This document shows, in pieces, positions 1-64,000 of a stretch of DNA of 64,000 bases. The translations under genes and the position numbers were made by a program. The stretch spans positions 4,627-68,626 of IMG/VR virus record IMGVR_UViG_3300042261_000976. One strand, 5' to 3'. Every line of letters begins with the position of its first letter. Position 1 is the first letter of the stretch. This DNA comes from a virus. The notes beneath the pieces are model-generated. The model saw nothing but the letters and a program-made list of their open reading frames with translations. It did no database searches and was not told the origin of the DNA.

Positions 1-1
1 A

Positions 2-183
2 ATAAATATCAGTCATCCAGTAACATCACACAAAAAGGATCTTTTGGAATTCATAGAAGATGAATTCGATTATATTGATAATATTAAATATCACCTTCCA
101 TACAGTAATGCACGTATAGATCAGAATAGAGAAAAATTCAAAAAAGATCTCTTAAAATTCAAGTCAGACTTGGTTTCTAAATA
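2..183 (+). CDS. 3'-partial CDS (C-terminal ~60 aa of upstream gene), hypothetical
   Basis: frame 2 open from window edge to TAA at 181-183; K/E/D-rich coding-like composition. Confidence 0.35.
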
Positions 184-247
184 ATTTTTAAATTTTTTTA
201 TAAGGTAAACTTTCGTTAATTTTGTATCTAAATTAAAAAGAAATCGT

Positions 248-682
248 ATGCCGAAAAACCTCTCTACAAAATATGAAGATTTCGTGAACGAAAACCTTCC
301 AATGAAGAAGAAACCTACCAAACAAGAAATTAAAAATCAAGTTTTTGAATGCTTAACAAAATCTGATAAGAAATTATCATTACATGAAATTAGCACTCAA
401 ACATGTCAAAAAACAGACAATGTTTACGTTGCAATAATAGGAATAAAAGAAGTAAAATCCAAAAAAATTGGAGATATAAACTATTGGTATATTAATGAAA
501 ATCAAAAAGATCCAATAGTAGTAAAAAAAGTTTCTGCACAAAAAACAGATCCTATGTTGGAGCGTTGGTTGAAGGAAGATGATCCTAATAATAGAAAGAT
601 ATTCAGGAATCACGAAGATTACATGCAATATGTTAATCCTGAAAGACCTTTGAAAAAGGTAAGAAAATCCAAAAAGAAATAA
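248..682 (+). CDS. hypothetical basic protein (144 aa)
   Basis: ATG ORF, Lys-rich; no recognisable domain. Confidence 0.5.
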   Translation: MPKNLSTKYEDFVNENLPMKKKPTKQEIKNQVFECLTKSDKKLSLHEISTQTCQKTDNVYVAIIGIKEVKSKKIGDINYWYINENQKDPIVVKKVSAQKTDPMLERWLKEDDPNNRKIFRNHEDYMQYVNPERPLKKVRKSKKK

Positions 683-683
683 T

Positions 684-1124
684 ATGACAACTGTACATGA
701 ATTAATACCAGTATTACAGACAGCTATCGGTCCTATGATTCTTATATCTGGGATTGGATTGTTAATGTTATCAATGTCAAATAGACTTGGGAGAATTATT
801 GATAGGTCTAGGGTTTTATCTAATGATTTACTTACAGATCAAGATAAGATTGAAAAGGAATTAGCCATTCTTTGGAAAAGAGCTAAGACTTTAAGAAAAT
901 CTATAGCTTTACTTTTATCCAGTGCCCTTTGTGCCGCTATTCTTATTATTATGATATTTTTTACGGCTTTGTTTCAGTTAGAAACTGCATGGTTATTAGT
1001 AACTCTTTTTACTATTGGTATGTGCTGTGTTATAACTTCTCTTTCTCTTTATATCTATGATATTAATATGTCTTTGGCAGCTATAAAATTAGAAATGCCT
1101 GCAAATATAATTAGAAAGAAGTAA
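684..1124 (+). CDS. small polytopic membrane protein (DUF2721-like)
   Basis: ATG 2 nt after previous stop; 3-4 hydrophobic helices. Confidence 0.5.
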   Translation: MTTVHELIPVLQTAIGPMILISGIGLLMLSMSNRLGRIIDRSRVLSNDLLTDQDKIEKELAILWKRAKTLRKSIALLLSSALCAAILIIMIFFTALFQLETAWLLVTLFTIGMCCVITSLSLYIYDINMSLAAIKLEMPANIIRKK

Positions 1125-1416
1125 TATACTTACTTTCATTGAGAAAACTCTCGAATTTTTTCATTATATTCTTTGTTCCACCTATAGCTATTTGATAAGC
1201 ATATTTTGTTGGAGGCCATTCTAGTTCTATGCCAATTTTTTTCATAGTTTCTGTAAGATTCACTCCCATTGCTTCCGGTCCTGTGGATACTACACATTCT
1301 GGATGATCTTTTTCAAATTTCAAGATCTCTTTCTTTAATTGTGACCTGGCTGTTCCCTGCCAATACAATACACATCTTTTTTGATAATCAGTCCAATCTG
1401 GGTGTTTTATTCCCAT
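1111..1416 (-). CDS. hypothetical protein; frame stays open upstream to ~1588 without ATG (possible frame break)
   Basis: track ORF; same frame open ~57 codons further up; ATG at 1600 is in another frame. Confidence 0.4.
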   Translation of the reverse strand: MGIKHPDWTDYQKRCVLYWQGTARSQLKKEILKFEKDHPECVVSTGPEAMGVNLTETMKKIGIELEWPPTKYAYQIAIGGTKNIMKKFESFLNESKYITSF

Positions 1417-1624
1417 TTTTTTTATATGTTCTCCTATATCAAACTTATTCCATATTATATAAAGAGGTTTATCAATTTTGAAATAATCTTCTAATTTAGG
1501 AAGACCTGGAGGACATTTATCTTTTCCCCAATTTGGACAACCTTTTGGAAGGTTTTCTACAAAGACCTCTAACTGAATAATCTATAACTGGATCAACTTT
1601 AGTGTACATATATTTTTATATATT

Positions 1625-1646
1625 AAAAATTAATATATAAAAATAT
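1625..1646 (+). promoter_or_regulatory. putative promoter TTAATATATAAAAATAT
   Basis: motif immediately upstream of ATG 1647. Confidence 0.3.
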
Positions 1647-2291
1647 ATGAAGACATTCTCTAATATAATTAAAGAAGCTAAATATTTTGAAGGAACACAA
1701 ATAGTTCAAATGACAAAAGAGCTATGTGCTAAATATTTGAACGATATTAAAGAACTTAATATAAGAGAAAGAGAATTAAACGAATATGAATGGCATTTAT
1801 GGTCAGATAAAGATATAATGATGGATCTTCCTATGAAATGGGAAATGAGTTATTTAATATTACTTGGGGATAAATTTATAGGATCACAAATCAATACTCA
1901 AAAAGAAACAAAAGATGGAGAAAAATTCATTCATACTAATAGAGTTATAATAGATAAAGATTATAGAAATTTTAAATTGTTATGGGAACTTTATCAGAAA
2001 TTATATGATAATTGTAAAAAACATGGTTTTAAATATTGCACTTGTTTCACACCATCCTTCAAAGTAAAAGAATTAAATACAAATATTCTTGGAATGGAAT
2101 TAATTAAAAACGGTGATATAGTAAGCCATTTCATAACATCTATAAAATGGCTATCAATGGATAATGATGGTAAACTTCATTACGAAGACGGTGATATGGG
2201 ATGGTATTTCATGATAAAAACCTTTCATGGAAATTTTCCAAAATTAGAAAAATCAAAAAAGACATTCATAGATAAGTCCCCATATTTATAA
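1647..2291 (+). CDS. hypothetical protein with CTS-like N-terminus MKTFSNIIKE
   Basis: ATG ORF preceded by TTAATATATAAAAATAT motif. Confidence 0.5.
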   Translation: MKTFSNIIKEAKYFEGTQIVQMTKELCAKYLNDIKELNIRERELNEYEWHLWSDKDIMMDLPMKWEMSYLILLGDKFIGSQINTQKETKDGEKFIHTNRVIIDKDYRNFKLLWELYQKLYDNCKKHGFKYCTCFTPSFKVKELNTNILGMELIKNGDIVSHFITSIKWLSMDNDGKLHYEDGDMGWYFMIKTFHGNFPKLEKSKKTFIDKSPYL

Positions 2292-3911
2292 TTACTTTAG
2301 ATATTTAATCGCATCTAAAAAATATTTAGGCATCATCTTCCTATTGTATCTTAATATATCATCAAAAGAACTATCTAATATAAAAGTGTGACTCCAGTCA
2401 GTATCACTTCTGGTAGATCTACCATACGCTTGAACTATATCTACAATAGTTCTCCAAGCATACCAATCCTTTTTTGATTTCTGTCTAGCTTTAACCTTAT
2501 TACTCGAAATGTTTGGATAAGGAACTTTCAACAATATCTGAAATCTACTTAAATCATCATCCATAGAAATTCCAGAAACCATTGATGGTGAAACTATTAC
2601 ACCATTCTTTTTCTTCTTCATTTTATCAAGTTGTTTCTCTCTATCTTCTGTTTCGTGGAATATAAGACGTTTATCGTCTATTGCATTTTCTAACCATTTA
2701 GCAATTTCATAATTGGTTGTATGTATGATTCCTCTATTATCTTTATATTTTGCTAATATTTTATTTATTACTTTTAATTGTTCTTTGAAGGTAGCTTCCT
2801 TTTTTTCATAAGTCATTTTCCCAGCTTGGTAATAATATAAAGGGCGATTTTTGACAGGAAATGTAGAATCTACTTCAAAATAGTCAGTTAAATCTTCATC
2901 AAATCCATTAAGATAAGAAAATATATTTTTGTCTAAAATAGAACCACTCATAAATATCACATGGTCATATTTGCTCCAAATAAAATCATCAAGATAAACA
3001 TGTCCCCATATTGGTTGTAAATTAAGTTCTATTTCATTCAGTTTGCTCTTTGTAATATCAAGAGTCCAATTATATTCATTCTTTTCAAAATCTTTTAATA
3101 ATCCTTCGAAATTCTTTTCTGCACTATCAATATTAACAATATAATTAGCGTGAGCGGCTTTTAATTTTTCATTTGGAACATCAGAAAGAGTATCTATGAA
3201 ATGTTGTTTTAATTCTGCCAGATACGGTATGAAATCTCTTTCTAAGAAACTTATAAATCCACCCGGAGTTTTTATTCCAGCAAACTTACGAATATACGAA
3301 TCAACCACTTGATCTTCAACTCCATATAGTTTTAGAGCTCTTGGGCTTAATTTTACTGAAATAAAATCGCAGAAAACAGATTCAAAGTCGTGAGCTTCAT
3401 CCACTATTAAAACGTTAGCAGATCTTTTTTGCATTGTTTCTGGAACGAAAAATGCAAAGCTATTGAATAGATGGAAATTTGTTAAAGACATTGTTCCTTC
3501 TGTCCAAGCTTCTTTTGCTGCGTCATATTGACAACTGGCGCATGGCATAAGTTTAGATGCTCTATTTAATTCTTTACCTGTATGACAATCCGTTTTGTGT
3601 CTAATACACTTATAATTAGATTGTCCTCTAAGGTCGTTTATGGAGTCGAATTCCTTTTTATATTGTTGTTGTAGTATTTTGCTATTAGTAATAATATCAA
3701 ATTTTGCTGATGTGTTTATGTAATTTTTATACCAATTCATAAACATCATAGCAAAATAGGATTTTCCAGAACCTGTTGGGGCATTCAATAAAATGAATTT
3801 CTTACCATTATTTATTGAATGTTTAGTGAGATTGAATATCTCAATTTGTTGTTCTCTTGGTTTATATTTTAATGGAAAATATATCTTTAATTCATCGTCT
3901 ATAGAAATCAT
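2292..3911 (-). CDS. DinG/XPD (Rad3)-family ATP-dependent DNA helicase with FeS cluster
   Basis: PREQQ, APTGSGKS Walker A, DEAH box, 4-Cys cluster CIRHKTDCH..CASC, C-terminal AYGRSTRSDTD motif. Confidence 0.8.
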   Translation of the reverse strand: MISIDDELKIYFPLKYKPREQQIEIFNLTKHSINNGKKFILLNAPTGSGKSYFAMMFMNWYKNYINTSAKFDIITNSKILQQQYKKEFDSINDLRGQSNYKCIRHKTDCHTGKELNRASKLMPCASCQYDAAKEAWTEGTMSLTNFHLFNSFAFFVPETMQKRSANVLIVDEAHDFESVFCDFISVKLSPRALKLYGVEDQVVDSYIRKFAGIKTPGGFISFLERDFIPYLAELKQHFIDTLSDVPNEKLKAAHANYIVNIDSAEKNFEGLLKDFEKNEYNWTLDITKSKLNEIELNLQPIWGHVYLDDFIWSKYDHVIFMSGSILDKNIFSYLNGFDEDLTDYFEVDSTFPVKNRPLYYYQAGKMTYEKKEATFKEQLKVINKILAKYKDNRGIIHTTNYEIAKWLENAIDDKRLIFHETEDREKQLDKMKKKKNGVIVSPSMVSGISMDDDLSRFQILLKVPYPNISSNKVKARQKSKKDWYAWRTIVDIVQAYGRSTRSDTDWSHTFILDSSFDDILRYNRKMMPKYFLDAIKYLK

Positions 3912-3961
3912 AAACCATATATTAAGAAAAAGAAATAATGTTTTAGTAAAAAATTTAAAAC

Positions 3962-3988
3962 AAAAAACCCAGTTTTCACTGGGTTTTA
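3962..3988 (-). terminator. intrinsic terminator hairpin (cccagt-tttc-actggg) flanked by A-run/T-run
   Basis: perfect 6-bp stem plus T-run on minus strand immediately 3' of gene 3994..4227. Confidence 0.5.
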
Positions 3989-3993
3989 GTTTC

Positions 3994-4227
3994 TTAAGAT
4001 TCTTTAATTTCCTTTTTCTTTACGACCATCACTATTAAAGCTATGATAGCAAGGATGTCAAAAATGAAAAGACCGCTACCATACACGTCAACAGTGCCAC
4101 CAGACATACCAACGCTATATCCTATGATCATACCAATAAGCACTGCTGCTCCAACAGGAATCAGGGAAAGCCATTTCCACCCGTTTCTCCAAGCGAAAAT
4201 TGTTAAAATAATTTCGATTAATAACAT
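3994..4227 (-). CDS. small membrane protein (2 TM)
   Basis: ORF with two hydrophobic helices, followed by terminator. Confidence 0.4.
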   Translation of the reverse strand: MLLIEIILTIFAWRNGWKWLSLIPVGAAVLIGMIIGYSVGMSGGTVDVYGSGLFIFDILAIIALIVMVVKKKEIKES

Positions 4228-4299
4228 AGTTTAAGTTTTAAATTGTTAATATTAAAAGTTATATTTTCAAAAATACTAAAAGTTTTTTGTTAAAAAAAA

Positions 4300-4334
4300 T
4301 TAATATATAAATATTATAAAATAAACTCAATATA
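4300..4334 (+). promoter_or_regulatory. putative promoter, TTAATATATAAATATTATAAAAT motif
   Basis: shared TTAATATATA core 25-35 nt upstream of many ATGs. Confidence 0.3.
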
Positions 4335-4499
4335 ATGATCAAGAAATATAATGATTTTATAAACGTTTCAATAAACGAACAATATTATGATTACAGTCAG
4401 GATAGAAAATTCAAAGTGCCCGTTAGATTAAATAATGATGATGAACCATATCGAATAGTAGCAAGACAATTAGACGATTTACAAAGAGCCGAAATATGA
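4335..4499 (+). CDS. small ORF (54 aa) MIKKYNDFINVS..., CTS-like leader
   Basis: ATG ORF below track cutoff; ATGA overlap with next gene; promoter motif upstream. Confidence 0.3.
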   Translation: MIKKYNDFINVSINEQYYDYSQDRKFKVPVRLNNDDEPYRIVARQLDDLQRAEI

Positions 4500-4780
4500 G
4501 TAAAAACGATAAAATAATAAAAAAATTTAGTATCTTTGAGAATAAAATCTTTGGATTTAAATCTTTAGATTATGTTGATAGTTTTGCAGAACTCTTTACC
4601 GTTATATCTGAAATGAAAAGAAAAAAGATAATAGACGGTGAAGGGAATTTATTAATTGATCCATATGAAATAGGGCATAAAGTTCCAGGGTTTGATGATT
4701 TATTCGAAGAGACAGAAGATTATTTTGCAACTTTAGCTATAGTTAAAGATATACTAGATAAGTATTATAAAGTTATATGA
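4496..4780 (+). CDS. hypothetical protein
   Basis: track ORF, ATGA-coupled to neighbours. Confidence 0.45.
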   Translation: MSKNDKIIKKFSIFENKIFGFKSLDYVDSFAELFTVISEMKRKKIIDGEGNLLIDPYEIGHKVPGFDDLFEETEDYFATLAIVKDILDKYYKVI

Positions 4781-5358
4781 TAAAGACATTTGAAGAATAT
4801 GATTACGTTCACGATAATAGTTTAGTTTGGGTAGTTGGAATCCCAAGCGGTGAGGCTTTACAAATACCACACGAGAACCTAAATCCTCTTTACGCTGAAA
4901 AATTAATATGGTACGATAATAAATATACTGGCGTTGGATTCTACGCCTTTAATGATGACGACATTTCCTTAGTTAAAAGATATATATCCCCTCCTAAAAA
5001 ATCTAAAGATTTAAAAGTTGTTCCACCAAAAATGAAAACAACTAATGGTCCTGATATAATGATATATAATCATCATTTTGATGATGCTTTGATAGATACA
5101 ATTGTTGGTATTATGCACGATTATCCAACAGAAATAGAACTTTATGTCCAAGACGAATGTATGGGCATAACATATGGTGATTATTATATCGAAATAGATT
5201 TAGAAGAAGGAAGAAGCCCTAGATATAGATTGGTAAAAAGACGTAATCTTTCATTCTCTTCTATAGGAATGGGAACAGGTTCCGATATTCTAGACAAATA
5301 CGGAGTATCTACTGATAGACAATTAATAGATAGAATAGAAACGGAATTATACACTTAA
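4777..5358 (+). CDS. hypothetical protein, N-term MIKTFEEYDY
   Basis: track ORF; CTS-like leader. Confidence 0.5.
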   Translation: MIKTFEEYDYVHDNSLVWVVGIPSGEALQIPHENLNPLYAEKLIWYDNKYTGVGFYAFNDDDISLVKRYISPPKKSKDLKVVPPKMKTTNGPDIMIYNHHFDDALIDTIVGIMHDYPTEIELYVQDECMGITYGDYYIEIDLEEGRSPRYRLVKRRNLSFSSIGMGTGSDILDKYGVSTDRQLIDRIETELYT

Positions 5359-6027
5359 CCCCTGTAACATCTCAATCATCTCCGGCATTGGAAACATATC
5401 AGACTTATCACTTCTGTAACTAACATGTGTCCATATTCCTGGTTGACCTCCAATAGCATTCTTACTAACATCCCACATATCTTCATTATAAGTTTTTGGA
5501 ATATTCCATTTATCACAAAGATAAGTTACTAAACTAGCTACTGAATTTATTTGTTGTGGAGTGTATTTTTCAAAATACAAATAATCTCTAAATGGTTCTT
5601 CAAACGTCAAAACATTATCATCAGGAATAGTTACTTTAGTTGTCCCTGCTGGATGGTACCCATTATCATCCACAGATAATCCTCCCCAATTACATATCTC
5701 AATAGCAATAGAAGACTTATTCAATAATAAGTTTCTAGACCCATAATCCGCAAATCCTAATTTTTGTAGAAATGTAGATTTTATTCCCAAATGATGGGCC
5801 CAAAACTTCGAAGAATATAATTGATATATTGTTCCGTCTCCTTGTACAACAAATTGTGTCGCAACCTTTTGTGGATCTTGATTCCACCAATCAATAACTC
5901 CTTGTGCTTTTGAACCGGATACTGTATGATGTAAAACTATTTGATTTTTAGGAGTTTCCTCTTTATAATATTGATTTTCAGAAAAATTTACTTGAACTAT
6001 TGTTGATAAATCTAGTGGTGTTGCCAT
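5347..6027 (-). CDS. N-acetylmuramoyl-L-alanine amidase (Amidase_2/PGRP/T7-lysozyme fold), endolysin-like
   Basis: IVLHHTVSGS, AHHLG, IAIEICNWGG, GIWTHVSYR, DKSDMFP zinc-amidase motifs. Confidence 0.75.
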   Translation of the reverse strand: MATPLDLSTIVQVNFSENQYYKEETPKNQIVLHHTVSGSKAQGVIDWWNQDPQKVATQFVVQGDGTIYQLYSSKFWAHHLGIKSTFLQKLGFADYGSRNLLLNKSSIAIEICNWGGLSVDDNGYHPAGTTKVTIPDDNVLTFEEPFRDYLYFEKYTPQQINSVASLVTYLCDKWNIPKTYNEDMWDVSKNAIGGQPGIWTHVSYRSDKSDMFPMPEMIEMLQGLSV

Positions 6028-6031
6028 GGTT

Positions 6032-6538
6032 TTAATATTTATTTTTGTAAGGGTTAATATCCATTTTTGCCATATTTTCCCTCATTTCTCTGTGTTTATC
6101 CACAAATTCTCTTTGTGGCAGATTCTTATCCATTCTAAATTCTATATCTTCTTCAAGATTTTGATCTAGATTTATTGGTTGAATTCTTTCTTCTAAAATA
6201 TCATCTAATATATTTGATAGAAATTGTCTGGTATCTCCAGTTGTTTTATAACAAAAGTCGTATTGTTTATCTTCGTCGTAAATAGAAAAGTTATCTATTG
6301 GAATAGAATTATCTAAATAAAAATTAAGAGTTCCTATATTTCCATCTTTTACTATATAATTTCCTTTTTCAAGGCTATATCTTTTAACGAAAGGATCTTT
6401 AATTTTAATAACTATTTGACCAGGACCTTTATTTCCTTCTTTTTGTGCTTCATTTGTTTTAGAAATACCAAAATCTTTCTTATATTCTTTGATAGTTCTA
6501 AACTTACGCATTGTTATACTAGACGCTACAACTTCCAT
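6032..6538 (-). CDS. hypothetical protein
   Basis: track ORF; internal Met MRKFRTIKEYKK has CTS-like pattern. Confidence 0.45.
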   Translation of the reverse strand: MEVVASSITMRKFRTIKEYKKDFGISKTNEAQKEGNKGPGQIVIKIKDPFVKRYSLEKGNYIVKDGNIGTLNFYLDNSIPIDNFSIYDEDKQYDFCYKTTGDTRQFLSNILDDILEERIQPINLDQNLEEDIEFRMDKNLPQREFVDKHREMRENMAKMDINPYKNKY

Positions 6539-6581
6539 TTAGAATGTTTTTATTGTATATATAAATTGATTGAAGGTCTAA

Positions 6582-7007
6582 CTAATATTTTTTAACATGG
6601 TGTGGATCAGCTGCTAATATTCCACCACCATCATCAAATCTTATTCTATATTTACCATCTTCTCTTATTGATAAAAATATTCCAGTTTCTCCGTCATGGT
6701 GATTACCTGGATTTTCATACATGATTTTATCTCCATTATTAAATTCAATTTCTGTTTGATGTCTTTGACGTAATCTACGTTGGAATTCATCATCCTCTTC
6801 TCTTCTCCTTTTTCTCCTATCTTCGTCATCTTGTTCCCTTCTTCTTCTTTGTTGTTCAAACCCGTTTGGATTTATTGGATTAAGAGGACTCATTGGATTT
6901 GACGGATTTATAGGATTTAGCGGGCTTATAGGATTCATTGGATTAAGAGGATTGGAAGGATCCATAAAATTCCATTCTTCAAATGTTCTTAAATTATTCA
7001 TGTTCAT
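6582..7007 (-). CDS. hypothetical protein with NPxSPLNP tandem repeats and R/E-rich segment
   Basis: N-term MNMNNLRTFEEWNFMDP; repeats at nt ~6860-6960. Confidence 0.5.
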   Translation of the reverse strand: MNMNNLRTFEEWNFMDPSNPLNPMNPISPLNPINPSNPMSPLNPINPNGFEQQRRRREQDDEDRRKRRREEDDEFQRRLRQRHQTEIEFNNGDKIMYENPGNHHDGETGIFLSIREDGKYRIRFDDGGGILAADPHHVKKY

Positions 7008-7015
7008 ATTTTTTT

Positions 7016-7630
7016 TTAAAATGCTGGGGCTGCTTGAGATCCTCCTGCTGGTTGTGGAAACGCTGGTGCTTGTTGTGCTGGTGGTATCGCTTGAGCGGGT
7101 GGTGGCATTCCTCCTTGTGCTGGTGGCATTCCTCCTTGTGCTGGTGGCATTCCACCGGGAGCGCCTGGTTGTTGTGGTTGTTGTGCTTCCTTTTCTTTAG
7201 GAGTTTCTATTTTATTTTCATCTGGATTTTCTTTTGTGTTATCGTCTGTTTCTGAAATCTTTTGAATAATAAAATCTTCTTTTATATCATCAATCTTAAC
7301 TTGTTTATCATTGGTTAATTGCAAAGTCCATACTGGTTGACCGCCGTTTGGTTCATCTATTTTAGAAGGATCGTATTTCTTTATAATGACATCACAGTTT
7401 TCTAAATCTTCTACTGAGAATCTAATTATCATTTGGAAATAAAATTCGGCGTCAGCAAAATTTGTTATAATAGATCTTTTAGAAGCTGGTGAACTTACGA
7501 CTTGATCAACTGGAGCAGAGCTCATTGAGAAAGAACCGTTTTGAAACCAGTATGTAATTCTTTCTTTCACTTTCTTGATTATTTGATCTAACTCATAATC
7601 TGCTTGCATGAACTCCTCGAACATTTTCAT
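7016..7630 (-). CDS. hypothetical protein with C-terminal (GGMPPAQ)x3 P/Q-rich tail
   Basis: N-term MKMFEEFMQ; 21-nt tandem repeats at ~7080-7150. Confidence 0.5.
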   Translation of the reverse strand: MKMFEEFMQADYELDQIIKKVKERITYWFQNGSFSMSSAPVDQVVSSPASKRSIITNFADAEFYFQMIIRFSVEDLENCDVIIKKYDPSKIDEPNGGQPVWTLQLTNDKQVKIDDIKEDFIIQKISETDDNTKENPDENKIETPKEKEAQQPQQPGAPGGMPPAQGGMPPAQGGMPPPAQAIPPAQQAPAFPQPAGGSQAAPAF

Positions 7631-7783
7631 ATTTGCGAATTTTTATTTTAATATATATATTAAAACTTAAAAACCGATTATGATTAAAAGATTTAATATT
7701 TTCGAACAACATGTTATAGACATGGAAAAATTAGAGAAGAAGATTGGGATGAAACAGATCTTAAAGTCGGCGATTATATAAAA

Positions 7784-7981
7784 TTGAAAGATAAACACAT
7801 GGCACAATATAAACAAGCTCCTCACTGGGGAAATTATCCTGAGGGATGGTTTAATGCTGACGATAGAATAGGAACAAATCTTGGTAGTATTATAAGATTT
7901 TCTCAATACGAAGGCATTGATAGTGTTGTAACATCAAATTTTAAAGCTTATAGAATTAGTTGTGTTAAAAAAATAAAATAA
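7784..7981 (+). CDS. hypothetical ORF (TTG start); may be 3' part of a gene starting at ATG 7680 broken at an A5 run
   Basis: 33-codon ATG ORF 7680-7781 (MIKRFNIFEQ) in another frame overlaps; this frame open from 7697. Confidence 0.3.
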   Translation: MKDKHMAQYKQAPHWGNYPEGWFNADDRIGTNLGSIIRFSQYEGIDSVVTSNFKAYRISCVKKIK

Positions 7982-7984
7982 AAT

Positions 7985-8296
7985 ATGAAAAAAGTAATAA
8001 CATTTAGTGAATATCTTATCTTAGAACAAGACGGTGGCGGAGGAGTTGGATTCGCTACACCAAATGCCGGTGGTATGGGAAATGTTGTTGCTCCTACAGT
8101 TGGGTCTGTACCAGGATCTACTTGGGGAAATGGTTCGGGAATGAAAGGAAGCGGTGATTCTTCTGCTTATGATACTGGTAAAAAATTTGGAATGAAAGTT
8201 CAGAAAGAAAAAAAACAAAAAAAAGTAAAAAAAACCAAAAAAAAAACTAAGGAGGAAGCTCCAAGATATTTTACGAAAGAATACATGCGTTTATGA
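7985..8296 (+). CDS. Gly-rich / Lys-rich small protein
   Basis: MKKVITFSEYLILEQDGGGG..; K-rich tail encoded by A-homopolymer runs. Confidence 0.45.
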   Translation: MKKVITFSEYLILEQDGGGGVGFATPNAGGMGNVVAPTVGSVPGSTWGNGSGMKGSGDSSAYDTGKKFGMKVQKEKKQKKVKKTKKKTKEEAPRYFTKEYMRL

Positions 8297-9066
8297 AGTT
8301 AAAAAGATTTAACGAAAACTGGGAAGGTGATCTTCAGGATAGGTTATCTAACCTTGAAAGTTATTATAAACAACAGGAAGAAGAAGAAAATCTTCCTGTT
8401 GAGAATTTTCAAATGTTTCCTAAAGAACCCCTCAGAGATGCTATAAAGAGAGCCAAGACATTGGCTATGAAAAAGGGTATAGTTGTAAAATTCAATTGTA
8501 ATGGAATTCCTATATCAGTAAATAAATCTTCCGATTCAAATAAAATAGAAGATGATTTCGTTGAAAAATATAATAATAAATATCCAAAATATAAAAAACC
8601 AAAAAAAGCACAAGAAAAAATATTCAAAGTTGAAAAAGACTCTGAATTTCGAAACGTAACACAAAAAGCTATAAATTATGCTAAAGAGAATGATATAGTG
8701 GTTTACGTTACATTTAACGGTATTAAAAAAGAAGTAAATAAAGATACAAACTTATTAGATTTGGAAAATGATTTTATTCTAGATATAGGAAGAAATCAAC
8801 TTTCACACATTCCAAATCCATTTAAGAGTAAAGTTGAATTTAATACAACACTACACGATGTTGTAGGTTTGCCTAGTGGTCAAATTTTATACATGACAAC
8901 AGAACAAATAACATGGATGAAAGCACGAAATTATGTTACTTTTAAAACTACCTGGAAGAGACCTATAAGCGGTGGCGGAATAAAGCCTGTAGAATTAAAT
9001 AAATACGTTTTTGAAGACGCTAAATATACAGAAATAATAGAAAAACTCGATATAATATGGCATTAA
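8293..9066 (+). CDS. hypothetical protein
   Basis: ATGA overlap with upstream gene. Confidence 0.5.
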   Translation: MKLKRFNENWEGDLQDRLSNLESYYKQQEEEENLPVENFQMFPKEPLRDAIKRAKTLAMKKGIVVKFNCNGIPISVNKSSDSNKIEDDFVEKYNNKYPKYKKPKKAQEKIFKVEKDSEFRNVTQKAINYAKENDIVVYVTFNGIKKEVNKDTNLLDLENDFILDIGRNQLSHIPNPFKSKVEFNTTLHDVVGLPSGQILYMTTEQITWMKARNYVTFKTTWKRPISGGGIKPVELNKYVFEDAKYTEIIEKLDIIWH

Positions 9067-10361
9067 TAACTAAATATAGATTATTCGAAAGAGGGGATGA
9101 AGATGAAATAGAACTCGGTCCAAAGATTAAAATGAAACTTGGTCCTGATGGAAAATATAGTATGATTTCACAAACACCTGATCCAACATTTGATTATGTT
9201 TTATCATTACCAAGCGGCGAAGTCTTATTAATAGACGATGTTGATGTATTTAAAAGAGTAACCGATAAAGGATTAGCATCTTACACATATTCATTTAAGG
9301 GTAAAGTTCTTAATTGTTATGTATGTAGAGATGATGAATTCGATAAAGTAAGAGAATACGTTGAGGAAATAACAAAGAATAGAAAAGTTGATGATAAAAC
9401 TATAGATGTATGTAAAGAATTCAGTAAAGAAATGAGTAAAATTCTTAAAAAGAAACATGTTATAGCATATATTGAGAATATTAATAACTTAAAGATGAAT
9501 TATTATTATCTTATAATTCCAGATTTAGAAATTAACAAATCTTATTATAAACAAAAAAACACAGATATGTTAACTGTTTTACAGAACATGAAAGCTAAAT
9601 ATCCAAATTCTGTTTTTGCTTACACTGAAAGATTGCATAGAAGTGATGTAAGATATTACGGACTTCCAGATAGATATGACCAAAAAGGAAATATTAAAAA
9701 AGAAGAACCAAAAAAAGAAACACTAAGACCAACTCTAAGGTCGTCATCTAAAAGAAAGAACCCTGCTGAGGTTTGTAATGAAATAAAAGATAAAGTTAGT
9801 AAAATAACTAAAAGAAATTACGATTTAGAACATTACTATAGAGAAGATGGAGATTTTAGTTATTTTAATATTCCACCAAAGGATATATCTTTCTTTGACA
9901 ATTTTGGAAAAACAAAAACAAATTTCCTTATTTATAAATTTAGTGAAGCTTATCCATACATGGAGATTGGATGGTTAAGTGATTCTAATTCCGCTAAAAA
10001 GTGGGAGAGTGGCATATTTGTAAGACCTAAAGAAATAAATATAGAAGAAAATAAACTAGAGATTTCAAGAGAAATCAAAGAAGAATTATCAAAATTAACC
10101 AAAAATCCTTATAAAGTTGGAGTAGGAACAAAAAGTAACACATATTATATAGTAGGCGATCGTACTTATTTACAAGGAGATGAACTAAATAAAATTTTAT
10201 CTGTCCTCAAACAAATGCAACAAAAATATCCAGACAAAAGATTTGAATGGATACATGGTCACTCAGGTCTTCAATTTATAAAAGACAGATGTGATGGTAA
10301 TGTTGATATTGTAGAAAAATTACCAGATGCATCAAGTGTGCTCCCTGGCGTCCCATTTTAA
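9057..10361 (+). CDS. hypothetical protein (434 aa)
   Basis: track ORF overlapping previous by 10 nt. Confidence 0.5.
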   Translation: MALITKYRLFERGDEDEIELGPKIKMKLGPDGKYSMISQTPDPTFDYVLSLPSGEVLLIDDVDVFKRVTDKGLASYTYSFKGKVLNCYVCRDDEFDKVREYVEEITKNRKVDDKTIDVCKEFSKEMSKILKKKHVIAYIENINNLKMNYYYLIIPDLEINKSYYKQKNTDMLTVLQNMKAKYPNSVFAYTERLHRSDVRYYGLPDRYDQKGNIKKEEPKKETLRPTLRSSSKRKNPAEVCNEIKDKVSKITKRNYDLEHYYREDGDFSYFNIPPKDISFFDNFGKTKTNFLIYKFSEAYPYMEIGWLSDSNSAKKWESGIFVRPKEINIEENKLEISREIKEELSKLTKNPYKVGVGTKSNTYYIVGDRTYLQGDELNKILSVLKQMQQKYPDKRFEWIHGHSGLQFIKDRCDGNVDIVEKLPDASSVLPGVPF

Positions 10362-11083
10362 GTCCCGGCTGTTCCGAAAGCTTTACCGTCAAGTAATGTT
10401 GGATCCTTCTTAAACTCATCAATTATCTTATTCCATTTTCTTTGATCAAAGATAACTAAATCATTTGGCTTAGCTTCTATTTGTTCTTGCGGATTTTTAG
10501 TGTCTTCTAATTTTTGTTGTTCGTTTATTTCTTTATGTTCGTACTCATCCCTCAATTCCTTATAGAAAGCTTTCATTTTACTTAAAAGTTCACTCATTTT
10601 CATTGAACTTTCTCTTATTTCTTTATTGTGTGTACTTACAGCAACATGCATATCAGGATCGTTCGCTCCAGCATCAATTTGTTTCATTGCGTTGATAAGA
10701 GCCATTTTAGCACAAGACAAGGAAAATTTAATATCACTAATTGTTTCAGCATCTAATTTTATTATACTTCTAACGCTTCTTCTACTCATTTCTTCGTCTT
10801 TTAAATATAAACTGGATATACATTCAAGAGTCTCCTTAGCGTCTTCCTTTATAGTCTCCATATCCCTCTCGTAATCGTGTTTGGTATATTCAAAATCGAG
10901 ACCAGGAAGTAAGTCTTTAGGCGGAACTAAATCTTGAGGCAAAGTATCTATCTCACTTAACATCGAATTTATCTCATCTTGGAGATTTGAAATACTTCCT
11001 AATTTTTTATTAATATAATCTTTATCTTTTGGTTCCTCATCTTTCTTTTTCTTTGAACCTTTTGGACGACCTCTTGTTGTCAT
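10358..11083 (-). CDS. hypothetical protein with N-terminal AT-hook (RGRPKGSKKKK)
   Basis: RGRP AT-hook DNA-binding motif; coiled-coil rest. Confidence 0.5.
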   Translation of the reverse strand: MTTRGRPKGSKKKKDEEPKDKDYINKKLGSISNLQDEINSMLSEIDTLPQDLVPPKDLLPGLDFEYTKHDYERDMETIKEDAKETLECISSLYLKDEEMSRRSVRSIIKLDAETISDIKFSLSCAKMALINAMKQIDAGANDPDMHVAVSTHNKEIRESSMKMSELLSKMKAFYKELRDEYEHKEINEQQKLEDTKNPQEQIEAKPNDLVIFDQRKWNKIIDEFKKDPTLLDGKAFGTAGT

Positions 11084-11169
11084 ATTCTTATTTTATTTTT
11101 TTGAATAAGTATATATCAAAAATTAAAAAGCATTTTTTAATATATAGCATATACGAAAGAAATCATAAT

Positions 11170-12918
11170 ATGTTTAATATTTTAACCTTTAATGAATTAT
11201 TAGAACAACAAAACATAGGTAGTTATAAAATACCAATGCCTGTAGTATATCCAAGTACAAATTATGCTGGAAAATGGACAGAACAGAATTATGATGATAT
11301 AGTTGGGCAATTAGTATCTTTTGACGGTCAAGAAAAAGAAATTCAAGATATTTATTCAGATAATGGAGAAATATTTTTTGTAGATAAAGACACTAATGTA
11401 TTTGACGTGAAAGGTAAATCAGTTGAAATAAAAAATAGAGTTCCTAGAGTTTATAATAAATTAGATCCTTACGGTGAAGAAGTATGGGAAGCATATCATA
11501 AATCACAAGGAAAATTAAACGGTAAATACATAAGATTTATTTTTGATATAGAAGACGAAAATAATAGGATAGCAGTTAGAAAAAATGTTCCTTATGAAAT
11601 ATCTTATTTCAATGGTGTTGATTATGTAATTAGAGCTGAACATGGAAATTTTGAAGTAGATCCTTTCTATGTTGAAGGTGAAGATTTTTTAGTAGTGACT
11701 CAAAAGGAACTTGATGAAAGAAGAAAATTGTGGGCGGAAAAACATCCATATGATCCTTATGGAGAAGAAATATGGGAAGGTATGAAAAATTATACAGAAT
11801 TTGTAAACGAAGCTAGAGCTTATCATATAAAGAAAGAAGATTACGTTCAATGTGGTGGAAATTTTGGATGTTATACAGTTGGTGGTAAAACTATAAAAGC
11901 AATGGTTCTTTGTAAAGGTAAATATGCCAAAGTATTAAATTCCAGATATAAAATGGATAATCACTATGAATTCGAGTTGGAATTCGAAGAACCTGTAGAT
12001 ACAAAGGACGAGAATAAACAAAAAATAAAAATTAAAACTTTTTATATAAATCAGAATCAGGTTGCAAATTTAAGAATTATAAAGAATAAAGATTTTTTAA
12101 GATGGAAAGCTGGATTCACTTTACCATATAAGGCGACATCAACATTTGATAAATGTATTAATAGATATGGTATGCAATTTCCTTATAAATATTATGATGT
12201 ATCTTATTTTGATGTGGACGCCGAAAAAAATGATATTGTATCTTTCTTACCAGCAAATAAGTCTAATCTAGTTGTAGATGAGAACGGCAACAATTTACCA
12301 GGAGAAAACGCTTATACTTCTAAATTTAGACAAAGTACTAAAGTTGGTAGAGTTATTAGAAAGTTGAATGATCAATTAACAGATCAACAAATTGAAGAGT
12401 TTACAACTAAATATAAAGCTAATTGGAATTATTGGAATAAAACTGGAGCAACATTTATTGATGTTGTTACAGGAGATAAAATAGCATATTGGTATGACTC
12501 AACAAGATATGCTCCTGGAAATGGAACATTAAATAATTCTTGTATGAGAGATCCAAGTAAATCTTATAGAATACAAGATTTCTATGGAAAATATCCAGAT
12601 AAGATTGCACTTTGTATTCTAGTGGATGTAGAATCTCAAATGCTTCTAGGTAGAGCATTAATATGGAAATTGGATAAACCTGAGGGTGTTATATTTATGG
12701 ATAGAATTTATTATATAAAACCAGAACACGAAAAATTAATTGAGGATTACGCTAAGAAACAAGGCATGCAAACAAAATTATCCAATTATCACTTAAACAA
12801 TAGAATTGAAGTGCATATTGATTATAAACCAGGTACACGTAATGGAAGCAGTATAAGTTTACCGTATTTGGATACTTTCCAATATGATAGTAATAAAAAG
12901 AAGTTTATAAATAAATGA
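11170..12918 (+). CDS. paralog family member 1 (C-terminal GGG[TS]LNNSCMR domain), carries 2x DPYGEE-W
   Basis: start moved to ATG 11170 (MFNILTFNELLEQ) after promoter motif; C-terminal ~230 aa shared with 14059..15219 and 15274..16455. Confidence 0.6.
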   Translation: MFNILTFNELLEQQNIGSYKIPMPVVYPSTNYAGKWTEQNYDDIVGQLVSFDGQEKEIQDIYSDNGEIFFVDKDTNVFDVKGKSVEIKNRVPRVYNKLDPYGEEVWEAYHKSQGKLNGKYIRFIFDIEDENNRIAVRKNVPYEISYFNGVDYVIRAEHGNFEVDPFYVEGEDFLVVTQKELDERRKLWAEKHPYDPYGEEIWEGMKNYTEFVNEARAYHIKKEDYVQCGGNFGCYTVGGKTIKAMVLCKGKYAKVLNSRYKMDNHYEFELEFEEPVDTKDENKQKIKIKTFYINQNQVANLRIIKNKDFLRWKAGFTLPYKATSTFDKCINRYGMQFPYKYYDVSYFDVDAEKNDIVSFLPANKSNLVVDENGNNLPGENAYTSKFRQSTKVGRVIRKLNDQLTDQQIEEFTTKYKANWNYWNKTGATFIDVVTGDKIAYWYDSTRYAPGNGTLNNSCMRDPSKSYRIQDFYGKYPDKIALCILVDVESQMLLGRALIWKLDKPEGVIFMDRIYYIKPEHEKLIEDYAKKQGMQTKLSNYHLNNRIEVHIDYKPGTRNGSSISLPYLDTFQYDSNKKKFINK

Positions 12919-13751
12919 TAACGACTTTTTTAAAATATAAACTGAATGAAGCATGGCAAGGAGATAAATCTATTTTATCACTTTTATTTTCAAGCTTTGG
13001 AAATCAATTTAAACCAGATTATATTGAAAACTATATAAATACATTAACTGTAGCCAATGATGAAATGATTGTTCAACAATCTGTTAATAATTTTAAGGAG
13101 TATGTTAAGACCGATCCTAAAATATTAAATAAACAGGAAGTTTATAATAAAATAGATAATACTCCTATCGTGTGGAGAAAGAATGATGCTCTATGTTATA
13201 AATTATATCAAGAAGTAAAAATGAAACATCCATGCACATCAAATCCATCTTGTTGGTGTTCAACTCTTTCTAATGGACAGAGTGTAATATTTTTAGCAAG
13301 AGATGCTTCACATAATTCTATATTACATGAATTATCCCATGCTATAGAACCTGTAGTTAAGATAGATCCTAAATTATTAGAAAACTTTAATTTTTCATAT
13401 AGTAAAAATCAAGTTGACTTTTTATTTAAGGCTATTACTGATTTCAGTTTGGAATTAAGAACAGATTTAACAAGAGAAAAAGAATATTTAAGTGATCCAA
13501 GTGAAGTTTGGGCAAGATTAAATAATTTAAAGATGTTTTTATATAAAAAGAATTTTTTAAGAATTCCAAATGCCGATGTTGATCAGTCTATAATTACTAA
13601 AATAATGACAGGTGAGGTATATAAATCATTGGATGATAAAGGTAAGAAAGAAATGTCTGACTCTGATTTTATGCAAATATTAGTTTTTCTAAATGTAAAT
13701 AAATTCCCACAAGTAAAACAATTTGTGGAGAATTCAACAAAAAATCAATAA
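12915..13751 (+). CDS. hypothetical protein with HExxH (ILHELSHAIE) motif, possible Zn-metallopeptidase
   Basis: single HExxH motif only. Confidence 0.45.
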   Translation: MITTFLKYKLNEAWQGDKSILSLLFSSFGNQFKPDYIENYINTLTVANDEMIVQQSVNNFKEYVKTDPKILNKQEVYNKIDNTPIVWRKNDALCYKLYQEVKMKHPCTSNPSCWCSTLSNGQSVIFLARDASHNSILHELSHAIEPVVKIDPKLLENFNFSYSKNQVDFLFKAITDFSLELRTDLTREKEYLSDPSEVWARLNNLKMFLYKKNFLRIPNADVDQSIITKIMTGEVYKSLDDKGKKEMSDSDFMQILVFLNVNKFPQVKQFVENSTKNQ

Positions 13752-13753
13752 AT

Positions 13754-14062
13754 ATGGACGGTTGTATGCAAGGCGGAATTAATGTAAGAATTATAGATAG
13801 TGATCCTTTATCTATAATAAATGATTTTGCCAGTAACGTAAATATTGTATATAATGGAGAAAAGAAGAATCAAAATCAACTCCTAAATGAATTATATTAT
13901 AAAGATTATAACAAATATAATAGAAATACAGGACCTTCAATGCCTCCACAAAATCCATTATTAAAAAAGCATGTCGATATTCCAGATGAGCCAAAACCAA
14001 TTGAACCAGGACAAGTTGATCCTGCCGCATTTTTTGGAAGTAGTTTGAAAGGGTTGTTTTAA
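13754..14062 (+). CDS. hypothetical small protein
   Basis: track ORF. Confidence 0.3.
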   Translation: MDGCMQGGINVRIIDSDPLSIINDFASNVNIVYNGEKKNQNQLLNELYYKDYNKYNRNTGPSMPPQNPLLKKHVDIPDEPKPIEPGQVDPAAFFGSSLKGLF

Positions 14063-15219
14063 TAATTACACACAAAAGGAGTACTATATAATCCAGTTTT
14101 TTTATCCTTTTTATAATTTTTGCTATAGTTGTAGTAATTAGGTATAACATGAAATGAATCTGTGTATGGCAAATTGAAATTTTTTGGATCGTTCGTTGGT
14201 GATACTAGAGTAACTATGAGTTTTTCGTGTGGATATTTTTTCCCAATATTTTTATACATCAACATATTATTTTTATTGGCATAATTTTCTAATTGGACTC
14301 TAGCAGCACCATCTGATGAATAAATCCTATCCATATAAACTCTACCATCGTCCAACCTCCATATTAATGCCCTTGCTAATAATTTATTTTTCTTAATATA
14401 TGTGGCCATTGCTATTTGATCTGGATATAGATCATAGAATTTTACTCTATATTGGGTGGAATCATATCTCATACAAGAATTATTGAGTGTTCCTCCTCCT
14501 TTTTTATATCTTTTTTCTTGATACCAATAGGATATATCATCTCCTGTAACAACTCTCAATTCTCCGCCTTTTTGATTGGCTTCATATTCAGCTTTATATT
14601 TATTTGAAAATTCTTCTATTTCAGGATCTTTAAGATCTGGATTTAATTTTCTAAGGAGTCTTCCAACTTTAGTTTGTTGACGAAATTTTTCAATATCTTC
14701 ATATGATTTATCAGCCAAAGCGACTTTTTTTGCTGGAACAAAAGATATATTATCTGCACTGTCTTTAACAATATCGAAATATGAAACGTCGAAGTATTCT
14801 CCCTTTTTTTTGAATTTTATCTCTTTTAGAATTTTTAAAAAATCTTTTGTAGCTTGAAATTTATATAGTTCACCAGCATTTAATTTTCTTTCAAGTTCAT
14901 CTTCTTTGGCTGCTTTTTCCGCGTTCTGTTTTTTCCATTCTTCTAATTTTTCGTCAGTAAATATTTCAACATTTTTTAATTGATATTTAGACAACTTTAC
15001 TTTCCCCTTTTTAATATAATATGATTTAGGAGCATCTTCAACTTCAAATACTATTACTTCTTTTTTTATGTCTATTACAGTGCCAATTTTACCGTCTAAC
15101 TTTACTTTATCTGCGCCATATCTAGAAAGGTCATATTTACCATTGAATAAGACTTTTGATCCTATTTCAAAATCTCCTATTTTTGCCTCATTTATAAAAT
15201 TTGAATAATCTAAAAACAT
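14059..15219 (-). CDS. paralog family member 2 (GGGTLNNSCMRY domain)
   Basis: FRQQTKVGRLLRKLNP..VTGDDISYWY..GGGTLNNSCMR..LLARALIWRLDDGRVYMDRIYS. Confidence 0.6.
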   Translation of the reverse strand: MFLDYSNFINEAKIGDFEIGSKVLFNGKYDLSRYGADKVKLDGKIGTVIDIKKEVIVFEVEDAPKSYYIKKGKVKLSKYQLKNVEIFTDEKLEEWKKQNAEKAAKEDELERKLNAGELYKFQATKDFLKILKEIKFKKKGEYFDVSYFDIVKDSADNISFVPAKKVALADKSYEDIEKFRQQTKVGRLLRKLNPDLKDPEIEEFSNKYKAEYEANQKGGELRVVTGDDISYWYQEKRYKKGGGTLNNSCMRYDSTQYRVKFYDLYPDQIAMATYIKKNKLLARALIWRLDDGRVYMDRIYSSDGAARVQLENYANKNNMLMYKNIGKKYPHEKLIVTLVSPTNDPKNFNLPYTDSFHVIPNYYNYSKNYKKDKKTGLYSTPFVCNY

Positions 15220-15273
15220 AAATTTAATTTATTTTAACCGTAAATTATTTTAAATTTATTTGATTTCAATTTA

Positions 15274-16455
15274 TCAATTTGATAATTGTAAACCTGGAAT
15301 CGCCTGATTTGAAAGAACTAAATCACCATCTTTTCTATAAACATGTATAAATGTATCAAAATACGGACGATAAGCATTATCTTTTGTTTTTAATGTAACT
15401 ACCATTTTGCCTTTACCTTGTTGTGTATCTCTTCTTGTTATCATATTAAATTTTTTAGCATAATTTTCCAATTGAACTGATGCTTCTGCTTTAACTGAAT
15501 ATATTCTATCCATATAAACTCTACCATCATCCAATCTCCAAATTAATGCCCTTCCCCACAATCTATCATTTTTAATATAAACTGCCAGTGCGACTTTATC
15601 TGGAAATTTATCGTAAAATTTAACTTGTGTTTGTGCAAATTCTCCTCTCATACAAGAATTATTAAGAGAACCACCACCTTTTTGATAATGTTTTTCATGA
15701 TACCAATAAGATATATCTTTTCCAGTTACAACTTGTATGTCTGGAACAGTGAATAAAGTTTCAACATACGCTCTAAAATTAGCAACATATTCTTCTATTT
15801 CTTGGTCATTTAATTTAGGATTTAATTTCCTAAGAATTCTACCAACTCTAGTTTCTTGTCTGAATTTTTCAGGATCTATTGGTTTTTCTGGTTTCTTTCC
15901 TTTTTCTGTATTTATTTTCTTAGATGGAATGAAACTTACCATATCTGTTTTTCCACTAACTACATCAAAGAAAGAAGAATCAAAATATTCACCAATTTTT
16001 TTGAATTTTATATCTTTCAAAACAAGATTAAAATCTCTTGTTGCTTTGAATTTATATACTTCACCGGCTTTAATTTTTCTTTGTAATTCTTCGTATTCTG
16101 GAGTAAGAACTATAAAATCTTTGAAATAATAATTTTCTACTTTTATTTCTGTAAGTTCATAATCTATTTGAATATCTACCTTAAAACCATTTCTTGTGAA
16201 TAAATCTATTTTATATTTTATTGGTTCATCTAAAGTGAAAGTTATAAAAGTAGATTTACCATAAGAACGTTGTGATTTCTCCTTAGTTATTTCTTTTACT
16301 GTTCCAGTTTTATCTAATAAATTTACTTGTTGTCCATACTTCGGTTCATTATAATAAGACATTCCTGGTCCTTTAAATACAACCTTTGAACCTACTTGAA
16401 AATCAAATATTTTAGAAGCAACTTCATTCAATAGGTCATTAAATCCATAAATCAT
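15274..16455 (-). CDS. paralog family member 3 (GGGSLNNSCMRG domain)
   Basis: same C-terminal domain and similar N-terminal half as 14059..15219. Confidence 0.6.
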   Translation of the reverse strand: MIYGFNDLLNEVASKIFDFQVGSKVVFKGPGMSYYNEPKYGQQVNLLDKTGTVKEITKEKSQRSYGKSTFITFTLDEPIKYKIDLFTRNGFKVDIQIDYELTEIKVENYYFKDFIVLTPEYEELQRKIKAGEVYKFKATRDFNLVLKDIKFKKIGEYFDSSFFDVVSGKTDMVSFIPSKKINTEKGKKPEKPIDPEKFRQETRVGRILRKLNPKLNDQEIEEYVANFRAYVETLFTVPDIQVVTGKDISYWYHEKHYQKGGGSLNNSCMRGEFAQTQVKFYDKFPDKVALAVYIKNDRLWGRALIWRLDDGRVYMDRIYSVKAEASVQLENYAKKFNMITRRDTQQGKGKMVVTLKTKDNAYRPYFDTFIHVYRKDGDLVLSNQAIPGLQLSN

Positions 16456-16488
16456 CAGATAGAGTTTTTTCTTCTATATATAATTATT

Positions 16489-16908
16489 TTATCGTGGAAA
16501 ATCTTTGCCTCTTTCAGCAAAATGAACCTCGTATGTTTTTGATTCAAATTGATTTATTAAATAATTTTTAATTTCTTCTGTTTCGAAATATTTGCAAGAA
16601 AATATATCTATAAAAACATAATTTTTCTTTGGAAATGTATGGATGGAACAATGCGACTCTGCAATTATAACAATCCCTGTTATGCCTTCATCTTCTGGCA
16701 CTAAACCGCTATACGGGAACACGTAGGGTTGTGTTATTTTAGTCATTCCTATCATATCTGGGATGTTGTATAGGAGTTCATAAATGAACTTGTAATCGTT
16801 TAGTTTTTCAACATTACACTCATTTAAATCAAACATTAAATGAGGACCAAAACTCGTGTTTTTCATCTCTTCATACTTATTATTTTTTAACTTAGTCCAT
16901 AAGAACAT
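16489..16908 (-). CDS. speH: S-adenosylmethionine decarboxylase proenzyme, prokaryotic SpeH/SpeD type
   Basis: GPHLMFDL..IIAESHCSIHTFPKKNYVFIDIFSC matches the pyruvoyl-AdoMetDC processing region. Confidence 0.7.
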   Translation of the reverse strand: MFLWTKLKNNKYEEMKNTSFGPHLMFDLNECNVEKLNDYKFIYELLYNIPDMIGMTKITQPYVFPYSGLVPEDEGITGIVIIAESHCSIHTFPKKNYVFIDIFSCKYFETEEIKNYLINQFESKTYEVHFAERGKDFPR

Positions 16909-17000
16909 CGGATTATTTTTTATTTGAAAATGATATATATTTTCGTTATTTTTTCATTTTTTTCTAAAAATGAAAATCCTCACTGGATATGATATTAAAC

Positions 17001-17035
17001 AAAAAAACCATCTGTTATTTCAGATGGTTTTTTTA
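17001..17035 (-). terminator. intrinsic terminator hairpin (accatctg / cagatggt) with flanking A/T runs
   Basis: 8-bp stem, 6-nt loop, T-run on minus strand 3' of gene 17042..19330. Confidence 0.45.
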
Positions 17036-17041
17036 ATATTA

Positions 17042-19330
17042 TTACCAACTTCCACCTGCTCCACCGCCTCCGCAAGATCCACCGCCGAATCCTCCGAAAC
17101 TTGATGAACTATCTCTCCTTCTCCTATCCTCTTCCTCTTCTTCCTCACGTTTACGTCTTCTTTCTTCTTCTCTTCTTCTTTCTTCTTCTCTTCTTTCTTC
17201 TTCTCTTCTTCTTTCTTCTTCTCTTCTTCTTTCTTCTTCTCTTCTTTCTTCTTCTCTTCTTCTTTCTTCTTCCTCCTCATTTCCTCTACCCACTCCAATT
17301 ATTTTATCAAGAGCGGCCAAAGTTGTACCAAGAAGAATAGAAACTCTCATAACATCTTTCATTGGAATATTATCATCCCATGCTTCTTCTCCATAAGGAT
17401 CTTCCTTGGCATGTCCGCCAGCTCCTTTATCCTTATTATATTGAGCTATAATAGCCTGGGCTTTTTGCGCAGAACCTCTATCAAGATAGCCGTTTTGAAT
17501 ATATGAATTTATATCTTCTAGTTTTTTATTCAATGTGGTAGGTCCAGCATCAACATATTTTTTAGCCTGCATTATATCATTGAATCTTTGAACAGGTTTT
17601 TCCATTTCAGTACCTAAGGCATGAGCTTTTCCAGCATATTGTGTTAATAACTGCATTCCCTTTGTTAAATCTGTCATGTAAATGGCACCTATTTGATCTA
17701 CAAAATTCTTCAAAGATTCTATATCGCCATCTTTCACATTAACTTGAGTGTCATATCCCATTTCTATTACTTTACCAGTATATTCTTTAGCTTTTGCTAA
17801 TTTAGCCATAAGAGCTCTTTTTACTGCATCGAATCCTTCAATATTGGATTTTATTCTTTGGAAATCTTGATCCATTTCTTTATACTGATTATAGTATGCG
17901 GTTACTCTTCCTAATAATTTTTGATATTTACCCAAAGATTCGTTAGAAACATCAATGTTTTCGAATTTCAATTCATTCATTATTCCTAAACATGTATTAG
18001 CAACATCTTTCATTTGAGTAGGAGCATCTTCATAACCTTTCAATTGATTAAATGTGTTAGTTACTGAATTTTTAGTTTTAATTATGCCTTGCTCAATTCT
18101 TTTTATATTTTCTAATGTTGCTATGTATCCATTAAGTAAAGTTGATACTTCCGTTAATCTTTGTTCATTGCTGATTTTTTTCTTTTGTAGTTCAGCGACA
18201 GCTTGTTTCATAGAATTAAGAACTTCATTGTCGTTAAAAATAGGATCTCCAGTGTCTATAAGATCTGCTATATTTAAGTCTAAAGCAGCCAAATCATCTT
18301 TTGTTCCTTTTATTTTTCTAGATAATTCTTTTCTTTTCTTATACGATGATGCTATTAGATAACCCACTAAACCTAATACTAAAGCTAATAAAAGGAATTC
18401 CCCAGCTCCAATAAAGAAACTTTTAACATTTTCTTTATGAATTTGTTCATATTTTTTATCTAGTTCTTTCTTTCTCTCTATTGGAATATTACCAAATTCT
18501 TGTTTCATTTTTCCTATTAATTCAGAAAATCCTTTTTCATAATTGCCTTCTTTAAAGTTTGATACAAGATAGTTTTCACCATATCTTTTACAAAGAGCGT
18601 CAGGCAATATATCTTCCATTCCATAACCTGTAGCAATCCACCATTTTCTATCGCCCATACTAGCCAATATAAGAATGCCATTATTGGCTCCTTTTTTACC
18701 TATTCCCCATCTATTGAAAGTTTTTGTTGCTAAATCTGAAGCATCTTGATCTTGTAACGAAGGTAAAGTGAGGACTGCTATTTCAACACCAGTAAGTTTC
18801 TCGTATTTGAACAATACCTGATTTAATGAGTCCTCGAATGTGGGTCTCATAAAATCCCCATAATCACTTATTAAAGCTATTCCATTACCATACTTGGCTG
18901 GTTGGACTTTTGTAACATCCATACTAACGGCAGAATTGGATGGTGGAGTAAAACTCCATTTATAATGAGTTGATTTATTGCTGGTATAACTGTCACATTT
19001 TAGATATGTTTTTACCATATTATAATTCAAATTAGTACCATTTAATTTGTTGAATTCCTGTAACTTTTTAATTATTTCTTCTTGATCATCATCACTAACA
19101 TCGGTATCTCTTGTTAAAGTCGCCGCGAATTTAGCCAAATCTATAGTTCCTTGTGGAACTTTTTGAGCCCATTCTATTTTAGTATTAAGATCAGCCGCTT
19201 GTACTTTAGGTGGTACTATACCTAAATTTAAGAGCATCATGAAGGTTGCCAACCAAGTTTTCCAACCTTCTTCTTCGTTTAACATGTCTGTAGTCAGATA
19301 TTTTTCGTATGATAATATAAATTCTGCCAT
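17042..19330 (-). CDS. TPM (TLP18.3/Psb32/MOLO-1) phosphatase-domain membrane protein with coiled coil, DPYGEEAW, (EEERR)n and Gly-rich C-tail
   Basis: GVEIAVLTLPSL..WGIGKKGANNGILILASMGDRKWWIATGYGMEDILPD; TM helix; C-term SFGGFGGGSCGGGGAGGSW like bacterial YgcG-type proteins. Confidence 0.7.
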   Translation of the reverse strand: MAEFILSYEKYLTTDMLNEEEGWKTWLATFMMLLNLGIVPPKVQAADLNTKIEWAQKVPQGTIDLAKFAATLTRDTDVSDDDQEEIIKKLQEFNKLNGTNLNYNMVKTYLKCDSYTSNKSTHYKWSFTPPSNSAVSMDVTKVQPAKYGNGIALISDYGDFMRPTFEDSLNQVLFKYEKLTGVEIAVLTLPSLQDQDASDLATKTFNRWGIGKKGANNGILILASMGDRKWWIATGYGMEDILPDALCKRYGENYLVSNFKEGNYEKGFSELIGKMKQEFGNIPIERKKELDKKYEQIHKENVKSFFIGAGEFLLLALVLGLVGYLIASSYKKRKELSRKIKGTKDDLAALDLNIADLIDTGDPIFNDNEVLNSMKQAVAELQKKKISNEQRLTEVSTLLNGYIATLENIKRIEQGIIKTKNSVTNTFNQLKGYEDAPTQMKDVANTCLGIMNELKFENIDVSNESLGKYQKLLGRVTAYYNQYKEMDQDFQRIKSNIEGFDAVKRALMAKLAKAKEYTGKVIEMGYDTQVNVKDGDIESLKNFVDQIGAIYMTDLTKGMQLLTQYAGKAHALGTEMEKPVQRFNDIMQAKKYVDAGPTTLNKKLEDINSYIQNGYLDRGSAQKAQAIIAQYNKDKGAGGHAKEDPYGEEAWDDNIPMKDVMRVSILLGTTLAALDKIIGVGRGNEEEEERRREEERREEERRREEERRREEERREEERRREEERRRKREEEEEEDRRRRDSSSSFGGFGGGSCGGGGAGGSW
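17110..17285. repeat. 15-nt tandem repeat (tcttcttctcttctt..) encoding (EEERR)n
   Basis: visible periodic repeat; generates spurious overlapping ORFs 17020..17298 and 17101..17340. Confidence 0.8.
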
Positions 19331-19337
19331 TTTATTT

Positions 19338-19679
19338 TTATTTTTTTTCTTTATTTTTCATAAATTCTACTGATTTGAGTAAAGATTCATATCTATATTT
19401 AGACAATTCATATTTTGATTTTTCCCTAGATACTGGGACATTTGACACTTTTTCATATTTATGTACTCTTGTAAATCTTTCTAATCCGTCTGGAACCATA
19501 TTTTCTTCTATAGCTTTATTTTTAGCCTCATCTTCTGATCTAGCACATAAATAACCAACAACATCAAAATCTCTTCCAATTCCTATTTGATATATAGAAT
19601 ATTCATCATTCCAATCTTCTTCACCATATGGATCTACAACTTTTTTTTGTTCAAATATTTTAAATTTCTGTATGTTCAT
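19338..19679 (-). CDS. hypothetical protein, N-term MNIQKFKIFEQKKVVDPYGEEDW
   Basis: ATG at 19679 overlaps the stop of the upstream gene (ATGA); track start 19694 is TTG. Confidence 0.5.
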   Translation of the reverse strand: MNIQKFKIFEQKKVVDPYGEEDWNDEYSIYQIGIGRDFDVVGYLCARSEDEAKNKAIEENMVPDGLERFTRVHKYEKVSNVPVSREKSKYELSKYRYESLLKSVEFMKNKEKK

Positions 19680-20251
19680 TTCTCCTCCTCCCAATCTTCT
19701 TCGCCATATGGATCTCTCTCTTTTAAGACTTTTTCTCTTTGTCTTAATATTTCTTTTTCTTCTTCTGTTGGTTTAAATGTATCTGGTAAAGATGATCTAT
19801 ATTTTAATTTATCAGCCAATACGTCCATTTTATTAACACAATTAGCTACAGATTTTCTATTTCCATCTTTTACAGCCTGATATATTGTAACTTTTATATC
19901 TTGTAATTGTTCTTCTATATCTGGGTTCTCTTCTAATAATTCTTTGGCTTTACGATATTTTCTATCAGTCTTAATTAGATGGGATCTATTACTTTTTATA
20001 TTTATATAAAGATCTCTGAATAAACCTCTATACCAAGCTATTCCTGTTGGTAATATAAAAAGAGATCCTAAAATATAAATTAATATATGCCATCACATAT
20101 CCATACTCATTAGATTAAATAATTGACCTAAAGCTCCAATAGAAAAGAAAAAAGCTATAGCTTGAGCATCATCATTTTTAAGTTTTCTCATCATAAAATC
20201 ATGATATACACTTTCATTTAGATATTCGTTATATGTTTGTATATTGTTCAT
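19676..20251 (-). pseudogene. tandem paralog of 20248..20853 interrupted by in-frame TGA (20093-20095); ends DPYGEEDWEEEK
   Basis: MNNIQTYNEYLNESVY.. then TGA then WHILIYILGSLF.. continues in the same frame for 139 codons; aligns to neighbour paralog. Confidence 0.5.
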
Positions 20252-20853
20252 CTTTTCTCCCACCAATTTTCATTTTTAGGTTCATCCTCCAATTTTTCTT
20301 CCCCGTATGGGTCGTAGGCTTTCTTGGCTTTAATTCTGGCTTTCTCTTCTTCAGTGTATGCAAATAATTCACCAAGAGATTGTTTTTTCTTCAATTGTTT
20401 TGATAATTTATAAATATCATGAACACAAAGAGATATATTTTCTTTGTTTTCATTTTCTATAGCATCTCTCATTCTATTTTTTATATCATTCAACCTATCC
20501 TCTATTTCTGGATATTCTTCAATCATATCCATCATTTTTTTGTATTTTTTATTTGTGCTTCTCAATAACGTTCTTACTCTCAAAGAATCGTATGGATTTC
20601 TAAAAATGGCTCTGAGAATTAAAACAAAAGCAGGAATCGATAAAAAACCACCAATTAAAATGACTATTAAATGTCTCAAAGGAGTAACTATATCATCAGT
20701 ATCAAAAGGTAAATGTGCTCCTTGACAAAGACCAGCTAAAACAACCATAATTAATGTTATCATTCCCTCTTTATTATCTATATCGAAACGTTTATTTATC
20801 CAATCATAGAAACCTTCATTTAAATAATCGTCATAATATTTTAGATTGTTCAT
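20248..20853 (-). CDS. membrane protein (2 TM) with C-terminal DPYGEEKL; paralog of 19676..20251
   Basis: likely start MNNLKYYDDYLNEG at 20853; ATGA-coupled to next gene. Confidence 0.55.
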   Translation of the reverse strand: MNNLKYYDDYLNEGFYDWINKRFDIDNKEGMITLIMVVLAGLCQGAHLPFDTDDIVTPLRHLIVILIGGFLSIPAFVLILRAIFRNPYDSLRVRTLLRSTNKKYKKMMDMIEEYPEIEDRLNDIKNRMRDAIENENKENISLCVHDIYKLSKQLKKKQSLGELFAYTEEEKARIKAKKAYDPYGEEKLEDEPKNENWWEKR

Positions 20854-21153
20854 AATTTTGCGTATTTTTTTTGCATTATTATTGCTATATATTAAATAAT
20901 AAAAACAAAAAATCAAAAGAGGTTAATCGGGATTTTTGGAAAAGGTGATTCGTTACAAACAGAATATTATTAACAATTTCTAATTAGATATAGACTTGTT
21001 ATAGTTGCCATAGTAAAACTAATATAAATAGAGAAAATTGGCAAACTTTTTTCGATAATATTATAAAAGAAAGATATGACAAATTGACATACGATATAAT
21101 TGGCATAGAAATTGATAAATAAAAATAAAATTAATGTAAAAGAAAGGAAAAAA

Positions 21154-21176
21154 TATGAAAGGAAAATGTATTGGGA
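21154..21176 (+). CDS. dnaK: DnaK (Hsp70) exon 1: MKGKCIGI(D)
   Basis: encodes the canonical DnaK N-terminus MGKIIGIDLGTT.. when joined to 21432. Confidence 0.65.
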
Positions 21177-21431
21177 TTAAATAGATCGGTCCCCTTATTC
21201 AGTAATGAATAATGATAAAGGCTTAAACTGCTGGAATCCCCTTAGAGCTTTTTTAACTACAACATAATTTGAAAAAATAAGTGTGAAAGTTTAAAAATAA
21301 AAAAGATTGGGCAATCAGCATCCAAACATCGTATAGATGGAGGTTCAGAGACTATAATAGCCAATCCTTAAAGGATTATTGTATAGTCCAGACTACAAAA
21401 GAAATTGCTTATGAAAGTAAGTGTAGTAAAG
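21177..21431 (+). other. group I self-splicing intron (255 nt, no ORF) interrupting dnaK
   Basis: exon ends in U pairing with G of internal guide GGTCCC (P1: gggaU/Gtccc); intron ends in G; P7-like GTTCAGAGACTATAA (21343-57) and GTATAGTCC (21381-89) resemble the Tetrahymena P7 strands. Confidence 0.65.
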
Positions 21432-23277
21432 TGATTTAGGGACTACGTTCTCGGCAGTTGCAGTTATGGAAAATGGAGTACCTACAATTATTGTAAATAG
21501 TGAAGGAGAAAGAACAACTCCTTCTGTTGTCGCTTTCCTTGATAAAGGAGAGCGAAAAATTGGTAATCCAGCTCGTAGACAGGCTGTTACAAATAGTAAT
21601 AAAACTGTTCATTCCATTAAGAGGTTTATGGGAGAACATTATGATAGACTAACAAATGAAATTGATCGTTATGCTTATAAGGTAGTTAAGAAACATGATA
21701 TGCCTTATATTGAAATTGATAAAAAGGAATACTCTCCACAGGAAATTAGTGCAGTTATTCTTCAAAAGATGAAAAAAACTGCCGAAGACTATCTTGGTCA
21801 AAAAGTTGAAAGTGCTGTTATTACTGTTCCAGCATGGTTTAATAACGATCAACGTCAAGCTACAAAGGAAGCAGGTGAAATTGCTGGATTTAAAGTAGAA
21901 CGTATTATTAATGAACCTACTGCTGCAGCTTTGGCTTATGGGCTTGATAAGTTGAAGAAAGATATGAAGATTGTGGTTTTCGACTTTGGAGGTGGAACAT
22001 TTGACGTTTCTGTTCTTGATTCGGGTGATGGTGTATTTGAGGTTAAATCTACATGTGGAGATGTCCACTTAGGAGGTAACGATGTTGACGACGTTATCGT
22101 TGACTGGTTAGTAGATGAATTCAAGAAAGACAACGGAATAGATTTGAGAAAAGATCCAATGGCTTATCAAAGATTGAAAGATGCAGCTGAAAAGGCAAAG
22201 ATTGAACTTTCTTCTAATACAGAAACAGAAATAAATCTTCCTTATATCACTGCCATAGATGGCATGCCAAAGCATATGGTATCTAAATTGAGTATAAGTA
22301 AATTCGAACAAATTGCTGACAGTGTATTTAAGAGACTTATTCCAATTAGTGAAAAAGCTCTTAGGGATTCAGGAATAGAAAGAGATAAAATTGATGAGGT
22401 TATTCTTGTTGGTGGTTCAACTCGTATTCCAGCAGTTCAGAAAATAGTAAAAAGTATTTTTGGAAAAGAACCTAATAGAAGTATTAATCCTGACGAAGCA
22501 GTTGCTTGTGGAGCAGCAATTCAAGGTGGAATTATTAGTGGTGAAGTAACAGATATTCTTCTTCTTGATGTTACTCCTCTTTCACTCGGTATTGAAACAA
22601 TGGGTGGAGTAATGACAAGATTAGTAGAAGCTAATACTACAATTCCAACAGAGAAATCACAAATATTCTCTACCGCTTCTGATAATCAGCCATCTGTAGA
22701 AATTCATGTTCTTCAGGGTGAAAGACCAATGGCGAGTCAGAATAAGACTTTAGGTAGGTTTCATTTGGATGGTATTCCACCAGCTATGAGAGGTATTCCA
22801 CAAATTGAAGTAAAATTTGACATCAACGCTAATGGTATTCTTGAAGTTATAGCTATTGATAAAGCAACAGGAAAGAAACAGAACATTAGAATTGAGAATT
22901 CTTCAACTCTTCCTAAAGAAGAAATCGAGAGAATGAAGAATGAGGCAAAAGAAAATGAGGAAAACGATAGAAAAGAAAAGGAAAAGATAGATAAGCTCAA
23001 CCAAGCAGATTCGATGATTTTCCAGACCGAAAAACAAATCAAAGATTTCGGAGACAAATTGACAAACGAAGATAAGAACAATTTGAACGAATCTCTTGAT
23101 AAATTGAGAACAGCACACAAGGGTCAAAATTTAACAGATATTGACAATTGTATGAAAGAATTAAATGAAAAATGGAATTTGATTTCAACTCGAATGTATC
23201 AACAAACATCTTCACAACAACAGGGACCAAAAGAAGAACAACCTGTAGAAGATGTAGAATTTCAAGAGGTTAAGTAA
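21432..23277 (+). CDS. dnaK: DnaK (Hsp70) exon 2, bacterial DnaK type
   Basis: [54 protein letters not shown]-terminal EDVEFQEVK; near-collinear with E. coli DnaK. Confidence 0.9.
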
Positions 23278-23310
23278 AAAAAAGAGGGACTTAAGTCCCT
23301 CTTTTTTTTA
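23278..23310 (+). terminator. intrinsic terminator hairpin agagggac-ttaa-gtccctct + T8
   Basis: perfect palindrome immediately after dnaK stop; also serves the convergent minus gene. Confidence 0.55.
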
Positions 23311-24999
23311 TGTCCCATATGATATATCTGATGCTCCTCCAATATTCCACGTTGGACCTTTATAATCTTCATCTACCATAATTTTTCCTTCTCCACTACA
23401 ATCGTCACATTCTCCTCCCGTGCTTTTTCTGCCCCAACCTTTACAAGAAGGACATTCTATTTGTTTATAATGTTTTATTTTAGCTTTAGATTTTGGTTTT
23501 ACAACATCGTCAAATTGTTTATAAAAATCGTTTTCAATATTTGATTTTGGTTTTGATTTTGTTTTACTGGCTAAAAATGTACTTATTTCTTGTTCCTTTG
23601 ATTTTGATGATTTTACATTTTTAGATAGTTTTTCATCACTTGCACTCAAAGTGCCTGGTTCTACATACAATCTTAAAGTTTTCTCATCTTCATAATCTCC
23701 TCCGTGAAAAACTATCATCCATTTACCGTCTGTTTTTCTAACACCATCAAACTGTCCGATTTTACCATTATACTTACTACCTGGAAGATTATATTTAACG
23801 CGTTGTCCTTGTCGAAATGGTGAAGTAACTTTTTTACCAACAGGTTCCCATTTTCCTCCGCTATAATCACCATAATCTGAAGCTTTCTTAAAATCCCACC
23901 AATTATCATCATATGATTTATCGGTATCTACATATGGAGATATTTTCTTCTTTGGTTTCTCTACAACACCTAAACCTTGACAATGCTTACACGGTACTGG
24001 TAAAAGTAAGTCGTTCACATGATGTTGTGATGTTAAAGTATAACCTCTACCGTTACAATATTCACATTCATCGTATTTCGACGGATCTGGATTTCTTTTT
24101 TTCTTATTGTCGCCGTATGGCGATTTTTTCTTTTTTAATTGTGTTTCATTTGGTATAACTCCTTCGCCTCCACATTCATCACAAGGATCATCGTAAGTCG
24201 ACATAACAACACCGCTTCCCCCACATTCTTCGCATTCTGATCCGTCATTTAATTCTCCTTCTCCATCACATTCATCACAAGGATCTTCAGTTTCGATTTC
24301 TAAGGTTCCTGCCCCGTGGCAAATTGGACATTCTATGTCATCTTTATCTTCGTCTTCGTTTTCTTCTTCTTTGTCTAGTTTAAGAGCACGTAACATTTCT
24401 TCCTTTGAAATTTGTGGTAAATCTCGTCTCGCTCCGAAATCTGATATTTTCACCTTAAACGGTTCCGTTTGTTTTGGTTTTTCTTTTGGTTTAGTTGTAC
24501 CAACAACATCAACTATGCCTACTTTTCTAGCTATACTCCTTTCTCTCTCATCTTCTTCCCATGATTCTTCACCATAAGGATCTAAATCCTTCATAGCTTT
24601 TTCTTTCATATTATGTAGAATATAAGCACATTTATCTATCATGAAATCAAGAGTTTCCTTATGTTGTTCTCTTTTTGTTACTTTTATTCTTCTTTCATAA
24701 GTTTCTTGATTAAGATTATCTTTCGCTGTAAGTATATAAGTTATAACATCATCTACATCTACAATCTTCTTTATTGTAAATGTAAAATATTTCTCTACAC
24801 ACTTAGCTTCTTTCTCGTTACTATCTACTTCAAAATCATCATGTTTTAACATTCTTATTTCCTCTTCAGAGAATAAGTCAGCTGGACGTTTTTCTATTCT
24901 TTCGCGCTCTTCATCGTCGCGATGGTATTTTAGTTTACCAGAACTAAGTTTTCTTTTCAATTCTTCGTTTATCTTATTATATCTTTGAATATAATCCAT
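23308..24999 (-). CDS. DnaJ-type zinc-finger (7x CxxCxGxG) protein, no J domain; contains DPYGEESW
   Basis: CPICHGAG, CDECDGEG, CEECGGSG, CDECGGEG, CEYCNGRG, CKHCQGLG, CPSCKGWG, CDDCSGEG. Confidence 0.6.
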   Translation of the reverse strand: MDYIQRYNKINEELKRKLSSGKLKYHRDDEERERIEKRPADLFSEEEIRMLKHDDFEVDSNEKEAKCVEKYFTFTIKKIVDVDDVITYILTAKDNLNQETYERRIKVTKREQHKETLDFMIDKCAYILHNMKEKAMKDLDPYGEESWEEDERERSIARKVGIVDVVGTTKPKEKPKQTEPFKVKISDFGARRDLPQISKEEMLRALKLDKEEENEDEDKDDIECPICHGAGTLEIETEDPCDECDGEGELNDGSECEECGGSGVVMSTYDDPCDECGGEGVIPNETQLKKKKSPYGDNKKKRNPDPSKYDECEYCNGRGYTLTSQHHVNDLLLPVPCKHCQGLGVVEKPKKKISPYVDTDKSYDDNWWDFKKASDYGDYSGGKWEPVGKKVTSPFRQGQRVKYNLPGSKYNGKIGQFDGVRKTDGKWMIVFHGGDYEDEKTLRLYVEPGTLSASDEKLSKNVKSSKSKEQEISTFLASKTKSKPKSNIENDFYKQFDDVVKPKSKAKIKHYKQIECPSCKGWGRKSTGGECDDCSGEGKIMVDEDYKGPTWNIGGASDISYGT

Positions 25000-25082
25000 G
25001 TTTTTTAAGTTTACGATTTAATGCTATATATTATTTTTTTTAGACAGTTCTTTTTAATATCTTTGTAAAAATAAAACTGTAA

Positions 25083-25277
25083 ATGTGCATATTTGATCAT
25101 CAACCGCATAGTGATAGATTCACTTTGATAGGAATACCAAGTGGAGAGGTTCTTGAAGTAAACGGAATACAATTTTATAATTTATATGAGAATGATTTAG
25201 TGAATTTTAATTGGGAAAAAGAATTTTGGTTCATTCTTGATGAAAATATGAATAAAATAAGATTGAAATTAAAGTGA
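25083..25277 (+). CDS. hypothetical small protein
   Basis: track ORF. Confidence 0.3.
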   Translation: MCIFDHQPHSDRFTLIGIPSGEVLEVNGIQFYNLYENDLVNFNWEKEFWFILDENMNKIRLKLK

Positions 25278-25483
25278 CGGATTTGTTTATGCCAATGACA
25301 ATCGAAGTAGAATTGACCGGATTTCCTAGTGGTCAAGTTATTAATGTGTATTCTGCCTTTATACAGACACTATACACATATGGTTATATTTTAAAACATC
25401 CCAAATATGGATGGACATTCACAGACGATAATTATCATAAAATTATAAAAATAATTAACAAAAGAGATTTAACTTTAATATAA
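25274..25483 (+). CDS. hypothetical small protein (GTG start)
   Basis: track ORF overlapping previous stop. Confidence 0.3.
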   Translation: MTDLFMPMTIEVELTGFPSGQVINVYSAFIQTLYTYGYILKHPKYGWTFTDDNYHKIIKIINKRDLTLI

Positions 25484-25490
25484 AAAGATT

Positions 25491-26045
25491 ATGGATATAT
25501 TTAGACCTAAAATAGAAGATGAGGGTAAATCATTTATAATTAGACCTTTACTAAATGCTAAAGGTTTGAAAAATAAAGAACCACATATAGTTCATTATGA
25601 TATAGGATTAAGAGGATTTATGAATGTGCCAATACAGGGGTATTTATGTTTTGCTCTTGTCGATGATGAATTAAAAATCATCAGATTTGGAAAAGTCATG
25701 TTAGATTTTATTAAAAGTAATAGTGAACATGGTGCAGACTTTCTTTTCATGAATAATGATAAGGCTATTAAAATGAATGTATCAGTAAAAAGAATTAATA
25801 ACGATCGTGAAAAAGCAGCTTTTTTTAACCCTTCTTATGAAATTGTTCAAGATAATAAATATAGGTTTGATGATACTCCTGAAAAAAGAAAATACATAAG
25901 CGATCTATTAATGAATACAGAACTCGACTTAAATGACGCCTTAAAAGAAGAAATAGAAAAAGTCGCAAAACTTAAAGAGAAAGAAGAACAAAGACTGAAA
26001 TTCGCCGACGTTGATCCTTACGGTGAAGAAGATTGGGGATTCTAA
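25491..26045 (+). CDS. hypothetical protein ending ..DVDPYGEEDWGF
   Basis: track ORF; C-terminal motif. Confidence 0.5.
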   Translation: MDIFRPKIEDEGKSFIIRPLLNAKGLKNKEPHIVHYDIGLRGFMNVPIQGYLCFALVDDELKIIRFGKVMLDFIKSNSEHGADFLFMNNDKAIKMNVSVKRINNDREKAAFFNPSYEIVQDNKYRFDDTPEKRKYISDLLMNTELDLNDALKEEIEKVAKLKEKEEQRLKFADVDPYGEEDWGF

Positions 26046-26058
26046 AAAAAATATAAAA

Positions 26059-26244
26059 ATGGAAAAATCAAAAGAATTACATCACGAAATAGAAGAGATG
26101 GAAAAGAAAATCATGGCTGATAGTAAAGCTATGGAGGAACATGTTAGAGAACATGAAGAAGAAATGATGAACGAAATAGAAGACGAAATTAAAGTATTAG
26201 AAAAAGCACACAAAGAAAGCAAACATCATTATTTAGGCTTGTGA
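26059..26244 (+). CDS. small acidic His-rich helical protein (61 aa)
   Basis: ATG at 26059 inside track ORF 26011..26244. Confidence 0.35.
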   Translation: MEKSKELHHEIEEMEKKIMADSKAMEEHVREHEEEMMNEIEDEIKVLEKAHKESKHHYLGL

Positions 26245-26604
26245 ATCGCCTTTGGATAATTCTAATAACTTATCATAAATTATTTCTCCATATTTACTAC
26301 CTACTTCTATGCTTTCTGTGGTAATATTACCCATTTTGCTTAAGTAGGCTTGCCCTATAGGAGTTTTATAAAATTCTATAATTCCAAGAATTTCTTCATT
26401 GGAGAAATACTTATCATATATTGGAATAATTTGCTTCTGTATTTCTTCTATTATATCTTTTATATTATCAGGGTTAACTTTTTCTTGTTTGAAATCAGGA
26501 ACTAAATGTGCCATAGCACTTATTATAGCTTTTGCACTATTTTCATTGGACTTTTCTCCACCATTTAATTTTAGTAAAGTTCTTATATTTTCTATTTTAT
26601 CCAT
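26233..26604 (-). CDS. DUF2059-like protein
   Basis: YDKYFSNEEILGIIEFYKTPIGQAYLSKMGNITTES resembles the DUF2059 core. Confidence 0.4.
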   Translation of the reverse strand: MDKIENIRTLLKLNGGEKSNENSAKAIISAMAHLVPDFKQEKVNPDNIKDIIEEIQKQIIPIYDKYFSNEEILGIIEFYKTPIGQAYLSKMGNITTESIEVGSKYGEIIYDKLLELSKGDSQA

Positions 26605-26614
26605 TCATATATTT

Positions 26615-26917
26615 TTATTTTTTTGGAATTCTTTCGCAGTCCTCTTTACCGCAACCTTCTATCTTTTCCCAACTTATAAGAAAATAAGGATAAGCATCGT
26701 CTATTTTGAAGCCTTCAGCAATCAAAATTTGTTTTACTTGTTCTTTATTCATAGCATCTCTATAATCCCATCTTACAGTATAATGCCCTTGTTTAGATGC
26801 GCTCTCTATTGAATCGCTCACACGATTCATGTCTTTTGTTAAATGTCTAGCTTTTTTAATCTCGAATTTCTCTTGATTTATAGTAGATATTCTGCTTGCT
26901 TCCTCTGCATTAATCAT
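26615..26917 (-). CDS. hypothetical protein
   Basis: track ORF. Confidence 0.4.
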   Translation of the reverse strand: MINAEEASRISTINQEKFEIKKARHLTKDMNRVSDSIESASKQGHYTVRWDYRDAMNKEQVKQILIAEGFKIDDAYPYFLISWEKIEGCGKEDCERIPKK

Positions 26918-26921
26918 ATTA

Positions 26922-27494
26922 TTACTTCTTATTTTTTAGTAAATCTTTTATTGCTTTAATTCCATTGTCATTTATTTCTCTGGTTCCTACTCCAGCAAAA
27001 TTTTCTGTTAATTTAGGTAGAAAGATAGAATCTTTATTTGTAAGAAATGTTCCCCTATCATTATTATCTTGATCTTTTATCAAAGAATATACAAACCAAT
27101 AACCTTTTTCTTGGTCGAAAACGTAAAGTGGTTTATTACTATCTATTGCCATCTGAACAGCCCATCCTGTTCCGCCATTTACAATATTCCAATTTTCTTT
27201 CTGTATAACTCCAATAGCAAAAACAGCATCTGAATTTTTCACTTGAAACCAATTTCTTGATAATAAATTCTTCACGTATGGACTTAAAAAATTAACATTT
27301 CTTTTAAGTGTCTGATTAGCTATTACGGCATGTTCCCATCCTTCTTTAAGTTCTTCTTGTGTTAATATCTTTCTAAATTTTGAATCTGTGTGATGATTAG
27401 CAAAACTCCATGCTATTATTTCTATTCCATTATCAACACACTCTTTTTCGAACACCATATCTGATCCTGGTGCTCCGCCACTATTACAAATCAT
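26922..27494 (-). CDS. SLOG/DprA-like Rossmann-fold protein (GGAPGSD motif)
   Basis: N-terminal SGGAPGSDM glycine-rich nucleotide-binding motif typical of the Smf/DprA-LOG (SLOG) superfamily. Confidence 0.4.
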   Translation of the reverse strand: MICNSGGAPGSDMVFEKECVDNGIEIIAWSFANHHTDSKFRKILTQEELKEGWEHAVIANQTLKRNVNFLSPYVKNLLSRNWFQVKNSDAVFAIGVIQKENWNIVNGGTGWAVQMAIDSNKPLYVFDQEKGYWFVYSLIKDQDNNDRGTFLTNKDSIFLPKLTENFAGVGTREINDNGIKAIKDLLKNKK

Positions 27495-27503
27495 ATTCTA
27501 ATT

Positions 27504-27749
27504 TTATTTTTCTGGTAACTCGTGTATTATTACTTTTCTTTCCGATGGTACTTCTACCACATCGTTACAATATCTTTTAGCTTCATCCAGTGTGCCAAAA
27601 ACACTTCCTATATTATACCAATCCGGATTTTTATCTTCCGGTCCCATACTGTGACTTAAAATATATCCTTCTCTTATAGTATCCTTTTTAACTTGAGGGA
27701 TAAACATATGCACACTTAAGAAAACTTCTTCTTTTATTCTCAATTTCAT
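27504..27749 (-). CDS. hypothetical small protein
   Basis: track ORF; 25-codon micro-ORF ATGA-coupled upstream. Confidence 0.4.
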   Translation of the reverse strand: MKLRIKEEVFLSVHMFIPQVKKDTIREGYILSHSMGPEDKNPDWYNIGSVFGTLDEAKRYCNDVVEVPSERKVIIHELPEK

Positions 27750-27906
27750 TTTGTTCTATCTTTATATTCTATTAGTTTTGGAATTATCTTATTTAATAAT
27801 TCTTTATATTCTATTTCATTCATCATTCCTTTGAATGAATTTATAGCAAAACAGGAAAGAACAACATTATTTTTAGTATCCTTTATTAAAAGGAAAATAA
27901 TGGTTT

Positions 27907-28344
27907 TTATATCTTTGTGCTGCCGAAACCACCTTCTCCTCTTACTGTATTAGATAATTCTTCTGTTAATTTAAAATTGACTTTATCATGATTAGTAATA
28001 ATCATTTGTGCTATTCTATCACCATTATAAATCTTAAAAGGTTCTTTACCTAGATTTATAAGAATTACACATACTTCACCTCTATAATCTGAATCTATAG
28101 TTCCTGGAGTATTTAATATAGTTATTCCATATTTTATAGCCAAACCGCTTCTCGGTCTAATTTGTGCTTCTAACCCTTTAGGTATTTCTAAAAATAATCC
28201 TGTTGGAATCAATGCTCTTTCCATTGGATCTAATGTAATAGCCCCTTCAATAATATGGGCTCTAAGATCTACACCAGCTGCTCCTTCAGTTGCATATTCT
28301 GGAGTATCATTATTTGATTTGTTTATTGTTTTTATATCTATCAT
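27907..28344 (-). CDS. dut: dUTP diphosphatase (dUTPase)
   Basis: GAAGVDLRA, IPTGL, PRSGLAIKYGI, GTIDSDYRGEV, RIAQMII motifs 1-5. Confidence 0.85.
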   Translation of the reverse strand: MIDIKTINKSNNDTPEYATEGAAGVDLRAHIIEGAITLDPMERALIPTGLFLEIPKGLEAQIRPRSGLAIKYGITILNTPGTIDSDYRGEVCVILINLGKEPFKIYNGDRIAQMIITNHDKVNFKLTEELSNTVRGEGGFGSTKI

Positions 28345-28649
28345 ATATTATGTATTTTTTCTTCAATAATACCACTTGGATTTTTATCTCTCATTTTTCT
28401 TTTTTCAACCGCAGATTGAGCTTCATCTATAGTATTAAAACCTTTATTAAACATTATTTGATGCGAACCAATTCCTTGCCACGTAATACCAAATTTTTCA
28501 TTCTCACTATATTTAACTTCAGCAAAATACTCTATTCTCCCGTCATCGAACTTCACTTCTCTTATTCTATATTCTGGAGGAAAATCCCCTACCGGATATA
28601 AATCTCCAGCAACTTTTTTTTCTTTTTTCTTTTTCCAAAAAATTCCCAT
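28341..28649 (-). CDS. hypothetical protein
   Basis: ATGA-coupled to dut. Confidence 0.4.
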   Translation of the reverse strand: MGIFWKKKKEKKVAGDLYPVGDFPPEYRIREVKFDDGRIEYFAEVKYSENEKFGITWQGIGSHQIMFNKGFNTIDEAQSAVEKRKMRDKNPSGIIEEKIHNI

Positions 28650-28713
28650 AATTATTCAATTTTTAATTAAATATCGTTACTTATTTTATCTTAAAAAGAA
28701 TTTTAAGTTTAAT

Positions 28714-28740
28714 AAAAAAAGGGAGCCAATTTTGGCTCCC
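28714..28740 (-). terminator. intrinsic terminator hairpin gggagcca-attt-tggctccc
   Basis: A7 run on plus = T-run on minus, 3' of minus gene 28767..29657. Confidence 0.45.
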
Positions 28741-28766
28741 TTACAGGTTTCCCGATAAGGAGTGGT

Positions 28767-38687: not shown

Positions 38688-39326
38688 ATGGTAAACTCTT
38701 ATTCCCGTATAATTATAATTATGATTAAACTGCACTCCAGTCAATTTACAACTATCTTTATATGCTTGTCTTAACATCTTTACTGGATAATTTCCATTAA
38801 GTACAAAAGATTCTGATTTCCCGTGGCCATCTGAAGACCAGTCACCAATTAAAATAATAAATTTATGATCCTTTATAACGGGTTCATCGTCTACTTCCTC
38901 TTCATCTCCGAACTCGCCTTTATCATGCCATTTAATAATAGATTCATTGAATTTATAAAAACTTTTCAAATGTTTCATTGATTCATCAGTGCTCCAATCT
39001 TCTTCACCGTAAGGATCTTCGGGTGATACTATTTTTTTCCTTTCTTTATAATATACTATCATGTTAGTTGTTTCATCTACAATACTACTTGATGTTCCAA
39101 CTTGCATAACAGCCCCATGTCTAACTGGTTCGGAATTTCCCTCATAAATAAATTCCAATCCGCCATTATAGGAATATCTGGGCCAATATTTTACTCCTAA
39201 TATTCTAACTTCTTTTTTACCAAGATGTGTCCACAAAACATTATTCTCTATAAGTTCATTCAAATAATTTGAAGATTCTTCAAATCCCATAGATGATATT
39301 AAATCTTTGATGATTATTTTATCCAT
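38625..39326 (-). CDS. hypothetical protein with internal DPYGEEDW; candidate tail-assembly-chaperone-like (G) ORF directly upstream of the giant repeat protein
   Basis: position and overlapping -1 ORF mirror the lambda G/GT arrangement. Confidence 0.5.
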   Translation of the reverse strand: MDKIIIKDLISSMGFEESSNYLNELIENNVLWTHLGKKEVRILGVKYWPRYSYNGGLEFIYEGNSEPVRHGAVMQVGTSSSIVDETTNMIVYYKERKKIVSPEDPYGEEDWSTDESMKHLKSFYKFNESIIKWHDKGEFGDEEEVDDEPVIKDHKFIILIGDWSSDGHGKSESFVLNGNYPVKMLRQAYKDSCKLTGVQFNHNYNYTGIRVYHLKKDMKKLKKDKFVLNMTMV

Positions 39327-39339
39327 TATTGATATTTAT

Positions 39340-39786
39340 TTACCATATCTCCTCGCCATAAGGATCGTTTTTTAAGTATAAAAGGTCATTTTCACGAGCA
39401 TCATCTATTATATCTTCTATGTTTGATAACACTTCTATGGTTTTTTGGATTATAGATTCTATTTTATCTGGACTAATTTTAGCCATCCTTATAGAATTTC
39501 TAGCAAACTCTTCAATTTTATCAGTAACAGATATAGTCGATGGCCATATAGGATCTGGAATCTTTTTAAAATCTGATTTTTCTATATCTTCTATCCCTGT
39601 TTTTATCGACCCGTCTGAATTTTTATATATTCCACCACCAGCTGCATTAAAGACTGTTCCTTTTTTTATATTTATTTTTCTTCTATTAAAAACATCACTA
39701 ACATCTGTATCTTTTGTGGCTACATAATAAGAGTGATAATCTGACCAATCTTGATCTTCTTTTATGTAATTATAAAAACTTATCAT
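39340..39786 (-). CDS. hypothetical protein ending ..NDPYGEEIW
   Basis: C-terminal motif immediately before stop. Confidence 0.5.
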   Translation of the reverse strand: MISFYNYIKEDQDWSDYHSYYVATKDTDVSDVFNRRKINIKKGTVFNAAGGGIYKNSDGSIKTGIEDIEKSDFKKIPDPIWPSTISVTDKIEEFARNSIRMAKISPDKIESIIQKTIEVLSNIEDIIDDARENDLLYLKNDPYGEEIW

Positions 39787-40205
39787 TGATATTTATTCTT
39801 GTTTCTAGTGATCTCACCCTGAAGATTCAATATCTCTTTATTCAAAACATCTAGTTTTTGTTTTTGAATATTTATCTTTTCTTGTTGTTGTTTTGTAAAA
39901 TCTTGTTGATTTTTAGCATTATTTGGATCTCCAGGATTATTTGGCATTAAATCTCTTAAAGAATTTTGTAAATTTACAATCTCCTGACTACATAGTTGTT
40001 TTTGTTTACCCAATTCTGTTATTCTACCTTGAATATCTGTAACTTTTAAATTTAGAGATTTTTGTAAACCTTTATCTTGTTGTTGATTTTGTTGTGATTT
40101 TGCTGGATTTTGAGCATCTCCTTTTTCTATATTTAGATTAAGGTTATTCTGCATATCTGTAGATGTAACCAATTCATTAATAAATTCATTAAATTTTTTT
40201 ATCAT
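39783..40205 (-). CDS. Q/N-rich coiled-coil protein, N-term MIKKFNEFINE
   Basis: ATGA-coupled; CTS-like leader. Confidence 0.45.
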   Translation of the reverse strand: MIKKFNEFINELVTSTDMQNNLNLNIEKGDAQNPAKSQQNQQQDKGLQKSLNLKVTDIQGRITELGKQKQLCSQEIVNLQNSLRDLMPNNPGDPNNAKNQQDFTKQQQEKINIQKQKLDVLNKEILNLQGEITRNKNKYQ

Positions 40206-41110
40206 TAGAATGTGGTTTCATTTTTGATAGATAATTCTTTAACAGCAATAGAATTTTTAGAAATAAGCCATTTATTTCCATTTGAATCGAAATGTGCTAC
40301 TTTTATAGTATCACCAACTTTAACTTGTTCATCAAATTTATAGTTACCACCATTGGGTTTTCTGATCATCCATTTATTATTGTCTTCAGATTTAACTTTA
40401 TTCAATAATTGTTTAATATTTGAATATGGGGTATTATTTTGGATTAATCCCCATTTTAAAAAATTTCCTATAGCTACCCAAACATCTTTAGCAACTCCTC
40501 CCAATTTAAGATTATTTTGACCTATCGGAGTTTCATCTCTTTCCATATTTGTTAAAGCCGCTTTTATTGAACTAGCAATAGTTTCATCTTTTATTTGATT
40601 TGGTTTAGATTGTGCAATCATAGCCAATTTATCTAGTGTTGGTTTTATAGTATTAAATTGTTCTTTAGGTACATAAATAAATTGATCCTTAAATCCTGCT
40701 TTAGAAAAAGAATAATAAGGAACTCTAGCTCCCTCATCTGCTCCAATATAATTAAAATTATATGTATAAGCATTGTCTTTTATTGTAAAATCAACATCTT
40801 TTACTAATTTAACGGAAGCCACATTACCTGGATGTTGTTGCTGTTGTTTATTTGGATCCGTTGTTGTTCCTCTTTTACCAGCAATTTTCTTTTGAAGAGC
40901 GAGAATATTGTTTTCCAACTCTCTTAAGTGTGGCAATTTTTCTGAAACAGGAGGATCATTTTTTCTTTCTGTATTAGTCAGTTGAACATTTCTTTGTTCT
41001 TGATTCGGTACTTCTCTAGCAACTCTTTTTTGTGGTGTTACAACAGGCGTTGCAGTGGCAGCTCCTTGTTCGTATATTTTATTATTAGTAAATTCTGAAA
41101 ATCTTAACAT
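40205..41110 (-). CDS. hypothetical protein (301 aa), N-term MLRFSEFTNN
   Basis: track ORF. Confidence 0.5.
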   Translation of the reverse strand: MLRFSEFTNNKIYEQGAATATPVVTPQKRVAREVPNQEQRNVQLTNTERKNDPPVSEKLPHLRELENNILALQKKIAGKRGTTTDPNKQQQQHPGNVASVKLVKDVDFTIKDNAYTYNFNYIGADEGARVPYYSFSKAGFKDQFIYVPKEQFNTIKPTLDKLAMIAQSKPNQIKDETIASSIKAALTNMERDETPIGQNNLKLGGVAKDVWVAIGNFLKWGLIQNNTPYSNIKQLLNKVKSEDNNKWMIRKPNGGNYKFDEQVKVGDTIKVAHFDSNGNKWLISKNSIAVKELSIKNETTF

Positions 41111-41123
41111 AATACTATATATA

Positions 41124-43313
41124 TTATTTTAAACTCAATATTCCATTCAATCTTTTACCTGTTCCGCAGTCTATTGGTGTTTGTGCCTTATTAGCACTTG
41201 CGAATATTTGATTACGCATTCCAGGGAAATAATTATCAATCCAATCTGTAGATTCGAATGTATAAAAACATCCTACAGCTGAAGGAATTTTTGGAGGAAG
41301 AACTAACAATTGATTTAAACTTTGTTTCTTCAAAGCTCCTTTATCATAAGCTAACAATCTAAAATCAGCAGCAGCAACTTGTGCGTTGGCTTGTAATTCA
41401 TCAAAAGGCGAAGAGTTCTTTAATTTGTTATTTCTAACATACATATAAAACATTCTTGTATTCTTAGTAGTTAAGACACCAGATTGAGATGGGTTTATTC
41501 TATTAAAATTAGTAGATGCTATATAAACGCCATTTAATAAATAACTTTGTTCACCAGGCACATATCTTATATCACCTTTGAAAAATTCATCATTAAATTT
41601 CTTATCTCCTTTTTGTTTGAAAGCCAAATTATTTATATCGAATATACAACTGGAATAATTTCTAGCCTCTTTTGGGAAATTTGGATCTTTTTGTTTATCA
41701 TCCTTTTTAATTCTCTCTATATCTATGTTACCTACATATTTATAAATAGATTCACCGCCAGAATTATGTAATTGTAAAACTGGATAATAAATCTGGCCTC
41801 CAATACTATATTGCATTACAAATAATCCTCTTTCTTGTTTCCATTCCTTTTCTTTGAAGAGTTTTAATCCAAAACCACCTTCTTCTATTTTTTGAGTAGT
41901 ATCTATAGGAATAGTATTGTTATTCATTCTTTTATAATAATCTTCTAACATAGGATCTCTTTTTCTATAAGCGTCTTGTAAATTCATAACTCTAAAAGGA
42001 TCAATAATATCTACATTTAGAAAATATGTCCATTGTCCTTTGACAGCATCAACTTTTCTTTCCCATACACTTCTTAAAGCTGAATCCTCATTAAAATCAA
42101 CTGCACCACCGACAGGAGGAGTCATTCCTTTGTAAGTTGGAGTTTGTTTAGTATGAAATATCATTCTTGCAGCAGCGTATTGTATTTTTCGAACACCTTC
42201 TACTGTTACCATTTTTGTTGCTCCTTCTTTGAATTCGGGATGTTTGCTCCACAATTCAGCACATCTTCCAAAGTCAATTTCGTCAACACTATTTATTCCT
42301 ATTGATTTAAGATATTCATAAGGTTTAACTTTTCCTGTGGTTGAACCACTAGTGCCACCAGGAACAGTATTTAATGTGTCACCAAGAACTTGCATTATTG
42401 GAACTTTAGGATTTAATTTACTTGTTATTTCTTCTAATAAAAATCCTTCAAATTCGCCTTGATAATCTTCTTGTGTTGGTTGTTCAGGTTCTGGTTGTGC
42501 TGGTGCTGGAGGATTTTCAGAGATTAAATTATTAATTTCTTGACATTTAGTTTTAATGGGTTCATTTTTACTAGTTATTAAAACATTAATAATTTTTTTC
42601 TCATTTTCTGTTAAATGATAATCTTTACAAGCTTTAGCGTCGCCATTTAAAAACGCTATTACTTGATCCAGTAAATCTATAATTATCTTTTCTTTTTCAG
42701 GATCGAATTGTTGCTCACTGTGGGTACAATATGGTTGTAATACAGCGAAAACATCTTTATTAATTTTCAATTTTATCTCTCCATATTTAACAGCCAATTC
42801 AGCTTGCTCTAACATTTCTTTCAATTCCTTCATGTCTTCTTCTTCTATATCGCCTTCATTCATTTGATTTCTTATAGTAGCTACAAATTCTTTGAATTTA
42901 CTTATAGTTTGTGCTAGAACATTCAAATTATCTTCAGAATAATCCATGTGCATAACTTCACAAATAAATGGATATTCCACATCATCATTTTGTTGTTGTG
43001 CAGGAGTTACATCAGCGTTAGCTTCTCCTTCTTTTTGAACCGCTTTTTCAACCATAGTACCATCTTTAATATTGATTTGTTTAATAGCACAAAATCTTAG
43101 CCAACCAGCAAAATATTCATTTTCTAGTTTTCTTTTAAGGTATTCTAATCTACCGATATCTATTCCTTGTTTGAAATATCTTAATATGCTAAATAAACCT
43201 CTACCAACCAAAGATTGAGAGAATTTTGTAGCATTTGAGAATTCATCCGGAATAGATGCCTCTTCTAATAATTTTTTAAATTTTTCAAAAGGTACTATAT
43301 TATCAAGTTCCAT
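41124..43313 (-). CDS. hypothetical large protein (729 aa), possible structural protein
   Basis: track ORF; no recognisable motifs. Confidence 0.55.
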   Translation of the reverse strand: MELDNIVPFEKFKKLLEEASIPDEFSNATKFSQSLVGRGLFSILRYFKQGIDIGRLEYLKRKLENEYFAGWLRFCAIKQINIKDGTMVEKAVQKEGEANADVTPAQQQNDDVEYPFICEVMHMDYSEDNLNVLAQTISKFKEFVATIRNQMNEGDIEEEDMKELKEMLEQAELAVKYGEIKLKINKDVFAVLQPYCTHSEQQFDPEKEKIIIDLLDQVIAFLNGDAKACKDYHLTENEKKIINVLITSKNEPIKTKCQEINNLISENPPAPAQPEPEQPTQEDYQGEFEGFLLEEITSKLNPKVPIMQVLGDTLNTVPGGTSGSTTGKVKPYEYLKSIGINSVDEIDFGRCAELWSKHPEFKEGATKMVTVEGVRKIQYAAARMIFHTKQTPTYKGMTPPVGGAVDFNEDSALRSVWERKVDAVKGQWTYFLNVDIIDPFRVMNLQDAYRKRDPMLEDYYKRMNNNTIPIDTTQKIEEGGFGLKLFKEKEWKQERGLFVMQYSIGGQIYYPVLQLHNSGGESIYKYVGNIDIERIKKDDKQKDPNFPKEARNYSSCIFDINNLAFKQKGDKKFNDEFFKGDIRYVPGEQSYLLNGVYIASTNFNRINPSQSGVLTTKNTRMFYMYVRNNKLKNSSPFDELQANAQVAAADFRLLAYDKGALKKQSLNQLLVLPPKIPSAVGCFYTFESTDWIDNYFPGMRNQIFASANKAQTPIDCGTGKRLNGILSLK

Positions 43314-43411
43314 ATATTTCTTTTATTTTTAACGCTGAATTTCTTTAATATATATTAAAAAATAAAATCCGTTTTTCAGTTTTAATATATACTGAAAAAT
43401 ATTGAAATTGC

Positions 43412-44218
43412 GTGATAACCAAATTTGAACAATATACTTCAGAATCCAGATTAGTTGAATATATCAAAAAGTCTGAGCATGACCAAATGATCAGAGAATC
43501 TTCAGAATTCAACCAATACCAACTTGGCATTGATAATGCTGTTAGTTCTTTTGGTCCTGGTTATGGTTTCGCAACTGACCCAGGTTTATCAATATATTCA
43601 CCAGATTCAAATCCTTACGTTGATATGTACGCACGTACAGCAGGCACAACTAGCAAATTAATGCAAATTATCAAACAAGTTTCCAAAGAGATGATGGATG
43701 ACCATATATTTGCTAGAAAATCAGATAGATTCTTGGAAGATATAGATGAATATAAAAACCTAAAGATATTAAGAATATTCAATAATGAGAACTTAAAATT
43801 AAACATTTATATATCTTTCGATTTTATGGATCAAGAGTTTTTTGGAGTATTTAGGAATTTTAATGCAAATAATACAAAACCAACTTTTGATACCGAATTA
43901 TTAAGTGACCCTAAATTTAATTATATAGACAAAGAGTATTATCTTAAATTAAACCAATATATTTATAAGCTTGTTTATAATTGGTTCATTCCAAAAGCAG
44001 GAATGTATAAAAATTTGAAAGAAGATTGTCCAATAAAAGATGAAATGGGACAATTGAAATATCTTAAAGAAGGTAAAATTGTAGAAGTAATGGGATATAA
44101 TACAGATGAAAACAATGATCCCTTTGTTGTTTTAGAAATAGAAGGAAGAAAATTCAGTATAACAGGAAATAATTATTTCTGGTTTAACTATTGGTTTGAA
44201 CCAGTAACAATAAAATAA
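43412..44218 (+). CDS. hypothetical protein (GTG start) MITKFEQYTSE
   Basis: two TTAATATATA motifs upstream. Confidence 0.5.
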   Translation: MITKFEQYTSESRLVEYIKKSEHDQMIRESSEFNQYQLGIDNAVSSFGPGYGFATDPGLSIYSPDSNPYVDMYARTAGTTSKLMQIIKQVSKEMMDDHIFARKSDRFLEDIDEYKNLKILRIFNNENLKLNIYISFDFMDQEFFGVFRNFNANNTKPTFDTELLSDPKFNYIDKEYYLKLNQYIYKLVYNWFIPKAGMYKNLKEDCPIKDEMGQLKYLKEGKIVEVMGYNTDENNDPFVVLEIEGRKFSITGNNYFWFNYWFEPVTIK

Positions 44219-44225
44219 AATTATA

Positions 44226-44498
44226 ATGAACAATTTAAGAGCTTTTGAAGAATTTAATAATGTGGATCCATACGGTGAAGAAAAATGGAACGATGTGAAA
44301 GAAGAGACTTTAGATGGAGTTTTTTCTGTTATAAGTCAACATTATGAAGGGTATGCACCAACACTAGTAATTGCGGATTCCAAAGAAGAAGCTTTTCAAA
44401 AATATAACGATTGGGTTGATACTGAGCCACATGGAATCTATACTCCCAGACAATGTGAAGATATCGATCACGTTTTCGAAGCAAAAGCATTAAAATAA
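44226..44498 (+). CDS. small protein MNNLRAFEEFNNVDPYGEEKW..
   Basis: CTS-like leader directly followed by DPYGEE-W. Confidence 0.5.
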   Translation: MNNLRAFEEFNNVDPYGEEKWNDVKEETLDGVFSVISQHYEGYAPTLVIADSKEEAFQKYNDWVDTEPHGIYTPRQCEDIDHVFEAKALK

Positions 44499-44508
44499 AG
44501 ATTATTAA

Positions 44509-45051
44509 ATGGTAAGAACTTTTGAAGAATATAGATATATTAATTTCGGAATGTTTGATGGTGCTGGTAGTAAAAAAGATCCCAACGAACCATTTTTTCT
44601 TGCAAAAAAACATAAATATTTTCAAGATCAAAGAGATGAAGCAAGAAGACAAGAAAGAGAAGCAAGAAGACAACGAGATGATATTAACTATATCAATGGT
44701 CTGGAAGCGTCTAGAAACCAACTACCTTTAATAAATAGGTGTATAGATATAATAGAAAAAGATCCAGATTCTATTGTTAGAACTAAATATGAAGAATCAG
44801 ATTATGGTAGTGGAATATATGGAATTCTTTTAAAAAATAAAACAGTAATAGTAACTAGAATAGACGGGAGCGATAGAGTCTCTTACTTGAAAATAAATAA
44901 AGTACTAATGTCAAGCACTAAAGAAAAGAAAATAAATAAAGACGTTGATGTGTATGGTGAAGAAAATTGGGAAGACGATAATATAACACCGTATGAAAAA
45001 TTATCACGTTTAGTTAAAGATTACGTCGAACAAAATGAAATTATATTCTAA
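44509..45051 (+). CDS. hypothetical protein with DVYGEENW variant motif
   Basis: MVRTFEEYRY leader; ATGA-coupled to next gene. Confidence 0.5.
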   Translation: MVRTFEEYRYINFGMFDGAGSKKDPNEPFFLAKKHKYFQDQRDEARRQEREARRQRDDINYINGLEASRNQLPLINRCIDIIEKDPDSIVRTKYEESDYGSGIYGILLKNKTVIVTRIDGSDRVSYLKINKVLMSSTKEKKINKDVDVYGEENWEDDNITPYEKLSRLVKDYVEQNEIIF

Positions 45052-45968
45052 TGACAACTAAAGAATTACAAGATAGAATAGCACAATCATTCGAAATATT
45101 TGGGGATACTCCATTCGATGAAAGAATGGACGATATTCAAAAAGAATATTTTCACTTTATTAGATATAGAGACCCTAAAAATCTTAAAGAAGAAGTTGGA
45201 GATTTAGTTTCTAGTTTAATACAATTATGTAACGAAAAAGGTTGGGAATTAGATGATGTTATTGGTAATACTCTAAATAAAATAGATAGAAGAAAGGATC
45301 AATACGGATCTCTTGGTAGAAGAGTTCAAGTCGCAATATTAGGAGGAGCTTTCGATCCTATTCATAACGGACATATACAATTAGCACAACACGTATTAAA
45401 TTTAAGTGGCGTAATAGATGAAGTATGGCTAATGCCACCAGCATCACACATGTATGGTAAAAAAATGGAATCTGCTCAAGACAGATTAAATATGTGTAGA
45501 TTGGCAGCTGAAAGAGATAGAAGAATCAGAGTATTTAATTATGAAGTAGAACATAAATTAGCTGGAGAAACATATTTCTTTTTCAAGAAATTACTTGGAG
45601 AAAAGGAACTTAATGAAAAATATGAATTTTCAATGATAATTGGATTGGATAATGCTAATTTTTTTGATAAATGGGTTAATTATAAATATCTTGAAAGAAT
45701 GGTTAGATTTATCGTAGTTCCAAGAAAAGGAGTAACAAGAGATCCAAAAGTCGATTGGTACTTAAGACCGCCTCATGTTTTTATGAATGAAGAAACAGAG
45801 ATCATGGAAATATCATCAACTCAGGTGAGAAAGATGTTACAAGAAAATGATCCAAATATAACTAAATATTTAGATCCAAAAGTAGTTGATTATATAAAAG
45901 AAAATCATCTTTATGGTGTTGGCGGAGTTGTTGAAAAATATAATAATTTCGTAAAAAAATTAAAATAA
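45051..45968 (+). CDS. MazG-like NTP pyrophosphohydrolase fused to nicotinate/nicotinamide mononucleotide adenylyltransferase (NadD-like)
   Basis: N-term EEVGDLVSSLIQL MazG helix; then ILGGAFDPIHNGH (HxGH nucleotidyltransferase motif) and SxxxxR-like C-terminal region. Confidence 0.7.
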   Translation: MTTKELQDRIAQSFEIFGDTPFDERMDDIQKEYFHFIRYRDPKNLKEEVGDLVSSLIQLCNEKGWELDDVIGNTLNKIDRRKDQYGSLGRRVQVAILGGAFDPIHNGHIQLAQHVLNLSGVIDEVWLMPPASHMYGKKMESAQDRLNMCRLAAERDRRIRVFNYEVEHKLAGETYFFFKKLLGEKELNEKYEFSMIIGLDNANFFDKWVNYKYLERMVRFIVVPRKGVTRDPKVDWYLRPPHVFMNEETEIMEISSTQVRKMLQENDPNITKYLDPKVVDYIKENHLYGVGGVVEKYNNFVKKLK

Positions 45969-46298
45969 TTAATATTTAACTACTATTTCAATATTGTCTG
46001 TTCCATCAAAATATTCTCTAAAATGATCACTTTTTATTTCAAAATGAAATGGTGACACTTTTTTAATTTTATAATTAAAATCAAATTTATTTAATCTTAT
46101 ACTTTTAATTTCATTTATAGATTTAAACCACGCTCTATCATTTGAATATCTTCTGAATCCATATGTTGATAAAGGTTCCCATGTGTTCAAATCTAAATTT
46201 TGTTCCCAATGTGTCTTTAAAGTTCTAAAAATATTATCTTCTGTATCAAATTCTACTAAATCTATATTTAGATAACTATAACTTAAAAATGTGCTCAT
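45969..46298 (-). CDS. hypothetical protein
   Basis: track ORF. Confidence 0.4.
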   Translation of the reverse strand: MSTFLSYSYLNIDLVEFDTEDNIFRTLKTHWEQNLDLNTWEPLSTYGFRRYSNDRAWFKSINEIKSIRLNKFDFNYKIKKVSPFHFEIKSDHFREYFDGTDNIEIVVKY

Positions 46299-46300
46299 AT

Positions 46301-46714
46301 TTATGAATTTATTTTTTCAGAATCTTCATATCCTGTTTTTCTTAAACTTTTTAATGTATGATCTTGCCCATCTACTTTTACAACTAATCTATCTTCTAAA
46401 GTATTATTAAAAAACTCTTTAGGATTTACTTGAGCGACTTCTCTATACATTTGCATAAATAATATAATTGGTATTTTACTACCATCATTTAAATAATAAA
46501 AAGTATCATCTTGTCTTTTAATTTTGACACTATATGTAGGATCTGTTTTTAGTTCATAAACTTTATCAACAAATCCCATTCTATTATCATCAAGATATTT
46601 ATTTATACATCCTTCAATAAAAGAACTTTTATTTATATTTTTTTCATCAGCCATTTGTTCAAAAGCTTCATAAACTTTCTGGTCAACTGAATAGGTTTTC
46701 GTTATCTTTGCCAT
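46301..46714 (-). CDS. ribbon-helix-helix (CopG/Arc-like) domain protein
   Basis: start moved to MAKITKTYSVDQKVYEAFEQMADEKNINKSSFIEGCINKYL (RHH pattern). Confidence 0.4.
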   Translation of the reverse strand: MAKITKTYSVDQKVYEAFEQMADEKNINKSSFIEGCINKYLDDNRMGFVDKVYELKTDPTYSVKIKRQDDTFYYLNDGSKIPIILFMQMYREVAQVNPKEFFNNTLEDRLVVKVDGQDHTLKSLRKTGYEDSEKINS

Positions 46715-46733
46715 TTCTTCTATTATTATTTTT

Positions 46734-47057
46734 TTACATATAAGCACCTGGAGGACAATTCACTGGTTTGCTTCTTAAAAGAACACAATCGTGTCCATAA
46801 TCAATACCTTCTAATGTGAAAGGCAGTTTTTCACCACCATTTTTTAAGATTATATCATATGGTTTTTGAAATTCATAAGTTTCTATTTCAAGATATTTAT
46901 TATTTGAATCGTAATAATGTGGAATATCATTAGCTAATAAATCTATTGTCATGTTAATTAAATCTTGTTCATTGGCTCTGTAATATCCACACATTTTCAT
47001 ATCATACGGATTAATATCCTCATTTAATCTTTTAAAATCATCCCATTTGCTTATCAT
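46734..47057 (-). CDS. hypothetical protein MISKWDDFKRLNEDINPYD
   Basis: track ORF. Confidence 0.4.
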   Translation of the reverse strand: MISKWDDFKRLNEDINPYDMKMCGYYRANEQDLINMTIDLLANDIPHYYDSNNKYLEIETYEFQKPYDIILKNGGEKLPFTLEGIDYGHDCVLLRSKPVNCPPGAYM

Positions 47058-47058
47058 A

Positions 47059-47328
47059 TTAACTATTTACTTTTTCAGAATTACTCTTATCCCACATAGC
47101 TCCACTATTTTCAATCTTCGGTCCCTCCATATCCTTTCTCTTTTCAAATTCTCTTACAGTATCATATTCTTTCCACCCATTACTTGTTGTTATTGTTAAA
47201 CCTCTTGGTATCTCTTCTAACATTTTTATTTCAACACTAATATATTTATAATGATCTCCATACATTTCAACAAGTTTATCATAAAACTCATTTCTTAATT
47301 TATCTATATCATTTGCGTATTTTTCCAT
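47059..47328 (-). CDS. hypothetical small protein
   Basis: promoter motif TTTAATATATACGAATAAAAAT upstream. Confidence 0.4.
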   Translation of the reverse strand: MEKYANDIDKLRNEFYDKLVEMYGDHYKYISVEIKMLEEIPRGLTITTSNGWKEYDTVREFEKRKDMEGPKIENSGAMWDKSNSEKVNS

Positions 47329-47343
47329 AACATATTTTTATTC

Positions 47344-47366
47344 GTATATATTAAATAAAAAATGTC
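47344..47366 (-). promoter_or_regulatory. putative promoter (TTTAATATATACGAAT on minus strand)
   Basis: same TTAATATATA core ~20 nt upstream of ATG 47328. Confidence 0.3.
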
Positions 47367-47396
47367 AAAAATGTCATTTTTGATAAAATTTTTAAA

Positions 47397-48281
47397 TTAT
47401 TTCATTAATTTGCTAAAGAGGAATAATTTAAAATTGGTTTGTCCAAGTACTATTTTTGTATTCAAAAGTTCTTTACCAATTAAAGTTTTGATAACTTTAT
47501 ATGTTCCTATTAATCTTTGTCCTTCGTAAACTTTAGCGACTCTTCCTTCAGTGCCAGCCGCCCCTAGAACAGCCAACCAATCTTGACCTATAACTGTTCT
47601 CATTATTGTTATTCTTGTATCGTCTATTCTATTTCTATCTAATAATTTATTTGAGAATGGATCTCTTAAATTGAGTTCTGATCCTGCTGATCGAATATCT
47701 ATTCTAACGACTCTATTTATATCTGAAGTAACTTTTTGTTCTTCTTCCATTTCAATCTTTCCTTCATTTAAAAGATTTTGTTGATTCTTTCTAATAAGAT
47801 TAAAATCTGCTTGAGCTACAATTCTTTCTGTCATAGCCCTATCATTAAGTCTATATCCTTTAGGTGGTAGGCGATAAAAATCTCCTGTAAACATCATTGA
47901 TACAATATTAACTGTTTTAAATAAACGCCAGACTTTTTCTACATTTCTTTTTTCTTTAACACTCCATCCATTAAGATGCCAACCTCTAAGTAACATATTT
48001 CCTGTGTTTCTATTAACACCAAGGGTCATTGGATATATAACACGTTCACGACCTCCTCTATATTCATCTTGATCTCCACGATAATTTATAAGAATAATCA
48101 TACCATACTGTATAGCTTTAACTAGTAATCCTTCATTAAAATGCAATGGTTTATTAACAGGGAATCCAGGTACTAGATCGTTATCCCCAGCGGCTTCTCT
48201 AATAAGTCTTCCATTCTTTGTGTTATATCTGACTTTAGGAATAAAATATAAATCTTCTGTATTGTTGTACTTATCTGTCAT
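47397..48281 (-). CDS. hypothetical protein (294 aa)
   Basis: track ORF. Confidence 0.5.
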   Translation of the reverse strand: MTDKYNNTEDLYFIPKVRYNTKNGRLIREAAGDNDLVPGFPVNKPLHFNEGLLVKAIQYGMIILINYRGDQDEYRGGRERVIYPMTLGVNRNTGNMLLRGWHLNGWSVKEKRNVEKVWRLFKTVNIVSMMFTGDFYRLPPKGYRLNDRAMTERIVAQADFNLIRKNQQNLLNEGKIEMEEEQKVTSDINRVVRIDIRSAGSELNLRDPFSNKLLDRNRIDDTRITIMRTVIGQDWLAVLGAAGTEGRVAKVYEGQRLIGTYKVIKTLIGKELLNTKIVLGQTNFKLFLFSKLMK

Positions 48282-48590
48282 TTAATCTTCTAATTTTCCA
48301 TCTTCAAACCATCTAACATCATCTTCTGGAGCTTTTTCATAGGCAACATTGAGTCTACTGGTACGTATCCTAATATATTCATTTTCATCGTCGAATAAAA
48401 AAGCATTATTTCCTTCTAATTCAATTATTTCGTATTGAACACTTGGATTTAAGTTATATTGTCTTCCACAAACATATGGGTCAACATATACCATATCTCC
48501 AATTTTAAATGATTCTCCTTCGTCGAACTCTGGTTTAGATCTTATTTTACCGTCACCAAATTGTTCAAATAAAATTAAATGGTTTAACAT
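48282..48590 (-). CDS. hypothetical small protein MLNHLILFEQF..VDPYVCG
   Basis: track ORF; promoter motif upstream. Confidence 0.4.
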   Translation of the reverse strand: MLNHLILFEQFGDGKIRSKPEFDEGESFKIGDMVYVDPYVCGRQYNLNPSVQYEIIELEGNNAFLFDDENEYIRIRTSRLNVAYEKAPEDDVRWFEDGKLED

Positions 48591-48632
48591 TTTTAATTTT
48601 TTTCTTTATATATTAATTTTATGAAATGATTT

Positions 48633-49319
48633 TTACATCATAAGCGTCTTCATTATAAAAAAACTATCTATGATGTCATCCCATGGCTTAGGAACATTTT
48701 TCAATTTTAAGAGATCACATTTATATTTTTCTAAAACTTTGGATAATTTATCTTCACCATTTAATTCTATTAGAGCTTTCATCATATCCTTTTTGTCAAA
48801 ATCTCCGCCAGCGACTCCTTCTTTATTTTTATTTATTTTTTTGTTTTTGGCTTTTGGACTCAATTCGAATCCATAAACCAATTCTGCTGTTTTAGATTTA
48901 ACAGTCATAGGAGATATGATTATTAATTTATCCAATCTAGGGAGTTGTAAAATCTTCAATCTTAATAGAGTACTGAAGGTAACAATATCAATTATAGAAT
49001 TTGTATTTTTTAATCTATAATTATAACCTTCTATCGCTATGATAGTTTTCTCCTTTTTGTTAATATTTCCCTTTATTTTTTCATAAATTAAGTCTGTCAC
49101 ATGATCAAACTCTCTTAGTTTCATTATCTCACTTTCAGTATAATTGTCAATATCTTTATATGTATAATTTATAAATTCATAATCAATAGCCTCCATTGTC
49201 TTTTTAATCCAACCGGCATTTCTCTTTTGAACTGTAAAATTTAAAAATATAACTTCATCATCTCTGAAAATAGACATACCAGTCGAATCTATTGAAATAT
49301 CTATACCTATTAAGTTCAT
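48633..49319 (-). CDS. RuvC-like (poxvirus A22/phage type) Holliday junction resolvase
   Basis: MNLIGIDISIDSTGMS N-terminal RNase H-fold motif; acidic residues IAIEGY and ..D.. Confidence 0.5.
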   Translation of the reverse strand: MNLIGIDISIDSTGMSIFRDDEVIFLNFTVQKRNAGWIKKTMEAIDYEFINYTYKDIDNYTESEIMKLREFDHVTDLIYEKIKGNINKKEKTIIAIEGYNYRLKNTNSIIDIVTFSTLLRLKILQLPRLDKLIIISPMTVKSKTAELVYGFELSPKAKNKKINKNKEGVAGGDFDKKDMMKALIELNGEDKLSKVLEKYKCDLLKLKNVPKPWDDIIDSFFIMKTLMM

Positions 49320-49378
49320 TAACTTTAATTATTTTTTATCTTACTTTTTTTATATATAGATAAAAAGTGGATCGAATT

Positions 49379-52312
49379 ATGATTAAATTGTTAGTTATTG
49401 AAGATCACCCAAGTATGATTTCCGGTTTAGAATGTTTATTAAAAGGAGATGTGGAAGTGACATTTTCATCTAATGATATGGATAATGCCTTGAATTTCGA
49501 TCATACTAAATTCGATATAATATTATTAGATTTATTATTACCAGAGACAAACCCTATAAATAATGTTAAGAGATTAAAAGAAATTTATCCAAACCCCATT
49601 GTTATATTTACTTGTGAAGATTCTAATTTATGGAAGAAAAAGATGTTTGATATTGGTGTCATGGGTTATTTAATCAAAACATCTAATAAGGAAAAAATAG
49701 TAACTACTTTACATCAAGTTTTAAAAGAGTTTAAAAGAGATAAAGAATTGCAATATCCAAACTTGAAAATATGTAATCTAGATTTTTTTAATTTTTTAGA
49801 TGATATGTTTTTTGTTTTAGACTTAAAGGGAAACATTATAGAGTATAATACAAGTGTAACAAGAAAACTTAGATATTTAAAAGAAGATTTGATTGGTAAA
49901 AATATACAAAAATTTTTCAATAGTGATGTATCTTCTATTTTTACTGGTGAATATTCTAATAAAAGAATTCCAATTTTAAATTCAGATGGAAATAGTTTAT
50001 TCGTAGAAATACGAAGTTTAAAAATACACGCTAGATGTAGCTTAGAAGATTATTTATTAATAGTAGCGAAAGATATAGAAGCAGAGGAGAAATATAAAAA
50101 TATTTTTGATAATTCTACTCAAGGAATTTTTCAATCTACAATGGATGGGAAGTATATTACAGTAAATCCGGCTTTTGCTCAATTATGTGGATATGAAAGT
50201 CCTGAAGAATTATCTACTAGTGTTAAAAATATTTCAGATCAAATATACGCAAATAAAAGCGATAGAGATCAATTTCTAGATACATTATTAAAATATGGTA
50301 AAGTAAAAAATGCCGAAGGACAAATCAAAAGAAAAGACGGCGATAAAATATGGGTTTCTTGTAGTGCTAAATTAATAAAAAATAAAGACGGAACACCATT
50401 ATACATAGATGGTATAATAGATAATATCACAGATAAAAAAGATACAATAGAAAATTATATTTCTTTATTGAAAGCTATTCCGGATATGATGGTCAGAGTG
50501 AGAAAAGACGGTCTTATTATGGATATAAAACCAGGTGAAGGAACATATTCTGAATTAGGACAATCTACTCATTACATAGGTGGAAATATAGGGAATTTAC
50601 CGTTTGGTGATGTAATAACGACTAAATTTAAAAATATTATAAAAGAGGTTATTGAAAAAGAAGAACCTATTGAATTTTGTTATGCTATTTTTATTAAAGG
50701 AATTGAAAGGAATTATTATTCAAGAACTGTAAAGAATGGTGAAAGTGAAGTTATAGTAATAGTCAGAGAAATAACAGAAGAAATAAATATAAGAAATGAT
50801 TTAACATATTCCAGAGATTATTCTGAAAATATAATCAATACAGCAAATGCCATGATTATAGAATTAGATAATAGTGGCAATATAATCACTTTCAATAAGG
50901 CAGCTGAAGAGGTTACTGGATATAAAAAAGAAGAACTTTTTGGTAAAAATTGGTTCGAAACATTATGTCCCAAAGATAGATTCCCTCATGTGTGGGAAGA
51001 ATTCAATGGATTGATGAAACAAAAAATAGAGGCTAAAGACTTTGAAAATCCAATTCTTACAAAGAGCGGGGAAGAGAGATATATTGTTTGGAAAAACAAT
51101 GAAGTAAAATCTAATAATAAAGTCGTGGGTGTAATATCTTTCGGTCTTGATATAACAGAAATGAAAAAGACATCGGAGGAATTAAAAATAGCCAAGGAAA
51201 AAGCAGAGCAATCAGATAAAATGAAATTAGAATATCTTTCTAACATGAGTCACGATCTTCGTACCCCAATGAATGCTATTATAGGATTTACAGATTTATT
51301 AAGAGCTAATAATCTAACCAAAAACGAAAAACACGATTATATTAATACTATTATAAATAACGGTAAATATTTGATGGCTCTTATAGACGATATTATTGAC
51401 ATTTCTAAAATTGACGCTGGAAGTCTTAAAGTAGAAAATAGAGATTTTGAAATAAATAAACTCATGGAAGAACTTCGTCTTTCATATATAAAACAAATTA
51501 AAGATAAAAATATAGAAATTATAATAGATATAGATGTTAATAAAAATATTATAATACAATCTGATAAATATAGACTAAGACAAATTATGGCAAATCTTAT
51601 AGGAAACGCTATAAAATTTACAAACGATGGTTATGTCAAATTCGGATATAAAATACTGAATAATAGAATGTTAGAAATATATGTTGAAGATACAGGTCCA
51701 GGTATAGAGAAACAAAATCAGAAAATAATTTTTGAAAGATTTAAGCAATTAAATGATACCAATAAATATAAAGGAGCTGGACTTGGTTTGTCTATAAGTA
51801 AATCTTTGGTTGAACTATTAGGATTTAAAGAAATAAAATTAGTATCTGAATTTGGTAATGGTAGTAGATTTTATTTTAATGTGCCTTACGATGTGAAAAA
51901 TTTTACTTATATGTCTGATATTAAAGAAAGAAAACATAAGAAAATAAATTTTGCTGGAAAAAATATTCTTTTAGTAGAAGATAATAGAGATAGTAGAACA
52001 ATTATGAAATCTTATCTACAAGATACAAAAGCCAATGTTATAGAAATGAAAGATGGTATTGGTATATTAGATGTTATAAAAGAAAAAGAAATAGATTTAG
52101 TTTTATTGGATATTGGTCTTCCTGGAGGTAAAAATGGTTATGTAATATTAGAAGAAATAAAAAATTATGATAACAGATTACCAGTTATTATAGAATCAGC
52201 TTTAGCTATGCCGGATCAAAAAAATAAGGCATATGATTTAGGATGTGATGATTTTATATCCAAACCTTTCAATAGGGAAGATTTTCTAAACAAAATAGAT
52301 AACTTACTATAA
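49379..52312 (+). CDS. hybrid sensor histidine kinase: REC - 3x PAS - HisKA - HATPase_c - REC
   Basis: start at ATG 49379 (MIKLLVIEDH); ILLDLLLP Asp pocket; MSHDLRTPMNAI H-box; NLIGNAIKFT / DTGPGI / GAGLGLSISK N,G boxes; C-terminal ILLVEDN..LVLLDIGLPG receiver. Confidence 0.8.
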   Translation: MIKLLVIEDHPSMISGLECLLKGDVEVTFSSNDMDNALNFDHTKFDIILLDLLLPETNPINNVKRLKEIYPNPIVIFTCEDSNLWKKKMFDIGVMGYLIKTSNKEKIVTTLHQVLKEFKRDKELQYPNLKICNLDFFNFLDDMFFVLDLKGNIIEYNTSVTRKLRYLKEDLIGKNIQKFFNSDVSSIFTGEYSNKRIPILNSDGNSLFVEIRSLKIHARCSLEDYLLIVAKDIEAEEKYKNIFDNSTQGIFQSTMDGKYITVNPAFAQLCGYESPEELSTSVKNISDQIYANKSDRDQFLDTLLKYGKVKNAEGQIKRKDGDKIWVSCSAKLIKNKDGTPLYIDGIIDNITDKKDTIENYISLLKAIPDMMVRVRKDGLIMDIKPGEGTYSELGQSTHYIGGNIGNLPFGDVITTKFKNIIKEVIEKEEPIEFCYAIFIKGIERNYYSRTVKNGESEVIVIVREITEEINIRNDLTYSRDYSENIINTANAMIIELDNSGNIITFNKAAEEVTGYKKEELFGKNWFETLCPKDRFPHVWEEFNGLMKQKIEAKDFENPILTKSGEERYIVWKNNEVKSNNKVVGVISFGLDITEMKKTSEELKIAKEKAEQSDKMKLEYLSNMSHDLRTPMNAIIGFTDLLRANNLTKNEKHDYINTIINNGKYLMALIDDIIDISKIDAGSLKVENRDFEINKLMEELRLSYIKQIKDKNIEIIIDIDVNKNIIIQSDKYRLRQIMANLIGNAIKFTNDGYVKFGYKILNNRMLEIYVEDTGPGIEKQNQKIIFERFKQLNDTNKYKGAGLGLSISKSLVELLGFKEIKLVSEFGNGSRFYFNVPYDVKNFTYMSDIKERKHKKINFAGKNILLVEDNRDSRTIMKSYLQDTKANVIEMKDGIGILDVIKEKEIDLVLLDIGLPGGKNGYVILEEIKNYDNRLPVIIESALAMPDQKNKAYDLGCDDFISKPFNREDFLNKIDNLL

Positions 52313-52329
52313 ATATAAAAAATAAATAC

Positions 52330-52617
52330 TTGATTATGAATTATGCAGTAATGGAATTAAGAAGAAAGCAGATTAATGATTATATGTCTTCAATAGAATT
52401 GAACGAGAGTTCTATAAGTGTTAGTCAAATTAAAAGTGATTTGCAAAATATTCTAGGTGAAAAACCAGGAATAGAACTAAAATACAAATCCGACGCAGTA
52501 ATGATGGAAGGCAAAGAAAAGAAAAGAAAAAAAGGAATACTAGAATCTATTACTATTTTCTATACATACGAAGAATCTGATGGTCCTCATTTTGATAGGG
52601 TTTCTTATTTTATCTAA
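52330..52617 (+). CDS. hypothetical small protein
   Basis: track ORF; followed in the same frame by TAA, 4 codons, TAA, then 82 stop-free codons. Confidence 0.35.
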   Translation: MIMNYAVMELRRKQINDYMSSIELNESSISVSQIKSDLQNILGEKPGIELKYKSDAVMMEGKEKKRKKGILESITIFYTYEESDGPHFDRVSYFI

Positions 52618-53107
52618 AAAATAATAATTTAAATTGATACTAATAAAGATCATCAAGGACTTAAGAAAATAGAAAATCTGATTAAAAAATCACCAGTTGG
52701 TAATATAGAAGGAAGAGACGAATTTAAGGCAGAAAGACAAATTCTTGATGCTTTGAAACCTTATAGATATAAGGAAATAGGAGACAAACTTCTCAATAAA
52801 ATAAAAAATCATTTTTTAGAAAATGATAAATATACTGAATCAAATTACGAATTCCATCCTGATGATAATTCCAAATGAATCTTTTATAGAAGGAATTGGA
52901 AGTTTTAAAGAAACTAAAAAAATAGTAAGATTAAAAAAAGGTGGTCCCGCCGTCGTAAAAGAACTTAAAAAATTTTCTTTTCCGTTTCCTTTATTTTATT
53001 TTCTGTATTCTCTATACATCTTTAGAGATATCAAAATCTTCCTTCATCGTTAAATTGTCTAAATAATCGTAATCTTAGGTATTATCACTAAAAAATAATT
53101 TTTTAAT

Positions 53108-53166
53108 TTTAATATATAAAAATATAAATTTAATATATAAAAATATATAAAAATAAATTTAATCTT
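53108..53166 (+). promoter_or_regulatory. putative promoter region with 3 tandem copies of TTAATATATAAAAATAT
   Basis: direct repeats immediately upstream of ATG 53167. Confidence 0.3.
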
Positions 53167-53625
53167 ATGAATAACTTAATAAACTTTGAACAATATAACG
53201 AAGGTATAGTATCGTCATTAAATAAGAGATTTAATAAAAATCAAAATGACGAAACCATAGAATCTTATCTAAAAGATATTAAAAGAAATTTTTATGATCA
53301 TAAATTGTTCTATGGTAATCAATGGAACAGCGATAAGTTAATTATAACACCTGGAAACGAACAGATTCTATGGTTTTCTTATATTCTTGATACAAATATG
53401 ATAAACTTTGGAAAGTTACATCAAAAGAAAAAAATCGATATTTCATTCGATAGAAGATTAAATAAGTATATGATATTCTTAGACGGTAGCGATATAACAA
53501 AAGGTACAAATCAATATGTAATTAAAGATGTTTTTGATTTCTTTTGGTCAAGATATTTTCCAAAAGAAAAATTACCAAAAGTATCCAGTAATCCTGCGAT
53601 TGAATGGAATACCCCACCTAGATAA
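53167..53625 (+). CDS. hypothetical protein MNNLINFEQYNEG
   Basis: track ORF. Confidence 0.45.
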   Translation: MNNLINFEQYNEGIVSSLNKRFNKNQNDETIESYLKDIKRNFYDHKLFYGNQWNSDKLIITPGNEQILWFSYILDTNMINFGKLHQKKKIDISFDRRLNKYMIFLDGSDITKGTNQYVIKDVFDFFWSRYFPKEKLPKVSSNPAIEWNTPPR

Positions 53626-53740
53626 GATTATACGATATAGAAGTTTCGCATTATCATTATATAGATATGAAATTTTTTGTAACATAGTGTTCATATTTTC
53701 TTCTCGACAAATTTCCAGATTTCGTAAACATTTTGTTCAT

Positions 53741-54112
53741 TCATTTTCTTATTTCTTTATGAAAAGGATCGTGATATTTTTCTATCATTAATTTTCTTGT
53801 TTTCATTGAGGGATCTTTTTCGTAAATTGGAATATCTTCGTATTTTAATGGAACGCTTTCTTCAATTTGATCAGGATGACGATTCACATTAACATAAACA
53901 TTACTTATTGGATTTACAATCTGTTTATTGTTCATAATATATCTAAAGTCATAAAGACTATTGGTATGCCAATCAATGCATTCATCCGCTAATTTGTTTT
54001 GATATTTTGAAAGATCTTCAATTGGAATTTCTTCAGGACATATAGTACCACTGTGAGGTATGATCACAAGAACATCACTTAGTAATTCATATTTTTTAAA
54101 GTCCTTTATCAC
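53741..54112 (-). CDS. hypothetical protein MIKDFKKYELL
   Basis: track ORF. Confidence 0.4.
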   Translation of the reverse strand: MIKDFKKYELLSDVLVIIPHSGTICPEEIPIEDLSKYQNKLADECIDWHTNSLYDFRYIMNNKQIVNPISNVYVNVNRHPDQIEESVPLKYEDIPIYEKDPSMKTRKLMIEKYHDPFHKEIRK

Positions 54113-54356
54113 CTTTCTTTAGTTTTTTATTAATTTTATGTCTAACATAATGTTTTACATATTTGTATATTTCTCTTAGATGTGTGAGATCAACTCCGTA
54201 GTTGGTGAATAAATAACCAATCATGAAATCTACTATATGCTCTTCGTTAGCGTGTTTATGTATAGCATTTAAGTATTTTTTAGCTTCTTCAAAGGCTATA
54301 TCCATTTTAGATTTATTCAAGAGTCTCTCGTTTACAAATTGATCATATTTTTTCAT
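54096..54356 (-). CDS. hypothetical small protein MKKYDQFVNE
   Basis: track ORF. Confidence 0.4.
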   Translation of the reverse strand: MKKYDQFVNERLLNKSKMDIAFEEAKKYLNAIHKHANEEHIVDFMIGYLFTNYGVDLTHLREIYKYVKHYVRHKINKKLKKGDKGL

Positions 54357-54700
54357 AATTTTATAGTTATTTCATTATCTCCTATTATAATTGGGTATCT
54401 AGTATCCAGTGTATAATAATCATCTCTATCATTACCCATAACAATATATCCATCTTCATCTAAATATATATTATTTACAGTTTCACCAATTACTTTTTTA
54501 TATTTATAAGAAACATACATTGAACTTGAAATAAATAAAATGAAATTAAATTTTATGACTTTATTTAAAATCAACTCTTTTAATTTTTCTATTTTTTCAT
54601 CAATTTCCATTTCAGACAAATCATATTCAGTATTCCAATTCTCTTCACCGTATGGATCTATATCTATTGATTCTAATATGTATTCTTTGAATCTTTTCAT
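54353..54700 (-). CDS. hypothetical protein MKRFKEYILESIDIDPYGEENW..
   Basis: leader + motif at N-terminus. Confidence 0.45.
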   Translation of the reverse strand: MKRFKEYILESIDIDPYGEENWNTEYDLSEMEIDEKIEKLKELILNKVIKFNFILFISSSMYVSYKYKKVIGETVNNIYLDEDGYIVMGNDRDDYYTLDTRYPIIIGDNEITIKL

Positions 54701-55029
54701 AATGAATGTGTTAATTCCGGTCTATCATCTGTCCAACCGTTTTCCGTGCTAAATCCATTATTTTTTAATGTCAAATAACCACTAATCAATATATTATTCC
54801 TATCCGTTTCGTTTTGATCATATTGTAATACAATATTTTTAAGCATATTATTTTTCGTAAATGGTTTTTGAAATTCTGTACAACCAGATATTCTGATGTC
54901 TTTACTTTCATAGAGATCATAAGTTAATGCACAATAAGCATTTTCTTCATAAAAAATTGTACTTGTTTGTGAATAAAATTGCACTGTTGTAATTTTCAAA
55001 TAATTTCCTTGTTCGTTTACTAATGCCAT
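54697..55029 (-). CDS. hypothetical protein
   Basis: ATGA-coupled. Confidence 0.4.
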   Translation of the reverse strand: MALVNEQGNYLKITTVQFYSQTSTIFYEENAYCALTYDLYESKDIRISGCTEFQKPFTKNNMLKNIVLQYDQNETDRNNILISGYLTLKNNGFSTENGWTDDRPELTHSL

Positions 55030-55031
55030 TT

Positions 55032-55847
55032 TTATATTTTTATTTTTTTCTTAGTTTTTCTAGACGTATCGAAAACATAATATTCTATTGGTTCGTCTAA
55101 AGATTTTTCTCCGCTTAAAAATTCTATTACATCATCTACTGTTCTTTTTCTATCATCTGAGAATCCAACTTTCGCTGGAAGACCTAATTTTTTGCTTGAT
55201 TTTCTTATTTTATTTATGAATCTTTTTATCACCAAAGATTTTCCATATCCTACTAATTGACTTATTTTCATTTCTGGAACTTCAAAAGTTTTTTTGAAAT
55301 AACTACTCATAACTCCAACATAATCACATCTATCCAAATAATGTTCTATTATATTTTCTGGCTCCTCATCGAACAATTTATGAAAACGTTTGAGATTTTT
55401 TTGCATTTCTATTTTTTGTTCCTTTGAAAGATAATTCTCTATTATCCACTCCACGGCTTTTCTTATAGATTCTGGTTCGTGTCCTCTTGCAGTTATAATT
55501 AAAAATATTCTTCCATCAATCAATGAATAAATAAAGTCATCCCAAGATGGACCAAAGTCACCTAATCTTATAGCTTTTTTAGTATCTAATAGAAAAGCTT
55601 TTGGTCCTCTCGGTCCAAGATCCATTTGCTCTTCAAAAGTTTCATTGTAATTATTATTTCTCATTCTAGTCTTATTGGTAGCTATAACTTCATGAAATTC
55701 TGAAGCTGGAACATCAATAGGCACCCATTCGTCTCTTACTAATTTATCTAGATGAACTATTGAAGGCATATAGAGTAAATTGTCGTCCCAGTCGAAAATA
55801 CTATAAGATAATGTTTTAGGATTATATTCATTATATTTCTTTATCAT
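55032..55847 (-). CDS. HAD-superfamily phosphatase-like protein
   Basis: IFDWDDNLL (DxDx motif I), ITARG (motif II), later K and DD motifs. Confidence 0.4.
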   Translation of the reverse strand: MIKKYNEYNPKTLSYSIFDWDDNLLYMPSIVHLDKLVRDEWVPIDVPASEFHEVIATNKTRMRNNNYNETFEEQMDLGPRGPKAFLLDTKKAIRLGDFGPSWDDFIYSLIDGRIFLIITARGHEPESIRKAVEWIIENYLSKEQKIEMQKNLKRFHKLFDEEPENIIEHYLDRCDYVGVMSSYFKKTFEVPEMKISQLVGYGKSLVIKRFINKIRKSSKKLGLPAKVGFSDDRKRTVDDVIEFLSGEKSLDEPIEYYVFDTSRKTKKKIKI

Positions 55848-55949
55848 ATCACTATATATATTATTTTTTTAATCAAAAATAAAATAAGATATATTTTATT
55901 TGAATGGGACTTATCGTATTTTATATATAAATAAAAAAAAGATCATCAA

Positions 55950-56846
55950 ATGATACTTGATAAATTTGTAAAAATAAAGATTCATTCTACGAACTATAAG
56001 TGGTACATGGAAAAGGGATATGGCCCTTTTCATAAAAAGGACATTATAGATGTTGATATAAAAGATTTGATTAAAAGTAGTACTGTAAAGATAAATTCAA
56101 AATGTGATATTTGTGGAGAAAAAAAATACTTAAAATATTATATTTATGTTAAGAGTATTAAAAACAAGGGAATTTATACATGTTCTAAATGTAAGACATA
56201 TAAATCTGAAATAACAAACATGGAAAAATATGGATGTAAGTATGTATTACAATCTAAAGAAATTAAAGATAAATCTAAAAACACGTGTATAAAAAAATAT
56301 GGAGTGGATAATATATCTAAAGTATCTTTTATTAGAGATGACAGAAGAAATAATTTTAAAAATGATAATTTTAAAAATAAAAGTAAAGAAACTTGGATAA
56401 ATAAATATGGGTTTGATAATCCATCGAAATCTAATATTATTAAAAATAAAAAGATAGAGACCACATTAAAACATTATGGTGTCGAAAATCCTACACAATC
56501 GTATGAATTATTTGAAAAATCCCAAATAACAGGCAAAAGAATAAGAGTCCACGAACAAACTGGATTAAAATATAGAGGAACTTATGAAAAAGATTTCCTC
56601 GATTATTGTTTTAAAAACAATATAGAAGTGGAAAAGGGCCCAACTATAGTTTATTATTATAAAAATAAAAAAAGATATTACCATTCTGATTTTTTCATAT
56701 CAAATAAGAATTTAATATGTGAAATTAAATCTGATTATTATCTAAATAAATATAAAGATATTAATGAATCCAAAAAAGAATATACTATTAAGAATGGTTA
56801 TGATTTTATCTTCGTGATTAATAAAGATTATTCGAAAATCCTTTAA
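55950..56846 (+). CDS. putative nuclease: N-terminal zinc ribbon, KYG[VF]xN repeats, C-terminal PD-(D/E)xK-like motif (homing-endonuclease-like)
   Basis: CDICGEKK..CSKC; 4x K[YH]G[VFC].N repeats; HSDFFIS..LICEIKSDYY. Confidence 0.45.
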   Translation: MILDKFVKIKIHSTNYKWYMEKGYGPFHKKDIIDVDIKDLIKSSTVKINSKCDICGEKKYLKYYIYVKSIKNKGIYTCSKCKTYKSEITNMEKYGCKYVLQSKEIKDKSKNTCIKKYGVDNISKVSFIRDDRRNNFKNDNFKNKSKETWINKYGFDNPSKSNIIKNKKIETTLKHYGVENPTQSYELFEKSQITGKRIRVHEQTGLKYRGTYEKDFLDYCFKNNIEVEKGPTIVYYYKNKKRYYHSDFFISNKNLICEIKSDYYLNKYKDINESKKEYTIKNGYDFIFVINKDYSKIL

Positions 56847-57208
56847 TCATACCATCTAACTCCTTCATTTAATGCTACTCTAAATAAATCAGCAATTAAA
56901 CATTCTAGATGACAATTATATCTTGTTTTTGTTCCTCCTTCTGGTGTATTATAAAAATAATATCTTGCTTGATCTTCAAGTAAATCGAATATTTTTTTAT
57001 AAACTTCTCTGAACGTTTTTGTATATTCATCATTAGTATATTCATTCAATTTTTTGAATTTATATTCATTAAAAACTTTCAGAATAACTTGTTTTTCTTT
57101 TTCTTCATCTTCTGGACGTAGTTCTAAACCAAACTCATTTTTACTTCTTTCAATATTAGAGTTTATTATATCAAGCAAACTATTATATTTTTTATATTCC
57201 TTAATCAT
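56843..57208 (-). CDS. hypothetical protein MIKEYKKYNS
   Basis: track ORF. Confidence 0.4.
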   Translation of the reverse strand: MIKEYKKYNSLLDIINSNIERSKNEFGLELRPEDEEKEKQVILKVFNEYKFKKLNEYTNDEYTKTFREVYKKIFDLLEDQARYYFYNTPEGGTKTRYNCHLECLIADLFRVALNEGVRWYD

Positions 57209-57518
57209 AACTTATTTCAGTCCATTCTTCTTCGCCATATGGATCTATATCCATATGTTCTATATAATCTTTTTCTCTTATTTTCTCCATTTTTTTTAAG
57301 AAATCTGGGTCTGCTGGAATGAATCTACTCAAGAACCATCCTTCATCACCATCTACTGCACACATCGTATCAGTGCCATCGAACCAAACTCCAGTCAATG
57401 TATAGACTTTATCTTTGACCAGAGCTCCATTAGGTTTAACACAAATAACTTTATCCCCGGCACGAAGATTTAGAAGATTTCTATTTTCATTTATATATGT
57501 TAAATAATTTTTAATCAT
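57201..57518 (-). CDS. hypothetical protein MIKNYLTYINENR.. ending MDIDPYGEEEWTEISYD
   Basis: start moved to internal ATG 57518 (CTS-like leader, removes overlap); track start 57554. Confidence 0.4.
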   Translation of the reverse strand: MIKNYLTYINENRNLLNLRAGDKVICVKPNGALVKDKVYTLTGVWFDGTDTMCAVDGDEGWFLSRFIPADPDFLKKMEKIREKDYIEHMDIDPYGEEEWTEISYD

Positions 57519-57900
57519 TATTCCAGTCCTCCTCACCGTATGGATCAGCTTCAAGATTGACTATTGGATTTCTCTCTTGTAATATTACAATTTTATCTTC
57601 TGGTCCTGGTGCTATTTTATATGAATTTATATTATTAGGATCTTCGGCAAAATACAAATACCAAGTATTATTATTTCTTATATCACTTGTTGTCAAAACA
57701 ACATCTATTCTTCTAACATTAATTGTATATACACGTTTATTATCATAATATAAATATATTCTTATTCTTTTCCCCATGTATTTTTCACGAAGAAAAACTA
57801 AAATTAATTTGGCATCTATTTTCTCAAATCCTCCATTTTTTTCTATTATCTCAGCAACTGTTGTTGGATCTATTTCTTCATATTTTTCCTTAAATTTCAT
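57511..57900 (-). CDS. hypothetical protein ending ..EADPYGEEDWNND
   Basis: C-terminal motif. Confidence 0.45.
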   Translation of the reverse strand: MKFKEKYEEIDPTTVAEIIEKNGGFEKIDAKLILVFLREKYMGKRIRIYLYYDNKRVYTINVRRIDVVLTTSDIRNNNTWYLYFAEDPNNINSYKIAPGPEDKIVILQERNPIVNLEADPYGEEDWNND

Positions 57901-57996
57901 GATTAATTTTAGATTTACTCTATATATAAAAAAACGAATATAAACTTTTCGACCCTTTGTCTATATAAAAAAGAACTAAAAAATAATTACATATGA

Positions 57997-58962
57997 ATGA
58001 TTAAATTTGATTTACTAATTGATGGAAATTATCTTCTACAAAAATCAGTACATATACTTCACAAAAATAAAATACTAGCTTCTGAATTATACAACGTAAT
58101 AGAAAGAGACTACATTACACTTACAAAATTATATCCCTTCGACAAAATATACTTTATATCTGATAGTTTTAAAAACTGGAGAAAAGAATTTTTCAATGAT
58201 TATAAAGGAACAAGAAAACGCGATGATAAAATAGATTGGGAATTTGTATATAGTGAATTCTCCAAACTAAAAGAATATCTCAAATCGAAAAGGAATTGCA
58301 TTCAATATCAAATTGAAAGTCTTGAAGGCGATGATATAATAGCGTATTTAACTAATACATTGAACAATAAAGGACATTCTGTTTTCATTATGTCTAATGA
58401 TAGTGACTTATTTCAACTAATACACTATGACACAGATAAGAGATATATTAATATGATGTATAACTCTAAAATGACAGATGATAAAATATACATACCACAA
58501 CACTACACTATATTTACGAAATATATTAAAGACACATATGTTGATGATATGTTTGAAGATAACAACGAAATAGAATTCTTAGAATTTCTTAATAATTTTA
58601 CGAGAACAAGAAAAATATCTTATATTGACTCTGAAATGGAACTTTTCCAAAAAATAATGGGACATAATAAAGATAACATAAAGTCTGTTTATATGAGAGG
58701 AGATCGTGGTATTGGAAAGAATGGTATAGATAAGATATATAAAATGTATAAAGATACTTATCCAGAACCAATTGATTTTAATTCTGAAATTTTCAAACAA
58801 AGAATAATAGATCATATAAAACTATATAAAAGATTAAAAGATAGCTCTATGGATGATTCTATGAATGAGAGATTGAAAAGGAATATGAAACTTGTCAAAT
58901 TGGATAAAGATTCTATGCCTGAATATCTTTATAAAAATATGGTAAAGGAGATTAAACTATGA
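57997..58962 (+). CDS. rnh: T4-type RNase H / 5'-3' flap exonuclease (FEN family)
   Basis: LLIDGNYLLQKS; ISDS..WRKEFFNDYKGTRK; GDDIIAYL; SNDSDLFQL collinear with T4 rnh motifs. Confidence 0.75.
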   Translation: MIKFDLLIDGNYLLQKSVHILHKNKILASELYNVIERDYITLTKLYPFDKIYFISDSFKNWRKEFFNDYKGTRKRDDKIDWEFVYSEFSKLKEYLKSKRNCIQYQIESLEGDDIIAYLTNTLNNKGHSVFIMSNDSDLFQLIHYDTDKRYINMMYNSKMTDDKIYIPQHYTIFTKYIKDTYVDDMFEDNNEIEFLEFLNNFTRTRKISYIDSEMELFQKIMGHNKDNIKSVYMRGDRGIGKNGIDKIYKMYKDTYPEPIDFNSEIFKQRIIDHIKLYKRLKDSSMDDSMNERLKRNMKLVKLDKDSMPEYLYKNMVKEIKL

Positions 58963-59378
58963 CTCTTAAAGAATGGATAAAAAAAGTAGTATATGGTATA
59001 GAGCCTGTGGTTGACATACCAAACATCGAACCTATTGTTCAAGGAAATGTTAGAAGATATGTGATTCCAGTTGGCGGAATGACAAGAAAGGAAGCAGAAC
59101 GCCAAATAGTGGAGTTGATGAACACATACAACGATGATGTTAAATGGGACGAAAACAACGGAGAATTAAATATAAATGGAAATACACAAATTCCATTTCA
59201 AAAGGATTATTGGTTTCCTCAAGAAAATTGGTCAAAAACATATAAGAAATTTGTGAAATCTTTTACACCAGAACAGCAAAAGATGATGGAAGAATCTAGA
59301 TTAATTTATAATAGGTGTGGACCACATCACCCAAGAAGAGTATTTACTATACCAATAGGCAAGAAAAAAGAGGACTAA
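58959..59378 (+). CDS. hypothetical protein
   Basis: ATGA-coupled to rnh. Confidence 0.4.
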   Translation: MTLKEWIKKVVYGIEPVVDIPNIEPIVQGNVRRYVIPVGGMTRKEAERQIVELMNTYNDDVKWDENNGELNINGNTQIPFQKDYWFPQENWSKTYKKFVKSFTPEQQKMMEESRLIYNRCGPHHPRRVFTIPIGKKKED

Positions 59379-59392
59379 GTCCTCTTTTTTAT
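59366..59392 (+). terminator. hairpin gaggac-taa-gtcctc + T6
   Basis: right after stop of 58959..59378. Confidence 0.45.
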
Positions 59393-59724
59393 ATCTGTAT
59401 TTTTTTAATACAAGTTCTTTTATCGTCTGTTATTCTCATCAAATACAATCCCTTAGATAGTTTTTTATTAATAATATCTTCTTTATTTATTTGCTCGTCT
59501 ATGACTTTCATTCCCAATATATCATATATTGTATATTGAATTGGTTCGTCAGTCTTTATAAAAAAATCAACACTATCATTGTTTGATTTTATATATACTT
59601 CAACTTTATAACTTTCAGTCGTAACACTTGTCCATTTTTCATTAGAATTTAATGAAAAAGATCTTTGTATTCCACCCAAAAACATTAAGATAGAAAATAC
59701 AAATAATAATAAAATTCTTTTCAT
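59389..59724 (-). CDS. secreted protein with signal peptide and Por/T9SS C-terminal sorting domain
   Basis: start at MKRILLLFVFSILMFLGG (59724); C-term YTIYDILGMKVIDEQ..KLSKGLYLMRITDDKRTCIKKIQI matches T9SS CTD pattern. Confidence 0.55.
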   Translation of the reverse strand: MKRILLLFVFSILMFLGGIQRSFSLNSNEKWTSVTTESYKVEVYIKSNNDSVDFFIKTDEPIQYTIYDILGMKVIDEQINKEDIINKKLSKGLYLMRITDDKRTCIKKIQI

Positions 59725-59760
59725 AAGCAATTTATTTTTTTTTAATCCATATATATAAAA

Positions 59761-59792
59761 AACAAAATCCGTCTTTTCAGACGGATTTTGTA
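59761..59792 (-). terminator. hairpin aaatccgtct-tttc-agacggattt
   Basis: 10-bp stem 3' of gene 59798..60316. Confidence 0.45.
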
Positions 59793-59797
59793 ATTTA

Positions 59798-60316
59798 TTA
59801 ATTATCATACTCTTTTGTTCCTTCAAGTCGGCTTTTGAATTCTTCCAGAACTATTTGCAAGCTAGATGTTATATTGCCTAAAATTTCTTTTTCCATTTTA
59901 TCTCTATCTTCTTTAACTTTATCATCAAACATTCTGCTCATTTTTGATGATGTTTTTTCTGGTAGATCAATATCATATCTATATTGGTGATTTACTATAG
60001 TTAATTTACCGCTTTCGAGAATAAGAAATGTGTTTATTTCGTTATTTATAACATATTGTTTGCTAACGATATATTTCTTATATGACATTCCAACATTCAA
60101 ATATCTTATATTATTTTCGTCATTCAAAGATATTTTGAATATGTCAAAAGCTAATTTTTGAACTGGGTTCAAAACATCGTCTTTATCTATTTTTTTCCAG
60201 ATGTTTTGAAATGTTCTGGATAATAGATTTTTTCTTTTTATAGAGGACGTATCGTCCTCCATTCTTACTGGTTTTTCCATCTTAATTTTGTTTAACAGGA
60301 TAAATTCTAACATCAC
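59798..60316 (-). CDS. hypothetical protein
   Basis: track ORF. Confidence 0.45.
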   Translation of the reverse strand: MMLEFILLNKIKMEKPVRMEDDTSSIKRKNLLSRTFQNIWKKIDKDDVLNPVQKLAFDIFKISLNDENNIRYLNVGMSYKKYIVSKQYVINNEINTFLILESGKLTIVNHQYRYDIDLPEKTSSKMSRMFDDKVKEDRDKMEKEILGNITSSLQIVLEEFKSRLEGTKEYDN

Positions 60317-60509
60317 ATCCCATATCAGGATACTTCAATTTAAGAACCTCATGGGCTGTTCTGTAGGCCAATCTCATAGAGAAATCTTTGATTTCAAAGG
60401 CGTCGACTATTTTATCTCCGCCTTTGTTATCGTCTATGTAAGCCATACATTTATAATTCTTCCTGTAGCGGATAATTTTGTTAAAAATTTCAGATACAAA
60501 ATTTTCCAT
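60282..60509 (-). CDS. hypothetical small protein
   Basis: track ORF overlapping previous. Confidence 0.3.
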   Translation of the reverse strand: MENFVSEIFNKIIRYRKNYKCMAYIDDNKGGDKIVDAFEIKDFSMRLAYRTAHEVLKLKYPDMGCDVRIYPVKQN

Positions 60510-60555
60510 ATATCTTTATTATTTTTCTTATTATATTATAATAAGATTCAAAAGT

Positions 60556-61074
60556 TTACTTTTTTGGATTTATCATAACCCAAAGTCTTTTCCCGTCCAT
60601 CTTCGGTAAAGATTCAGCCTTACCATATTCCGATAATGCATCAATGAACTTAAGCAATAAGATATTACCAATATCCGTATAGTTATTCTCTCTTCCAGAG
60701 AAGAAAACTGAAGCCTTTACTTTATCTCCTTCCTGGAGAAAACTAATAGCATGTCTCAACTTAAAGTTGAAGTCGTGATCTCCGGTGTTATAAGTAAATC
60801 TTAATTCTTTAACTTTAACTTTTTTATTATTTTGTTTTTGAAGCTTGTCTTTTTGTTTCCTTTCATATAAAAGTTTACCATAATCAACTATCTTACATAT
60901 AGGAGGTTTTGCATTCGGTGAAATTTCTACTAAATCTAACCCCATTTCATCGGCAACCTTTAATGCCTCTTGGATGCTAACTACTTTAGTTTCAATTCCT
61001 TCACCGACGATTCTTACTTCGTCTACTCCTCTAATCTGTTTGTTGATTCTTTCTGTTGCTTCTTTTTTGTTCAT
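60556..61074 (-). CDS. infC: translation initiation factor IF-3
   Basis: VVSIQEALKVADEMGLDLVEISPNAKPPICKIVDYGKLLYE..VKELRF..GDHDF..KLRHAISFL collinear with bacterial IF-3; no rpmI/rplT downstream. Confidence 0.8.
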   Translation of the reverse strand: MNKKEATERINKQIRGVDEVRIVGEGIETKVVSIQEALKVADEMGLDLVEISPNAKPPICKIVDYGKLLYERKQKDKLQKQNNKKVKVKELRFTYNTGDHDFNFKLRHAISFLQEGDKVKASVFFSGRENNYTDIGNILLLKFIDALSEYGKAESLPKMDGKRLWVMINPKK

Positions 61075-61100
61075 TTTTTCCTTTTTTTTTTGTTTTTTTT

Positions 61101-61385
61101 TTAATAAAGTCCGTCAACTCTAAAAATTATATCGTCTTCTATATCTTGACGATTAAGACCTTTCCTTGTAGAAACCATTACTCTATAAGGATCGTATTCT
61201 GGATTCTCCCACTCGGGAAGAGGCCATTCTTTTCCATCCATCTCTTTTACTACTATTCTAAATCTCATATCCAAACCAGACATTAACATTATATCTACAA
61301 CTTCTCCTAGAGAATTTGTGATTAAAAAATCAAAACTTGGCGGATCTGTACTAACTGGATATTTGTAAGGATATACATATTTCAT
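61101..61385 (-). CDS. hypothetical protein
   Basis: track ORF. Confidence 0.4.
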   Translation of the reverse strand: MKYVYPYKYPVSTDPPSFDFLITNSLGEVVDIMLMSGLDMRFRIVVKEMDGKEWPLPEWENPEYDPYRVMVSTRKGLNRQDIEDDIIFRVDGLY

Positions 61386-61789
61386 ACTAATTCCGGATTA
61401 TGTTTTAAGAAATTACGTACATAACTTCTAATATTAGCAGCCCCAATATTGTTGAAGGAATGAACCATTATAGTTGGAAATTTTTCATTATTATCCAAAC
61501 AATAATCACACAACCACTTGGCACACTCATACCCTGTTTTTTCTTTATAAGAGAAGTAATCAATAACTCCATCTACAGACCAAAGCATATCATCTCTACC
61601 ATAATGTTCATCAGCTAAATCATGATCGAAAGAAACAAGACTGGGGACTCCTTCATTCTGAATAATCTTGACGAAATTTTCATAATTTCTAACTATGATC
61701 CATTCTAGCTTAGAATATCTTGTGTCTCTCATATAATTGAAGGCATCAAGCGGGACACGTATATCATCAAGAAATAAATTGTAATTCAT
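61382..61789 (-). CDS. hypothetical protein
   Basis: ATGA-coupled. Confidence 0.45.
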   Translation of the reverse strand: MNYNLFLDDIRVPLDAFNYMRDTRYSKLEWIIVRNYENFVKIIQNEGVPSLVSFDHDLADEHYGRDDMLWSVDGVIDYFSYKEKTGYECAKWLCDYCLDNNEKFPTIMVHSFNNIGAANIRSYVRNFLKHNPELV

Positions 61790-61851
61790 TTAATAATTTT
61801 CTATTAATAATGTTACAAAATTACACATTTGTTCTGAAATAAAAAAATATT

Positions 61852-62007
61852 AAGCAACTTCTTTTTGATTATACAATTTAGTTGTATCCTCTTGGGCTAG
61901 AGTCTCTAATACTTCTCTTTCATCTTTTGTTAACTCATATCCCTTTGATAATTCCTCAATAAAGTTTTGTAATACAACAGTAATTTTGTTTTCTTTATTA
62001 TCCATTA
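61852..62007 (-). CDS. small ORF (51 aa) MDNKENKITVVLQNFIEELSKGYELTKDE..
   Basis: ATG ORF below track cutoff in otherwise empty gap. Confidence 0.25.
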
Positions 62008-62149
62008 TTATTTTAACTTATTTTTTGTTCTTTGTTTGAAAAATAATTGAATGATTAAATGCCTAAATATAAATAAGTTAAATGAAAGCTTACAATTTTA
62101 TAATTTTCGTTATATATCGATATTTTATATCAGATATTTTCTATTTTGC

Positions 62150-63259
62150 TTAAAATTCCTTTTTATCAATGCTTTTATAGAAGTTTTCTGAATTATAATA
62201 TTTTTTATATACTTCGATAACCTTGTCTAATGTTATATCGTTAATGTTCTTTTCAATTGACCAACTTTCTGGTTTTATATAAGTTTCCACATTACTATGT
62301 CTATTTATCTCTACTGTATCTATTTTATTCAATATGGAGTTTTTTACTTGATTGAATTTATCTTCTGTTAAAAAAGAAGTATAATCATCTAGAGTTTCGT
62401 CTAATTTGTCCATTAGATTATATACCTTATAATCATCAGTTTCAGTAGATATTATATTAACTCCGGAATAATCACTCAATCTATCTAGAGTACATCTTAT
62501 GTAATAAGACATGCCTGATTTTTTTCTTATATTCTTATATAATGGAGAGTTCAATCCATTTGATAATAGATAATTTATAAAAAACGCTGCCGCCCAGTCG
62601 CTTTCAACTATAGTTGAAAAATATATTATTGAAGACTTATTAAGAAGAGTTTTATATTTCTCTATATATATATTTCCTGTAATGTTGTATTGAACATGGT
62701 AATCGTTCTTAAAATCATTGAATTTTATTTCGTCTTCAAAATCATTATTCTTAGAAACATTTATTATTTTTGAAGGTGTTTTATAGTATTTATTGAAATA
62801 CTCTATACAATCTGATATTTTTATATTTTCCAGATCTTTTTTGTTTCCAATGGAGTTATAGGTATTAAACAATTTTCTATATAGATTCAATAGATGTGAA
62901 GAACTTTGAATATTAAAAATACCAGTGTATTCTTCCAAAAGAGAATCCTTTACTATTTGAAAATCTTTATCTGAAATGTTTATATAAGACAATCTATGTA
63001 AGAATTGTTTTTTGTATTTTGATACATATTTATCAAGTCCATTTAAATAGAATACTATATTTGTTGGAGATGTATAAGCATTCCAAGATAAACCGTTGTT
63101 TTGAAATTCTTCTACGATGTTATCTTCGAAGTTATGACTTATTATGTGTTCTATTAGGTGAGATATTCCATGAGTTCCTTCTACTTCATTTATGGCGGTC
63201 CTATTATATACGACGTAGAATCCTGACAATTCTGTTTGACTCTTTATGTTTAGAATCAT
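62150..63259 (-). CDS. M16 (pitrilysin/insulinase) family peptidase-like protein
   Basis: inverted zinc motif HxxEH (GISHLIEHII) near N-terminus. Confidence 0.55.
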   Translation of the reverse strand: MILNIKSQTELSGFYVVYNRTAINEVEGTHGISHLIEHIISHNFEDNIVEEFQNNGLSWNAYTSPTNIVFYLNGLDKYVSKYKKQFLHRLSYINISDKDFQIVKDSLLEEYTGIFNIQSSSHLLNLYRKLFNTYNSIGNKKDLENIKISDCIEYFNKYYKTPSKIINVSKNNDFEDEIKFNDFKNDYHVQYNITGNIYIEKYKTLLNKSSIIYFSTIVESDWAAAFFINYLLSNGLNSPLYKNIRKKSGMSYYIRCTLDRLSDYSGVNIISTETDDYKVYNLMDKLDETLDDYTSFLTEDKFNQVKNSILNKIDTVEINRHSNVETYIKPESWSIEKNINDITLDKVIEVYKKYYNSENFYKSIDKKEF

Positions 63260-63353
63260 TACACAAGGTTTTTATTTTTATATATTTATTTTTGTTACTG
63301 ACTTTTTGATAAAAGTTTTTTTATATATAGAACAAAAAGTTTTTATTAATAAT

Positions 63354-64000
63354 GTGGGTTAAAGATTCAAACACTTGGGTACTAAAGGATAGGAAATTAT
63401 ATTTGTCATCAGATAATAGTACAGTAACCACCGGTATAACAATCGGAGTTGAATCCGAAACTGGAATTACATTCAATCCGTGTGTTGATAATAGATGTGT
63501 GGCTTGGTATGATTTTTCTAATCCATTGAACTTAAGTGTAGATAATAATTTCAAAGTAAGTAAGGTTTCAGATAAAGTAAATAATTATGATTTGACTCAA
63601 TCGAATGCTCTTTATAGACCATTATATACCACAGATGGAGTTAAATTTGATGGTATTGAGACATATATGACAAATAGAGATATAGATAAACCCCAACCAA
63701 CAACATATTATATTGTTGCAAGATATATGGGTTCTTCTGACGGTATGATATTCGATGCCATGGATTATGTTAGAAACGCTTTCTATGTCGATGATGGAAA
63801 TTATTCTATGTATGCCACTGGATGGGGAACCACATCAATACCGGTTAATAATGACTTATCCATATATGTAGTGATTTTCAATTTTGAAAGTTCTACGACT
63901 ACTGTCGGTGATACGACCGCAGGTGTAAATTTGACTTCATCACAAGCCAATTTAAGTGGAATAACAATTGGAACAAATTATTTAGACAATGATTATTTTG
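63354..64000 (+). CDS. 5'-partial CDS, hypothetical S/T/N-rich (possibly structural/fibre) protein
   Basis: ATG 63354, frame open 215 codons to window end. Confidence 0.45.

What the first reader, a model, noticed from the sequence alone, without database searches (positions are those of the whole stretch)
60556..61074. Stand-alone IF-3 gene
This is a complete infC homolog, but without the universally linked rpmI-rplT genes downstream or thrS upstream. It is flanked instead by ORFans.

Virus-encoded IF-3 is a hallmark of the recently described huge phages. It implies manipulation of host translation initiation, for example by favouring phage mRNAs or non-canonical starts. Several genes here use GTG or TTG starts.
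Basis: partly seen in the sequence, partly recalled or inferred. Interest (0 to 1): 0.5.

Follow-up and report, generated by a model that had tools for sequence, protein, structure and literature searches.

The report
Huge-phage translation initiation factor IF-3
The gene is a real, intact copy of bacterial translation initiation factor IF-3 carried by a relative of the largest known bacteriophage (735 kb); IF-3 genes in huge phages are already published, so this is mostly ordinary, apart from a lineage-wide change at a residue that normally inspects the start codon.

Summary
Observation confirmed. ORF 60556-61074 (-) encodes a 172-aa full-length IF-3: TIGR00168 scores 179 bits against a cutoff of 60, both Pfam domains match, and the AlphaFold model matches solved IF-3 (TM about 0.75).

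It is not in a thrS-infC-rpmI-rplT operon. The whole 64-kb window is collinear with the 735-kb 'uncultured phage' LR756501 (Al-Shayeb 2020), which has the orthologue (79% aa) at the same position. The neighbourhood M16 peptidase, cREC_REC, IF-3, 5'-3' exonuclease recurs on metagenomic contigs up to 243 kb.

The phage IF-3s form one clade (197/200 bootstraps), sister to Bacteroidota IF-3 (at most about 60% identity), under purifying selection (dN/dS about 0.08). No other translation gene or tRNA lies in the window.

Added here:
- The start-codon-contacting Arg/Lys (E. coli R131) is Ser in 65 of 76 clade members, but Lys/Arg in 78 of 80 Bacteroidota species.
- The gene starts with ATG behind an A-rich leader, whereas at least 31 of 80 bacterial infC have no canonical start codon.

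A relaxed-proofreading IF-3 is plausible but untested. The GTG/TTG argument does not hold.

The parts
60556..61074 (-). Phage infC: complete IF-3 coding sequence, 172 aa, ATG start, TAA stop
60844..61047 (-). IF-3 N-terminal domain (residues 10-77). It keeps R21 (E. coli R25, invariant tRNA-elbow contact), K61 (R66) and Y70 (Y75).
   Evidence: Pfam IF3_N; residue mapping; roles of R25/R66 from PMC9723500 and of Y75 from PMC5037330
60820..60843 (-). Lys-rich inter-domain linker (residues 78-85; part of helix 65-82 in the model)
60562..60819 (-). IF-3 C-terminal (30S P-site) domain, residues 86-171. It carries nine of the ten clade-specific substitutions: K87, T94, Y95, G98, S126, E129, L164, W165, V166.
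   Evidence: Pfam IF3_C; clade-specific columns
60691..60705 (-). FFSGR (residues 124-128), the counterpart of E. coli 129-RFRGR-133. Ser126 replaces the Arg/Lys that contacts start-codon nucleotides +2/+3/+4.
   Evidence: Sequence read directly (reverse complement = TTC TTC TCT GGA AGA); alignments; role of R131 from PMC11775629 and of Tth Arg123 from PMC5037330
61075..61100 (-). 26-nt A-rich, Shine-Dalgarno-less leader (aaaaaaaaaacaaaaaaaaaaggaaaaa-ATG) between the upstream ORF's stop and the IF-3 ATG
   Evidence: window-wide leader statistics
61101..61385 (-). 94-aa ORF with no family match. It occupies a variable slot between cREC_REC and IF-3; relatives hold a 65-aa ORF, a NUMOD3 endonuclease or a DHO_dh-like ORF there.
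61382..61789 (-). cREC_REC (cyclic-phosphate-processing receiver) protein, the conserved upstream partner of IF-3 in every phage-clade locus examined
   Evidence: Pfam PF20274, E=3e-20; contexts; domain description from PMC7824862
62150..63259 (-). M16-family peptidase-like protein (HxxEH), a conserved member of the neighbourhood
   Evidence: 73% identity to the LR756501 orthologue
60282..60509 (-). 75-aa ORF immediately downstream on the same strand, conserved in LR756501 (68% aa), no family match
59798..60316 (-). 172-aa ORF, last gene of the same-strand run, 41% aa to the LR756501 counterpart, no family match
59762..59791 (-). 13-bp G+C-containing hairpin followed by a T-run. It is a probable intrinsic terminator closing the run cREC_REC .. 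IF-3 .. 172-aa ORF.
   Evidence: 4 terminator-like sites found, against 0.9 expected
57997..58962 (+). 5'-3' exonuclease (FEN-like), the conserved far-side marker of the neighbourhood

Best explanation
This is a working, phage-encoded bacterial-type IF-3. An ancestor of a lineage of Bacteroidota-infecting huge phages captured it once from a Bacteroidota host. The lineage includes the 735-kb genome LR756501, and the gene has been inherited vertically at a fixed genomic position ever since.

It is transcribed within a phage gene run (cREC_REC, small ORF, IF-3, two small ORFs, terminator). It is translated from an ordinary host-style A-rich leader with an AUG start. That places it outside the thrS-infC-rpmI-rplT operon, and it lacks the non-canonical start codon through which cellular IF-3 represses its own synthesis.

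During infection the protein most likely binds host 30S subunits in place of, or in addition to, host IF-3. The tRNA-elbow, linker and most 30S-binding residues are kept. The two side chains that touch the start codon in 30S pre-initiation complexes are no longer basic (T94 and S126). So it most likely proofreads the codon-anticodon/initiator-tRNA complex less stringently than host IF-3, which would bias initiation toward phage needs.

Shown: identity, intactness, fold, phage context, single conserved clade, purifying selection, the residue changes, and the ATG/A-rich leader.
Inferred: 30S binding, escape from autoregulation, relaxed proofreading, and benefit to the phage.
For: - Identity and fold.
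- Phage context: the window is collinear with LR756501 for 53 of 84 ORFs, across the record's circular junction. The same M16 / cREC_REC / IF-3 / exonuclease neighbourhood occurs for homologues at 78%, 66%, 64% and 59% identity, on contigs up to 243 kb.
- Single clade: verified-phage and verified-bacterial IF-3s separate in 197 of 200 NJ bootstraps. Other huge or jumbo phage IF-3s (LR756504, LR756500, LR756511, 121Q, Phosso) fall outside in 179 of 200.
- Bacteroidota origin: the best 80 species-representative genome hits are Bacteroidota at 51-59% identity.
- Selection: dN/dS = 0.084 against L095. In more distant pairs synonymous sites are saturated while the protein stays 79% identical. IF-3 is the 9th most conserved of 53 shared ORFs.
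- Residues kept: R21, K61, Y70, D101, F102, K105, R107, R128, K162.
- Codon-contact residues changed: Tth Arg91 to T94, Lys93 to N96, Arg123 (= E. coli R131) to S126. The R131 site is S65/A5/H2/R2/N1/K1 in the 76-member phage clade, against K52/R26/V1/A1 in 80 Bacteroidota species.
- Literature: R131P in E. coli increases initiation at non-AUG codons, on leaderless mRNA and with initiator tRNA lacking the 3 G-C pairs. Mycoplasmas and mitochondrial IF-3 also vary this motif (PMC11775629).
- Start codon: all 14 phage-clade loci have ATG. Of the 80 bacterial loci, 31 have no ATG/GTG/TTG in frame upstream of the conserved RIN motif and 12 have only GTG/TTG.
- Host-style initiation: window leaders are 64-73% A at -10 to -20, with SD-like 4-mers in 3 of 59, matching Bacteroidetes initiation (PMC6847099).
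- The 735-kb relative encodes three initiator-like tRNA-CAU genes. One has C1xA72 but only one of the three G-C pairs.
Against: - No biochemical or expression data exist for any phage IF-3.
- The host-lineage motif is already FFK/RGR, not RFRGR, and the Arg91-equivalent is already Gly/Thr/Ser in Bacteroidota. The effect of Lys-to-Ser in this background is extrapolated from E. coli R131P, a proline substitution that may act structurally.
- The window shows no excess of non-AUG starts: at most about 4 of about 80 genes.
- The K-to-S change is essentially one evolutionary event, so the S65 versus K/R78 contrast is not 65 independent observations.
- 37 of 80 Bacteroidota infC genes also have an ATG available, so an ATG start is not unique to the phage.
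- The second phage lineage with Ser at this site (121Q/Sharanji) carries only an elongator-type tRNA-CAU. Four other phage IF-3 lineages keep Lys.
- The window itself has no tRNA.
Confidence: 0.45

Rival explanations
1. Plain dosage supplement. The phage IF-3 is functionally equivalent to host IF-3 and simply keeps IF-3 activity high (subunit anti-association, 30S recycling, initiation speed). This would matter during a long, translation-heavy infection in which host transcription or infC expression is shut down. On this view the Ser126 and other substitutions are neutral or merely co-adapted, with no change in specificity.
For: - The protein is full-length and strongly conserved, with most binding residues kept.
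- It starts with ATG behind a strong A-rich leader outside the autoregulated operon, so expression is not capped by IF-3 feedback.
- The window shows no genomic signature of unusual start codons.
- Four other phage IF-3 lineages keep Lys at the R131 site, which shows that phages also carry unmodified IF-3.
- Al-Shayeb 2020 and Iyer 2021 propose general support or redirection of translation.
Against: - Nine clade-specific substitutions are concentrated in the P-site-facing CTD. They are fixed across a clade that has diverged to about 59% identity, and include both codon-contact positions. That is more than expected for a like-for-like copy.
- The R131-site residue is Lys/Arg in 98% of Bacteroidota species.
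Confidence: 0.35
2. Dominant-negative or host-shutoff factor. The phage protein occupies the IF-3 site on host 30S subunits but is defective in productive start-codon positioning. It would thereby inhibit host initiation, or free ribosomes for phage mRNAs that bypass the block.
For: Basic side chains are lost at both mRNA-contact positions. Phage takeover of ribosomes by other proteins is documented for jumbo phages (cited in PMC11895373).
Against: - Phage mRNAs in the window have the same A-rich, SD-less, AUG-initiated architecture as host mRNAs, so there is no obvious way for them to escape a general block.
- The anti-association, tRNA-elbow and linker determinants are all preserved under strong purifying selection, which fits a working factor better than a plug.
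Confidence: 0.08
3. The protein has been recruited to a non-initiation role, for example ribosome rescue or RNA-damage response together with the adjacent cREC_REC phosphoesterase-like protein, as Iyer et al. loosely suggested for jumbo-phage IF3.
For: The cREC_REC / IF-3 adjacency is conserved in every phage-clade locus examined. cREC is predicted to process cyclic-phosphate RNA ends and is linked to RNA ligases in other phages (PMC7824862).
Against: - The adjacency sits within a generally collinear region, and the slot between the two genes is variable. Relatives hold a homing endonuclease or unrelated ORFs there.
- No RNA ligase or kinase lies nearby.
- IF-3 sequence conservation spans all canonical functional surfaces.
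Confidence: 0.08
4. Not phage at all, or not functional: a bacterial chromosomal fragment or mis-binned contig, or a decaying passenger gene picked up by chance.
For: Several 'phage' records with IF-3 hits are short fragments or prophage-like records that may carry host DNA. No capsid or terminase gene was recognised inside these 64 kb.
Against: - The whole window is collinear with a curated circular 735-kb phage genome.
- No species-representative bacterial genome has an IF-3 more than about 59% identical.
- thrS, rpmI and rplT are absent.
- dN/dS is about 0.08 and the reading frame is intact across 76 clade members.
Confidence: 0.02

Closest known systems
IF-3 of the 735-kb huge phage LR756501/LR756503 (Mahaphage clade; Al-Shayeb et al. 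2020, Nature 578:425)
   Same: It is the orthologue: 79% aa identity over all 172 residues, the same genomic position in a collinear genome, the same FFSGR motif, and the same ATG start with an A-rich leader. The paper already lists IF3 among huge-phage translation genes.
   Different: It comes from a different genome. There is no megablast-level DNA similarity, neighbouring genes are 26-84% identical, and 31 of 84 window ORFs have no counterpart in LR756501. The paper, as far as read, does not discuss the motif change or the start codon.
Chromosomal infC of Bacteroidota (thrS-infC-rpmI-rplT operon)
   Same: Same family and fold at 51-60% identity. It is the probable donor lineage, with the same 'FF-x-GR' framework and the same invariant residues: R21, K67, Y70, D101, K105, R128.
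   Different: - The bacterial genes are operon-linked: L35 in 75 of 80 loci, L20 in 71, ThrS in 72.
- They have Lys/Arg at the R131 site in 78 of 80.
- They carry a basic N-terminal extension.
- At least 31 of 80 have no canonical start codon, and several show AGGAG followed 8-9 nt later by AUA/AUC.
- The phage gene has none of these.
IF-3 of 121Q-type (Asteriusvirus) E. coli jumbo phages and other huge-phage IF-3s (LR756504, LR756500, LR756511, Sinorhizobium phage Phosso)
   Same: All are stand-alone IF-3 genes in genomes above 300 kb, away from any ribosomal-protein operon. The 121Q type also has Ser at the R131 site (KTSGR) although its host has RFRGR.
   Different: They share only 34-50% identity with the window protein and fall outside its clade, so they are separate acquisitions. 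Four of the five keep Lys at the R131 site. Their neighbours differ (ClpS, DnaJ-like, Clp ATPase).
Relaxed-fidelity IF-3 variants: E. coli infC R131P, mycoplasma IF-3 (P/F/Y at R131), mitochondrial IF-3 (KKGK motif)
   Same: The same position in the same motif has lost its Arg. In those systems the change accompanies tolerance of non-AUG starts, leaderless mRNAs or initiator tRNAs without the 3 G-C pairs (PMC11775629).
   Different: Here the substitution is Ser, in a Bacteroidota-type FF-x-GR background, and no functional data exist. The resemblance is in what the protein might work like, not evidence that it does.
Phage-encoded ribosomal protein bS21 in Bacteroidota-infecting phages (Chen et al. 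2022, PMC9723584)
   Same: It is another initiation-related host-derived gene carried by large phages of the same host phylum, and is also proposed to redirect initiation toward phage mRNAs (listing).
   Different: It is a different protein acting on the 30S platform and anti-SD pocket. With an E. coli S21 seed, no S21 was found in the window or in LR756501 (low sensitivity).

Membership tests
Bacterial-type translation initiation factor IF-3 (TIGR00168; Pfam IF3_N + IF3_C) | N-terminal IF3_N domain and C-terminal IF3_C domain in one polypeptide of about 170-180 aa | tested here: met
   PF05198 covers residues 10-77 (88.9 bits, cutoff 26.9). PF00707 covers residues 86-171 (99.8 bits, cutoff 34.8). 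TIGR00168 matches positions 2-169 of 170 at 179 bits against a cutoff of 60.
Bacterial-type translation initiation factor IF-3 (TIGR00168; Pfam IF3_N + IF3_C) | Two alpha/beta domains joined by a long Lys-rich helical linker (IF-3 fold) | tested here: met
   The AlphaFold2 model has pLDDT 89.3 with helix 65-82 as linker. Foldseek against the PDB gives 5lmn_X TM 0.75/0.77, 1TIG rmsd 1.1 A and 1TIF rmsd 1.6 A.
Bacterial-type translation initiation factor IF-3 (TIGR00168; Pfam IF3_N + IF3_C) | Conserved tRNA-elbow, linker and 30S-contact residues (E. coli R25, R66, Y75, D106, Y107, K110, R133) | tested here: met
   The window protein has R21, K61, Y70, D101, F102, K105 and R128. All are identical or conservative, and invariant or nearly invariant in the clade.
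Bacterial-type translation initiation factor IF-3 (TIGR00168; Pfam IF3_N + IF3_C) | Basic residue at the centre of the 129-RFRGR-133 motif (R131; Tth Arg123) contacting the start codon | tested here: not met
   The window has FFSGR, with Ser126. The clade is S65/A5/H2/R2/N1/K1, against K/R in 78 of 80 Bacteroidota species. This is a conserved functional residue and not a family-defining one. Mycoplasma and mitochondrial IF-3 also lack it, so membership stands but canonical proofreading is in doubt.
Bacterial-type translation initiation factor IF-3 (TIGR00168; Pfam IF3_N + IF3_C) | Binds the 30S subunit, prevents 50S joining, and proofreads the start codon and initiator tRNA | not testable with these tools
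   This needs biochemistry or genetics. No published experiment on any phage IF-3 was found.
Cellular infC locus (thrS-infC-rpmI-rplT operon with IF-3 autoregulation) | rpmI (L35) and rplT (L20) immediately downstream, thrS upstream | tested here: not met
   There is no hit in the window or in the whole LR756501 genome, and none in the phage-clade loci. L35, L20 and ThrS are present in 75, 71 and 72 of 80 Bacteroidota loci respectively.
Cellular infC locus (thrS-infC-rpmI-rplT operon with IF-3 autoregulation) | Non-canonical start codon (AUU/AUA/AUC) that lets IF-3 repress its own translation | tested here: not met
   The window and all 14 phage-clade loci start with ATG. 31 of 80 Bacteroidota loci have no canonical start in frame, and 37 of 80 do have an ATG, so the feature is common but not universal in the donor phylum.
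Huge-phage (Mahaphage-clade, Bacteroidota-infecting) auxiliary translation genes | Gene resides in a phage genome related to the published huge phages | tested here: met
   53 of 84 window ORFs are collinear with LR756501 (723.6-735.4 kb, then 0-53 kb). The best phage hits are LR7565xx huge-phage records. The clade and host assignment are taken from PMC7162821.
Huge-phage (Mahaphage-clade, Bacteroidota-infecting) auxiliary translation genes | Genome larger than 200 kb with phage structural genes | not testable with these tools
   Only 64 kb are available. No capsid or terminase was recognised inside the window. Size is inferred from collinearity with a 735-kb genome and from relatives on contigs up to 243 kb.
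Huge-phage (Mahaphage-clade, Bacteroidota-infecting) auxiliary translation genes | Bacteroidota host | tested here: inconclusive
   The indirect signals are consistent. IF-3's nearest cellular relatives are all Bacteroidota. A neighbouring ORF has a T9SS Por_Secre_tail at 26.1 bits, just under the cutoff of 27, and the same domain gets a 'weak' hit in relatives. Leaders are A-rich and SD-less. No CRISPR-spacer or prophage evidence was sought.

The most novel reading that the evidence does not exclude
The IF-3 of this huge-phage lineage is a deliberately 'loosened' initiation factor. By replacing the start-codon-contacting Lys/Arg with Ser (and having Thr and Asn at the Arg91 and Lys93 positions), it would tolerate initiation complexes that host IF-3 rejects. 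In particular it would tolerate complexes formed with phage-encoded initiator tRNAs that lack the canonical three G-C pairs. The 735-kb relative has such a tRNA (C1xA72, A29-U41/G30-C40/G31.U39), and the same anticodon stem-loop recurs in initiator-like tRNAs on other IMG/VR phage contigs. A variant initiator tRNA could itself be an escape from host anticodon-stem nucleases. Factor and tRNA together would then form a private, phage-controlled initiation channel on host ribosomes.
Probability: 0.15. Interest if true: 0.7.

Novelty: new member of a known kind. Interest (0 to 1): 0.3.

Why it matters
As a gene find it adds little. IF-3 in huge phages has been published since 2020, and the orthologue in the 735-kb genome is in GenBank.

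What could matter is the pattern behind it. A large, old, well-conserved clade of phage IF-3s (76 sequences at 90% clustering, down to about 59% identity) sits at a fixed locus. It has escaped the cellular operon and the autoregulatory start codon. It has also fixed a non-basic residue at the position where IF-3 touches the start codon.

That turns the vague idea that 'phages manipulate initiation' into a concrete, cheap experiment: compare the wild-type protein with an S126K back-mutant on Bacteroidota ribosomes, using AUG versus non-AUG codons and 3GC versus non-3GC initiator tRNA. The host phylum also has an unusual, SD-independent initiation mechanism that is under active study.

Tried and rejected
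- Bacterial chromosomal locus: rejected.
- Near-identical known phage: megablast of 52-64 kb against 50,697 phage records found nothing. Similarity exists only at protein level.
- Other translation genes in the window: none. There are no tRNAs or tmRNA and no Rfam family. Pfam scans of about 84 ORFs gave no IF-1, ribosomal protein, aaRS or EF (the 'Serglycin' hits there are artefacts of my Gly-Ser linkers). E. coli IF-1 and S21 and Bacteroidota L35, L20 and ThrS seeds found nothing in the window or in LR756501 (low sensitivity for divergent proteins).
- GTG/TTG starts as a sign of relaxed initiation: rejected as an artefact of taking the first possible start codon.
- Sigma-70 promoter scan around the gene: no more sites than in shuffles (27 found against 29.8 expected). 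It is uninformative, and Bacteroidota promoters are not covered by the tool.
- Co-occurrence of Ser-type IF-3 with a non-3GC initiator tRNA in a second lineage: not found. The only tRNA-CAU of the 121Q-like phage Sharanji has G1-C72 and a long variable arm.
- dN/dS against most relatives: synonymous sites are saturated. Only the L095 comparison (dS 1.28) is usable.
- Literature search for the DPYGEE motif in phages: nothing relevant.
- The tree is neighbour-joining with Kimura distances on 171 columns. No maximum-likelihood program was available, so deep branching order inside Bacteroidota should not be trusted.
Full report

Yes. The ORF listing gives an ORF at exactly 60556..61074 on the minus strand, with an ATG start and 172 aa (sequence).
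- It matches Pfam IF3_N (residues 10-77, E=2.4e-25) and IF3_C (86-171, E=8.2e-29).
- It matches the NCBIfam equivalog TIGR00168 infC over positions 2-169 of 170 (179 bits, cutoff 60).
- It matches PHROG phrog_9787 'translation initiation factor' (E=5e-47).
- It matches the solved IF-3 chains of E. coli, Geobacillus and Thermus (E=8e-41 to 9e-31).
- An AlphaFold2 model built on 35 homologues has mean pLDDT 89.3, with two alpha/beta domains and a helical linker.
- The model superposes on full-length IF-3 in 30S complexes (5lmn_X, TM 0.75/0.77), on the isolated CTD (1TIG, 1.1 A) and on the NTD (1TIF, 1.6 A).

2. What is around it?

The window is 25-36% G+C. About 92% of it is coding under the standard code. 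It has no tRNA and no Rfam family.

Pfam scans of about 84 ORFs found no other translation gene. The families found were:
- a DUF2721 protein and a helicase;
- Amidase_2;
- AdoMet decarboxylase;
- a TPM-domain protein;
- Hsp70 (783 bits) next to a DnaJ-type zinc-finger protein;
- dUTPase;
- a major-vault-protein-like ORF;
- a phage metallopeptidase;
- a MazG-nucleotidyltransferase fusion;
- a 981-aa hybrid histidine kinase;
- an FGase-like ORF and a DUF7487 protein.

Around IF-3 itself lie a 5'-3' exonuclease (57997-58962, +), an ORF with a T9SS sorting tail (59389-59826, -), a cREC_REC protein (61382-61789, -) and an M16 peptidase (62150-63259, -). Most ORFs have no family.

IF-3 lies in a same-strand run: cREC_REC, a 94-aa ORF, IF-3, a 75-aa ORF and a 172-aa ORF. 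The run ends at a 13-bp hairpin plus T-run at 59791-59762. L35, L20 and ThrS are absent.

So 'stand-alone' is right. 'Flanked by ORFans' is true only of the immediate small neighbours.

3. Where does the window come from?

tblastn of the protein against 50,697 phage records gives as best hit the 735,411-bp 'uncultured phage' LR756501/LR756503 (79% identity, full length). Next come other LR7565xx huge phages at 39-50% and 121Q-type E. coli jumbo phages at 34%. There is no megablast-level DNA similarity.

At protein level, 53 of 84 window ORFs hit LR756501 in the same order and orientation. Window 248-14062 corresponds to 723.6-735.4 kb, and window 14059-63259 to 0-53 kb, which runs across the junction of the circular genome. 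IF-3 occupies the same slot.

Al-Shayeb et al. 2020 describe this 735-kb genome as the largest phage genome. [quoted passage not shown] Iyer et al. 2021 also note IF3 in some jumbo phages (PMC7824862).

4. How far does this IF-3 lineage extend, and where did it come from?

A search of about 5.8 billion proteins found a continuum of unnamed metagenomic homologues from 88% down to about 57% identity. Named Bacteroidota IF-3s begin at about 57%.

Genomic contexts were read for six of them:
- P0024 (78%, 243-kb contig), P0050 (66%, 163 kb), P0059 (64%, 87 kb) and P0070 (59%) all sit in the phage-type neighbourhood: M16 peptidase, cREC_REC, a variable small slot, IF-3, then the exonuclease.
- P0074 (56%) and P0110 (60%) sit in infC-rpmI-rplT and thrS-infC-rplT operons.

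In a neighbour-joining tree of 128 sequences, all phage-context sequences fall in one clade of 76 members. That clade is sister to the Bacteroidota sequences. The verified-phage and verified-bacterial sets separate in 197 of 200 bootstraps. The IF-3s of LR756504, LR756500, LR756511, 121Q and Phosso lie outside in 179 of 200, so they are independent acquisitions.

A scan of one genome per species (185,579 species) returned only Bacteroidota-type loci at 51-59% identity. 75, 71 and 72 of the 80 kept loci carry L35, L20 and ThrS next to infC. Eight IMG/VR contigs carry clade members, and none has these neighbours.

Selection is purifying. dN/dS is 0.084 against the closest relative for which DNA was available (L095). 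In more distant pairs synonymous sites are saturated while the protein stays 79% identical. IF-3 ranks 9th of 53 shared ORFs by identity.

5. What is different about the protein?

Residues kept:
- tRNA-elbow contacts: R21 (E. coli R25, invariant) and K61 (R66).
- Linker: Y70 (Y75).
- CTD: D101, F102, K105, R107, R128 and K162 (roles from PMC9723500 and PMC5037330).

Ten positions distinguish the phage clade from its Bacteroidota sisters, and nine of them are in the CTD.

The most telling concerns the motif that is 129-RFRGR-133 in E. coli. Bacteroidota have FF(K/R)GR, with K52/R26/V1/A1 among 80 species. The window has FFSGR. In the phage clade the site is S65/A5/H2/R2/N1/K1.

In Thermus 30S pre-initiation complexes:
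- Arg123 (= E. coli R131) touches U+2 and the +4 base.
- Arg91 hydrogen-bonds to A+1.
- Lys93 is nearby.
- Arg159 lies by the anticodon stem-loop.

The residue-by-residue alignment maps these to S126, T94, N96 and K162 (the PDB chain index is the paper's numbering minus 1).

According to PMC11775629, R131P in E. coli raises initiation from non-AUG codons, on leaderless mRNAs and with initiator tRNAs lacking the three G-C pairs. Mycoplasmas carry P/F/Y at that position, and mitochondrial IF-3 has KKGK.

The 121Q-type phage IF-3 independently has Ser there (KTSGR), while four other phage lineages keep Lys.

6. How is it expressed?

All 14 phage-clade loci examined start with ATG, 8-10 codons before the conserved RIN motif. 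They have an A-rich leader with no Shine-Dalgarno; the window's is aaaaaaaaaacaaaaaaaaaaggaaaaa-ATG.

Window-wide, leaders are 64-73% A at -10 to -20 (background 34%). SD-like 4-mers occur in 3 of 59 leaders, against 8% of random 18-mers. This is the initiation style described for Bacteroidetes (PMC6847099).

Among the 80 bacterial loci, 31 have no ATG/GTG/TTG in frame upstream of RIN and 12 have only GTG/TTG. Several show AGGAG/GGAGG followed 8-9 nt later by in-frame AUA or AUC. This is the classical non-canonical infC start through which IF-3 represses its own translation (established knowledge for E. coli AUU).

The phage gene therefore lacks both the operon and this feedback signal. The caveat is that 37 of 80 bacterial loci also have an ATG available.

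7. Mechanism.

Shown:
- an intact, conserved phage gene for a canonical-fold IF-3;
- vertical inheritance at a fixed locus;
- purifying selection;
- host-style translation signals;
- loss of basic side chains at the codon-contact positions.

Inferred:
- it binds host 30S subunits;
- it is made free of IF-3 autoregulation;
- it proofreads less stringently.

I rate the full chain at 0.45, the 'plain supplement' alternative at 0.35, and the remaining alternatives at 0.08, 0.08 and 0.02.

Evidence against relaxed proofreading being used for start codons: at most about 4 of about 80 window genes plausibly start with GTG/TTG.

8. A lead from the relative.

LR756501 carries 59 tRNAs in three arrays, including two CUA suppressors. 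Three of its four tRNA-CAU genes are initiator-like, with a 1:72 mismatch and A11:U24.

One of them (C1xA72) has an anticodon stem A29-U41 / G30-C40 / G31.U39 instead of three G-C pairs. That is the very feature IF-3 checks.

The same 17-nt anticodon stem-loop occurs in 26 IMG/VR stretches. 14 of these are called as tRNA-CAU, and 9 of the 14 have a 1:72 mismatch. So it is a recurrent phage tRNA type.

However, the 121Q-like phage Sharanji (Ser-type IF-3) has only an elongator-like tRNA-CAU, and the window itself has no tRNA. The link is therefore a hypothesis only, which I put at a probability of about 0.15.

9. Comparison with what is known, and verdict.

The protein is a member of the IF-3 family: domains, fold and most functional residues were tested and met. 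It is not a cellular infC locus: both operon linkage and the non-canonical start were tested and not met. It belongs to the already published class of huge-phage IF-3 genes, and its orthologue is in the 735-kb genome of Al-Shayeb et al.

No experimental work on any phage IF-3 was found. A 2025 paper on a 121Q-like phage says its function 'cannot be definitively stated'.

Novelty: new member of a known kind. Interest: 0.3. The clade-wide Ser at the R131 site and the ATG start are, as far as I could see, not described. They make the 'translation hijack' idea directly testable.

Noticed in passing
window 11029-12918(+) twice, 17042-19330(-), 19338-19694(-), 23308-24999(-), 25491-26045(+), 38625-39326(-), 39340-39786(-), 44226-44498(+), 44509-45051(+), 54353-54700(-), 57201-57554(-), 57511-57900(-): A short peptide motif, D-P-Y-G-E-E-x-W followed by acidic residues, occurs 13 times in 12 otherwise unrelated ORFs; about 0.01 PYGEE is expected from composition. 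The 735-kb relative has 101 copies in ORFs of at least 50 aa. Asp at -1 is invariant in all 101, and 44 of the 101 lie within 20 aa of a C-terminus. This looks like a lineage-wide targeting or docking tag, and no phage literature was found for it. IF-3 does not carry it.
   Followed up: partly
window: N-termini of 15 ORFs, e.g. 4777-5358(+), 6582-7007(-), 7016-7630(-), 43412-44218(+), 44226-44498(+), 44509-45051(+), 53167-53625(+), 54353-54700(-): 15 of 84 ORFs have F-[EKSNQ]-[EQK]-[YWF] within 16 residues of the start Met (for example MIKTFEEYDY, MVRTFEEYRY, MNNLRAFEEFNN), against 0 of 310 control windows at internal Met residues. This is a second recurrent terminal signature of unknown meaning. 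Some of these ORFs also carry DPYGEExW.
   Followed up: partly
window 30785-33202 (-): An 805-aa ORF has MVP_shoulder (E=1.6e-27) and Vault_3 (E=2.4e-12) domains, so it is a homologue of eukaryotic major vault protein. It is 83% identical to the LR756501 orthologue and is the second most conserved gene in the window.
   Followed up: no
window 21466-23277 (+) and 23308-24999 (-): A phage-encoded Hsp70/DnaK (783 bits, 84% to LR756501) lies next to a 563-aa protein with several DnaJ-type CxxCxGxG zinc fingers. That protein also carries the DPYGEExW motif.
   Followed up: no
window 49367-52312 (+): A 981-aa hybrid sensor histidine kinase (receiver, PAS x3, HisKA, HATPase, receiver) is encoded by the phage and conserved in relatives.
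   Followed up: no
window 61382-61789 (-) with 60556-61074 (-); loci L002-L007: A cREC_REC (predicted cyclic-phosphate-processing receiver) gene lies just upstream of IF-3 in every phage-clade locus examined, down to 59% IF-3 identity. The slot between the two genes is variable and holds a small ORF, a NUMOD3 homing endonuclease or a DHO_dh-like ORF.
   Followed up: partly
window 59389-59826 (-): This ORF has a signal-peptide-like segment (MKRILLLFVFSIL...) and a C-terminal T9SS sorting domain (Por_Secre_tail, 26.1 bits against a cutoff of 27). The same feature is called 'weak' in relatives. A Bacteroidota-specific secretion signal on a phage protein supports the host assignment.
   Followed up: partly
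LR756501 (L106 21389-23813; L116 40585-40738): The 735-kb relative has 59 tRNAs, two tRNA-CUA (amber suppressor type) and three initiator-like tRNA-CAU genes. One of the three lacks the canonical three G-C pairs, and another is 91 nt with a long extra arm. The non-3GC anticodon stem-loop recurs on 26 IMG/VR stretches.
   Followed up: partly
loci L008, L009, L017-L019, L024, L032, L039, L055, L072 and others (bacterial infC): Many Bacteroidota infC genes have no canonical start codon. They show a strong AGGAG/GGAGG 8-9 nt upstream of an in-frame AUA/AUC/AUU, even though Bacteroidia ribosomes normally ignore SD sequences. This is reminiscent of the SD-dependent autoregulation described for rpsU in Flavobacteria.
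   Followed up: partly
L013 (phage 121Q) 3959-4462; L144 (Sharanji) 36088-36591: The independently acquired IF-3 of 121Q-type E. coli jumbo phages has KTSGR where the host has RFRGR. It has therefore also lost the R131-equivalent Arg to Ser, a possible convergence. In 121Q/Sharanji and in Phosso the gene sits next to a ClpS adaptor or a Clp ATPase.
   Followed up: partly
window 11029-12918 (+), 14059-15219 (-), 15274-16455 (-): Three paralogous ORFs share a C-terminal region (...GTLNNSCMR...DRIY...). All three hit the same region at the start of LR756501 (about 45-2362), indicating a locally expanded gene family of unknown function.
   Followed up: no
window 58959-59378 (+): This 139-aa ORF has a partial match to a portal-protein PHROG (phrog_213, E=2e-9, profile positions 272-329 of 528). 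Its best LR756501 match lies at a non-syntenic place (72.8 kb). It may be a gene fragment or a domain reuse.
   Followed up: no
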